Part shown: one piece after another, positions 1 to 64,000 of the stretch | Numbering within the stretch: the first letter of the stretch is position 1 | Layout: each line of letters begins with the position of its first letter | Source of the DNA: Nageia nagi | Lineage: Eukaryota; Plantae; Pinophyta | Reading direction: 5' to 3' | Assembly (NCBI GenBank): GCA_050084985.1 | Contig: JBITNC010000001.1 | Coordinates: 183,892,001 to 183,956,000 of the forward strand | Length of the DNA stretch: 64,000 bases | Program-made: the position numbers and the translations under genes | The notes under the pieces: model-generated | Databases searched by the model: none | Told to the model about the DNA's origin: nothing | What the model saw: the letters and a program-made list of their open reading frames with translations, nothing else

Positions 1-3000
1 TTACAATATTGGAAGGGTTTTCTATCCACCTCTATATTATACACGCTTCCTTCATGCTCAAATTTCAAACATGTATGTAGTGTGGAAGTAACAACTCTCA
101 TGGCATGGATCTAAGGCCTTTCAAGTAATAAATTGTATGGCAACTTTCCATCTATTACTTGAATTTGAGTAACAATAGTTTTAGGCCCAAGTTATAACAA
201 TAGATTTACTACTCCCTTCGCAAATTTTGAAATGTTATCAAAATCTTTTATTTACATGGTTGTTTCTTCAAGTGGAGTATCTTAATTCCTTTTGATTCTA
301 GATCTTTCAAAAAAATTAGAGAAAAAATATTTACAGTAGATCCAATATCAACTAATGTTCTTTTGATTCAACCTAATTTTTGTAATCTTGATATAAAGGA
401 TCAAACTTTCATATATTACTTTTTGGCTTGGCAATTCATTATTTTCATATCTAAGCACATAGTTTTGCAACCTCATAAAACATAGAAGCAATGTGTTCAT
501 TTTTAAATGTCTCAAACAAGATATTTATATGTGGTTTTGAGATTTGAATTAACTTGTAGAGACTTACCTTAGCTTGTGTGTTTTTAAATTGCTCAAGCAT
601 ATTGTAGACTCTTGGATCTGGTGGGAGATCTACATATTGTAAGCTCATTAGTTACCAAGAACTAATTGTTTTCTTATATTCATAATAGATCATGAACCTA
701 ACAATGACTATCAACCTATCTTTTTTACACTTAATGTAGATTTTTTACATACAAATAAATCTAAGTGCAATAAGATCAAAGCTACAAAGATTTTCTTCAA
801 TCATAATGAATGTGATGCCTTCCAAAAAGGATCTATAAGAGGCTTTTAACTCATCCTCTAAAAAACTACCTTAAATAACTAATTTGTATAATAATTTCAC
901 TTCAAAATTATTTACTTGCATTAACAAACAATCTTGTCAAAAATTTATCACATATAATAATAGAAAAATAAACAAACGGTATGATATGGAATGCAAAATT
1001 ACTAGAAAAAATATTAAAATTACTCTAAATGATATAAATAAACAACATAAAAATAAAGAAGATAAAATCTTAGTTAAATATAAAAAATGATTATTTCTAA
1101 ATCAATAACAAGAAAAACTTCTAAATGTGTAAACATAATCAAAATAGTTTTGGAAAATAATTTTACCTAGAAAAATGATAATTGAACCTCAAATTGACTT
1201 AAATAGTTGTAATAATTATCTCAAAAAATTGTATATCTCCCCTCTAAATTTAGAATAATCTTTTCAAGAGTTAGCACCTCTTTTCAAAAAAAATGATGTT
1301 TTCTCTTTAAACGATATTAACGATGGAATTAAAAAATTATCAAATGGTAAGGCCAAAGACATAGAAGGATCTCAAGTAGAATTTTTGAAGATTGGTAGTT
1401 ATATCCTCACTCCCATATACAAACCTTTCTCAACACTTCTCTTAAAGAAGGATTCCCTAAGCAATAAATAGTTATCTCAATCGTTCCTATTACAAAACTG
1501 GAGAGAAAAGTAACTTGTTAATTTATAGAACTATTATGATAAGCCCTCTACTTGCCAAACTGTATGGTAGTATTATAGAAAATTAAATTAGTATTTGGCT
1601 TGACGACAATAATTTAAGAGCTAAAAGGAAAGCTATTTTTAAAAGCAAGCATTCAATAATTGATCACAACATCACATTTCAATTATTCTTGAAAGTTGTT
1701 GAAATGATAGAAAAGATTTATTTGCTTACTTTGCAGATTTTAAAAAAGCTTTTGATATTGTCTCTAGGGATAAATTTTTAAAGTGTATGGCTAATTTAGA
1801 TTTACCTCTTGAATTAAGATTAGTTGTTTGTAAACTATATGAATAAATTATTGCCAAACTTAAAACTAATCAAGGTTGGTATGAGGAAATTATTTGCAAC
1901 ATTGGAGTTAAACAAGGTTGCCCACTCTCCCCAACTCTTTTTGGTATTTATATAGATCAACAAGAAAAACAAATTGAAGAAGTTAGATGTATAAGCACCA
2001 ACTTTAGTAACCTTGGTATTATTCTTCTCCTTTTGCTAGATAGTAATCTTGTTAGCTAGACATTATAATAATCTTGTTAAAAAATTAAATATCCTTCAAA
2101 CATTTAGCAATGTATCCAAATTAACAATTAATGTAGATAAAACCAAAACTATGATCATTGAATCTAAAAGGTAGCTCATCCAACAATACCATTTAATAAT
2201 CAAACCTTAGAGATAGTTCACTCTTATAAATATTTAGGTATTAAAAGAAATCATAAACTAAATTGGAACTTAAGTGTTGAAAAAAGAATCTCAATTAGGT
2301 GGAAAGGCTTCAATGGTGTTGAAAATAAGTGAAGATGTAGGACTTTGGAATTGGGATAAAAAGAAAACTCTTTTCTCCTGCCTTACAACTCCAATATTAC
2401 TTTATGGGTATGAGATCCGGGGTGGAAGTATTTCAAAACAAAGTTGGAATAAAATTGAGCAAATTCAAAAATAATTTATCTTTTATAACTTCAGAATTAA
2501 GACTAACATACCTTATCCTATACTTATCATGGAAGCTAGGTTACTCCCTATAGAAAGTGAAGCCTTAAAATGATATACATTTTACTGGTATAAACTTTCA
2601 AAACTAAATCACCTTAAATTACCTAAAGTCGTCCAACAAACTTTCCCAACTCATCAATGTCTTAAAAGATGTTGACTAGGCTTACATAGCAACATAACCC
2701 CTTCTGATAATAACAAATTAGAAGTGAAAATTGCAAATAAAGTAATTCAACTTTTTTGGAATGATGATAACATCAAGGATAAAAGAAAACTCTTACTATA
2801 AAAATATCACTAATTCAAAACTTGAACATCCTTCATATCTGTATAAGATTATTAATTTCAAAAAGAAACTTCTGATTGCAAAATGAAGAACTAACTCACA
2901 TGAACTTCATAGTGAAACCAATAGATGGAAAATAGGAAAAACACCTTGAGATAGAATATGTAAATTTTGCAACCTAAATGCCATAGAAGATGAGACTCAT

Positions 3001-4700
3001 TTTTTTTCTTTTGCACTCTATGAAGACATAAAGAAACCTACAAAGGTATTTGTGATTACAACTTAATTCATGATTTATTAAACCAAGACAATCAAAAAAT
3101 ACTTGGTGATTTAAAATGATAGTAAAAGACTTACAAAGTTTGATAGGTCCTACAAACCTTCAGGTTTAAAACGACAGTAAAAGACATACCATATCATACC
3201 ATACCTTTTATTGTGTAATAGGTTTGTGACTACCTTTGGATGCCCTCTTTTGATGTTTGTAGACTTCCTCATAAAAGGATGGTTGCTTCTAAATGTTTGC
3301 ATCAATTTGTAGAGCAGCCCCTTCTTTGACAATTACCTCAATAGTAGTCTTGATTTTCCCCTTCTATAATACTATCATCTTCCACTCTTTTGTCTAAAGG
3401 TTTCAACAATTTCTTTTTTATGAGCTCTATGAGAATGAACCTATGTTGTACTGGAAAAGTGAACTTTTCCTTCCTCTGTGTGATAGATCTAGTAAGTGTG
3501 GGGGTTGAAGTTTCAACTACATTGACTAATTTTTTTTTCTTTTTTTGACATATGGTTTCTTTCCTTTATATTTGAACTAGAGCTAGATCCATATTTTAAT
3601 ACTCTCATTTGAATCAAGACTTTTTCTTTTCTAGCAATTTCTTAGTCATTGTGCCAAACCCTTGTTCTACCTAATCTATAGCATGTACTTTTAATAATGG
3701 CAAAATAGTATCCGCAAAAATATTATTAACCTCATCTTCATCTAGCTTACATTTTGGTTGATTGATATACCTTTTTGAAATGTGGAGTGAATTTATCCAA
3801 TTGCTCATTAAATCCTTAATGCAATGCACACAAATCTACCACTTTCACCATGCTCTTTGTATTATGCTTTTATTAATCCATAAAAACTTTGACAACATCA
3901 TTGAATGATGAGATGGATATGTTGGGAAGTTTTTAGAACCATTCGTTTGCATCTTCTTTGAGGTTTCGAGAAAAGAAATTAACCATAAGCTTCTCTTCAC
4001 TTCCTAACTTTAGCAAGCATTCTTCTCTAAAATTGATAAAATGTTGTCTTAGATCTCTATTTCCATTGAAGACATCAAACCCTTCTCCTTTTTGCCTCTC
4101 ATCACTTTTTGATTTCAGATCTTCCCATCCTTGGTGAGAGATGCAATATTTTGATTATTGTTTTCTTGACTTACTTGACTGTTTTGAGTATTTTGGTTGT
4201 TATGCCTCCGAGGACACAACAAATTCATCAAATCAAGGTTTTCCACCAATTGTTGCATTGTGCTTCAACATCCATATTTTCAACCATTTCGAAATCGCAC
4301 GAGAAATCAAAATCATCTACATTTTTGCTTTCCTCTCAAATATGAGCCAAATTCTACCTATAAACCCTATGGTTTATGATAAAAGTCAAGTTCACCAAAA
4401 ATACAAATAATTTAAAATGAATTAACTTAATAATTCATCTTATTATCGACAAACTCAAATATAACACTAGATGGGATGATATTATTCACAAATCCATAAA
4501 TTAGGCTACATCTCGAACGAATAAACCTCTAATCTGACACTTCAAGCTCCACAACGAATTGATCTTCAAATCTAACCACCTAAGTATGTCAAATAAATAG
4601 CATGCACAATTATGGAAAGCAATATCTTTAACGTTTCTAATCTTAAAGAATATGACAATGAAATGAGAATGATTAAATCATATGCAAGAAAATAAACAAA
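1..4700 (-). mobile_element. Degenerate Ty3/gypsy-like gag/protease region, interrupted by a LINE
   Basis: Minus-strand gag-like peptide near 3880-4080 (FDVFNGNRDLRQHFINFREECL..LMVNFFSRNLKEDANEWF) and gag-pol linker-like ORF 451..648; many stops; boundaries approximate. Confidence 0.55.
830..3205 (+). mobile_element. Degenerate LINE ORF2 (RTE/RTEX-like) with (CATAC)n tail
   Basis: RT motifs DFKKAFD (~1737), GVKQGCPLSPTLFGIYID (~1905), YKYLG (~2225), C-terminal ICKFC..EDETH (~2957); CATAC repeats at 3185-3205; 5' end approximate. Confidence 0.8.
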
Positions 4701-5599
4701 TCATTGGATAGGTGTCATTGAGAGGATATTATTTATGTAATGATATGGTAATGCAATCTCAATGTTGACCTATCCAAATTGAATGTAAATTTGATCGTCC
4801 ATGAATCTAATAGGAAACGTCATACCTTGCTCCTCCTTTTATTTAGTGCTTGACACATTTTTCTTGATATTTGAATTATTTTATTCTAGATACCATAAAT
4901 ATGATATTATGATAAATAGAAAATCACTTTTAGGTGTCTACAAAACGAAACATGATTCAAATTATTTTTGGATAACTTTGAATTTCAAAAAAAATATAAT
5001 AACTTGGTTACATACTTTTAGAATGTAATACGCACAAATGATTATGTACATATATGTACAAGGATTGATAAAAGTAAAATTCAAAGATGCACAAAGAAGC
5101 CAAAATGTGGTTAATTTTAAGATCATGTTATCTTTTATAATAGAAAATTCAAAGCTTTATTTTATTCTTACACTCAAAAGAGGTGCACTAATAATTGAAT
5201 ATGTTTTATGAACTCATGTATCTTTTAATAATAGGTAACTTGAAAGATAGATGCATCTCAAACTATTCTCTATTTGAATCAAGAACGTTCACAAAATCTT
5301 CGGCAAGAGTCATCAATCAAGTCCAATATACTCTGAGTTGCCTCTCATTTTACCAAAAATTTCAAGACTAAGTTGAAAAGCTCAAATTAGGGATTTCCAA
5401 ATAGGAAGAATTTTCTTTACATTTGACAGGTAAGAATTGATTCTTTTAATTGAATAAATAACTTTTTTTTTTGTATTGGAAATAAAATGAGTTTTGAAAG
5501 GCTCTTTGAACCTTTTTACAAGGAAAATAGGAAATACTATTACAAAAAATATATCAAAACACAATAGGTGCTACTATGCATGAATTAGACTTTAAAGGG

Positions 5600-6950
5600 A
5601 CCTTATCCCCCAAAACCAAAAAGGAAAATAAACATAGAATGAAAGATTCAAAAGCACTATTGCCGCCCAAAAGAAAGAGTCTTGTGCCCACAAAATAGCA
5701 ATTAAAAAAAGGCTTATAAATTCAAGCAAATTTCTCACCCTCGTGTAGTCGAAGAGCCTGTTGTATGGGCCTTAACCCCAAGAATCTTCATCCCATTGTA
5801 AGTCTCCTAGAGTCATCTAGAATTGGGAGGAGAGGCCTCCCTTAAATATTTGTCTTCCTCCGACCATAGGTCTCTTGAGCATAAAGCTACACTTGAAACA
5901 AGGGGTTGGATATTCAAACTTTGTATCCCCTCTTGGTTGTGGATTCCTCCACCTAGAAATCATCTAGAAATTTTAAACAAAGGCTTGAATATTTAATTAG
6001 ATTCTTCTTCCAACCTTACACAATCAAAGGGAAAGTCGAAAGAGATGAAGTTTTAAACAACAAAACTCGTTGCTTCATGGTTCCTTAGCCGCAAGAAAGA
6101 ACATAACTTTGAAGCCCAACATCTTGCAAGCATGCCCCTCCAACACCCTATGTTGAGTTTTATATGTGTTCTCTTTCACGCTAAAAAAACCTAAACTCCA
6201 AAATGGCCATCAATCACCCTACAAATTCAATCTATCATTGTTAACCACTTGCACAAACAAGTGTGTTCGGGCCAAAATCTCACAACATCATGTCACCATC
6301 GATGTTGCTCTCCACAAGTACCATCAAGTAGAGAATGGTGCTCATCGGACCTTTTGAACAACATGGACAAGCAGCCTTGCCAGCCCAATCGATGTCGCTC
6401 TCCACAAGTACCATCAAGGAGAGAATGGTGCTCATCAGACCTTTTGAACAACATGGGAAAGCAGCCTTGCCCGCACCCCCCCACCCCCCCAAAAAAAAAA
6501 AGATTTGAAATGATTCTAGAGCTCCTCCATTACACGAGACCTCTGAACTCCACTCCTCCTTTGCTTCCTTTTTGAGGGATTCCATCGCCTCCTTCCCTTC
6601 TCTGCAACCGATGGGAGGGATCAAAAGACATGCAGCTGAAGCCAACAATCCAAGATCTGCCCTCCATAGGCGTATCTGCCTCATGCTCTGAGTGAATCGT
6701 TAGGGAAACCATGACTGTCTATGCTTGAAGAAGGGTCCCTGTAGCCTTCCAGACAATTGCAAACCAAGGAAAACTTGCAACCAACCCCTCCGCAAGCGAC
6801 CATTGAACAAATGACTATTGCATCCAAGAGAAATTCCTAATTACTTGGCTGGCATTGAGCAAAGGGGAACAGAGGGAACTATGCACCTGCAGATACCAGC
6901 TGAAAAACACCTACCACCAATGCTGAAGAGACCGTAAAGTGTGAAGAGAT
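5600..6950 (-). mobile_element. Possible L1 ORF1/5' remnant
   Basis: GC-richer decayed coding-like sequence with a CYF zinc-knuckle-like remnant near 5690; weak. Confidence 0.3.
6298..6471. repeat. Two-copy ~90-bp tandem repeat
   Basis: ATCGATGT(T/C)GCTCTCCACAAGTACCATCAAG..GAGAATGGTGCTCATC..ACCTTTTGAACAACATGG..AAGCAGCCTTGCC twice. Confidence 0.9.
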
Positions 6951-7669
6951 TTCCACAAAATCAACGAAAGACCCTTCAGTTCAAAATGACTGAAAAAATG
7001 AAGATCTAGCCTGCCTATTCAGAGATTCAAGCAAGCATGTTTTATCTTTTGACACATGAAAAAGTTGAAAATCATCATACTTAAGTATCCAGAATCTCTA
7101 TTCACGAAATGAGATTTAATAATACAACTATGGAATAAGTCTCAATCACATCATAATCCTTAGCTGGGTTTGATCTATTATTTTGATAAACATTTTTGTA
7201 TACATGAAGAGAGGATTAGATTGCCAACAAGCTGAGAAACTAGGAAAGTCTTGAAGGAGAACCAGAAAGCACAAAAAATCAAGTATCTGGATAACGAATT
7301 TGAAGATTTACAAAGCTCTCTAGTAAAAGAACATGGAAAAAGCAAGGCAATCCCAATTAACTTACAACACTGCATGGCCATCCTCTTTGATGAGCTACCC
7401 ATTGATACAGATATCTAATGGAAGAAAACATCCACAATGCAACCAAGACATATCGGTTTATTGAAAATTATTTCACGATAAATAATGAATATGGTGCAAC
7501 ATAAATTCTAGCAGTAGTCCTAACATTAACAAAACCGGATAGAACTCCATTTCTAGGTTGATAATCACAGGTGTAAATATCCAGGTTAATGTTTTACCAA
7601 TAGTGTCTTCAAGATGAATTCTTTAGATCATGTCGTCTCATGCACTAATTTGCTTGCAAAAAATTTAGG

Positions 7670-7865
7670 TTATGTGCTTGGCTTTATGCAAAGTATTTCA
7701 TTTGAAGATCTGTGTTCTAGTGGATACATGGTCACACCTTTCACATAATTTTGATGCTTAACAGCCTTCTTTCTAAGACCTGCAGACTCTTTCAACACAC
7801 CCTTTGGACGATGTTTCCAAATAGTGCAAGATGCCAGAGGGTTTCCTGTTCCTCCAGCAGCTTTC
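7670..7865 (-). CDS. SIA2: SIA2-like exon 12 ([13 protein letters not shown]...[19 protein letters not shown])
   Basis: TACAG| acceptor, TAA stop at 7670-7672; ORF 7670..7945. Confidence 0.93.
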
Positions 7866-10800
7866 CTGTATTGCAATAAAAGCCACCAGTTACAGGAGGA
7901 ATCAAATAGAATAGAGAGACTCAAGATCAAGTGCTCCTCACTCAACTGTCAAACTTAAAACCTAAACGAGAGGAAAAGCTCTCTTACCCAAGAATCCTTT
8001 CGGAAGTTATTCTTGCAGCATAAAGTATAGCCTTGTCCGGCATATGCTTCACTACACGGTCAGGTTCACGCCTCATTGGAGAATGAATCCTAATAAGCTG
8101 CAATTTACAATCGAGAAATCAATTCTAAAGCACAATTTTATATCAAACTCTTGACCAAAGGACATGCTCTTCAACTCGTAAATGTGTAATCCTAGTTGAT
8201 TTTATATGACCCACCCCCAAGCACTCCATCATCTGATAATAGGCCCTGCCTTGGAGAGGTGTGTGGCCTCCTCTTGATTCGGAAAAATATCTCGTCCTGG
8301 AAACACAAATTTGAGATGGGAAATATCCTCTTAAAAATGACTCCCCTAAAAACATACCAATTACTCTCTAAGTCACTTATGCAAAGTCACAAAGCTGAAA
8401 AATAGTACTACGTAAAAAAATTTCGTCTTTATTAGACTTTACCATTCTGTATAACCAGGGTCCACTGTAAATCCATAAATGTCAACTGAATCACATACAG
8501 AGAGTGCAAATTCAAGTGCCTTAATTCCTGTGCCTTTGGCCGAAGAGCCAAAAGATGTGCCTAACATAAGATACACTGGATTTCGAATTGGAACTTCCTG
8601 CATGCCCAAAACAAAACGGCATTAATATTCAGTAAAGCCAACTTAAGCCACATTCTTAACACATAAACATTGTTTACCTTAGTACAATTCTGAAAGAATA
8701 CATATCATATGAGAGGCAGATTACCTACCCTGATCATTTTACTCATAATATCATGAATGGTAGTTTTGATAATAAGAACCTCCTTTCCCTTATCTACAAC
8801 AAACATGCCAAGTTATATGAATGGACTTATCTTTAATTTGTATATCATGTTTAGACAAGCTCAAGATTGTCAAGAAAACCAAACTATAAGCATTACCATC
8901 CAGAGCTGCAACTTTATCAAGAGCCTTTGCCGATCCCCTGTTGAGGAGTCGGAATGTAACTTTCTGACCCACATATTGTGCATAATTCTGGATTTGCACA
9001 ATATGCATAGATTCAAGATAAAGAAATTAATTGTTTGGATAAGTAAAATATAAAAAGACTGAATGGAGGAAGCTCAAGGATTTTATACCTTTTACCTTTT
9101 CATTAGTCTAATATTTTAAAGAGAAACTAAAATCAGGGCATTGAGATAATCTTTGACGCGCACTGACCTTCATTGGAGCTCCATTCCCTCGTATAACAGC
9201 ATCATAACTGTCAATCTCTTCTCCAAACTTTGTTTTCAAAAGATCACCTGAATTACCAACTACAGCACAACGTCCAAACTGACGTGGTACAAAAGGTGGT
9301 CTATCAGGAAGTACTAACGAAAGCTTCTCCATACAGAGTGTCATGTTTTGACATTTATTACTGCAATATGGTTAAGATATAAAACAGTTACAAGCAACTA
9401 ACATTATAGCTTCAAAATGGCTATCAAAATCCATATTCAATGAAAAAAATACTAAATTGAAATTTCTGACAACAAACACATTTTCTTTTGACATCTTAAA
9501 TTCATTCAAATTTCAATTCTCTATTTGATCTTGTTCCATAAATATTTAGCAAATTCTTTGCACATAGATTTCAAGAGTTCAACAAGAACACTCTTGTCAC
9601 TACCCAAGCATAGTTACCATTATCAGTTTATTGAAGAGAGCTGCTCACTGTCTCAGGCCTCAAAATGGATGCAGATGATTCTATCCAAGTGAACAATAAT
9701 CCTTCCCACAGACCTACTAAATATTTTTCAAAAGAAAAAAATGACATTATAAATGCATTCAAATTTCTATTTCTTCTATATCACCTCTTTGTATCACATC
9801 TCTTATGAAATGAAACCGAAAATCAATGTACTTGGACCTCCCATACAGGACAAAATTCCATGCAATTTGGATTCCGCATTGGTTGTCAAAAAACAATTTA
9901 GTGGCCATCAACTGCTCCTCTCCCAAGTCACATAATATTTCCCTCAACCACAAGGCTTCAGACATTGGTGTTATAGCTACCACATACTATGACTTTGTTG
10001 AAGAAAGCGCTAAAATGGATTCTTTCCTTGAGCTTCAACTGAACAGAACAAAGCCAAGTGAGAAACAATTATCAAAAGTTAATTACTGATCATCCAAACT
10101 ACGTCCCCAGTCATAATCCGTCCATTCAAGAAAATCCAAAATTGGAGGCATAAGAGCACTTAACATCACACTCCAAAATACCTCTCACATACCTCAATAT
10201 CTGCTTCATGCCCGCAATTGAAGCTCAAAAGGATCAACCATAAACTTGCTCACCAAATGTGCGACATTCAATCTTGTAGCAGTCAAGAAGATAAGGCTCC
10301 CAACCATGCTATGAAAGTTAGTTGCATTTACCCTTTCAGCCTCATCATCCTTGGAAGTGTATGGGAAGCCTTACAAGTTTCCATGTAGAATTTATTGAGC
10401 ATATCCTTGGCAAGCTTTTGCTAAACAATAAAAATCCCACTCTCATCCTGGCACACTTCCATTCTCAAGAAATTTAACCATCAAATCCAACTTCCTTCAT
10501 CTCCAACTCTTTCCTTGTTGACACTTTGAATTAATTTTTCATTGTAGGAGACCTCCAAATGTGGATCAAATCATCTATTTACAACACAAGCAAGATTTCA
10601 TGGCCTGCCCTTTTGATGTGGAGTATCCTTGCTTCAAGAAACAACTATTTATCCTCTCATACCATGCTCTAGGTACTCACTTAAGACCGCACAAGGCCAC
10701 CTTCAACAGGTAAACAAATCCCTCTTTCCCTTTCAGTTCAAATGGACCTCTTCTTTGATGTACCCATTCAAGAAGGCTGGAGTCTAGTTTCACATCCATC

Positions 10801-13800
10801 TGATGAATCTTCCATTTTCTCTAGGCTGCTATAGCCAGAACCTTGTGGATAATCTCCATCCCAGCCATAGGTAGAAAGGTCTCGTCAGAATCAATGAACT
10901 CTCTTCATGCGAAAACTCTTGCCACTAGCCTAGCCTTGTGTTTTTCAAAACTTTCATCATGCTTCTGCTTAGTTTTAAACACCCATTTTCTTACCACAAG
11001 CTTTTTATAATATGCGATTCACAAAGTTGCCAAGTATCATTTCTTTCTATGTAGTTGATCTCCTCTTTTATGGACTTCCTCCAAATCTTATTTTAATTTG
11101 CCTCCTAAAATGAAGAAGGCTCCATGTCTTCCATGCCCATCAATGCAACATGGATGGTATGACGTTTTACCATCTCAACATCACCATCTCCATTAATGTT
11201 TAATTTCTCAATTCTATTCATGACTTCACCACCAACTCTTTTCCTCGACTTCTAGTTAGCCTCCTATTGAAATTGGAATCAATAATTTGGTAAGGTGGAC
11301 GATCTTTAATAATGTTCTTACCTCTAGCAATGCTTTTAGACCTATTGATTAAAGCAACATCACTAGTGTCAGTATCATGATCATTTTCACTTTAAGAAAA
11401 GGTGCTACTTGTGCCACTTGAGCATGGTGGTAATAGTGGTTGATTTGGAGGTGGTGTAGAAGGCTGGTCCAAAGCTCCATTTGTCTCTCTAAAACTCACA
11501 AGATTCCTACAACCTTCTTATATATACATTCTCCCTTCATCAAAGATCACATCTCTGGATTCAATGATCTTTTTGGCCTATGGATTGTAAAACTGATATG
11601 CTATGCTTGCTTTTGAATACGCAACAAACACACACACAATACTCTTTTGGCTCAAGCTTTATCCTGAACTTGTTCTCAGCAGTAAGCTCCCTTTGTATAT
11701 GTTACATCAATGTATACTTGTTGAAACTCTTTCTCATGGGTGTAGAAAAGAGATGCTGAGACTTTTCTTTTGTGAACATACATGTACGATTTTCTCAATT
11801 CACCAATTTTTGGCAATCCATGGGCAATTCTTAAAATTCATTGTTTCTTTTGTTTCCTTATAATATTATTAAAGATTTCAAAAAAAAATCCAATTTTACA
11901 TTTCTGCTACTTGTATAAAATAATATTCCTGTCAAATATCCAATTAAAGAGCAATTGAGGAGAATCAAAGACATATTTAGTTTGCTTAAATGTACTTACA
12001 GAAGAATCCCTTTGTTGATCCTCCGCCATGCATATTCCTCCCACCCATGTGGCAATGAATCAATGTACTCCCTTGTGAGAATTGTGCTGCTATTTCGCAC
12101 CTGGACATTTAAACCATAATGAATATCAGTAAGAAATTTTAAAATAGAACTTGTTGCAATGTCACTTCCACAGGGCTTTGGAAATAATGACCCCTTTCAT
12201 AAAATCCTAGTCACAGATCTAAAAGACATTTAAAATTGAAGGCCAGAGCAGCTCACCTGTTCCCATATAGCTAAAGCTTCGCAAAGGTTGAAGTCGAATG
12301 ATAAGAGCTCCAGCTTGCCAGTCTTGGGATCTTTCTGGTAACATTTTGAGATATACAGAATTGTAAATGACCAGGAGCAAAGAGAAGGTGACCATATGGC
12401 TCTGTCCATTAAAGAAAGTGAACACAAATGACCTTTGTCAATTTTAACTACAAGAACAATTTAAGTCTCTACAACAGAATGCCCTTGAAGAGACATCAAA
12501 GACATACCCATTTGGGTACGGTATCACTAGGAAACATTAAAGTCACCCAGCAGTAGTCCTTTTTCAGAGCTTTCAATCCCAATCCATTAGCGCTCTGCAA
12601 CATATCAATGGAATCATGCATATCAAATCAACAGAGTAATCAAGGAAAGCATTATCCAATAAACAAAAAGGGATGAGAAGCATCGCTTTAAAACTCCACA
12701 GAAACTCATCATCAAAACTTTCCACATTTCCTTGGTCATTTCCAAGCATTTTTTGGGCCATCTCCAGAGTTTTAAATAAACAAACTGAACAAAAACTAGT
12801 TCATATTAAAACAAGATTCTAATATGAGGGGGAAATGTGTAGAAGAAATATAACAAATCAAGGAGAAAGAAGCCCAAGAATCTTATTCCTGCACATTCTG
12901 CTCTTCATCGTTTTATCCTATACCAAAGAAGAGTACATAAAAGGGCAAACAAAAGATTCAGAAGTGAAACTTAAAGATATCTACTTGGTTATTTCCTTGG
13001 CTATGAAGGATCATAAACATCCTTCTCATACATCTTTTATTGTAGATATCATGAACAGCTTCTCTAATTCAATTACTAATTATAATGATGTCAACAATTG
13101 AGAACTTACAATATTGACATGGCATGTTCTAGTTTAATAACATTTCATGTTTCAATGTATTTTTGATATTCTCTGTGTTAGATTGGTGATGCTGATGAAG
13201 GAGGGGGGAAGACAAATTTCGAGTCTTCTCTTACCCCTGTTATATGTTTGCATAGTCTCAACCTGATTCTTCATTTCTAAACTGCACGCTTTTCTATTCC
13301 TAATCAGATGACAAAATGCTTAGGTAAGAAAAGGGAATCAATTCTGAGCGGTCTAATAAAACATAAGTTCCTAAAACCAACAGTAACATCTACAGTTGTT
13401 TGGTAGCCTATTTGTCATATATTTTCTTTGTTCTGATGGTTAGGTGGAAAATGTAAGGGGAGAACCAAGGGTCATTCCTAGCTTCCGTAATAGGATAGTA
13501 TCATGGTGGTTCAGCATTAACTAATTTTCTGTGTGGTGCTTGTTTTCCTTTTGTTTTGAGTAACAATTAATAGAAAATAGCCGTTTGTGCAAGTGTTAAG
13601 AACTCTGATGAGTATGCATTGAATTCTTTTCAGTGTGTTGTTTTGTGAAGGTATATGTGAGAGGTATTGTTTTTGAAAGAAAAATATCTACACATGGTAT
13701 CAGAACCTTGTTGGGCTTGGGATGGGAAGACTTTATTTTATTGATCTTTATAACCATTGGTCAAATTCTGCTACAAGTTTGTTGATGGAATTCATTTGTC

Positions 13801-16800
13801 ATTGATTTTCATTTGGGTATCATGGCCAACAAGAACTCTCCCTCTAATCCAGAATTCAAAGGACAAAATTATGATTGTCGAAACATCAAAATGAAGACCA
13901 TGTTGACTAGTAAAGTTTATGGAATCCTGTTGATTCTAGTTATGATGAGCAAATACATTGCAATGTTATTCCTTGAAATGATAGGCAAGAAAACAAGAAA
14001 AACTCTTTGGTACTGTACCACATTCAATCAGCTTTCAATAAGAGCTTATTTCCACAAATTGCAAGTGTGAAATCACCTAAAGATGCTTGGAAGGCTCTAC
14101 ACAAGGCTTGCCAAGACAGTGATTAAGTAAAGGTTTGTTAAGTTATATACATGAAGAAGACAGTTTGAGAATCTAAGAATGAAAAAATCTAAGTGTCAGT
14201 GAATATTGTGTTAAGAGTTAAAGATGTGGTCAACAAAATGGCCACTCTAAAAGAAAGGTTGGAAATGGAGCTTAGTCTGAAAAAAGAAAAAAATGAGAAC
14301 TCCAACACCTAGGTGAAACAATGTAACCATCATCATTGAAGAGAGAAAGTATTTGACTACTTTGACATTTAATCATATTGTGTGCTCTCTCACGTCACAT
14401 TAAGAGAAATTACAAGACATTTTTTAGTGAACGTGTTGAGTAAGTAAACTGATGGGTACTTTTTATGTCAATCCAGGAAGGTATACTTGTGATATCCAGA
14501 GCATTGTATGTGCACAACAATCCTATTATGTTCCTAAAGGAAGGGTTTATTTTGCAAGTGTGAGGCACCAAATCACTTAATCTGAGAAAGCAAATTATAG
14601 GAAATCAAATGCTTGCAGAAGCCTGGAAATAACTTAAGCAATAATGCATTCATGAAAGAAATCTGTCAAGCCTAAACAAATGACAGATGAATTAACTGTA
14701 CTGCAACATAACAAAAACCTACCAAGCCCATGCAAATGATAGATAAAATAACTGTACTGAAAGACTTCATAACTATTGCCAAGCAAAGTGCAAATGACAA
14801 TGGAACCTGGAAATCTGAAGTAGATACCCTTTGGGAGAACTAGGCACTCTCAACTGAACAGTCAAGATACGATCCCTTTGGACTATGAAGTTTGTGTCCA
14901 TGTCGGCTCTGCTGGAGCTAAAAAAGGATGTGATTTGTGAAATCTTAAGTGGAATAAGGTGCACATGTGCTTGTAGTCTAGTGCATCAAGTAGGCGGGAG
15001 AGGGTCATTTCCCATCCTCTTACAGACCCCTTCCTATGAGGAGGCTCAAAAGAATGATGTAATACAATGGTCTTCTATTGGGTAATGGTGCAAGATAGGA
15101 GACACTTCTTGAGAAGGAATGCCTCTCAAAAGTATAGTTCCACACAATGTTCGTTTGGGTGCCGAAAGAAGGTAAAAATCGAGTTGTGAGAGATTCGAAA
15201 GAAACAATGGTATCGTCCCTGAATATCATAATAAACCCAGCACCTAAAGACGAAATCGTCCTCAGACTTAGACTCAAGGGAGCACAAGCAACACACTTGA
15301 AGCTCATAAGCTAGATGGTGGTTAGTCTCGATCTGCAACTAGTGTGAGCACACTCAAAACTGACCAAGAAACTTCCTCAATCCATGAGGTAGTTGTAAAC
15401 TAATATATTACTCGAGGCGGAGGATCAACCCTCTATCTATTTGATGAAAGTGCTAGGAGTAATGTGACAACTTTGGCGTGAGGGGACGCTAAGGAGTGAC
15501 CTAAGTGGATTGGATATAGGTTTTATAGATCAGCTCTTTGGTTGAAGCCAATGGATCTAAGTCTCTCTGAAGTGCAGGTAACCAAATATGGGAAAAGCCT
15601 AAGCGTTGTAGTGACTCGATGACCTCCATGAACCAACACCTCCAGCACCCTTGTGTTACTAAGCTTATCAACAAAGCCAAGGTCTTATAAGGGAGTTGAT
15701 CCTCACAACCTCCAAGTAGTGTAAGACCATGCAAACAACAAACAAAAAGAACCAATGCTGCAAGAGACTACACCTCCAAAGATTGGCATCCAAACTCTAC
15801 ATACATGATGTGATGGGGAACAATCCTCTTGCTTTGAATCTAGTGAGACAACGAGTTAACAAGGATCCTCTCTATTGTGGCCCAATTTGAGGTCCTCAAC
15901 TTGGGGCCCCAAACCTCAACACCATAAAGCATTGTAAGGATAACTAAAGTATGGAATAGCTAGAGTTTGGACAACATGTCTTAGAAATGAAGTTGGACAC
16001 ATTGTCAATCTCATAGCCTCTACAAACCCTAGGTGGGGTCACTTCCCTCATCAAGAATCTTGGACCAGAATAGAGCACTCCTAAGTATGAGAGGTGGTAA
16101 TCTCAATAACCCTACCTCAGTATGTGATCTAGTTATGGCCAATTGTGACCTTGGAAACAATGAAGGCCAAAACATTAGTTTTATTGAAATTTACAACTAG
16201 CTCGTGTCGATCACTAAATGAGTTTAAAGCATCCATCAAGCATCATAAACCCTCTGACTAGTGTGAGAGAAGGAAAATGTTGTAAGCAAAGATAAGGATG
16301 GGGACTCGGGTGTCGTGGAGGCACCCTTTCTCTGGATATGTGGTCTCTAGTATGGACTTTAACTCATCAATGTAGATTCCAAAGAGCAAAAAGAGGTTTT
16401 GAAGGATATGCAAAAGGCAAACATTGTGGAGAAATGTTTCCAAGAGTTAGAACATCAAGGGTTTCATATCCTCTTCAACTCGTTCATTTCGATTTTCATT
16501 GCCCTATTCAAACTGAAAGCATGGGTAAACCTTCTTATTTCATTTCTTTTGTTGATGATTTCTGTAGAAAATGTTTGGCTTATCTTTTTGAAGAAAAATG
16601 ATGAGGCTTTGAGTATGTTCAAGACTTCTAAAGCTTATTAGGTCTTTGAGAACTGACAAAGGTGGAAAGCATTATTTCAATGTATTATAAACAATTTTGT
16701 GATGAAATGGCATCAAGATGCAACTCACAATTGCATACACACCTCAACAAAATGAGAGATAGCTAAGAAGAAGAACCGGACTTCTATTGAAATGGCAAAG

Positions 16801-19800
16801 AGAATGCTTCAAAGCAAAGGGCTAAATGATTCCTATTCGGCTAACATAATTGCTTAACCAGTCCATATTCCTAATAGGAATCCAACAAAAGCTCTTAACA
16901 AGATGATTCCTCATGAAACATGGTATGGAAGGAACCCAATTTTACTCATTCGAAAGTCTTTGGTTGTTTAGCCTATTTTCATGTTAGTGTCAAGAAAAGG
17001 AAAAACTAGATACAAAGAGTTAACCTTGCATCTTCATTGGATATTCTCAATGTACCAATATCTATAAGCTTTACAATCCAAATACTACCAAGTGAGACAA
17101 CTCACTAGTGTGCCTACTCCATGAAGCAACCCTAAGGACACTTCCTCATGCAATTCTTCACCAAGTCCTATCACTACGAGAAGACTAGAAGGGTAAAAAG
17201 ACTCTTCAAACTCATCCTTCAAATCACATGCTTGATAAAAAATTTGAATTAAGGCTCACATGAAGCCAAGCTCATGGAGTAGACCAATGGATTGCAAGGT
17301 TCAAGAGGTTGCAACAACATGGAGAAGATGAATAAGAACCCAAAGGTGAGACAACCAATTACACTTTATGGTCTCAAGTTGAAATTGAAGCTTCTTGTTT
17401 TGAAGATGCTTGTAGGAGTGATGTGTGTGTGAACACTACACAAGAAAAAATCAGTTCCATTAAAAAATGATACATGGGACCTAATGAACCTTCCCAAGGC
17501 CAAGAAATCGGTGGGATCTAAGTGAGTGTACAAGACCAAATACCATGGTGATGGTAGCATGGAGAGACACAAAGCTAGACTTATGGTTGAGGAATATACT
17601 CAAAGGTATGAAATTGATTATGAAGAGACTTTTGCATCTTTAGCAAGCCAAGAGGTAATCACAATGGTGCTTCCCATTGCAGCCCAATGGAAATGGAATG
17701 TGAATTGGTTGGATGCCAAAAGTGTTGTCTTGAATGGGTACTTAGAAGAAGATCAACATATACAAGAGCCTAAATTTTTTGTGGTTGAAGGCAAGGAAGA
17801 TTGTGTATACCAATTAAAGAAGGGTTTATATGGCCTTAAGCAAGCACAAAGGGCATGGTATGCTCATATAGATGCATATTTTCAAGAACGTGGATTCAAG
17901 AAAAGCAAAAGTGAGCCTACCCTTCTTCAAGAAATACAATAATGATCTTTTTGTGCGTTTGTATGTAGATGGTCTCATATACACCAGTAGTAGTTCAAAG
18001 AGGAGAGAAGACTTCAAAAAGGCCATGATCGATAAATTTGAGATGAAGGATTTGTGGCTGATGTATTACTTTCTCCAAATAGAGGTTCATCAACTTAAAC
18101 TATTTATTTGTCAAATAAAGTATGCAAATGATACGTTGAAGAAATACGATATGGACAAATAAAGCAATGTTCCCACTCCTACTGCTCATGGTGAGATGTT
18201 GTGCAAGGATTATGGAACTGAATAGAATAGAATATATATTAATGTCCATAGACGACCAAAAATAAGTCAATTGGACTCAATAGTACAATCCTATGAAAAA
18301 AAAGAAAGCACTAAGGGATTGACAAAATGCTATAAAACAAATGCAGGAGAAATGCCTATTGGGTGCAAAACCACAAGCAATGGCCAATCAAGTCATCATC
18401 TACCACTATGATAGGATTGATGGCGAATTTGATCACCTCAAACAAGAGCATCGTGATTAGATTGGTCAAGCGAGATCTCTCGAGAGTCTCTCCTAGCATC
18501 CAAGACTAAGGAATCATCTTTAGGAGAAAGAAAGCTAGTGATACATAACTATTGCTCGAGATGGGGTAACCTGGTAACTGTCTGTGAGGCTAGGCAACGT
18601 CGCTTCAATTTGTGTCCTTCAGGCATGTTTAATATTGTTGTTTGAGGGATGTTTCCTGCCTATGGAGTGTGAAGTGGGTTAGAAAAAGGAGTTTATCAAC
18701 CTAGTAGCCTAAGGGGTCTTTGCAGGTCGCTATAGAGCGTTATGCCAAAGAGAGTGACCTCTTATAGGAAGAGGACCAAACATCTTTGGTTGGGATAACG
18801 AAAAAAATGGATAGGGAGCCTCTAGACTCCCTGTACAAGCAATGATGTCGTCCTCGCAAGTTGAGGAAATGGTGGTTTGTCTCAACTTGGAGTTAATGGG
18901 AACAAACTCACAATTGATTGAGGGGAATCCTCAAGCCATGGGACCAATGCTGCTAAAGATAGGTGGGCAGGACGATGACACCATCAATAATCTAAAGGAA
19001 ACGTTCGACCTAGAAAGCCAACTTAGGGCTAAAAGGATCTGAAGGAGAGACCCAAGTACTCTGAATGTAATGATAATAAACATCCTCTCTGATAGATCTA
19101 TGGATCTCTACCTTCGAGGAGCAAAGATGAGGAGTGGTTAACGAAGAGCTAAATGATGGGGGTCGGTAAATGAAGATGCCCATCGACAGTAAGAGCAAAT
19201 CAACCTTTATATACCAAAATTGCAAGCCTCTTTAAAGAGCATACAACAAGAAATGGGGACTTCTCATAGCCTAAAGATGAGTCATTGAATTGCTTGAGTT
19301 CGTGAAGGAAGGATGTGAGTTTGAAAACGCTCGCAAGATAGAGCAGTTGTGTAGCAAACTCACTTTAAAGTCTAAACAATGCACTATGGGATTGTTCAAT
19401 TGTAATAGATCATCTGCTAAAACACAGTGGTCTAAACCTAAGTTGGAAATGCCTTCCGGAGGCCTGTACCAGTACCGAAAACTTCCCGAAATGTTGGTAC
19501 TGGTATGAAGCACTCTGAAAATGCCATCGAAACATTTCACAATTTGGAAACGCCTGGTCAATGTTTTGGAAATGTTTCAGGTGTATTCTCCCACATTTCT
19601 CACTTGGAAAAAGTATGAATGTTAATATATAATACTTTTGATGAAATAATTTTAATTCTTCTCCAATCTTTAGACACCTTAAAAATTAAAAAACTGCGAG
19701 CATATTGTTTATAAAGTATTTTTTCTTCAACTAAATGTGTTGTATAATCAATTGTCCACAACACATGTCTAGTGTCTAACTTACTAGGTTAGAGTTTGAG

Positions 19801-22800
19801 TTCGATTAATTCGGCATTAAATTCAATAGCATGCTAAAATATTATTGTTTTTTATATAAAAATATTTTAATTAAAATTTGTATTTATTTATTAATTAAAA
19901 AATTGATATCGATAAATTTTATTAAACGATATATTTAAGTCTATATATTAAACTATATATTTAAAAAAAATATTAATAATATAAAAAATATAACATTATA
20001 AATTTTATAATTAATTTGTTTTTCAATAAAATCAATAATATTATTTTTACATAAAAATATTTTAATTAAATTTATATTTATTTATTATTTAAAAAATTAA
20101 ATTAATACTTATAATTACTTAAATTTATTTTTAAAAATTTAATAATTAAAAAAATTGTACATTTCAAATTTAATATGTATATATATGTATAACCTAAAAC
20201 AAAAATTTAAAAAAAAAAACTAAAACAAAATTCAAAAATACAAGCATCTTGTCCTATTTTTCTTAATGAGGATGAGGACGATGATGATATGTAATTGTAC
20301 TTGTCTTTAGCTTAAACCTCATGTTTTATTTCACTTCCAGCACATATAGCCTCATGTATAAAGGTTGATTTTGGACGTAAAACCTCATCTACAAAGGCTT
20401 ATTTTGGATTTTGCATCATGTAATTATCTATGGGAGTTACTATAGACATGGTTTTCCTTCAAAAATGTTATTTATGTCTATCATTTCTATTTTTTTGCAA
20501 GTTAATGTGGTGTGTATATATATATACACCACATTTCCCCTAACGTACCCTTTTTGGAGGGGTCATGTTTTCAGGATTTCCCATTTCAAAAACTTGGAAA
20601 TGTTTCCACATTTTGTGCTACTTAGGTCTAAACCCTCTCAATGCATGACCACTCAATGGATCCAGAGTTGGGACCCCAAATCTTTGATCCATAGAGAACT
20701 GTGGATTTAACAAGAGCATCGAAGACATGTTTCTTTGAAAGGATATCCTAGCTATGGATCTAGAAGCATTGATGTTCTAGGATGGCAAGTGAAGTGTATC
20801 CCTTGCAAAGACATGACTGTGATGTTGGTCTCAAGCTGAAAGATGGCCCAAAAAACTAAACCCCCAAATAGGTGTACGTAGTGGTGATCTCAATTGGCTC
20901 ACCTCTATAGTAGAAATGGAATCTAGAAAGAGTATCTATAGAGGTGTTAAGCATCATGACCTTAGTCTTGTTGAGGTTGACTATAAATTGTTTTTGGTCA
21001 CAAAAATGAGCAAGTGCATCCAACTATCTCTGAGGACCTTCAAGTGAGTGGGATAAGAGGATCACATCATCTGTAAAAAGAAGTATGGCAATCTGAATCT
21101 AATGTAACCAACAACTATCATCTGGGTGAGTGTGTAGTCAGAGGTAGTCCTAAAGATCATATATATAAGGGTCAAAGAGAGGAGGCGAAAAAGGGCATCC
21201 TTATTTAACACCAATAGTATTGTTGACCTTGCCTTAAAGACCATCAACAATCCAAAACTGACCAATAATTGTCTCATAGAGCCTCCTGATGGCACTGACA
21301 AAAGTATTAGAGATGCCAATAGTACTTAGATTCTGAAAAAGCAAGTGTTGTAGTACAATGTCAAAAGCCTTCCTAAAATCCACAAAATAGTAGCATGAAG
21401 ATATGATTAATAGTTTGAAAATCGTTCCTAAAACTAGTCTACCCTCGAGCCCTATGGTTACCATGCTCCAAATGATCTAACATCATGTCCAATAGTGTAG
21501 CAAAAAGCTTGGCAAAGGTATGACCAATCATGATGGTTTCTATAGATGTTTGGATTAGAACAATCTTCTGCTTTGTATGTGGGGAGATGATGTGTTGAGA
21601 CTAAAGAGTAAAACCCAAACAAATGACCTCATTGAATAGGTCATCAATGGGAGAAGTGAATTACCACCATATTTCATGAACTCAAAATGTAGGCCCTCGC
21701 AACCAGCTGCCCTACTAGTGCAAAGTTTTTGAGTGGCTATCTAGGAGGGTATGCCAAAAAGTCTTGGGGAAATGGCAAACAAAGTCAATGAACGCATGGC
21801 AGACGAAAGTAATAAATTATCGTTTCTTCTGTATAAGAAGACAATGATAATCTCTCTAAGTGGAAAAAATGAAGGAAGGGTTGTGGGCCAAGGCAAAGGG
21901 GAGTCTCTGATGCAAAGACTTACACTCCTCATTGTACCAATGATTCCAAGGATAGGATCATGAAGGGTGGGACGATTGAGAGTGATAAGTTTTATGGACG
22001 AAGAATGTGAGGATTGCCTCCCAAAGGCCATGGGATAAGACTCATATTTGGTAGTCACATTGGAAGGGGGGTAGGGTAGATGAGTTTTACTGGCAAGAAG
22101 CAAAAAGAGATAGGTAGCATGGTTGTTAGCACATACTCTATGGTGAAAAGGATAATGGGATGTCAAATAGAGCTTGAAGGGGGAGCAACAAGAGGAGACC
22201 AAACGAAAGGGCTACATGATATACGAGGGGAAGGTGGTTGGAGACATTAAGATCATGAATGTGGGAATTAAATGTAAGATGATGAGAACATAGTCGACCA
22301 CACTCACATCTCCATTGTGAAGGAAATACATAAATCTGTTGGAGTCTAGAAAGCAAGGGAGCCCATGAAGAATGTAGAGTTTGTGACATTCATCGAGGTG
22401 AAGATGTTTGCCATATGTTGGAATAGGAGCATTCTTACCTACAGAAGCTCTTTGTAAGCCAAAGTCATCAGGATCCTACTCTCAAATATCTTTGTAAGTT
22501 CATCATCCTCAAACTCATGTATAGGTGTCTGACAATCCCTAGTCTGCACATTAAAATCACCTAAGAGGATAACATCCCCCATAGAAGAAAAATGGGATAT
22601 ATCCCTCTAGAGGTCCATGTATGGATCACCATCTCTATGTAGTAAAAGATGATGAAGTTGGGGGAAATAGCAAAAAACAATGAAGATATCCCAATAAGGG
22701 GATGGACCTCTTTGTATCTGGATCCACAAATATTGAGAATGGATATCAGTCGATAGTATTGAGACACAAGATTGAAGATGATCTCGAATGAGATAGGCTA

Positions 22801-25800
22801 CGCTACAACATTACAATTCCAACAAGTAATATTGATTTTGTCATTGCATATTGAGACTCAAGAACACCATCATTTTGACGACCAAGTGCATGCCCACCAT
22901 GAAGGGGTGAATCACTTATCATTGCTCAACTATTTTGAACCACAACCCATTTATTTATTTTCCTTGCAACCATAATATAAGCACGAGCTTTATGAAGCTC
23001 ATCCATTTGAAGGCTCGTGAGATCTTCATCAAAGTATATTTTCTCTAGAAGAGAAAATAGTGTCTGTTTGGCTTTCAAAGCCTATAAAATCTCCTCTAAA
23101 TTCATAATCGAAGAACTAAAGTGTCATCAGGAATGGTCAAAGCTTTTTCCAATGATAAGCTTCTCAAGTCTAAAACATCATGTAAAATAGTGTGACCAAC
23201 CTGTAATGGTGTGATGGTTTCAAGGAGGTCACAAACTCGAAGATTGAGTTCTTTGGTGTGGAGTAATTTCTCCTCTTCAAATTTAGCTTGTATTGCCATT
23301 TTGACAAGAGGATTCCTCTTACCTTTAACCATTTGTAACCATGAATTGTTTTCTTCTACTTTATTTTAAATAGACTATTGTTGGGTTGTTTCATGTTTAT
23401 GTTCTTGTTGTTGTTGTTGTTACGCAATGATTACTTAGTGCTTCTCTTGGATATCCGAGAATGTCTTGTGCAGTTGTTGGAGCTACTGGGAAGGGATTAT
23501 GTTAGCAAGGGGGGTCTAAGGTATCTCTAATTTGTCCAATTTGTCATTCACTTCAAAATGAGTATGTCTTTCTCATTCAATTGTTGTTGAAGATGAGAAA
23601 CCAATTCCTGGAATTTGTCCCTTTTGTGCTCCAACTAGGTGATGCGGGTAGACAATTTACTAGTGGACTTTTGGGTCTCTTGGATTTTGGTGTCTTGAAG
23701 GTGGACATTGGATTCATTATCTCGATTATATTATGAGATTGTCTTGGATTTTGGTGTCTTGAAGGTGGACATTGGATTCATTATCTCGATTATATTATGA
23801 GATTGATCAACAGCCTTTGTGTTGTTAATTTCTATGACAAACTATGTACTTAGATGTTCCATCTGTGTCATCAATTGTGCTATGTCTTACTGGAGGTTGG
23901 GTTAACTAGGGCTAAGTGAACAATAGTTTTGAAGCACTAATGTCTGAAAAAATGAATCAAGGATGCCCAAGAAGGAGAAATGAGTTCAAGGAAACCTATG
24001 ATTGAAGGAGAAGATCTAATGTTTAGAAAACCAATAAAGGATCCATAGACAAAAATCAAGGATTTATAGGAGCACGAAAACAAGACCCAAATAGAGCAAT
24101 TGAACAATCCTACGAAGTTGGTGATGGGTCAGCAGATCAAAAGCAAGGTACCAAGGCACCATGGGGCAAGGCACAAATGCATGCAGGAGTTTCTTATGGA
24201 GAGAGTGAATTGGTGATTGGGATCAAACAAGAATAGGTGCAACAGTTGCATGATAAACGACACCCGACATAGCACACGGGCGTTGGACATGGAGCTACGC
24301 AAGAACACGAGTGGAGCTACACAGGCAAAAGCGTTGGTGGGGAGCAATTTCCATAGCACTATTGAAACAATTGCCATGTGAAACTAAGGTGGTATCTCCT
24401 AGACAGGAATGAAAAATGTGCTCAAACAGAAAGAAAAAAAAACACCACATGAAACAATTGAATGGATTGCCATGAGCGTCGATCCATAGACAAAATACTT
24501 TTGCAATGAAAAGATCTCACTAAAGGGGGCACATGCGAGGAGCTTAAGCACAATAGCATGAGGCTAAGGTGTGGAGGTGCAGGGGCCTAGAAACCTTCAC
24601 ACGAAGAGGACGTTGTTTGACTGGCTTTTCCACGCAGTGAGACAAGGCATAAAAGAGTTATGGGAACTTTGATGTTTCTCACTGTCACTACACCAAATAA
24701 TGCCTATGTTGTTTCACTTGTTTCAAGATATATTATGATTAAACCATCTAAAATTCATTTGAAGGTTGCTAAGATAAACTTGAGGTATGTGAAAACTGAA
24801 AAGTATTATTGATTTTGGTATTCATTATTATTCAGTTAAAGTGGAGTTTGTTGGTTATAGTGATTGTGATTGGTAAGGTAGTTTGGATGATTGAAAATTC
24901 ACTCCAGCAATTGTTTGACTCTTGGTTGAAGATTGATCACTTAGAGCTCAAAGAAGCACAATCAATTGCTCTTTCTTCTACAGAAGCTAAGTACATTGCA
25001 ATAACTTTAGCGAGTGCACAAGCCTACTGGCATAGGAAGATATTGGAAAAAAAGTGAGGATTGATATCATCCCAATATTATCTTTTGTGACAACATGAGT
25101 GCAATTCAATTGCCCAAGAACCCTGTTTTTGTAGGAGGTCTAACCATTTTAATTTGAAGTATCAATTTATCAAGGATGTGATTCAAAAACAAGAAATTGA
25201 AATTAATCAAGTCTATTAGTACTCGAGATCAGCTTATTGATGCATTCGCAAAAGGTGTTACTAAAACATAGTTCTAGAAGCATAGAGACAATCTTGTGAG
25301 CCTCTTAACATCAAGTGGGAGAATGTTGAAATGATGATGTTGATTAGTGTTCAAAATAGCACGGGTACTAGCCAGAAAACTGCAGGTAATCACAAGTCTA
25401 GCCTTTCCAGAGTAACCGATAGGGAAAACTCAACATTCCTGAGTATTGGCGCTTAATCAACGAGTAACCATCCTGTAAACCTGCAGGCACCTTGAAAGTA
25501 ACCGGCAAGCGATCGGATAGAGGCTGAAATCACGATTTTTAAGACAGTTTCTCCCTATTTCATTCCTAGTTTGGTCTTTTTCTCCATTTTGCTCACTATT
25601 TTTGCTCTCTAGGTCAATTTTTGAAGGATTCGAAGCTTCAACATCAATCTCAAGAGCTTCACTGTGGATTTCAAGCATTTCACTATAGATTTCTCAAGAG
25701 TTTGTGATCCAGTTGTGAGTTTTTTAATTCTCGTCGTGCATTTGAAGAGGTAGGGTTTTTGGCTTTTTTTTTTTTTAATTTCACCATGGAATTTTTTTTC

Positions 25801-28800
25801 CTTTGTATGTTAATGTTAATGCCTATATTTGAAAAGGGTATTCTTCTTTTTTGCATATTTTGTGATTTTTTTTTTAATTAGGGTTAGGGTTTTATAAGGT
25901 TTTTGATGGGAATTATACTTTTTTTCACTTTCCAGATGGCAACTGAAGATGATTTCCTTTCAAATGCACCTCCTCCTCAAGCACCACGTCAGATATTGCT
26001 TGGAAGTATGGCACAAATGGTACTCTTCCAAACCAAATGATTTGCAATTTTTGCAAAAGACCTTACAAGGGTGGTATCAATAGATTAAAATACCATCTTA
26101 CAAGGATACCAGGTAAAGATGTAGCACTTTGTACTATTGCACCTCTCGACGTTATACGCAAGATGCAAGCCTTACTTGCCATAGCCTCACAAAAGAAGGT
26201 AGAAAAGCAAAAGATCAAGATGGCAATTGGTGCAAGGATTGGGGGGAACATGAGCTTTGAAGATTCAGTATCAAATTCTTTCTTTGGCCAAAATCCATGT
26301 TCACAGTCAAATGAAGATTCAACACTTCCAGGTTCAGTAAAGCATCAAAGAATGGAAGGTTTCTTTGTTCCTCATATAGAAGCACAACCTTCCTTTGAAA
26401 CTACATCATGGGGAAAAAATAAAATCCAAGCAGCCCGAAGAGCAGCTGCAAATTTTTGGTACTATTGCAAGTCCTTATTGGGTGGCCATGGTGAATGCAT
26501 TCATCAATGTTGGAAGAGGGATGAAGGCCCCTACCGCAAAGGATTTCAGTGGTCCTTTGCTTGAGGATGCAGTTGTTACCACACTTGCCATAGTAGATGA
26601 GCAAAGAAAGAATTGGCGCAAACATGGATGCACTATAATGTCAAATGGATCGATAGATACGAAGAACCATACACTACTCAACTTCATGGTGGCATCAAGT
26701 AGATCAATGGTCTTCTTGAAGTCAGTTGATGCATCCGATAAAATAAAATATGCATCGTTGATTTTTAAATTGCTTGAGGAAGTGGTGTTGGAAGTGGATG
26801 TGGAAAATGTTTTCCAAGTTGTGACAGGGAATGCTTCAACATATGTTTCTACAAGTCAAATGCTTGGGAGGAAGTATAAAACCTTATTTTGGAGCCCATG
26901 CACAGCCCATGTGATTGACCTTATGCTAGAGAACATGGGCAAGCTCTCATGGATTACAACTGTGGTTGAAGAAGCAAAAATAATTATCAAATTCATCTAC
27001 AACCACATTTAGGTGCTTAGTTTGATGAGAGAGCACACAAATGGCAAGGACATCATTCGTCCAGGTATCACTAGATTTGCCTCCAATTTTCTTGCATTAC
27101 AAAGCCTCTTTGAAGTAGAAGCTCCTTTTAAGAGGATACTTATTAGTGATAAATGAAGGGAGTCTTCTTTTTGTCATAATAATGATGGGGAGAAGGTCCA
27201 AAAGATAGTGTTTTATGACTTGTTTTGGAAGGGCATTGACAAGGTCTTGAAGGTAATTTAAATTCTTTCTTTTATGTTTTTTTTTTTCAATTTTTAGTCT
27301 GTAACTTTGTAAGTTTGTAGTTTGTATTTTTCTTTATTTAAATCTAAATTTATTTTTTTAATGATTTCTAAGTTACACAAACTTGGATCAAGGTTCTTCG
27401 TCTTGTAGATGGTGATTTGATATCGATGGGCTATCTGTATGAGGCCATGGATAGGGAAAATGGGGTTGTCCAACGTATGTATAAAAGAAACACAAATAAA
27501 TTGAATGCCCTTGAAAGTATCATTGATAGGAGATGGACCCATCATCTCCATCAACCTCTACATGCAACGGGGTACTACTTGAACCCTATGTTTTTCTATG
27601 CTGATAGTTTTGAGGCTGATAATGAGGTTATGGATGGCCTCTATACTTACATTGAGAGGATGATCCCTGATGATAGCATCAAGGCTTTTGTTCCAGATGA
27701 GATGCACGCCTACAAGAGGGCCGATGGAAGGGTTCTTTCTTCAGTTATTTCTAAAATGTTGAGGAACACCTTGCGACCAAGTAATAATCTAAAATCAATA
27801 AAATTATAAATGTGTTGTCTTTTTACTATTTTATAAAAGCTAGATTGAGTTTCTGAAAATGTAATTTCTTTTTCACAGATTGTTGGTGGGAAGATAATGG
27901 TGCTCAATGTCCGAATCTTCAAAGGATGGCAATGAGGATATTGACTCAACCTTTTAGTGCTTGTGGGTGTGAGCACAAGTGGTCCATGTTTGAGAGCGTT
28001 CACACAAAGAAACGCAACAGGTTGAAACAGCAACGCGTGAATGACCTTGTGTTCATCCAATACAATCATCTTCATGTCAAACAAGTGGAGGGCATAGATT
28101 GCTATGATGCCATTGACCTTGATTCTATGTATCCACTACTAGATTGGGTTGCTGAAGATGTGGAATCCATCTTCACCGAGGAGGACATCGGGCAACTTGA
28201 AAGGGAAGCAACAGGTGAAGGTACATCTAGTGCAGCAGTTGCAATTTATATGGAGCTTGAGGATGAGGACGAGGATGAGTACATACCTAAGGCTGAGCAT
28301 CTTGTTGGGGACGAGGATGTGCCAATGCCACATCCTTCGCCACCACGTGTTGTGAGGAGCGAGTCGAGGACATATAAGAGGATTGGGACGAGGGGAAAGA
28401 GGCCATTGCACTAATTGCCGCACTAATAATTTAGAACTTTAGAGTTAGACATTTAGAGTCTAGACTCAGTTTTTATTCCAGTAGTCTTTAGACTTTACTA
28501 TTTAGAAGTTTAGAACTACTTTACTTATGAGTTATGAGTTTATGACTATATACATTTTTGTATTTATTATTTTTATGATCATTAATAGTCACAAATAATC
28601 AATGATCATTATAACTCTCTAATTCCATATTTAAATATGTTTTTGTATTTTTTTTCATAAAATGTTCGTGTTTTTTTTTTTTTTTGCTGAGTTTTGGTAT
28701 CGAGTTTTTGCTGAGTACTCTCCAAATTTTTCCTGGTTGAGTAATTCCCGAGTCCGAGTATTCCAACCTTGATGTCGATGAAGAAAAGACAAATTTCAAA

Positions 28801-31800
28801 TCCTCTTCTAGCCAAACTCTTATTCTATCTTGCACTAGTGTCAACCTGATTCCTCACTCTTAAACTATGGTTTTTTCTAGTTCTGTATCAGATGACAAAA
28901 GGCTTAGGTCAAAAAAAAGGAATCAATTATGGGCAGTCTAATAAAACAAAAATTCCTAAAACCAAAAGTAATGATCATCTACAGTTGTTTGATGACCTAC
29001 TTGTCATATATTTTCTTTGTTATGATAGTTAAATGGAAAATGTAAGATCATTCCCAGCCTCTATAATAGGATAGTATCTAGTAGAGCATCAATTAGTTTT
29101 CTATGTGGAGCACGTTTTTCATTTGGTTTGAGTAACAATTAATGGAAGGAAGCTCCTGATACTCTATGCTGTGTTAAAACTCTGATGTGTATGCTTTGAG
29201 TTTTTTAAATATACTGTTTTGTGAAGGTGTAAATGAGTAATATTGTTTTTAGAAGAAAAATGTCCGTACTTTAATTATTGATGTGAATAATTTTCAATGT
29301 ATTTATATTTTTTAGTTTGCCACTCACTACATTCAGAGGCTGATGCTTCCAAAGGTGTTCCCCTTCTGGAAACTGCACCCTACTCATGTCCAATTTTCTC
29401 CAACTTGGGTTCAAAAGCTACATTTTCTCAGAGATATCTTTCTTGAACAGTGCATAGACAATTCAGTGCAGTAAGAAAGATAAAAGGATAAAAGGGTTAA
29501 AAGAAATTACTTGCGTGACGTAATTTTTGCATGGCAATAGATGGTTCGAAAATTCATTCTATAATGAGATATATGGTGCTCGCATACCATGGTTGGCTTC
29601 CTTAAGCGTGTTTACAAACATAACAATGCAATAGTATTCAACTTATATTTCATAATTTACAAAATTCTTTGAGACTGCAGAAATAAAAACATTGTACAAT
29701 TTAAGCATAATGATTCAGGGATAACTGAACTTTCTTCTTAAATTGCAAGAACAAACTATAATACTTGACTTTTACTTTTCAAAAACCTTGGGATTCTCTC
29801 CAAGTACTTCCTGGATCTGCTCACATACAAATAATTAAATAAAGTAAGTCTGCAAGACTAGCTTTCAAGTCAGCAAGTAGACTATTGTTGTTGAAGATGC
29901 ACTATTTGTGTAACAAAGAAAAATTTGGCCATGGTTGAGGAGGTGGTTGTTGACATCATGGCCAGCCTGACTGCAAGTATAAGTGCTCGTTTAATTAAAA
30001 ATCAGCACATATCACTTGTGACAAGAAAATAAGTCATTTTGGCTTTGAAGGCTCAAGGAGAGATTTGCACATGTAGAGTAAAGGTCGAGATGGTTAAGGA
30101 TGAAGTAGAGATGGTTGAGGATGGAAGCTGGCTCACTCGAACAATTTTAGACTACACAAGAGGAGGAAAGTGGACTATGTTGATAAAACAAGCAGGATGA
30201 ATTAGAGATGGTTGAGGATGAAATGAAAAGATAAATATACGCTTGTTGAATCTAAATAGAGATGGTTGAGGATGAAATGAAAAGATAAATATACACTTGT
30301 TGAACCTAAAATAAGCAACCAATCAGCAATGACAGGCTGTACCAATAGAAAGAGGCCTTCTCAATTCACCAAGGAAGGAAGGATCCATCTGGAAAGGTAT
30401 CGAAACAAGTATGAAACCATTTCGATCACAGATGGGCAAGACAACTGAAGTTATTACATGACAAGTTCTGGTATACATTCAGAGGTCACATATGACTGGC
30501 GCTGAAAATTCTCTGGGTAGTGAAAACACTGCAAAGATTGCATAAAAGATTTGAAAACGAAATGGATTTTAAGGGAAACAACTTAAGTTCTTGATGTAAT
30601 TTGTAATTTCAAACAAGAAAAAGGATAAAGAAAAATCTCTTGTGAAGAAAATGGATAGCAAGGTCACTGAGAATCTTTAAAGGGATTGTTCTTCCAAGAA
30701 CTTTTGTTGATGAACAAGAACAAGATGGTAATCCAAACTATGTACAGAACCAAGAGTCGAGCCAGCAGCTTAGAGTACAAGGATCAAACAGAATAAATGA
30801 GATTCCCTACTTGGGATGATGACATTCAGCAAGCCATAATTAGAGTCACTAATAAAAATATGGCAAATTGATGTAGGAGATGATAGAGGTAATGAAAGAA
30901 GATAAGATGAAGCAATCAGGGGTAGGAATACCAAACTCACGTAGATTGTTTGGATTATAATTGCAAGTACTCTTAAAACAACAAGTATATGCCAACTGGG
31001 ATATGACGAACTAGAAAAGGGGTAGAGATGACAGTAGGGTGTTTAACACAGTCAAATGCTATAGGTGTAGAAATGGAGACATGACAGAAGACATTGTTTA
31101 AATCAAGAATCACGGATGCTGGCCAAAGGTGCGCTCTTAGGATTGAAGATAGCTACTCACCTCACAAGAAAGTTTTGCAAATAAAGAGAATGGGGCATTT
31201 GCAGTACACACTAGAAACAAAACAAGAAACGTTACATATTCCAAACCCATATCTGAAAAGGAAGTGCGAGATATTATTACAAAGTGACAGGGACAAGATA
31301 AAGGAATGAAGAAGTTAAACGTACAAACATCAGAAAGAAAGAAAATGAAATTACACCCCCATATTAACACCGGTGAAGTACTGGGATAAAAAATCAGAAA
31401 TGTACAACCAACTGAAATCAAGTTTTGCCGATGAAGAGACTCCTACTAAAGTAATTATGTCATTTCAGACATGGCACAGTACTTAGAAATACAGCAATAT
31501 ATTTTGTTCCACAGATAACTACTTTTACTAGATGGCAATGGGCAACAGGGCACAAGATAAATAATGTATGCAGTCTATGGACATCTTCTCACAGAATGTT
31601 GTCAACAAATAAAATAAGTCATGACAAGGCCTGGACTATCACCGACTGAAAGAAATTGAAAGAGGCCTCTATAGACAATAACTCACACCAACGAAGTAAA
31701 TGTATAGACCTAAAAGGAACTGTTATAAACAAAAATTCAAGTGTAAACTTCGTAAGTTGTGAGAAAAATTGGGTATACCAACCCTGTAGCCATTATATCT

Positions 31801-34800
31801 TGCACTAAGAGACTAAATACTAATTGGATGGAACCCAACAGCATATAGGTGACACAGATGATCGGGATGTAAAACCCTCAAGCCCATAACTTTAAGCAAT
31901 CAAGCTTTCGCAGTACCAGATAGAAGGACACAGTTGATGCTACCACAAGTGTTTGACATGAGGAAAACCATATGAGGATCAAACAATAAAAGAGTAATTT
32001 CAATACTGATGTATATACAAGATGTGTCTTAGCTTTGACCACCTCAAAAGAAAGCACTTTAGAAAATGAGCAGTAGGAGACACCAAGATCCAACTCCAAT
32101 TGACATCCCAAACCCATGGACTGTTTAGTTAGTTTAACCTTTGGACAATCAAGTATCAACTATAATTAAATAGTTGTTTTAGAGAAGTACAAGAGCGATA
32201 TTGGAGAACATCTGATTGAACAAAACACTGATCTTCAAGGAAGGATACCTATTATTCACCATATCCTTCTTCAACTAAAGATAGAAGATAGCAAGCTGTA
32301 TCTCATCCCATGATTCACACCGCTGAATGTTCCATTTCATAAAATCCACATTCATTATTTGAAAAGGCATCAGGTTAAGAAGCACCATGCTTTAAAATAG
32401 ATGACCATCATTGAGACATGTCTTGAGCTAAACAGCAACGCATTGCCCAAGAAAATAATTTGGAACAATCCCTATAATCACCATTGGAATCCATTTCATT
32501 GCTTCAAATGTTGACCATTTCATCTGTTGATAATTATCCAACATACTTCTCATATTACTTCCAACCATCATTCTTCCTACTTCCCAGAGCAAAAATTGAG
32601 CTCTTATCTGCATGTCATTTGGAAGCATGCCTCTGAATCTTTTCTTGACAATGTTCATCATGCTGAATCAAATTCGATAACTAGATAGTTTCCTGTGAAA
32701 AGTTAGTATGATGAGAGATGCAAAAGTCTCTGATCTGTCCTAGTCTACAATCCTCCTCATATCCCCTTTTCTTTAGAGAGCATCATCCCCTCCAACAAAA
32801 GTGACAAGAATTCCTCATGTGTAGACAGCAGGAGCTCCTTGATGCCCTCCTACAATCCCCTTAAAAGTATACTATTGTGGAAAATACTCTTTTGTCCTTG
32901 TTTATAATTTGTGTGCTCTGGCTCATCTCTAAAATGAGTGTCCAGTGGTATTAGAAGGGAGTGGCATAAATCCTATTGATATACATATATTCAAAATAGA
33001 ATACAGATTCATAATCTATACTAAAAAGAAACATTTCATCAATTTACACCCACAAATTCAAATTTTCAGATGGATATATCATTTATCACGTGTCAAAAAT
33101 GCAATTTTTTTGAAAAAATAAAGCAAAAGTGGGTCACATGAGCATGCTTTCATCCTATTTTGAATGGATTGAAGATCTTGAGGGCCCAATGTTATAAAGA
33201 AACATTCCGTCAAAGGATTGCTCAAGAGAAATTTGGTGCCAACCTCTTTATCTTGAGAGTGGCATTATGCTTGTTTTCTTCACATATATAGCTCGCTTTG
33301 TGATTCAACAATGGGCAGCGAAAGATAATTACCTTTCTTTATTTTTCTCAAAGAAGGTTGGATCCTTGTCTCCCTCTTAACGGAAATTTTGGTATTATAA
33401 GATAGGTTATTTTATCTATCAATATCTCCATGTAATGTTCCTTTCCCTTCAGATACTGCTTAGATATCTCTCGTCATCTTTCCACAGAAAAACATTATGG
33501 AAATGTCAAAAAATAACATGTCACCTGTATGTTCAGGTCACTTGGATCTCTCCATTCTACAACCTTGTGGCCTACAATGGCTGTCAACATTGAACATTAG
33601 TGATCAGTGAATGTAACATGTGTTGAAGAGAAACAAAAAATCATCATTTACTGTGGGAGGATGATATCTTCACATTTTCTTTCTATTGAAGTGAGGACAA
33701 AAAAGCATTTAATCTTCAGGTCTTATGTTTACTATGCAACCTAAGGGGATAACAATGATTCAACAAAGACTCAAAGGCGGTCAACATTGAAAATTAGTGA
33801 TTAGTGCATTTATGTATATACCATGTGTTGAAAAGAAACAAAAAATCGCCATATATTGTGGGGGTAATATCTTTGCATTTTCTTTCTATTGAAATGGGTA
33901 CAAAAAAACATTTGTTTTCAGGGGTTCTGTCTATTTTGCAACGCAAGGAGATAATAATGATTGAGCAAAGAGTCATGAGGGATCTCTACATTTAATCATT
34001 TTCCAAAAACACATTTAGCTTTTTATGTTCAAGAATAAGTTTATTCGAAACATGGAACTTGACATAGTTTAAGAAAACACAAAATTTGATCACTTTTTGT
34101 AAGTATATACTATATACAATATTTCAAATTTGAACGAGCTGGGGTGTAAAGCACACAGTGATTACTGCATTCACTATAGCAGCTTGTGATAGATTCATGA
34201 AATGATGCCCCCTTCAAAAGCACCTTGAAAGCCACCTTAGACTTCTTAGTCTTGCAAAACATACAAAGGGTAACTACCCCCTGCCGTGCATATTTTAGAG
34301 TCTAGACTAATGGGACTGCTGCGTATTATAATATTTTTTTCTCTGTATCAAGAGGAATGCCAATTGTGGCTATGCAATATACTATATACAATATTTGAAG
34401 TTTGAACCAGCTGGGGTGTCGAGCACATATTGATTACTGCATTCACTATAGTAGCTTGTGATAGATTCACAAAATGATGCCCCCCTTCAAGAGCACCTAG
34501 AATGGCACCTTAGACTCCTTAGTCTTGAAAACAAAACATACAAAGAGACATTCGTAGGAGTAACTTACTTCCTCCCAAGTTTGTTTACTTAGTAAGCTTA
34601 GCCCACGTTATTCCCCTAAGGATATTATCATAGTTTTAAGCCCCATTAAGTTTTAACCTACTTATTCAATTTCTGGACACAAATAGAATATCACTGTGCA
34701 CATCCACCACCCAAATGTTGAACCAAGCCAACCCATTAAGTCACCAATCATAGTTTGTGTTAAATAAAGAATCAAACAAATCCCTTTCATGTTTGAATAT

Positions 34801-37800
34801 GATTTACATGACAACAACACATCATAGGCCTTCGTCCAAAAGTCAATTCCAGCTCTCGTTGCTCTACATGCCTTTGAAGCCTAGTTCCACATTTCCTTGC
34901 AAAATTTGATGAGTCAAACCTATCAACAGTCTAAACATTTGATTCAAATAAAATGAGCATGCCATTGGACCTTACCTAGTAATTACACTTCTTGAATTTG
35001 GTATTTTTATCATCTATTGTCATGCATATACACTTTTTGACACCCTTGCACCATTCCAAACATTAATCCTAATTCTAGTCAGGCTTGTCCTAAGAACGAT
35101 CTTTTTCAACATATTTAAAATTCAAATACATCCACCAAAAAATCAGTTATACCCCCCTTTACCTTAGGAGCATTATCTTCATTATGCCCTAGAATTTGTA
35201 GCATACCTTTTTCCCATAGTTGTTTCAAATATAATGCTTTCCTCCTTTGTTCATTTTTTGCCACTATCTAATCTTTGGTTTAATTGTACATATACAAATG
35301 ATGATTCCGGTACTACTCACAAAGATTAGCATTCTAAACTTCCCCCAACAAAGTTTGTGGCCCTGGTCTCTTTAAAAGACCTGCAACACAAGTGTTCATT
35401 AAATTTTCAAATAGAGTAACCTTCTCTTTCTCATCCCAAAGATAATCCATCATGCATCAAACCTCCACAAATTTCTGATCACTTTCCTCCATTACTAGTG
35501 ATCCTTGTGTTAACAGACTGAGTTCATGGATCCTTTGAAGTCATCTCAAATAGCAAGTGTTTCTTTCTAAACTGCCATAAATTGTTCCAAAGCTAGATCA
35601 TTCATCTTCAGCATCTTTAGTAACATTATGACCATCACACACAAGCAATGTTTGGTGCTTAAAATGGTAAGAAAATGTTTGTAACTTATCATTACTTCAA
35701 AACCTGCAATCCAAATTATTCTTCCATCTTCAAGAGTTAATCTTTTGCAACAATACAAATAGTTTCCTATCAAAAGTATGACTTTCTATTCTAACTTCTG
35801 TACAGCATCCTGCCAAATCCTCCCAAAAATTTTAAAAGATGAGCCCTGACTCCTCCTTTGCTTATAGCCTTTGCCATATTAGACTTTATCATGATGTTAT
35901 TTATGCTAACTTTGAACTGACTTATTTTAAGCCATAATCTACCATCAGATTTGACTATATTCATTCTCTCACTGTGCAATCAATTTTCAAAATCTCAAAT
36001 GGTTTTTCAATATTTGAACGGTCTTTCAGCATCTGACACAAATTCATTTAGGTTATGTTAACTTGCATTACTGTTCACCATGTCTTCCAATCATTTCTCC
36101 TCAACCTTCAAGTTCTCAAACTGTACAAAATGTGCTTTATGACCTTACTTTTCTTCCTACCTTATTGATGTTAATAACACAATGCCAGGAATACCTATCC
36201 ACCAGAAGCTGAACCCAATCCCCATTACAATATCAAGAATAGTCCCTACATCCAATCCTTCACAAACATGTATAGTTCTAGTTTGCTTAATAAAAGAATT
36301 ATTAATTATGCATCCAAAAGTAAAGAATTGATGACTAAAAGCATGCAATCAAAACCAACTTTTAATTGAAATTCACAAAGCTTCACCAATGGGCACAACA
36401 TTGCTGCATATGCTTCTAAACAAAAATACAATTCATAGAAGACCTTTTACATACCTACCACAATAATCCAGGTAAAATACCTACAGACGGCTAAAAGACC
36501 TGTTCTAGTCCCTAGACAAGAACCTTTTCAATCCAAGCAAGTTATGTATGAAGTACTAAAAACCTAACTTTGCTCCAATCCCTAGTTAGAGCCAACAATA
36601 ACGCAATACAATCTGTGCAAGCAAGGCTACATATTAAATGGAGATTTTGGAAGGGCTACATAGTACAAATCAAGGCCGGTCTTGAACCTGGGCAGTTCAA
36701 TAGATGTCCTATGTTGACAGTATCTTCATTTTTTGTCTCAACATCAACAGACTTCACTCAAGGCTTCCATTTTGGGCATATTCTTCCAGCAGCTTCAAAA
36801 CACATAGTTTCTAGTTTCTATGCTTAGCATAATTGTGAATAAATAGAGATGAGTAACCCTTCCTTCACAATCATATACCTTTTTATGGATGCTTTGTAAT
36901 GCTCAATGACCCCTAATACAAAATGATTCTTCTCATCATCCTATTGGCTAAATGCCTTGATGATCTACATTCTTCCACATGTTTAAGTGAGTTCTAGTAT
37001 CCCTTCCTATTCTCTTATACAGCTATGCAAGTGAATCGGCTTGCACATCCAAATCTACCCACATCAATGATTATTAGCTGTTCCTTTATGTTGGGTAGTT
37101 TTTCTTTCCTACCTTGCCAATAGGCAAATAAGTTGCAAGGCTAGCAAAGACACCAACACCTTAGGTGAGAAGGCATTACCCTTTTCTGCTATGAGGACTG
37201 GTTACCTCAAAGGTCTCTTTCGTGGATGTGCAAGAATAAGGCTAAGAGACTGGCTACGATGTTTGAAGCGATCACCAACTCAAATAAGATTTGTTTATCA
37301 AGGACTCAGATCGCCTCAATACCTTGATAAGGGTTGTTTCTTTGAACAAAAATTGAAAAAGGGGCGCAAAAGCTGCGCAAAGAAAGTGAAAAATAAAAGA
37401 AAAAGGTAGGATAGACACGAATGGTATGTGAGTTCAATTCGAGTGTAAAGCTTCTCACCAACTGATGTAGGGTTTTGGAAGTCAACTCTTCTGAGCTTGT
37501 GATAGATTCCATGCACTCCTAATCCACTCCACTACTCAACAACACGAATAACCTAGTAAAGGGAGCGTGAAGCTAAGGCAATGATGGCAATGGTGAAATG
37601 TGTGAGGTCCTTTATGATGGCACAGTGAAGTTCCTAAGTTAAGCGACATAGGGAGCCATTCCAAAGTACACAAGTCATGCAAATTACAAACTATTGCTTT
37701 CAAGCAATTACTTCAATCACTTCAAAGGATGTTCAAGCACTCTTTTGTCCACCTTAGGTAAGGTTTACAAAATGCACTAAGTAACTCGAGCAATCACAAG

Positions 37801-40800
37801 ACAACAATATCATTCATCCACTCACTTAAGATGTGCAATAAAAATTCATTCACATTTGTAATCACAAGCAATGAGAGCATACACTATAACTTAGAAAATA
37901 TACCACATTCACAATTAGCAAAAACTTGTTTGCTAGGAAGTATTATTAAGTCCTGCAATTGTAAAATTGTCAAATCCCCATCAAAATGAGCCTTTAGGGG
38001 CTATAAATAGTTTTGGTGGCAACCCCAAGTGTTGCCCTAACCCTAATACGAATTCCAAGAAAATAAACAAATGTCCAATAAAAACTTGCCACATGGCATT
38101 ACAAGATTAACTCCAGTACTTATGCGATCAAATCTCCATCCATTACAAGGCCTAATATAAAATATAATTATACGAAGTTTAAAAATGATTATAGCTGAAA
38201 TAAAATAATAATAATAAAAATAATATATGGTTGTTGCGTTAGAGCAGCAACGTGGTCTTCGAAATCATCATCCAATTAGCCTACGACGAGCTCCAACCCA
38301 TAAACTATCTCACTATGTACTTCCCTGTTCCTCTCAATAAAATCATCCACCTTGCGAATGGTCCACTCCATCTCTAGCTTCCAGGCGTACACCTTCATCA
38401 TGTGCTTAGCATGGCTCCCAGTCTAATAAGCATTCAAATCCTATGTCAGAAGTAAACCTCTAATCAAGTGTTTTACATCTGTGGCCACTTCACTGGCCTC
38501 TCTGATCACACCATCTTCTTCGAGGAACTTCACTTCATATTGCATTGCCATCCTTGCTCAACTCTTGACATCGAGATCTTGATTGTCTCAACCACTCCAC
38601 ATGGAACCAATACTCTCTACAGAAATTGGCATCCGCTTGACTATCCACTGCTGTTGGTTGAGATCTTGTAATAATTGGTCTTTGTTCTTCCAATCACCCA
38701 AGAAACTCAACTCTATTTGTCAAGAACCCCTTCACTTTTTCTTCTTCTATGAAAACATTTCAAAGGGCTTCCACAAATCGTGCTACCACCTCAATGACTT
38801 CACCGATGTTCTGAACAACTTCTCTTTGATTGCCACTAGACCCTCTTTCAACAGTACTTGCTTCCTGAGCTCATCGAGGGTCATCCTAACCATCTCTATC
38901 TCCCTCATCAATCTCTTCTAGGCGGACAATTCCTTCTTCTAGCTCTTGATTTCTCTCTCTTTCTACAACCCATCCTTCATCATGGCATTTGCATTGGCTA
39001 TGATGGAATGCTTCCTTCCCACAATCCCAATTAGCCCCGTCTCAATTATCTGATTGATTTGTTTTAAGTCTCCTTGATTTTGAGGGTTGGCCTTGTCAGC
39101 ATATACTATCTTGATATGGATTGCACTATCAATCATGTGAACATAAGTCTGACTCTTGCCAAGACGGGTAAAACTCTCTCCTACTGGGTGATCTTCATCG
39201 AGGTCTTCGAATTCATTCCCCACATCCATCCTGAAGATGCCAAGGCACTCATCCACATCTATACCCCATTCGTTGTTGGCCATAGGTTGATATATCTCTA
39301 CAATGGGCTCCTGAGTGGTCACTATATCCAACCTTCGTCTCTTGGGCTACCTTACCTCCTCACTCGGATGTTCTTCATCACTTTTTTCACTTGACTGTTG
39401 TGGGCATGGCATCTTCCTCTGTTGCACTCTCCTTAATACCCTTTCTGACAAAGGAATCTTCCCTTTCCTCCTGGATGAGAAAGGGCTTGAAAGTGAGGGC
39501 TCAGGTCTCTCGTCTAATATCTCTAATGTTTTCTCTTATTGTTCTACATCCATAGGGTGAGCTTGGCTTTCTACTTGTTCTTTTTCGGCTTGGTCATTTG
39601 CCTCACCCTCATTTGATACTTCATATAGTGGTGAAGAAGATGGAGAGTTGGATGGTGGTACTGCTGAAGTAGGAGGTTGAGTTGTTCATCTGATAGGGCA
39701 GTCTATGGGCGATGGATCTTTTTTCGCATTCCTCACACATCTTGTCCTCTTATCCATAGCTACTTCCTCCAACTCATCTAAGATAGGTTCATTCAATTGT
39801 TTTCTAGCTTGTTCCACAACTCTATCCACTGGGTGACCTCCATGCATGGAAGCATTCTGTCCTACTTGCTCCTGATTGTCCAAAGGGTACTAAGTCACCT
39901 ATGATGTGAATTCTTCATGCCTTTTACCCTTGTTGGGTGCCAAGGATCTATCCTCTCTTTCACTGTTTTCTGCATTGTTCTTGCCTCACCATGTAATTGA
40001 GCATGAATTCTCTTCATCTCAGACTCACTACTCACATTCCTAAACAACTCTTCACCTCCAAGTGACTTGTGATTGTATGCCTTCTTTCACTCTTTCATGA
40101 AGAAGTTGTGAATCTTATGATCCATATCATAGTGGTCAGCTCTACTCACTGTGTTGAAGCCATACTTCTCAAGTTCTTCCTTCATAGTATCTACATTTGC
40201 CCAGAATCGACATTAGTATTCTCCCACTATGATTGGTAAGTTGGTAGTGACCAACTTCTTCTGCCATGCATGCTCATGCAAGTATGCCAACTGCCTCATC
40301 ATCTCCATCAAGATTAGCCTATTGCTGACATACCTAGACAACTAGTAAGGCTCCACGGAAGAACCATAAATTTTGATATAGGAGAAATGTTGGTTTTGAA
40401 GAAAGAAGTCCCCATACCTCTTCAATGCATCTTTTGTCGAGTTGGAGATCCGTGAGATTGAAACTTCTCCTTTTAACTCTTTCTAGATTTCATATTCCTA
40501 GCCATCATTCCTCATGAAGTAGCTATTCCATCTCCTCTCAACTCTCCATTTGGGGTAACACTTCTAAACCACATGACTCCCTTCCCATATCATGGCCTCC
40601 TCACCAAGAGATGTAGGTATATACTTGCCATGGAGTAGCAAGTACACCAGATAAGAGTTCATGTAAAACTTCTTGATGGTACTAATTGATGATAGGTGAT
40701 TGGCAAGGGTGTTACTAATGAACTTGCTCCACTTGATTCTCTTCCCTCTACTAATTTGTACAATGAAACCGAAGAACTCCTTCCTAAATTTGCTGTTGTC

Positions 40801-43800
40801 TTCTTTCCCTAGTACTCTGGACAACATGCTAATCATCCTGTCAACAATGGGGAAAAAGTTGGTGTGTTTAGCATTGATGAGAGCATTGCCCTTTAATTAG
40901 TGATGTTCTTCAAACATCCAATCCTTGATCATGGTTGCCGACTTGTTGGTGGCTTGGTAAAGGGCTAGTGATTCTGCTTTGTTGTATTCATAGTCTCCCT
41001 CACCTGACCACTGAAATGCACTCTTCATTGCTTTTGGGCTAAAATCCATAATGACTTCTCCTTTAGTGTCTTGAAGCACCCTCTCACCAATCTTCCAATG
41101 TTGACTTACTTCTACGCACAACTCAAGGAATGGGACTGCAAAGAGAATGGTAGCAGCTGTCATAAGGCTAGAGAAAAACAGGATGTCTCGCTTCAAAACC
41201 TTGGGGTCTATCTTCTTGATTTTCTCCCTCACTTTGAACGGATCAATGTTTTGCCAATCTGTGTCCCCAATGATGACGAATCCATTTTTGTTGAACTTGG
41301 CCCCTTGACATAAGGCTTCTTCCCTCACGCACATTTATATGAAGCTATCCCTCCTTAGTAGTTCCAACTCCTTTGCATACTCCTTGGCTGCATCACTTCT
41401 TGAAGCTACCATTTTGACGGTGTGCGAATGACTAGATCTCTCCTAGACTCCCCTCACAAGCTTAGATTGTAGAAGACTTCGAAATGATACCCTAATTCCC
41501 TTTAGACCTCCCATGCAAGCTTGAATGGATGACAACTTCGAAATGATGCGCTAATTTTCACCTCTTTTTCTCCTTGGCACAAATGTTGAAGAGGAGAATG
41601 ATTTGCATTTGAAAAATGAGCTCAAACTTCTCCTTATAGCTAAAGTTAGGTTTCCCATAACCCTAGTCAGCTAGGTTTTACAAAAATGGAAAAAAATAAT
41701 CCAAGCCCTTTGATCTAGCTAACCTCGAGATGCATGCTCACCCAAAATTTAAAAATTTTGCACCTGGGATTTTGGCGCAAGGGTGATGGAGGTCTTCTGG
41801 GTTGGCACATGACCAAAAAAGACAAAATCTTGTCTTTTTTTGTCATGCGCCAAGCTTGAGGGCTATCTAGAATCCGGCGCAAGTCTCTTTGGCTATCAAA
41901 TTTGTTTTCTTGACCCTTGCGCTGACCTCTATGGCTATGGTTCTTTGTAAATTCATCTTCCCTTAGGCCCATGTTGCTCAAAATTTCACTTTGCAAGCTT
42001 CCTGGGCACCCTTTTAGAGAGTTGAATTATAAACTAAATAACTTTAAACACCCAAGATCACATGAAAGCTCACAAATAACATCTAAATAACTTACAAAGC
42101 AATCTAACAAAAAAAACTCAAGATGTAAGTGGTTCCTCCAACGAGGAGTACATCCACTAACTAGATCTCACTTCTTAACAAATATGAACTCTTAAAATCC
42201 TCCTAAACTTTTCTCCTAAACACTATCCTATAGCATAGCTTTACTCCACAAATTGGTGTGTGATAACAAAGAGTGAGCATTCTATCCAAAATCCTTCTTT
42301 GGATCACCCTTTTACCAAATGTACAAAGGCATGACATGCACTTCCTTTTACCCAAAAGGCATGCTCATGGCATGGAGTGTAGGACAAGTTAAACTATCAT
42401 ATTCACTTAAATACTTAAGGTATCTAATGATACCATTAAGTATTAGTGAATTTACAAAGAGGATTAATACAAACCTTTACAATAATGCATTATACATTCC
42501 AACACTCCCCCTTAATGCAATATTGGGATAGAGCGAATAAGAGAGAAGAAAGAGAGAAAGTAAGAGAGTTCTCCTCCAAATAGATACAACAAAAATGAGA
42601 ACTTTTTACATATTTGTGAAGTAAGAAAGATCTAGTTTGAGACTCACTACTTTGCCAAATACAATCATTAACTATAACTGGTTTCAATGTATATGAAGTA
42701 GTCATCCAACTGGAAGTCATGAAGAGTCTCCAAGAGCTTGCACACCGAAAATAATTAACCTGCAATCTCAAGATAACCTGCAAGTTATAAGCAGCTCAAA
42801 TAACAAGATCAGTTAGATGCAACATATTCATATCAACTAGGATAGATGAATCACACAAATGCCATCATGAACTGATCAATGGTGCTTTATAAGTCATCAC
42901 GAAGATGCCAAGCCAAAACTCATAGTCACCTGCTGTATATAAAACATGTGTTGATTGTCATTACAAAATAAAGCATGCAAATACGAGTTCCTCACATATG
43001 GATAACTGAACAGTGCCAAAAGACACATAAGAGTTCTTCACACATGGATAACTGAACAATGCTAGATTGGCCAATTTTTTTGCTTTAAAAATTTGTACAA
43101 GTTCTTCACACGGAGTGAACTTCCCACGAAGGTGTACAACAAAATCAACACTATACAGCACAACATCCTCCTAGGGGTGAAGTTGTCATCACAAATATGA
43201 ATTCAAAACTAGAATTCAAACTTCACTCCCCTTTGAGGGCAACTTCCCCAACCCGATAGCATCCTTAAGCTTACAGAATTGAGCTTTCAAGAGGGGTTTG
43301 GTGAACAAATCAGCAGAGTTCAAAGTAGATGGACAATCCTCCAGGTGTATGATGCCATCAAGAACCTTTTCCCTGATAAAATGGGCATGGATTTCCACAT
43401 GCTTTGTTCTCTGATGGAACACAAGATTCTTAGCCAGAGAAATAGCCTACTAATTGTCTGAAGAAATCAAAAATGAGCTACCTTGCTCATATCCAATTTC
43501 TTTCAAAAAATGCCTGAGCCAAATAGCTTCCTAGGCTGCAACAGACATGGCATGGTATTCGGCTTCTGTGGTGGAAAGAGAAATAGTAGGTTGCTTCTTG
43601 GAAGCCCATGAGATAGCACCTGAACCAATGCTAAACACATATGCAGAGGTTGATTTCCTGTTATCTCTATCTCCCCCATAGTCAGAATCTGAGAATCTAG
43701 AGAGAACAAACGAGGGCAATTTAGAATACTTGAGAGTAAGATCCTTAGTCCCTGCAACATACCTCAAGATTTGCTTCACAGCATTGAAGTGTTCAACATA

Positions 43801-46800
43801 TGGTTTCTGCATGAATTGTGCCATCAGATTCACTGCAAAGGCAATATCTGACCTGGAAATAGTCAAATACAGAAGACTACCAATTAATTACCTGAAAGCT
43901 GTAGCATCAACCAACTGAGAGTTGAAGCTCAAAGAAACAGTGATTCCAGGAGAAACTGGGATTGCAGTATATCTACACTCCTCCATTCCAAACTTCTGCA
44001 AAATGTCTGACATATACTTAGATTGACTAAGATAAGTACAATCCTTGTATTGATACACTTGCATTCCAAGATAGTAGTGCAAGAGACCAAGATCAATCAT
44101 TTCAAACATTGCCTTAAGTTTGGATATGCACTCTTGAATGATTTCATCATTGTTCCCAGTAATCAAAAGATCATCCACATAAAGGAGAATCAAGACCACC
44201 TCTTTTTCTTGAGTGAGCACATATAAATCGGAGTCTGAAAAGCACTTGGAGAAACCAATGTCTTTTTTTCCATGCGCCAGGCTTGCCGGTCTCTCCAATT
44301 TGGGCGCATGCCAAGAAAAGTCATCATCTTGTCTTTTGGAGTGATGCACCAACCTTCTCTTGCCCAATTTGACTTGATTTTGAGGTTTTGAGTGCATCAC
44401 TTAGCCATTTTTGCCTTTGCATCAATTTGGACCTCTCATTAAGCTTGGCGCATGCCAGAAAAAATCACAATTTTGTCTTTTGAGCCCATGCGTTAGACTT
44501 GTTTGCCCGCTTGAACTTGGAACGTCAAAAAGTCACAATCTTGTCCTTGTGAGCCATGTGTTGGGTTGCCTAGGTGGACTTGAGTGCAATTTGATGTTTT
44601 CTCATGTGCCTTAGCCAAAATTTTCACTGAAATGTTTTCTTTCTAGCTCAAAACCCCAGCACAAGCTTCCTAGATGCCTTACTTCACCAAATTTCGCCAT
44701 GACCTCAACTTGTGCTCTTTTTGCTGACTGATGCATGCCTCAAAAAGACACAATTCTATCTTTTGGAGTGATGCACTGGGTCCCTAGGAGACCCAGTTTG
44801 ATTCTTCACCCTTCGAACTCCGCCATGATGGTCCTTCTAGTCTGGCACATGCCAAAAAAAGACACAATCTTGTTTTTTTTCCTCGTGCTCCAACTTCCTA
44901 GTGACTAGCCCTTGGTTGATTTGATCTCAAACTTGTCCCAAAAGGCTCTCCTCTCAGCGCATGCCAAAAAAAGACATATTCATGACTTTTGGAGTCATGC
45001 GATGGCCTCTTGGAGGCTTCTTTCCACCTTGTTTTGTTTCGAATGTCACCTGGGTTCCCTATTTTCACCTAACTCAACCTTCCAATTTTCAGACTTAAAC
45101 AAATTTGGACTTAGAATACCTTGGATAGGTCTCAATGAGGCATGACTCTTAGCTCACAACAGGATGATGAACATAACATCCAGGTAGACGAACTTCTAGG
45201 TTTAACATGATGATATTTGGACAAAGCGTTCAAGTCCCCACGATTTTTAGGTGTGTTGTGTTAGTCATAGCACTTTACTTTCTTTACATCAGCCAATTCA
45301 ACTTAATTCCAGTTGTTTCCACATCAGATTGGTTATGCATGCTAATTGATATATTACGCTAACAAGTGTTCATGCTGAAATAATATTAGTTGCAATTTTC
45401 ATATATTCTCCCTTCTTGATTCTTGTCAATGCATCAATCCAAGTCATACCTAAGTATCCAGATTGTTTACAATGTAATTTACTTTTTCCATTCTATTCAG
45501 TGGCTTTAATGGCTCCCAAATCTTGAGTATCACATTATTGCTCATCTTAGAAAGCTTTCCATTGTCTCAAATTTGTCTTTCCTCTGTGAACAGTTATTCT
45601 AACATGCATAAAAATCAATTTAGGTAACGATTGGTTGATGCTAGTGTTAACCAAAGTTCCAGATGATAAGCCACACTTACTAGCATGGACAATTTTGGTA
45701 GCAACCCTTTTGATGCCAAGGATCCTCCAAAAATGCTTCCATTGCAAAGCCTTTCCAAAATTGTTTTGGAAGCAAGGACTTATTACACAAATACCTTGCA
45801 ACATCCAACACCTCCAAAGCAATCTTATTATGCTGATGTCTGCAACATGCCTTTTTCAAACATTCATGACCATTTGCATTCTTCCCAATTTTCTTCTAAT
45901 CTAGGCTTTCATTGAGTTGGGTTTAAAGCCACTGGTGATCTTCATCAATTCCTAAAAATGTTCGGGACTTCCTTGATATCTGAGGTCAGTTTGGGCAACA
46001 CAAGCAGTCCAAGTGCAAATTTCAGAGGCTAAGCGAATGGAAACAAGTGGCTAGAAACAGTTAATTATCACTCACCACTGTTACTGACGGTCTATAATTC
46101 TTCCTTTCATGTTTATACAGAACATCACTGTTGCAACTTCTCTAAAAGTACAAAAAATCCCCTTTTTTTCTCTGCTCATAACATCCATCTCAGGCATGCA
46201 AGGATATTCTTGCCTCCATATTCTAACATTCCTGTCTGTTATGATCTGTCAAGGTGGGACCAGTATGTTGCCTTCTGGCATTCTACCTCTCTTAGTTTTT
46301 CATCTTCCATCACCACATTGTTGATATGTATGTATTTACACTCAAATGATGTTAGTATCATCGTCCTTTTATAATGTTTTGCTTTTCCAAAGACACTTCT
46401 ATGATGTGGTTTTGTGCATTTCATCAAATCGAATCCCAACATTTCTTAACATATTTCCTTCACCTCACTAGGCATTATTTACTCTTTTCTTCAGATTAAA
46501 CTCTAACCTTTACCCAGACTATCAATGCAGTTCCTCTTCTTGTTGAAAAACTCCTACCCATTTAGTATACTGGTCCTTCTAACATGTCTTTGTAGTTTTA
46601 TGAGCTATTCCAAACTTCTTTTCTCACTCTTCTCCATTTAATACTTCATCTTTCTTCAACAATAAAAATTCAACTGCATCTACAGATCACTTTTTGTAAT
46701 CCTTCACTTTGAAATTATCAATGTCATGTTGGTCTTACTTCACCAGTAAAAAGTTAGTTACAACTACTCAATACAGACTTCTTTGCATGTTGTATTGTCC

Positions 46801-49800
46801 TTGACTTCAATTTCTTTATTTCACATCTTTCTTTTTCTGCATCATAGCTTTAGTCTCAGTGAGTCTTCAAAAGACTTTCCAAGTCTGAAACTGAGTCAGC
46901 TGACTAGATTCTCAAGTCTTTGGAAAGACTCCTCAAAGTTTTGCAAGTCTGACAAGTTTAGCAAGCTCGACGAGTCTAAAACCTAATTTCAACAAGTCTA
47001 TATCGGTCATAAAACCTAAGGAAGAAAACATAAACACTATTGAAAAAACTACATCTCCATGCAGTTTTAATTAACTTTTTCAGCCACCCTCTATAATGCT
47101 CATTTGGTTAATGCCGTATGCTTATGATGCGAATATATTGACTAATATAGAAGAACAAAAAAGCATTTTTTGCGAAAATGTGTTAAAGCATACAATTTTG
47201 CAACTGTCAAGTTCTTGCTCCAAGTCTGAATTAAAGTCAAAAATGGGCCTGCCTAGTCCAATCTCCATGCAATGGCCTTTATTGTTTTATTTCAGCCTTC
47301 CCTTTCTTTTATATTTGCAATCCAATTTGGTTATGGTTGCTTCAGTGGTGTCAAGCTTTTGATCTTTTTTCTCTGCTCTTCAGGGCCTCCTTTGGGTTTT
47401 CTTTAGTGCATATGCAGATGGACAAGCGAGTTCCCTTCCATCATCTAGAGCCCCTCAACCACTTTTCTCGAATCTGACTTCAACATTTTTTCTTCTATTG
47501 GTGAGCACGATCACATATACTTGAGGCCCAATGCTCAGTAGTAAGCATTTTGGGTGAAAATTGAACTAACATGCATGATCTATTAAATTCTGAATCAAAG
47601 TGGGTACAAAACAGAAGGAATTTAAAATAATATTTGATGGTATCTTTCAAACAAAATTATCCTGGGAATTTCCTATGCTAAGCATCCACATTCATCTCCC
47701 CAAGATCCCCACCTTTAGATTTAATCAGACACAATGGATGGTATACTAAACTAATCATAATAAGGCTGCTTCTCAATAGCGTTATTGTGTGGTCTTTTGT
47801 GTATGACCTTTCCATGAATCTTAAACCTTCACGCATCATTCTCTAAACAGCTTCCAATCTTCATCTCCAGCTATTGCTTGATCATTTGCAAGATATTTTT
47901 CAAGTATGTTTTGTAATTGCTTGCATTGGCAAACTCTCCAGACAAAGAAATCAAGAAGGGCATCAATGTTGAGCAGTTTTATATGAGATCACTTTTCAAC
48001 AAATTAAATTTGAACCCTTGTTTCTTCATCTGTCACAATAAACAAGAAGAGCAAGTATGACTCTATAGACCCAAAATTGAAACCTACAACAGCGTAGTTT
48101 ATCCACACTCGTACTGTATCTTATATCAAAACTATACCACAACAATATTGTGTATTGTCCCCGTTTTAATTTACTTTGTAATTATTGTTGTTTTTTTTGT
48201 GTTCTAAGTATCTTTGAGCATCATTGAAAGTATTTTAGCATATTATGTGGTTAAAATAAGAGTTTATAAGTGTGTTTTGACAAATTTGAATGTTGATACA
48301 TGGGTTAGTAAAGTTAATTTATGGTATTATGAAGGTTTTGGTGTCAAAAATAAAACTATAGTTTAAGTATTTGATAAAATAACATTTTGTAAGTTATTAT
48401 TATTATTTAATAGGTTTACATATTGTTAAAATCACTTAAGTATTAGAATTTAACATATGCTCAAATAGGTACTTTAAGTTATTTTGAGATATTAAGTCCC
48501 AAACCTTGGATCTTAACAAGATCAAGGGCTAAAAACAAGGGAGCATTTGAATTATGTTATGATAAAGAGATAATTTAATTTCAACCACTTATTTAGATCA
48601 AGCGACAAGATTAGATCTCACTTAGAGTTTTAAGATAAAACGGGAAAATAAGATTTCATTGTGGATGGTGAATTTGAAAAATTGGATTTGGAGAGCTTTG
48701 CTTCAAAGTTTTAGCAATTTTGCTAAAGATTATTCAGAGGTTCCCATTTGGATTCATTCATGTGGAGGCTTGAGGAGTGAAATTCAAAGGCTTTCTACGC
48801 AACTAAGAGGCAGATCTATTCAGGATTTGTATGCAATGCTTAATGATTGAGAATTTAACATTTAAGTAATATATTGAGTTGTGAAGAGGTTCGTTGGAAG
48901 GGTTTGAAGGTTCTATATGAGTTAGAAAGCAAAAAAACAAATCTAGACACACAAATGGTGAAACTTCAAACCTGGGGCTTTACCATTCTATTGTTTAACA
49001 GCTGAACTTCACAAAGTGAGAGACATTGATACATATTTTTGCAAGACAGAGATGCAGTGATGATAGTTCTAATCTAAAATCAAAGATATGCAATTCTAGG
49101 AGCTAAGACGAAGTGGTCTAGGAGAAAGTAATTTAGATCTGAAGGCTAGGATCTCATGTGTGCCCTAACATCACATTCTAAGGTAGCCAAAATCACGTTT
49201 TGAGAGTGTACATCAAGAGATCTGAGGTTCACTTGCACTCTTGAAGTTGTTGTAGTTGTTCATCCATCATTGTAAGATCTGTTTAGTGTTCAATAGACAA
49301 ACTGAGGTTTGTCTAGTCTTTTCTGAAGGTGTTTTTGATTACATAACATTGTAGTTTTTAGGTTTTTGTGAAATATTTGTAGTAGATGTTATTTATACTC
49401 AATGAGAAAACAATTAAAAAAATAAAAAATTAGATCTATTGTTGTTGTGTGTTTTGCATACTTACGTATTTTGTATTTGGTGCACTTCAAGTGGTATACT
49501 TGAAACCAAACCATATACAATGTACACAAACATTTAAAAGCACAACAATAGCAGATTTGATTTTTACTTTATTTTCATATCTTCTCAAATAGCACAAATT
49601 GCAACTACAACAAATACTTCACAATGAACCAAGTACTACAATGTTGTGTAAGCAAAACAAATTTATGATGCTAAATAAACCTCAAAATTGTCTTCAGAAC
49701 ACTAAACACATCTTACAAAGTTGGATGAGCAAATACAGCCTTTTCAAAAATGCAAACGAACCTCTTAGAGCTAGTTTTATAAGCAATAAAGCCAAATGTA

Positions 49801-52800
49801 CCAATTTCCACCATCAAAACAGAATTCTGAAAGTCTTAGACTGTGACGTCTGGGTGCACATGAGGTCTTTGGCCTTCAAAATCTGAGTTATTCACTCCTA
49901 AATCAGATGGATCAGCCCTAAGAGTGCAGATCTCCAACTTCAAGTTCAAAAACTATCACCAATGCAGCCTCTTTCTACATATTTGTATCAAAACAGTCCA
50001 ACGCTCCTCAAGATTTAGAAGTTCAAATGTTAAACGGTGGATTAGTGAAATCCCAAGTTTGATGTTTCACCCTATGAGTTCAGATCTGCAATTTTACTTC
50101 TTAACTCAGCCATGAACCTTCAAATCCTTCCAACGAACCTCTCCATAGCTCAATATATTACTCAAACACTGAATTCTAAATCATTAAGCAGTGCATGCAA
50201 ATCTTGAGTAGATCTACCTTTAAATTGGGTAGAAAGCCTTTGGATTTCACTCATCAAATCTCCACTAAATCCAAATGGGAACCCTTGAATAATCTTTAAC
50301 AGAATTGTTAAAGCTCTAGAGCAAAGCTCTCCAAATCCAATTTTCCAAATTTGCCATCCACAATAAATCTTAAAACTTTAAATGAGATATAATCTTGTCC
50401 TTTGATCTAAATGAATGGCTGAAATTAAATTATTTCTTTATCATAACATAACCTTAATGCTCCCTTGATCTTGTTAAGATCCAAGAGTTAAGACTTAATC
50501 TCTCAAAATAACTTAAAATACCTATTTCAGCACATGCTAAACTTTTATATTTAAATGATTTTAACAATATATGGACCCACTAAATAATAATAATAACTTA
50601 CAAAATGTCACTTTATCAAATGCCTATAATATAACTTTATTTTTTACATCAAAACTCTTCTAATACCATAATTAACTCTACTAACTCATACACCAACATT
50701 CAAATTTGTCAAAACACACTTATAAACCCCTATTTTAACCACAGAATATGCTAAAATATTCTCAATAATACCCAAAGATACTTGGAACACAAAAACAACA
50801 TTATTTACAAAGTAAATTAAAATAAGAACATTACATACTATACCTGTAATATACGTGCATAGATGTTACACAGAATACAATACAACTTTTTTCTCGAAGT
50901 AACAAAATACAGCAAAAGCAAATATCATGAAGGCATAAGTCCCTTGATTCCGACTCCCTCCCACCACTATCAGTAGTGGTACCATAGATTAGTAGCAGTA
51001 CCGGAGCTGATCTATTCCAATGACTTTTGTCTCCCCCTATCATTATTTAAGCTAGTGAATCAGAACGGTCCTATCCATACTCAACCAAAGGGTGGGTTTC
51101 TATACTTGACCTGTACTATATGTGCATGGATGTTACACAGAATACAACTTTGTTCTCGAACTAACAGAATACAGCAAAAGAAAATATAACGAAGACAAAT
51201 GATCAATCAGCAAAACAGTTATGCCCTACAATGAAATGATAGTCACATTTTGGAATCCAATTTTCATGATAATAAGGGTTTCAAACTAGACAAGGTCTTA
51301 TTTCTTTAGAACCCTTTCAGGTCATTTTGATGTCTCAAAGTTCCAGTGCATTATTATCGCAAATAGCTGCTACCTTGATTTTAATAAGCTGGGTTCTCAG
51401 AAGAACCAAATTTCTAAGATGATTGCAATGAAAAAGCAACACATCAACACCATGAAAGACCAAGGACCCAAGGAAGGAGCGTATTGAACAATACAACTTC
51501 TGTCAATTTACAAGCATGCATAATTCCTTGATACCATGTCTGTCCTTGCTCCGTTCAGCTGCAGCACTGTGCCGACGTCCGTATGGATAGGGCACATCTT
51601 TCAGGGCATAAAACTGAGTACGGCATAGATGGCGGACACTCCTATGCGGTACAGACTAATAAGACACTCCATAAACACCTATCCTATCTGTGTTGCATAG
51701 CACTACTTAACGCTTTCCATCGGGTGAAATCCCTACCCTTCACGAAAAATTCATTTGAGTTCGTAGTTGTTGGGATGTCCTATAATAAGAGAGGAGGATT
51801 TCAAGGAACGCCTGAAAACCTACCATACATAAAACATCATCAGAGAGCCTCTGAAACCCTGGTAACCCCTCTGCCTTTCCTCTGCTGAACATAAAGCAAA
51901 CTGAGGGATCCATGGCGACGAGCACTACTCGATTTGACAACCCTTCAAAACCTAGCTTGGTGGTCTCTCACTACATTCATTGTATACAAATCAAAACAAT
52001 ATAATTGTAAACCAAGCATTCGTTAGAAAGCAGAGAGAGCAGAAAGCTAACTCTACTCTACCTGTAAAAGTCAGAGTGTACAATAAACAACAATCCATGC
52101 ATTCATTAATTGATATCCTCCATTTGACGCAAAGGAGCAGATTTGATTTGATATACTTATTAGGAGGTGGGTTTGCCTTCCAAGCCTCAAGATCAGTTCA
52201 TACCGGATTGGCTCACTCGACACATGATTGTACACAGACACTATGTTCTACACCAGAGGTATAAATTTGTTCTAAAAGTCACAAGTTCTCTTGCTTTTGC
52301 AAGGGACCTCATTTATGCTAATAAGCATGCTGGTCAGGCTATAACCCTAAATTTGTACTTTACTCGTATAAAGAGAAATGGGATCTTGAACCTACATTAT
52401 TATCACAGGCATCTCTGAATGAAAATATTTCTCAGAACCCACAATGGCTATCCATAAAACGTTAAACATTAATCCTACTGCAACTGTAACTTAATATATT
52501 GTAGAAATATATTCTTCATTGCCATCAATGCATAAAATTTTATGGGCATCTGTGTGATTCATCAAATTGAAAAAAAAAGCCGAATTTTTCTAGCGTAAAA
52601 TTATATTAAATACCACGCATTGCTTAAAGCTTCTCTGTAAATTCTCCAATGCATTTATGTCCTCGGCGGAGATAAAAGGTTGTCCATCTAAAAAGCCAAA
52701 TATAAGATATTCATCAAAATACTGTAAATAAGCAAAAGCATAACAGAAAATTATTATGAATAGCAAAAAAGACCTGTTTGATCGATTTCAATATAAAGAG

Positions 52801-52990
52801 ATCTGAAATAAAGTTGACAGAGAGTACTCGGAAAATTAAAGAACTAGATGTTGAAAAAAATGCATATACCTGAGAATTTGGTCAGCCCTGCAATGTAGAT
52901 AACAGTTGCCAACAGACCAGTGACAATAGCTAGTATCATGCATAATTGAAGTATCTTCATCCTTTGCCTTCTTTTATATTTATCTCCCAT
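7670..52990 (-). CDS. SIA2: GT29 sialyltransferase-like protein (SIA2-type), 12 coding exons: 52870-52990 (52960 if 2nd ATG), 52614-52687, 12508-12594, 12257-12334, 12000-12100, 9168-9360, 8897-8987, 8729-8793, 8443-8597, 8215-8296, 7988-8097, 7670-7865; 450 aa (440 from 2nd ATG)
   Basis: Hand-spliced ORF is open with GT..AG at every intron. It has an N-terminal TM anchor ([26 protein letters not shown]), sialylmotif L ([33 protein letters not shown]), an S-like motif ([22 protein letters not shown]) and [27 protein letters not shown]. It is colinear with Arabidopsis SIA2 as I recall it. Confidence 0.95.
7988..8097 (-). CDS. SIA2: SIA2-like exon 11 ([36 protein letters not shown])
   Basis: TTGCAG| acceptor, GG|GTAAGA donor. 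Confidence 0.93.
8215..8296 (-). CDS. SIA2: SIA2-like exon 10 ([27 protein letters not shown])
   Basis: TTCCAG| acceptor, GGG|GTGGGT donor; ORF 8143..8355. Confidence 0.95.
8443..8597 (-). CDS. SIA2: SIA2-like exon 9 ([13 protein letters not shown]...[11 protein letters not shown]; sialylmotif S-like)
   Basis: TGCAG| acceptor, TG|GTAAAG donor. Confidence 0.95.
8729..8793 (-). CDS. SIA2: SIA2-like exon 8 ([21 protein letters not shown])
   Basis: TTGTAG| acceptor, AGG|GTAGGT donor. Confidence 0.93.
8897..8987 (-). CDS. SIA2: SIA2-like exon 7 ([30 protein letters not shown])
   Basis: CCAG| acceptor, G|GTAATG donor; ORF 8790..9008. Confidence 0.95.
9168..9360 (-). CDS. SIA2: SIA2-like exon 6 (sialylmotif L)
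   Basis: TTGCAG| acceptor, AAG|GTCAGT donor; ORF 9108..9344. Confidence 0.95.
9600..11750 (-). mobile_element. Degenerate Ty1/copia integrase-end/RT/RNaseH fragment in intron 5
   Basis: EKHKARLVA (~10925-10945), IHQMDVK (~10790-10810), RNase[25 protein letters not shown] (ORF 9759..9983). Confidence 0.85.
12000..12100 (-). CDS. SIA2: SIA2-like exon 5 ([33 protein letters not shown])
   Basis: CCAG| acceptor, CT|GTAAGT donor, 101 nt. Confidence 0.93.
12257..12334 (-). CDS. SIA2: SIA2-like exon 4 ([26 protein letters not shown])
   Basis: CCAG| acceptor, CAG|GTGAGC donor, 78 nt; seen in ORF 12230..12427. Confidence 0.93.
12508..12594 (-). CDS. SIA2: SIA2-like exon 3 ([29 protein letters not shown])
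   Basis: TTGCAG| acceptor, TGG|GTATGT donor, 87 nt. Confidence 0.93.
13176..13694 (+). repeat. 5' LTR of copia element
   Basis: TGTTA..CA followed by PBS; aligns to 25324-25344 + 28772-29268. Confidence 0.85.
13695..13706 (+). promoter_or_regulatory. Primer-binding site (tRNA-iMet type)
   Basis: TGGTATCAGAAC directly after the LTR; consensus TGGTATCAGAGC. Confidence 0.85.
14890..16260 (-). mobile_element. 5'-truncated LINE fragment (ORF2 C-terminus) inside the copia
   Basis: [40 protein letters not shown] (ORF 15126..15338), a LINE C-terminal CCHC-like region similar to the LINE at ~2900-3000. Confidence 0.65.
19438..20625. mobile_element. Non-autonomous hAT/MITE (1,188 bp) inserted in the LINE
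   Basis: Perfect 8-bp TSD GTCTAAAC (19430-37, 20626-33); TIR CTAAGTTG../..CTACTTAG; acidic EDEDDDD* transposase-tail-like remnant ~20268-20293. Confidence 0.85.
23678..23805. repeat. Perfect 64-bp tandem duplication
   Basis: TCTTGGATTTTGGTGTCTTGAAGGTGGACATTGGATTCATTATCTCGATTATATTATGAGATTG x2, no mismatch. Confidence 0.95.
25345..28771 (+). mobile_element. hAT DNA transposon (3,427 bp) inserted in the copia 3' LTR
   Basis: 8-bp TSD ATGTTGAT (25337-44)/ATGTCGAT (28772-79); imperfect termini TAGTGTT../..AACCTTG; contains a transposase. Confidence 0.9.
25936..28414 (+). pseudogene. hAT transposase pseudogene (BED finger, DUF659, dimerisation domain) with introns
   Basis: [14 protein letters not shown] (BED), [23 protein letters not shown] (DUF659), [28 protein letters not shown]; introns 27253-27371 and 27781-27878; frameshift ~26465, stops at ~27010 and ~27154. 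Confidence 0.9.
28772..29268 (+). repeat. Main part of copia 3' LTR (first 21 bp at 25324-25344)
   Basis: Colinear with 13190-13694 (e.g. ATCAGATGACAAAA..CTTAGGT, CATCTACAGTTGTTTG, TTGTCATATATTTTCTTTGTT). Confidence 0.88.
30085..30310. repeat. AGAGATGGTTGAGGATG motif array including a ~54-bp tandem pair
   Basis: Four copies of GAGATGGTT(G/A)AGGATG; 30204-30257 and 30258-30310 are near-identical. Confidence 0.85.
30380..31310 (+). mobile_element. Decayed retroelement gag-like remnant
   Basis: Frameshifted zinc knuckle CYRC-R-(K)WRHDRRHC at ~31057-31097 in purine-rich coding-like sequence. Confidence 0.4.
33584..33975. repeat. Diverged ~197-bp tandem duplication
   Basis: TCAACATTGAA.ATTAGTGAT..GTGTTGAA.AGAAACAAAAAATC..CATTTTCTTTCTATTGAA at 33584 and 33781. 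Confidence 0.85.
34105..34545. repeat. ~165-bp direct repeats (34105-34268, 34377-34545) with ~108-bp spacer
   Basis: ATATACTATATACAATATTT..AGCTGGGGTGT..GATTACTGCATTCACTATAG.AGCTTGTGATAGATTCA..CACCTTAGACT..CAAAACATACAAAG in both. Confidence 0.9.
38230..41412 (-). pseudogene. Decayed ~1,060-codon accessory ORF of unknown function
   Basis: Starts [18 protein letters not shown]; colinear pieces 40897..41334, 40564..40836, 39686..39883, 38963..39331; acidic middle and coiled-coil-like C-terminal part; no RT/IN/gag motifs seen. Confidence 0.7.
42023..44258 (-). mobile_element. 5'-truncated Ty1/copia (RT-RNaseH, PPT, 3' LTR 42023-42504)
   Basis: [59 protein letters not shown]; PPT AAGGGGGAG then TGTTGG at 42504. 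Confidence 0.9.
48151..50835. repeat. 2,685-bp palindrome: two ~1.34-kb LTR-like arms in inverted orientation meeting at TTCAAGT-GGTAT-ACTTGAA
   Basis: 48151-49489 is the diverged reverse complement of 49501-50835 along its full length; both start TGTA(T/A)TGT; flanks TATTG/TACTA. Confidence 0.93.
50840..51195. repeat. ~90-bp direct repeats (50843-50932, 51109-51194)
   Basis: ACCTGTA.TATA.GTGCAT.GATGTTACACAGAATACAA..TTCTCGAA.TAACA.AATACAGCAAAAG.AAATAT in both. Confidence 0.85.
52614..52687 (-). CDS. SIA2: SIA2-like exon 2 ([25 protein letters not shown])
   Basis: TTTTTAG| acceptor, GTG|GTATTT donor; frame joins exons 1 and 3. Confidence 0.9.
52870..52990 (-). CDS. SIA2: SIA2-like exon 1 ([40 protein letters not shown]; cytosolic tail + TM)
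   Basis: In-frame ATGs at 52990 and 52960; donor TCAG|GTATAT, phase 1. Confidence 0.9.
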
Positions 52991-55051
52991 CTAGAACAAC
53001 TAAAAATTGATATCGCAGACGTTGCTAAACACAGAAACCAGGCATTCCCAGATAGTGAAATCAATTTTGAGGATTGTATCTCAAGAGATCTGTCGTTTTT
53101 CTTGGAGCTTGCTGATGTTCAACAGAATTATGCTTCCATCAAGGTATTCCTAAACATGTTTTGAAATAATAACTTCACCTCCCCTACTTGTTCTTTTAAG
53201 AGTGTAAAACAGTTTGTTGGTGCACTGAGTCAAAACGCGAAGAAAAATATAATAAGTTATCGAGTTTTCTAGAATAGAAAAAATTAAAAAACAAAATATC
53301 AAAATATAAGATTGAAACAAAAGTACAAGATGATAATGAACTATTAGACTTATTTCAATATGTTTTTTTTTTTTTTCCGATGAAATTATTTTTGTGAGTC
53401 AAGTTCTTGAAATTAGATTTCGTGTTTGAAGGTTTCTTTTTTATCAAAGTTACATGGGAGTCACATTCAATTTCATCCACGTCAACAGGTCACCCATCGA
53501 TTGGACTTAGTATATCAACATGATGTGAGGGGGGAGAGTTTTGAATTGGGACGTCCCTTTTGCAACTTGAGAGTTTTACATAGGTTTTATTTATAATATG
53601 TGCATTTGGTTTACTCAATTAGGTGGTTTAATCTTATCTTTATTGTTACTTATAAAGATAGATTAAAAATATCTTTATAATAATTTTAATTTTATTATAG
53701 TAATGTTTTAGTAGAAAGTTTTAGTAAAGAGGATAAGCATTTTTTATAAATGAATAAGTATGATAATTTGACATGATCAATTTTAAAATATATTTTATGA
53801 TTAATAGATAATAATAAAGATTATCGTAGATAAATGTGTAGCATGTATAAATGATATTGAAAAGCAAATAATAGAGAAATTGATAAATAAAATGGCAATA
53901 ATGTTATTAAGATCCACAATACAAAGAATACTACATGTATCTCATGAAAAAGAAAAAGGACTAACATGAAAGGAATTATGACAAAAAGTATGATACTTTA
54001 ATGATTCAAAAAGTATGAAGTATGACAAAAAGTTTTGATACTTCAAATTTTAATTCTACATTTATTATAAAAGAGGTGGGATATTTCAAGTTCTTAATTT
54101 ATTTTTTACTATTTACATTTTGAGTTTTTCTATCTTATTGATTTTTCTTGCATTTGAATTATAGATATTAAATTTTGATTCTTGTAATTGAAAAAATATA
54201 AAATTTAGGAATTTAAAATGATTTATTATTTGGAGGAAAATAATAATAACATAAATCTAAATTTTATAAGACAAAGTTGGTTAACCCAAGTTTAGATCAT
54301 GTTTCAAGTATAAATAGTAAGTTCAAGATCATTTCAAATGATCAATTCTTGGGTGATCAAACATCAATCTTCTCGATAGATAAAGATTTGAATTGTTAAT
54401 CTCTTGAAATGCAATACCTCCATGATTATCAATAAGAGAATTTCTTGAAGAAGATATTGCTACCACCTTATGTTGTATCAAAAGATATTTTATGCCTAAA
54501 TTAAGAGTTTTGATTTGAATCAAAGTAAGCAAATTTAGAACCAAAGTCATGAAGTCATCTAATAATCAACACAACTTTCAAACTTGTAAAATTATCAAAG
54601 ATTGGATTACCGTAGGTCCTACATATGATTATAGGATTGTATCATTCTTATTTCCATGATATTTGCTTCTAACTTCAACCTTTAAGCTCATTGTAACCTT
54701 GATTTATTCATTTTAGGTATCAAATAGATGTTTTTGTGTTATTTATTTATTTTTATCCACTAACTTATGGATGGATCTTGACTGTCATTAAGTTTGATCC
54801 CAACCTCCTAAAATTCTAGGATAAGCATTAAAACCCTTTCAAAACCCTAGTTTGTAAGAATCATTTGGGAGAGGTTAGGATGCTTTACTAAGGGGTTTTA
54901 TTCATCCAAATCAAGTACATAAAGTATTATTTTTAACATTTCATGCTGATATATGTTAAATATAAGACTAGTATACATATTTTCTTCAATGTTTGTATAG
55001 ATCTCTTATGTTCCTATGTCTTGAAAGTGCATCATTTTATTATGTGTTTCT

Positions 55052-55067
55052 ACACACACACACACAC
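55052..55067. repeat. (AC)8 microsatellite
   Basis: ACACACACACACACAC. Confidence 0.9.
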
Positions 55068-56169
55068 TAGATTAAATATTAATTTGTAGGCTTAATATCG
55101 TAAATTACTTTTATTTTATCTAGTTTTTTTTATGAACTATTGTTATAATACACAACAAATAAGTATTCAAACATAGGGACTGTAGTGTGTAATATACATA
55201 TTTTAATTCTTATCTAACATCCTTTGTTCAAATAATGTAACAAAGGGTACAATAGTTTATATTTTAATCTTTGATTTCCAATATAACCTCAAATGGTAAA
55301 AATAATTAAACAACCTAAATAATATGGGTTCTTATAAATTGAATAGATACTAGATCAAAAGAACATACAAAAGGAAAATAATAGTGAAAATAAACACATA
55401 AGGAGGGACAAGCATAATACTTCTAAGGATAAAAAAGTGAAATGGTAAAGAGATCTACAACTTTTCCTTGTGCTTCTATTTAAGAGTACCCAACCATGTT
55501 GATTCAATGATCTTTGATTTTCTACGCTAGTATGATTCCCCACTCCTTATTTCTAACACTAATGCAATTATATCTCCACTCTTGCTTGTTGATGCTCATT
55601 TAGTATTTGATAATGTTATTTAGACAAAATCATAATTAATATTTCATGCTCATACCCTCATACTAATTCATCATTGAAATTTTGTTCATTTCAATCGCTA
55701 ATACCTCCCTATTATTGGTAATGCATAAACATTCATTTTTGTTATTAATATCTCCCTCTTACCAGTGGTTGGACATGAATACATATTCTTGCTTTTGAAT
55801 TTGAGGAGATTTGGATTTTTTTGTAGCTCTTGTAGTATCTTGAAGTTTTCAATCTAAATGAATTTTTGGTCTTTGAATCATTATTCTTTATGGTTAGTTT
55901 AGTGATATGCTATGATGCTTCTATCTTCCTTCAATTAAGCATTTTATAATAATGGTATAAAAATATTTGAGAATCTAGTATAGAAAAAATTTCATACTTT
56001 TAAAAATTTCATTCTTAGTTGTCATAGACTTGATGTGTTTTATTATGAAATATGCTTCATGGTGACTTCCTTCCTGGGTCTTCTCTTGAAATCAATGGAG
56101 GTGCAAATCAAAACTATTGAAATTAAAAAAAATGTTAAGGTCAAAATGTCCTAAATAATTTATCATGAC

Positions 56170-56250
56170 TCCTTTTTTATTTAAAATCAATAAAATATCA
56201 CATTCCCTCCTTTTATTTAAAATAAATAAAATGTCACATTCCCTCCTTTT
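56170..56250. repeat. ~36-bp tandem duplication
   Basis: TTTTATTTAAAAT.AATAAAAT.TCACATTCCCTCC x2. Confidence 0.85.
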
Positions 56251-57289
56251 TCATGTAAATTCAAATCATTGAAATTGAATTGGTTTTTTTTAAATGCTTA
56301 TATTCTTAAAAATAATGTTATCCAAGTATTCAAAATTTTAATAATGTAAACCTATATATATTTCAAGAGGTGATATTTGATCAATTAATGCAATAAAAGA
56401 GATTTACTTTTCAAAACTATTTAATTTATCTTTCTTTTATCAATTGGTAAATTCTAGTTTAAATGAAGATATTATGACTTATAATAAAAAAATCCTCTTA
56501 ACATTCTTGATGATCCTTCTTAATTGCTCGAGACCTGTAGCAAATTAAAGAAGATAAAAAAAATAATACTAAGTACAATAGTGATACATATATTTAAATT
56601 TATGTTCTACGTTTATTTTTAAAGTAATGATTGGAGGTTAGATATATCCTTAGTATCATAGAATAATATCATCCATCACATATAATTAAGTTCAATCTTA
56701 AGAATTTAGTATAATTAATTTAAAATATACTTAAAGGAGTCATGTATTTAAATATCTTAAGTAGTGTCTTCCATTAATAATTATTAATTGTCCTTAATCT
56801 AGGGTCTTAGGTAATTTTGGTTGTTACAAAATAACTGGTTAACATGATGTAATAACAATTTTCTCAAGAGATGCTAAAATAAAGAAGAGCATGTTATGGG
56901 CTCTTATTAACATGGTAAGAAGAATGTCCATCAAAAGGTACCCTCGAGTTTCAACACTCAACTTTAGAAGAATTGCATGATCTATGAGAAGAAAGGTGTT
57001 GAGTTAAAATATCATTAGTACAACTCTTTTGCATAAGGATCATAAAAAAATAAAAATATATGAAGAAAATATGACCATATTCTATAAATAATGGCTAACA
57101 AAAGCACAAGCAACTACAATAATGATAATGAAATAAATAAGAAAAATAATATTAATATAACAAAATCTACAAATTTTAACTTTTTTCTAACTCATTAGGA
57201 ACAACCCTCAACTACATCTACTTGATGGAATTGAAGGATTACATAAACCAAGATCTCTTTGAAGCTTCTCCAAAAAATCTAACATTTAT

Positions 57290-57729
57290 CTAGCTAGAAA
57301 AATTAAAAAACAATCACATAAAAGATAACACACCTTGTATAGTGGTTCCTCCAACTCTTGGGAGTACATCCACTTCGAACCATCATTCTATTACTTTCTC
57401 ACAAGATAACTCTCCTACAAATTCTCAAGAATTCTTCTATAATAATTCTTGTACAATACTCTTACAAAAGCATTCCTACACCTCTACAAGACAAGCATAA
57501 CCATGCTTCATCAAGTTACACAATGAAAGGGGTACCTCTCTATTTATAAGAAGAAACCCACCTTTTAACCTTATTTTTACCCTAAGATAAGGTTAAAGGT
57601 GTTTCTATATTTATTCCTCCTTCTATATTTATTCCCTTCATACTTTAAGGTATCTAAATATACTTTAAGCATTGAGTGAATTTACATTAAAGATAAATAT
57701 TACACAATATTACATTATAATTTCCAACA
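57290..57729 (-). mobile_element. Copia-family LTR (related to 42023-42504), probably solo
   Basis: Shares GTGGTTCCTCCAAC..GGAGTACATCCACT and the terminal TTCCAACA; left end approximate. Confidence 0.7.
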
Positions 57730-57739
57730 CTACTTGGTA

Positions 57740-58680
57740 TGTGGACTTTAATGCTTTCAAACATATGATTGATAAAAATTATTTGTTTATTTCCCTCAAC
57801 TAAAAATCCTATAATGGTCAAGTCATATTAGTTAATGATACACCTTATTCTATTCAAGGTGATGGAAATCTTATTTTTCAACTTAAACATCACAATTCTC
57901 ATATCAAAAATATTCTCTATGTGCCTAGTCTCAAGAGGAACTTATTATCTATCAATTAACTTATGGACAATAACTTACAAGTTTAGTTTGATCATGTTAA
58001 TGGTGAAAAATGTTATATCATTAAAAATGAGTCCAAGGAATCTCATATGATCACTCATGCTTTAGGTTTAGTGAAATTGTTCCTACTTGATATTGTTATA
58101 CTCAATAATCAAGATTTTATACTTCATGTTATAGATGCTACTTCACTTTAGCACCAATGATAAAAACATCTCAATATTTCTACTACCTAATCACTCTCTA
58201 GAAGAATAACATGGTACACATGTTTTCAACTTTCACTAAACTTGATATTATTTATTCTACTTATTTACTAGTAAAGAAACATTATGCTCCATTTGATTCA
58301 AGTAGACATATCGAGCTAAGGATCCATTAGATGTGACTCATACAAATCTATGTCAGCCCTTAAAGAATAATCTTAATGGTGACCATCATTTCTATATATT
58401 ATTGATGATTACATTCATAAAGTTTGGATGTAATGATTGGAAAAAAAATATTAAGGTTTCTCATTCTTCAAGAACTTTAAATCCCTTGTAAAGAATGAAA
58501 TTGATCACTATAATCATATCATCTACTTAGATTGAGGGGGAAATATACATCCAATGAGTTTTCATCCCTTTTGAAGTAGGATAAAATCAAGCAATTTTTA
58601 AGTACTTTGTAAACATCCCAACAAATGAATTTTTTGAGCAATGTAATTGTGCTATTATGGAAATAATGCATAATATGTTG
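57740..58680 (+). mobile_element. Heavily mutated copia protease/integrase fragment
   Basis: KNILYVPSLKRNLLSI-like, DVTHTNLC, FIDDY, GGKYTSNEF-like remnants. Confidence 0.65.
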
Positions 58681-61600
58681 AAATATACTAATAATTATTC
58701 CAGAGAGTCTTTTGCATCTCTTTGTTCTACTTCTACTTCCAGTATTAAGGTTGGTGATTCCTCTTGCATTTTTATGAAGGGAAAAGGGGATATTCTTTTT
58801 AGAGATGGTTGCATCCTTGATGTGCTTTTGGTTCCTGATATCTCCACCAACCTTTTTTTTATGTATCAAATTTGTAATACTAGTACTAGGAGGATTGTTC
58901 AATTCACACGTTAGGGTTTTGAGATTCATAATTTGCTAGAGCCATAATCACTTCTTGCACAAGGTGTTGTTGACAATTCCTTGAGACTCTATCAATTTGA
59001 GGGATTTGATAATACTGCTTCAAGTGTTGGTTTGATTACTTATGTAGATTTTGTGAGTAGACTTTGGCAGGAGTGGTTTGGGAACCTCAACTATTGGTAT
59101 TTGTAGTAGTTGCATTCTCATGACATGGTCATTGGCTTGCCTAAGGTATCTTATTCTAATGGTATTTTCCCTGGTTATGCCCTTGGTAATAAACATCAAG
59201 ACCCTTTTCCAAAAGGTAAATCTCATGATGCATATTCTCTTTTGGAGTTGGTACATAGCAAATTGATTTTTCTACACCCATCCTTTATAGGAGCTTGGTA
59301 TGTATTGACTTTCATTGATGATTTTTCAAGACGTACTTGGGTGTATTTTCTCAAGTACAAGAGTGATGCCTTTGCTCACTTTAAATTCTTCAAGGCTTTG
59401 GTTGAGAATCAACCTTCTAGTTGCATCAAGAAGCTTCGCATAGATAATGAGGGGAAGTACTTCAATATATAGTTTTTAGAGTTCCTTGAGAAGCATAGAA
59501 TAATTCATCAGCATTTTGTCCCTCACACTCCATAACAAAATGGAGTTGCAAAAAGAAAGAATGGAACATTAAAGGATATGGAAAATTGTATGATGCATTC
59601 CAGATACTTACCTCCTATATTTTGGGCAGAGGCATTCAATTGTGAGAACTACATTGAGAATTGCACTCCTCATCAGGAAATTAACCACATGACTCCTAAA
59701 GAGGCTTGGAGTGGAACCAAACTATATGTTTCATGCTTCAGAGTGTTTGGTAGTCATGCTTGGGCCTTCATTTCAAAGATTTAACGTAAGGCCTTGGATA
59801 AGAAGAGCAAGCCTCTCATATTTATTCGCTATAGTGAGTATATGAAGGGATATTGACTAATTGATCTTGACACCTATGATCTCTTTTTCCACACTCATGT
59901 ATATTTTGATGAGTGCCTTATTGATCCTCCCTCTTCATCTCCTATCTCGATCTTACCTAACTCCTATGACACATCTTTTGAGATCTTTTATGAGGAGGAT
60001 ATTCCTAAGGTTGTTGCTCCCATTACAGTTATTGATCCTCCTACACCTCTACCACCTGCATTTGCTACTATACCTCCTATTGATGTTGCATCTTCTTTTA
60101 CTAGTAGTATTCGCATGCCTAAATAGGCTCTCACTACACTTGAGGATGCAACACCTTTTATATAGGATCTCCCTCCTTCCCATAGCCATTCTATCAATTT
60201 CAGTCTAGTTGGTTAGGCACATTCAGGTGATCTATAGACTTTTGCAGAGGCTCATGGTATACTAGAGTGGGATGATGTCATGGAGGCTGAGTATTCTTCC
60301 TTATTGAAGAGTAATACTTGGGAGCTTATTCCTCTTCCCCATAGGAGGAAGTTGGCTGTATTTATATGGGTGTATCGAACTAAGTATGTAGTTGATGATT
60401 CTATTGTGTAAGGATCATCTTGTTTCCAAGGGATTTTCATAGGTTTAATGGATTGACTACTTTGAGACCTTTGCCACTATGGCCAAGATGGATTTAGTCC
60501 ACCTTATACTTGCTCTTATTGTTGCATAGGAATGGTCATTATTTCATATGGATTTGAAGAGCATTTTTTTGCATAATAATTTGCATGAGGAGATTTATAT
60601 GGTGCAAACTTAGTTTTATCTAGGATTCCTCACTTTTTGGTAGGCTTAGAAAATCTCTTTATGGCCTCAAACAAGCTTCTCAATCATGGTACGAGAAGAT
60701 GAACTTTTTTCTCCTCTCCATTTATTTTGGTTTTCCTCTGACCTTAGAGTCTATATCTGAAGACATGGAGAAGACACCACCTTTTTGGTGTTGTATGTTT
60801 ATGATATTATTCTTACCAACACCTCCCACTCTCACATTCAGATAGTGCAACAAGCTCTCTCTAAGAGATTTGAGATTGCAAACCTTGGACTTGCCCATTA
60901 TTTTCTTGGTTTTCAAGTGATATAGATAGATTTAGGGATTTTTATATCTCAATAGAAATATACCTTGGATCTTCTTCAATAATTTAGGATGGTAGATTGC
61001 AACCCTTCTCCAACACCTTTTCAAAGTGGGTTGATTTTGACTTCCACTTGCACTTCACCACTATGTGATACTACTTTGTATCACTAGTTGGTTAGGAGTC
61101 TTCTATACCTCATACATACTTGATAGGATATTTCATATGTAGTTGGGCTTATTTCTTGGTTTGTACAGACCCCTCATGAGTCTCATTAGTTGGCAACTAA
61201 GAGGATTATTCAATATGTGAGGGGAACTACCCAGTTTGGTCTATATTACATGAGAGGTGATCCAATGTTGATTGGATATATATATTCTAATTGGGTTGGT
61301 TCTTCTAATTATCATTGTTCCACTTCTAGCTATGTGTTTTATCTTGACACTTCTCCCAAAAGTAGCAGGGTATTACACTATCATTAACCAAGAAAGAGTA
61401 CAGGGCAATTATTTATGCAAGTTAGGAGGCACTTTAGATTCAATAGTTATTGAGGGAGTTTAGTTTTCCCTAGTATCATACCATAATTCTTTGGTGTAGC
61501 AATTAGAGTGTGATCCATATTTCATGCAATCCTATTAAGCATCAATGCACTAAACATATTAAGATCCACATGAACTTCATCCATCAACACATCTAGGATC

Positions 61601-62100
61601 GCATTCTCAACTTGGAGAACATTCCTATAAAGCAATAGATCATGAACATATTCACTAAATCCTTTGCATTGCCTCATTTCCTTGAGTTGTGTGGCTTGCT
61701 TAAGATGTAGGAAGTTGTCCTTAGGGGTGTTTATGAGGACATATTCCTCTCCATCCTCCTTATACTATGAGATGGTTTTTTCCCATGTGATTTTTTCATC
61801 ATCTTTTAGTAGATTCTTTGCACATATTGTACATGAGTACCCAATCAAGCCTTGTTTTCATGACTCATTTATGTGGATTGGCCACTTACATTACCTCCTT
61901 GTTCACTTAAAGGGGGTGTTAGAGTATTAAGTTCACTTAAGAGTATTTTATTATTTTTTTAGGTCTTATTATTTGTACAATTATACAATCAAGTTTGTTG
62001 ATTTTATGTATTTTGGACTTTCTCAATTTCATCCCTTTGATTTCGGATTTTTAGGTCTTCTTTTTCTATATCTCCATGATAAGAATCTTTGAGAACATTT
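58680..62100 (+). mobile_element. Degenerate Ty1/copia pol (pre-integrase, integrase, RT, RNaseH), PPT and 3' LTR from 61917
   Basis: YVLTFIDDFSRRTWVYFLKYKS, FWAEA, FRVFGS, LYGLKQAS, TKHIKIH; PPT AAAGGGGG then TGTTAG. Confidence 0.88.
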
Positions 62101-63689
62101 ACATATGACTTATAAATATTCTCATATTTTTTAATCCTAGTATTATCATGGTAATAATTATCATCACATTTTGCTATACTTTAAAAGGTTTCAATATTGC
62201 ATTATCTAGATCTTGGTTAATTATCCTACTTCATAATAATTTCTTATGAAGGGATTAAATTTTTATACAAGAGCTTCCAAAGTACATCAAATAAATATAT
62301 ACTAACCATTATGACATCTAGGGTTTAAAAAAATCATGCAAGAAAGAAGATCTAGATTTTGATTTTTTAAAATAATCTAGAGAACATTCCTTTCATGTCA
62401 CTCACTTGCAAACACAACCTATTAACAACTTTTTGATCTACTTATTTGAATCATATCGATGTGTATTTTTTTGTATCACTACATTTAATTTAAGTTATAT
62501 AATTTTAAGAAAAGTAAATTTATATTACTATTTGTATTTATTTATTTTGACTACATGCCTAATGAATGTTGTTAAATAGTGAAGTTACATAATTTGAAAA
62601 AAAAACTATTTAATAATGTCATTATATGTTATGAGTCTTTATCTTCATTTATAGTTGATGTTGTGATTGCTAAAGTTAAATAATTTAAACAAAGCGTAAC
62701 AATATTATGGTTTGTTGTGATAATAGGGATATAAGCAGTAGTCTTAAGATATTTTATTTAAGTTTTTATTAATTAACTAATAAAAACCAAATCCAAATAG
62801 AGAAGGTATTTTGTGTAATGCACCAATATATTCTATTGTTAAATCTTAAGGAAGAGAAATAAATATAAAAGAGGTTTTAATTCAAAAAAGTAGATCATAG
62901 TTGGGTGATATTATATTTGTGGGATCCTAACAACATTTTTGAGTCATGGTACTTAATTTCAGTTATCACTAAAAGGGTTATAAACTTGCTACAACAATTT
63001 TATGGCATTTTTATTGAGGAGTGCTTGGTTGTTTTGAGCATATCTTGAAAATCTCACTCATCCAAGTGATATCTATTAGTGAAGCTCTATTGAGGATAAT
63101 TAAAAATCTAGAATACTTGTACTATTAAAGTGTTTTGGCAACTCCATTGTTAAAGGAGATATAGAAAAGGTTTTGAGCTACTAATCTAGTGCATAGTAGG
63201 AGTAATAAAGGAGAAACATTTAAATAATTATCAAATATTGATAAAATTATGAAGAATAACTATCAAAAGAAAGTTAGGAATATTTCAACCCTTGTATTGT
63301 ATCAATCTTTCAAGTACTCTAAGAAACATAACAACATCATAACCTTGGTATAAATCATTCCTTTGGAGTATAAGAATAACCTCACTATAAATATCTCAAA
63401 CTCTTAAACTAAGATAAATATCAAAGCATAAGGTACAAGCTCAAAAATACACATAAAAACTACATCATACCCTCAATTTATAATAGAGGTACCATCCCAA
63501 TTTGACCCTATAATGATCAAGGAATCCATGGGAAAACATCCTAACCTAAATGTAACTCCCATCCATGAAATTAAAGCTTTAAGAGGCATGATTTTGACTA
63601 CCCAAAATGGAGTTTAATGCAATCTATTTTTTATTAGCCTGTATTAGATCAGTTAGTATCCCATGATCATGAAGGAATTAACACTAATA

Positions 63690-64000
63690 AGATAATTCCT
63701 AATCAACCAAGATCACATGAAAGCTCACAATTACATATAACAAACTCACAAAGCAATCTCACAACATAAGATGTAAATGGTTCCTCCAACTAGGAGTACA
63801 TCCACTAACTATATGTTTACTTCAATCACAAATACAACTCTCTTACAATCCTCCTAATCTCAACTCCTACACTTCTATCCTATAGCATAACTTTAATACA
63901 CAAATTGGTGTATGATCACAAAGAGGGAGCCTTCTATTTATAGGCCAAAATCTCTCTTTTGATTACCTTTTTATCTAATGTACAATAGCATGACATGCAC
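63690..64000 (-). mobile_element. Copia-family LTR (same family as 42023-42504), truncated by window end
   Basis: CCAAGATCACATGAAAGCTCACAA..AGATGTAA.TGGTTCCTCCAAC..GGAGTACATCCACTAACT..GCATGACATGCAC colinear with 42052-42341. Confidence 0.85.

What the first reader, a model, noticed from the sequence alone, without database searches (positions are those of the whole stretch)
48151..50835. Two inverted LTRs fused at their primer-binding site, apparently inserted as one unit
Seen: the 2.7-kb stretch is an imperfect palindrome over its whole length. The arms are 48151-49489 and 49501-50835, with only GGTAT unpaired at the apex (TTCAAGT-GGTAT-ACTTGAA). Both outer ends read TGTA(T/A)TGT inward. The apex reads ..TTCA-AG-TGGTAT, i.e. 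an LTR CA end plus the start of a tRNA-iMet PBS. The flanking 5-mers TATTG and TACTA both derive from TACTG by a single C>T or G>A change. Known: LTR elements have DIRECT LTRs and 5-bp TSDs. Inference: this is a U3..U5-PBS-U5..U3 fold-back whose two ends are both U3 ends. It could come from a fold-back (hairpin) cDNA, or from two cDNAs co-integrated at one site and later collapsed. If identical structures occur elsewhere, it would be a non-coding foldback family built from LTRs.
Basis: partly seen in the sequence, partly recalled or inferred. Interest (0 to 1): 0.8.

Follow-up and report, generated by a model that had tools for sequence, protein, structure and literature searches.

The report
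Two-parent inverted LTR pair, one insertion
A 2.7-kb mirror-image stretch of plant DNA looks like two end-repeats of a jumping gene joined tail to tail at their primer site; its outer halves differ much less than its inner halves, so it likely formed when copies from two different parent elements were joined and pasted in together, probably as a one-off accident, though spread as a family is untested.

Summary
The palindrome is real and the coordinates are exact. The arms are about 79% alike, so this is not an assembly fold-back. New here: divergence has two tiers, with a step at 48915 (95% support 48902-48935). The outer 765 bp show 85 transitions and 20 transversions in 724 columns; the inner 575 bp show 83-111 and 76-78 in about 565. 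C-to-T decay at methylation contexts gives an inner/outer time ratio of 0.7-1.6, against 4.7-5.8 from transversions. The inner halves were therefore already different at insertion. This argues strongly against a one-template hairpin made at this site and against later conversion of the outer arms. Best reading: two LTR molecules with one U3 but different R-U5, joined at primer-site remnants and inserted by integrase through two U3 ends. The 5-bp target duplication is only modestly supported (chance 0.019). No genome, reads or relative could be reached, so LTR family and copy number are untested. The scan noted related inverted-LTR insertions on other DNA (three findings). Verdict: real, probably a one-off; about 25% a self-renewing fold-back family.

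The parts
48146..48150 (.). Left copy of likely 5-bp target-site duplication (TATTG)
   Evidence: 3 of 5 identical to the right 5-mer, both differences transitions at a CHG-type site; chance 0.019
48151..48915 (+). Left arm, outer tier: inferred U3 of LTR A, starts TG
   Evidence: 85 transitions, 20 transversions, 6 gaps in 724 columns against the right outer tier. U3 label inferred.
48867..48874 (+). TATA-like motif kept in both arms, 46-48 nt before the best change point (weak)
   Evidence: one of two conserved TATA-like clusters in the arm alignment; function untested
48916..49489 (+). Left arm, inner tier: inferred R-U5 of parent A, ends TTCA
   Evidence: 83-111 transitions, 76-78 transversions, 10-18 gaps in about 565 columns; homology to the right inner tier is real (score 192, best of 200 shuffles 30)
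49490..49497 (+). 2-nt spacer AG plus first 6 nt of a tRNA-iMet-type primer-binding site (TGGTAT)
   Evidence: Sequence; the longer motif TGGTATCAGAAC follows another LTR at 13695 in this window. tRNA identity is recalled knowledge.
49498..49500 (-). Spacer AG plus only the first primer-site base of the right LTR (reads ACT on +)
   Evidence: Sequence; reading it as the retained terminal tRNA base is inference from recalled HIV-1 biochemistry
49501..50110 (-). Right arm, inner tier: inferred R-U5 of parent B
   Evidence: change point maps to 50111 (support 50091-50125)
50111..50835 (-). Right arm, outer tier: inferred U3, same template as the left one
50836..50840 (.). Right copy of likely target-site duplication (TACTA)

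Best explanation
The 2.7-kb palindrome is likely a single integrase-made insertion of two LTR-sized reverse-transcription products that likely shared one U3 but took their R-U5 from two different parent subfamilies, and it is probably a one-off that could not copy itself again. Proposed steps, all inferred: (1) RNAs of two related subfamilies, about 15-20% apart in R-U5, are copied in one particle, or the two subfamilies already share a U3 through an earlier swap. (2) Two single-LTR duplexes form with the same U3; one keeps 6 nt of primer-site copy, the other 1 nt. (3) Integrase uses the two U3 ends together and makes a 5-bp duplication. (4) The two U5 ends are end-joined without microhomology, before integration or at the break. 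(5) The insert is methylated and decays by C-to-T change along its whole length. Shown: the palindrome, its ends, the apex letters, the two-tier divergence and the similar C-decay in both tiers.
For: Step in divergence at 48915, 0 of 2,000 permutations; no second step within either tier (237 and 289 of 300 permutations reach the observed value). Transversions per site 20/724 against 78/563 (Fisher p 6e-14; 3e-7 or lower under four scoring schemes) and 19/634 against 51/402 with MAFFT and gap-near columns removed (p 3e-9). C-decay columns, outer against inner: CG 6/10 vs 10/17, CHG 12/20 vs 21/44, CHH 67/212 vs 52/148; with MAFFT 6/10 vs 16/22, 12/20 vs 30/49, 67/212 vs 65/152. An inner tier 4.7-5.5 times longer in place is rejected at P<1e-5 with a conservative outer rate. 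The five other repeat pairs in the window have transition/transversion counts of 55/32, 16/27, 5/7, 8/7 and 21/14, like the inner tier and unlike the outer. Both arms stop within 6 nt of the primer-site start. Literature passages: Ty1 integrase inserts non-Ty DNA with TG...CA ends with 5-bp duplications, and primer-site-ended dead-end intermediates accumulate and get joined into composite inserts (PMC2939329); co-packaged Onsen members give recombinant LTRs (PMC5668417); two-parent complex inserts with one duplication exist in cereals, in direct orientation (PMC1950507).
Against: No normal element with this LTR was seen, so the LTR, U3 and R-U5 labels rest on structure alone. Copy number is unknown, so 'one-off' is a prior, not a result; a repeated family would be more likely to turn up in a random window. 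The duplication is 3 of 5. The empty site is unproven: a 100-bp direct repeat (50836-50935 and 51103-51197) begins exactly at the right edge, yet the left flank does not match the DNA upstream of the second copy (235-425 of 500 random segments score as well). With MAFFT the inner tier also has more transitions (77/402 vs 79/634, p 0.004), so an inner tier about 1.5 times older is not excluded. I did not find co-packaging of parents 15-20% apart in the passages read. The join has no microhomology unless a 3-nt loss is assumed.
Confidence: 0.45

Rival explanations
1. A copy of a self-renewing, non-coding fold-back family. A transcript from one U3 promoter runs through both inner arms and the inverted U3. 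With a helper element's enzymes, both U3 ends are rebuilt from one template each cycle, by snap-back or by borrowing the helper's U3, while the inner arms are inherited separately.
For: It predicts the two-tier pattern with a step near the transcription start. A TATA-like motif kept in both arms lies 46-48 nt before the step (weak). Repeated elements are more likely to be sampled.
Against: No second copy in the 64-kb window or in the collections (the 17 loci fetched match only over the pattern or short stretches). These searches have little power for a plant repeat. There is no full primer site and no polypurine tract next to either outer end, so priming needs a helper. The apex keeps 7 of 7 paired bases and an intact TGGTAT, which long free drift would tend to erode (about 0.04 against 0.23 under the best explanation, my estimate). 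Three earlier inverted-LTR findings of this scan showed no spread (unchecked notes).
Confidence: 0.25
2. Two full-length cDNAs from subfamilies that share a U3 were joined at their U5 ends, integrated as one inverted dimer, and each half later collapsed to a solo LTR.
For: The same apex (untidy cDNA right ends) and the same single duplication are expected.
Against: It needs two separate LTR-LTR recombinations. Solo LTRs are scarce in conifers, about 1 per 4-7.5 complete elements (PMC5751070 passages), if the host is one (inferred only). No internal remnant is seen.
Confidence: 0.12
3. A long-TIR DNA transposon or fold-back element, or one 2.7-kb solo LTR whose two ends are long inverted repeats; the primer-site letters at the axis are a relic.
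For: Outer arms near-identical at insertion behave like terminal inverted repeats; TG...CA ends with a 5-bp duplication also fit a solo LTR.
Against: No transposase or other Pfam domain above cut-off in the element. No 8-10-bp duplication (4 of 8, 0 of 9, 5 of 10). A solo-LTR route has no evident way to keep U3 and inverted U5 identical.
Confidence: 0.07
4. Two independent, oppositely oriented insertions with the DNA between them deleted.
For: The inner tiers look like different subfamilies; the duplication is imperfect; flank continuity is unproven.
Against: It needs a chance 5-mer match (0.019), both deletion ends within 6 nt of the primer-site start, and U3 regions that were near-identical anyway.
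Confidence: 0.05
5. A one-template hairpin cDNA inserted long ago, with the outer 765 bp later made alike by gene conversion.
For: The apex looks like a capped hairpin. Conversion between LTRs is frequent in large plant genomes (PMC5751070 abstract).
Against: The inner tier has not lost its CHG sites (10 and 16 seen, 12 and 15 expected). Its C-decay ratio is 0.7-1.6, not 4.7-5.8.
Confidence: 0.04

Closest known systems
Template-switch complex LTR insertions in Triticeae, rice and maize (Sabot and Schulman 2007, PMC1950507; part 1 of 2 read)
   Same: Two parent molecules fused during reverse transcription and inserted as one unit with one 5-bp duplication and highly similar outer LTRs.
   Different: Those carry three LTRs and two internal regions and are described as elements sharing a middle LTR; this has two inverted LTRs, no internal region and two U3-type outer ends.
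Ty1 composite elements and non-Ty fragments inserted by Ty1 integrase (PMC2939329; passages)
   Same: Integrase accepts DNA with TG...CA ends and makes 5-bp duplications; intermediates ending in primer-site sequence become joined into composite inserts.
   Different: Laboratory yeast events with transformed DNA; not an LTR-to-LTR inverted join, and not two subfamilies.
Recombinant LTRs from co-packaged RNAs: Onsen (PMC5668417; passages); soybean LTR swapping (Du et al. 2010; title seen in a reference list, content recalled)
   Same: An LTR can combine parts from two parents.
   Different: There both LTRs of the product are direct repeats around a normal element.
DIRS-1 tyrosine-recombinase retrotransposons (PMC7192593; passages)
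   Same: Inverted, non-identical terminal repeats.
   Different: DIRS has gag, RT and recombinase genes and an internal complementary region that repeats the outer ends; none is found here.
TRIMs such as Helenus (PMC10886601; abstract and outline only)
   Same: Non-coding, helper-dependent, 5-bp duplication in plants.
   Different: TRIMs have two short LTRs with a primer site and polypurine tract between them; here the LTRs are long and inverted, the primer site is cut to 6 nt and no tract is found.

Membership tests
LTR of an LTR retrotransposon (each arm) | Starts TG and ends CA | tested here: met
   both arms start TGTA and end TTCA; lengths 1,339 and 1,335
LTR of an LTR retrotransposon (each arm) | Primer-binding site 1-3 nt after the CA end | tested here: inconclusive
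   AG then TGGTAT on the left (6 nt only), AG then T on the right; chance at the axis about 1e-3
LTR of an LTR retrotransposon (each arm) | Occurs as a direct repeat around gag-pol elsewhere in the genome | not testable with these tools
   No genome, no runs listed, no other copy in the window, no relative in the collections
Ty3/gypsy Tekay-type LTR | RT phylogeny of the parent element | not testable with these tools
   No coding part. The resemblance of the start motif to gymnosperm gypsy LTRs is recalled, from no call.
Canonical LTR retrotransposon, TRIM or LARD (whole unit) | Two LTRs in direct orientation | tested here: not met
   inverted
Canonical LTR retrotransposon, TRIM or LARD (whole unit) | Full primer site and polypurine tract inside | tested here: not met
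   no 12-nt primer-site match with up to 2 mismatches and no purine tract followed by TGT in 48151-50835
Integrase-made insertion | 4-6-bp target-site duplication | tested here: inconclusive
   3 of 5, both differences transitions, chance 0.019; empty site not shown
DIRS | Tyrosine recombinase and RT genes | tested here: not met
   no such Pfam match in the element
DIRS | Internal complementary region repeating the outer ends | tested here: not met
   no strong internal copy of the termini; the best is 17 nt at E 0.22 in one arm
Mutator or Foldback TIR element | 8-10-bp target duplication | tested here: not met
   4 of 8, 0 of 9, 5 of 10
Mobile non-autonomous family | Several dispersed copies with the same structure and different flanks | not testable with these tools
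Known RNA family or tRNA-derived LTR (Helenus) | Rfam or tRNA match in the arms | tested here: not met
   0 Rfam matches at E up to 1 in 47500-51500; 0 tRNA genes in the window

The most novel reading that the evidence does not exclude
This is one copy of a non-coding fold-back retroelement family with two U3 ends and no primer site of its own. Each cycle rebuilds both outer 765-bp arms from one template using a helper's reverse transcriptase and integrase, and the step in divergence marks the transcription start. It would be an LTR parasite shaped like a DNA transposon.
Probability: 0.25. Interest if true: 0.78.

Novelty: new variant of a known kind. Interest (0 to 1): 0.4.

Why it matters
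As a one-off, it is a fossil of reverse transcription gone wrong in a plant. It would show that strong-stop-sized products from parents 15-20% apart can be joined and integrated through two U3 ends, and its divergence step would predict the U3/R border. It is also a route by which retrotransposons create kilobase hairpin loci that can feed RNA silencing against both parents (inference). As a family, it would be a replication mode I did not find in ten full-text searches, which cover open-licence papers only. One genome search would decide between the two.

Tried and rejected
Whole genome: none held. Sequencing runs: none was listed for 47600-51400, which is no evidence, so no reads were laid. 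Pattern scans: apex junction in viral contigs gave 14 loci and in metagenome contigs 0; arm motifs gave 0 and 2 in viral contigs, 1 in metagenome contigs, 0 and 0 in prokaryote genomes; LTR end plus full primer site gave 0 in viral contigs. All 17 loci match the element only over the pattern or short stretches of 37 nt or less, so I treat them as chance. The neighbouring copia RT found no locus in viral contigs. Host clade: two protein searches gave 3 and 40 relatives with no organism names; 'plant' rests on copia and hAT remnants, the primer motif and CG and CHG depletion (0.27 and 0.58 of expected), and 'gymnosperm' is only a guess. Assembly artefact: rejected, since the arms differ at 21% of columns with a methylation-type spectrum. 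Coding capacity: no Pfam match above cut-off in the arms or near flanks (four sub-cut-off hits at E 0.03-0.07 ignored, one inside the right arm). Empty site from the local direct repeat: not shown. The 13209-13688 / 28786-29264 pair was dropped as an in-place clock, because the second copy has no purine tract before it. Four papers were not held, so the retained terminal tRNA base and soybean LTR swapping remain recalled. PMC5371799 and PMC13332604 (passages) added little; PMC7197481 (passages) describes inversion circles from auto-integration, a different product. No supplements were read.
Full report
Observation. The stretch 48151-50835 is an imperfect palindrome. One BLAST self-match spans it (2,799 columns, 73.8% with gaps, E=0), and 1,021 of 1,287 aligned columns are identical. 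Symmetry stops at the TG and CA ends: 33 of 40 ungapped columns match inside, 13 of 40 outside. Each arm is about 1.34 kb, starts TGTA and ends TTCA when read inward. At the axis the left arm is followed by AG and TGGTAT, the right arm by AG and a single T, leaving GGTAT unpaired. The motif CA-N1-3-TGGTAT occurs 7 times in 128,000 strand positions, so its place at the axis is unlikely by chance (about 1e-3, my estimate). The flanking 5-mers agree at 3 of 5 with two transitions; chance is 0.019 for that class and 0.126 for any 3 of 5. No other duplication length from 2 to 12 does better in proportion. An assembly fold-back would give near-identical arms, so that is rejected.

Context. The window is a field of decayed transposons: copia RT at 17.5-18.2 kb and 43.9-44.4 kb, copia integrase pieces at 58.6-59.5 kb, hAT pieces at 26.0-28.4 kb. 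CG and CHG are at 0.27 and 0.58 of expectation. I infer a plant genome; a gymnosperm is my guess and no call shows it (searches gave no names). The element has no Pfam match above cut-off, no Rfam match and no tRNA. No other copy of the arm lies in the window.

The new result. Arm-to-arm divergence has a step. The best change point is 48915 (right arm 50111), 95% support 48902-48935; 0 of 2,000 permutations reach it, and neither tier has a second step. Outer tier: 85 transitions, 20 transversions, 6 gaps in 724 columns. Inner tier: 83 transitions, 78 transversions, 18 gaps in 563 columns by pairwise alignment, or 111, 76 and 10 in 566 by MAFFT. The transversion excess holds under four scoring schemes (p 3e-7 or lower) and after removing 8 columns around each gap (p 3e-9). 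The transition excess depends on the aligner: p 0.06-0.93, p 0.004. Searches included 6 apex bases in the right arm; searches did not.

When did the inner excess arise? I counted columns where one arm has lost a C (or G) against columns where both keep it, by context. Outer against inner: CG 6/10 vs 10/17, CHG 12/20 vs 21/44, CHH 67/212 vs 52/148; by MAFFT 6/10 vs 16/22, 12/20 vs 30/49, 67/212 vs 65/152. The implied time ratio is 0.7-1.6 (0.80-1.55 printed; about 0.7-1.1 from the rates), while transversions imply 4.7-5.8. An inner tier as old in place as transversions suggest is rejected at P<1e-5 even with the lower 95% bound of the outer rate. The inner tiers still hold about the expected number of CHG sites (10 and 16 against 12 and 15). 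A ratio of 1.5 is not excluded. The test assumes similar methylation along the arm. So both tiers have decayed here for a similar time, the outer tiers were near-identical at insertion, and the inner tiers were already about 15-20% apart (K 0.364 minus 0.166). The five other repeat pairs of the window show transition/transversion counts like the inner tier.

Mechanism. A hairpin copied from one template at this site predicts one tier, and later conversion predicts an older C-decay signal inside; both fail. The pattern needs one template for the outer part and two for the inner part. In LTR biology that matches U3 against R-U5, since the minus strand starts at the primer site and copies U5 and R, and the plus strand starts at U3 and runs into the primer site (PMC7197481 passages). 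A TATA-like motif kept in both arms lies 46-48 nt before the step, weak support for the step being near the transcription start. The apex reads as two cDNA right ends: one with 6 nt of primer-site copy and one with 1 nt, the latter as expected if the last tRNA base is retained (recalled from HIV-1; the papers were not held). I therefore favour two single-LTR products with the same U3, joined at their U5 ends and inserted through both U3 ends (0.45). Ty1 integrase inserts DNA with TG...CA ends with 5-bp duplications, and primer-site-ended intermediates join into composite inserts (PMC2939329 passages). Co-packaged Onsen members give recombinant LTRs (PMC5668417 passages). Two-parent inserts with one duplication are described in cereals (PMC1950507, part 1 of 2). 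All steps of this route are inferred.

Rivals. The same two tiers are predicted if the unit is a family whose U3 ends are rebuilt each cycle (0.25). Against this are the lack of a primer site or purine tract and the well-kept apex; for it is the higher chance of sampling a repeat. A full-length inverted dimer that collapsed twice (0.12) needs two recombinations, and solo LTRs are scarce in conifers (PMC5751070 passages). A TIR element or palindromic solo LTR (0.07), two insertions plus a deletion (0.05) and a hairpin plus conversion (0.04) fit worse.

Results against my reading. Flank continuity is not shown. A 100-bp direct repeat starts exactly at the right edge (50836-50935, second copy 51103-51197), and the left flank does not match the DNA before the second copy. 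This could be coincidence or a rearrangement at the edge. No relative was reached: no genome, no runs listed, and eight pattern scans gave 17 loci, all matching only short stretches. These collections are prokaryotic, viral or metagenomic, so the blank says little.

Comparison and novelty. The unit fails the tests for a canonical element, TRIM, DIRS (PMC7192593 passages) and Mutator-type element; each arm passes the end-motif test for an LTR, with the family test not possible. Ten full-text searches (listings read) showed no description of an inverted U3-to-U3 LTR pair fused at the primer site; subscription journals and supplements were not seen. The scan's own notes hold three related inverted insertions on other DNA, each called a probable one-off or without shown spread; I did not check them, and none of the summaries mentions two parents. 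I rate this a new variant of a known kind, aberrant integrase-inserted reverse-transcription products, with interest 0.4, rising to about 0.78 if the apex proves to be repeated.

Noticed in passing
window 50836-50935 and 51103-51197: 100-bp direct repeat, 83% identical, whose first copy begins exactly at the right edge of the palindrome; the left flank does not continue the match. Unexplained.
   Followed up: partly
window 13209-13715 and 28786-29264: LTR-like sequence followed by TGGTATCAGAAC, with copia RT at 17.5-18.2 kb; a 75% similar copy at 28.8 kb has no purine tract before it and may be another family member. hAT remnants (zf-BED, DUF659, dimerisation domain) lie at 25953-28414.
   Followed up: partly
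window 41804-45009: Six copies of a 54-nt, partly self-complementary repeat on both sides of a copia RT remnant (43891-44400, minus strand); some pairs also match in inverted orientation.
   Followed up: no
window 42045-42341 and 63700-64000: Two copies of a 300-bp repeat, 80% identical, with more transversions (27) than transitions (16).
   Followed up: partly
window 53005-53142: Open, exon-like stretch on the + strand ending at a possible GT donor; no Pfam match.
   Followed up: partly
window 23678-23805: Perfect tandem duplication of 64 nt, 100% identical, so recent or an assembly slip.
   Followed up: no
window 48151-48915 and 50111-50835: The outer arms show a higher transition/transversion ratio (4.2) and more CHG loss (12 of 20) than the LTR-like pair at 13 and 28 kb (1.7; 7 of 27), which may reflect heavier methylation of the inverted repeat.
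   Followed up: partly
window 43891-44400: The copia RT has relatives at up to 91% identity among 40 hits from public metagenome contigs, the longest 21 kb, so related plant DNA exists in those collections.
   Followed up: no
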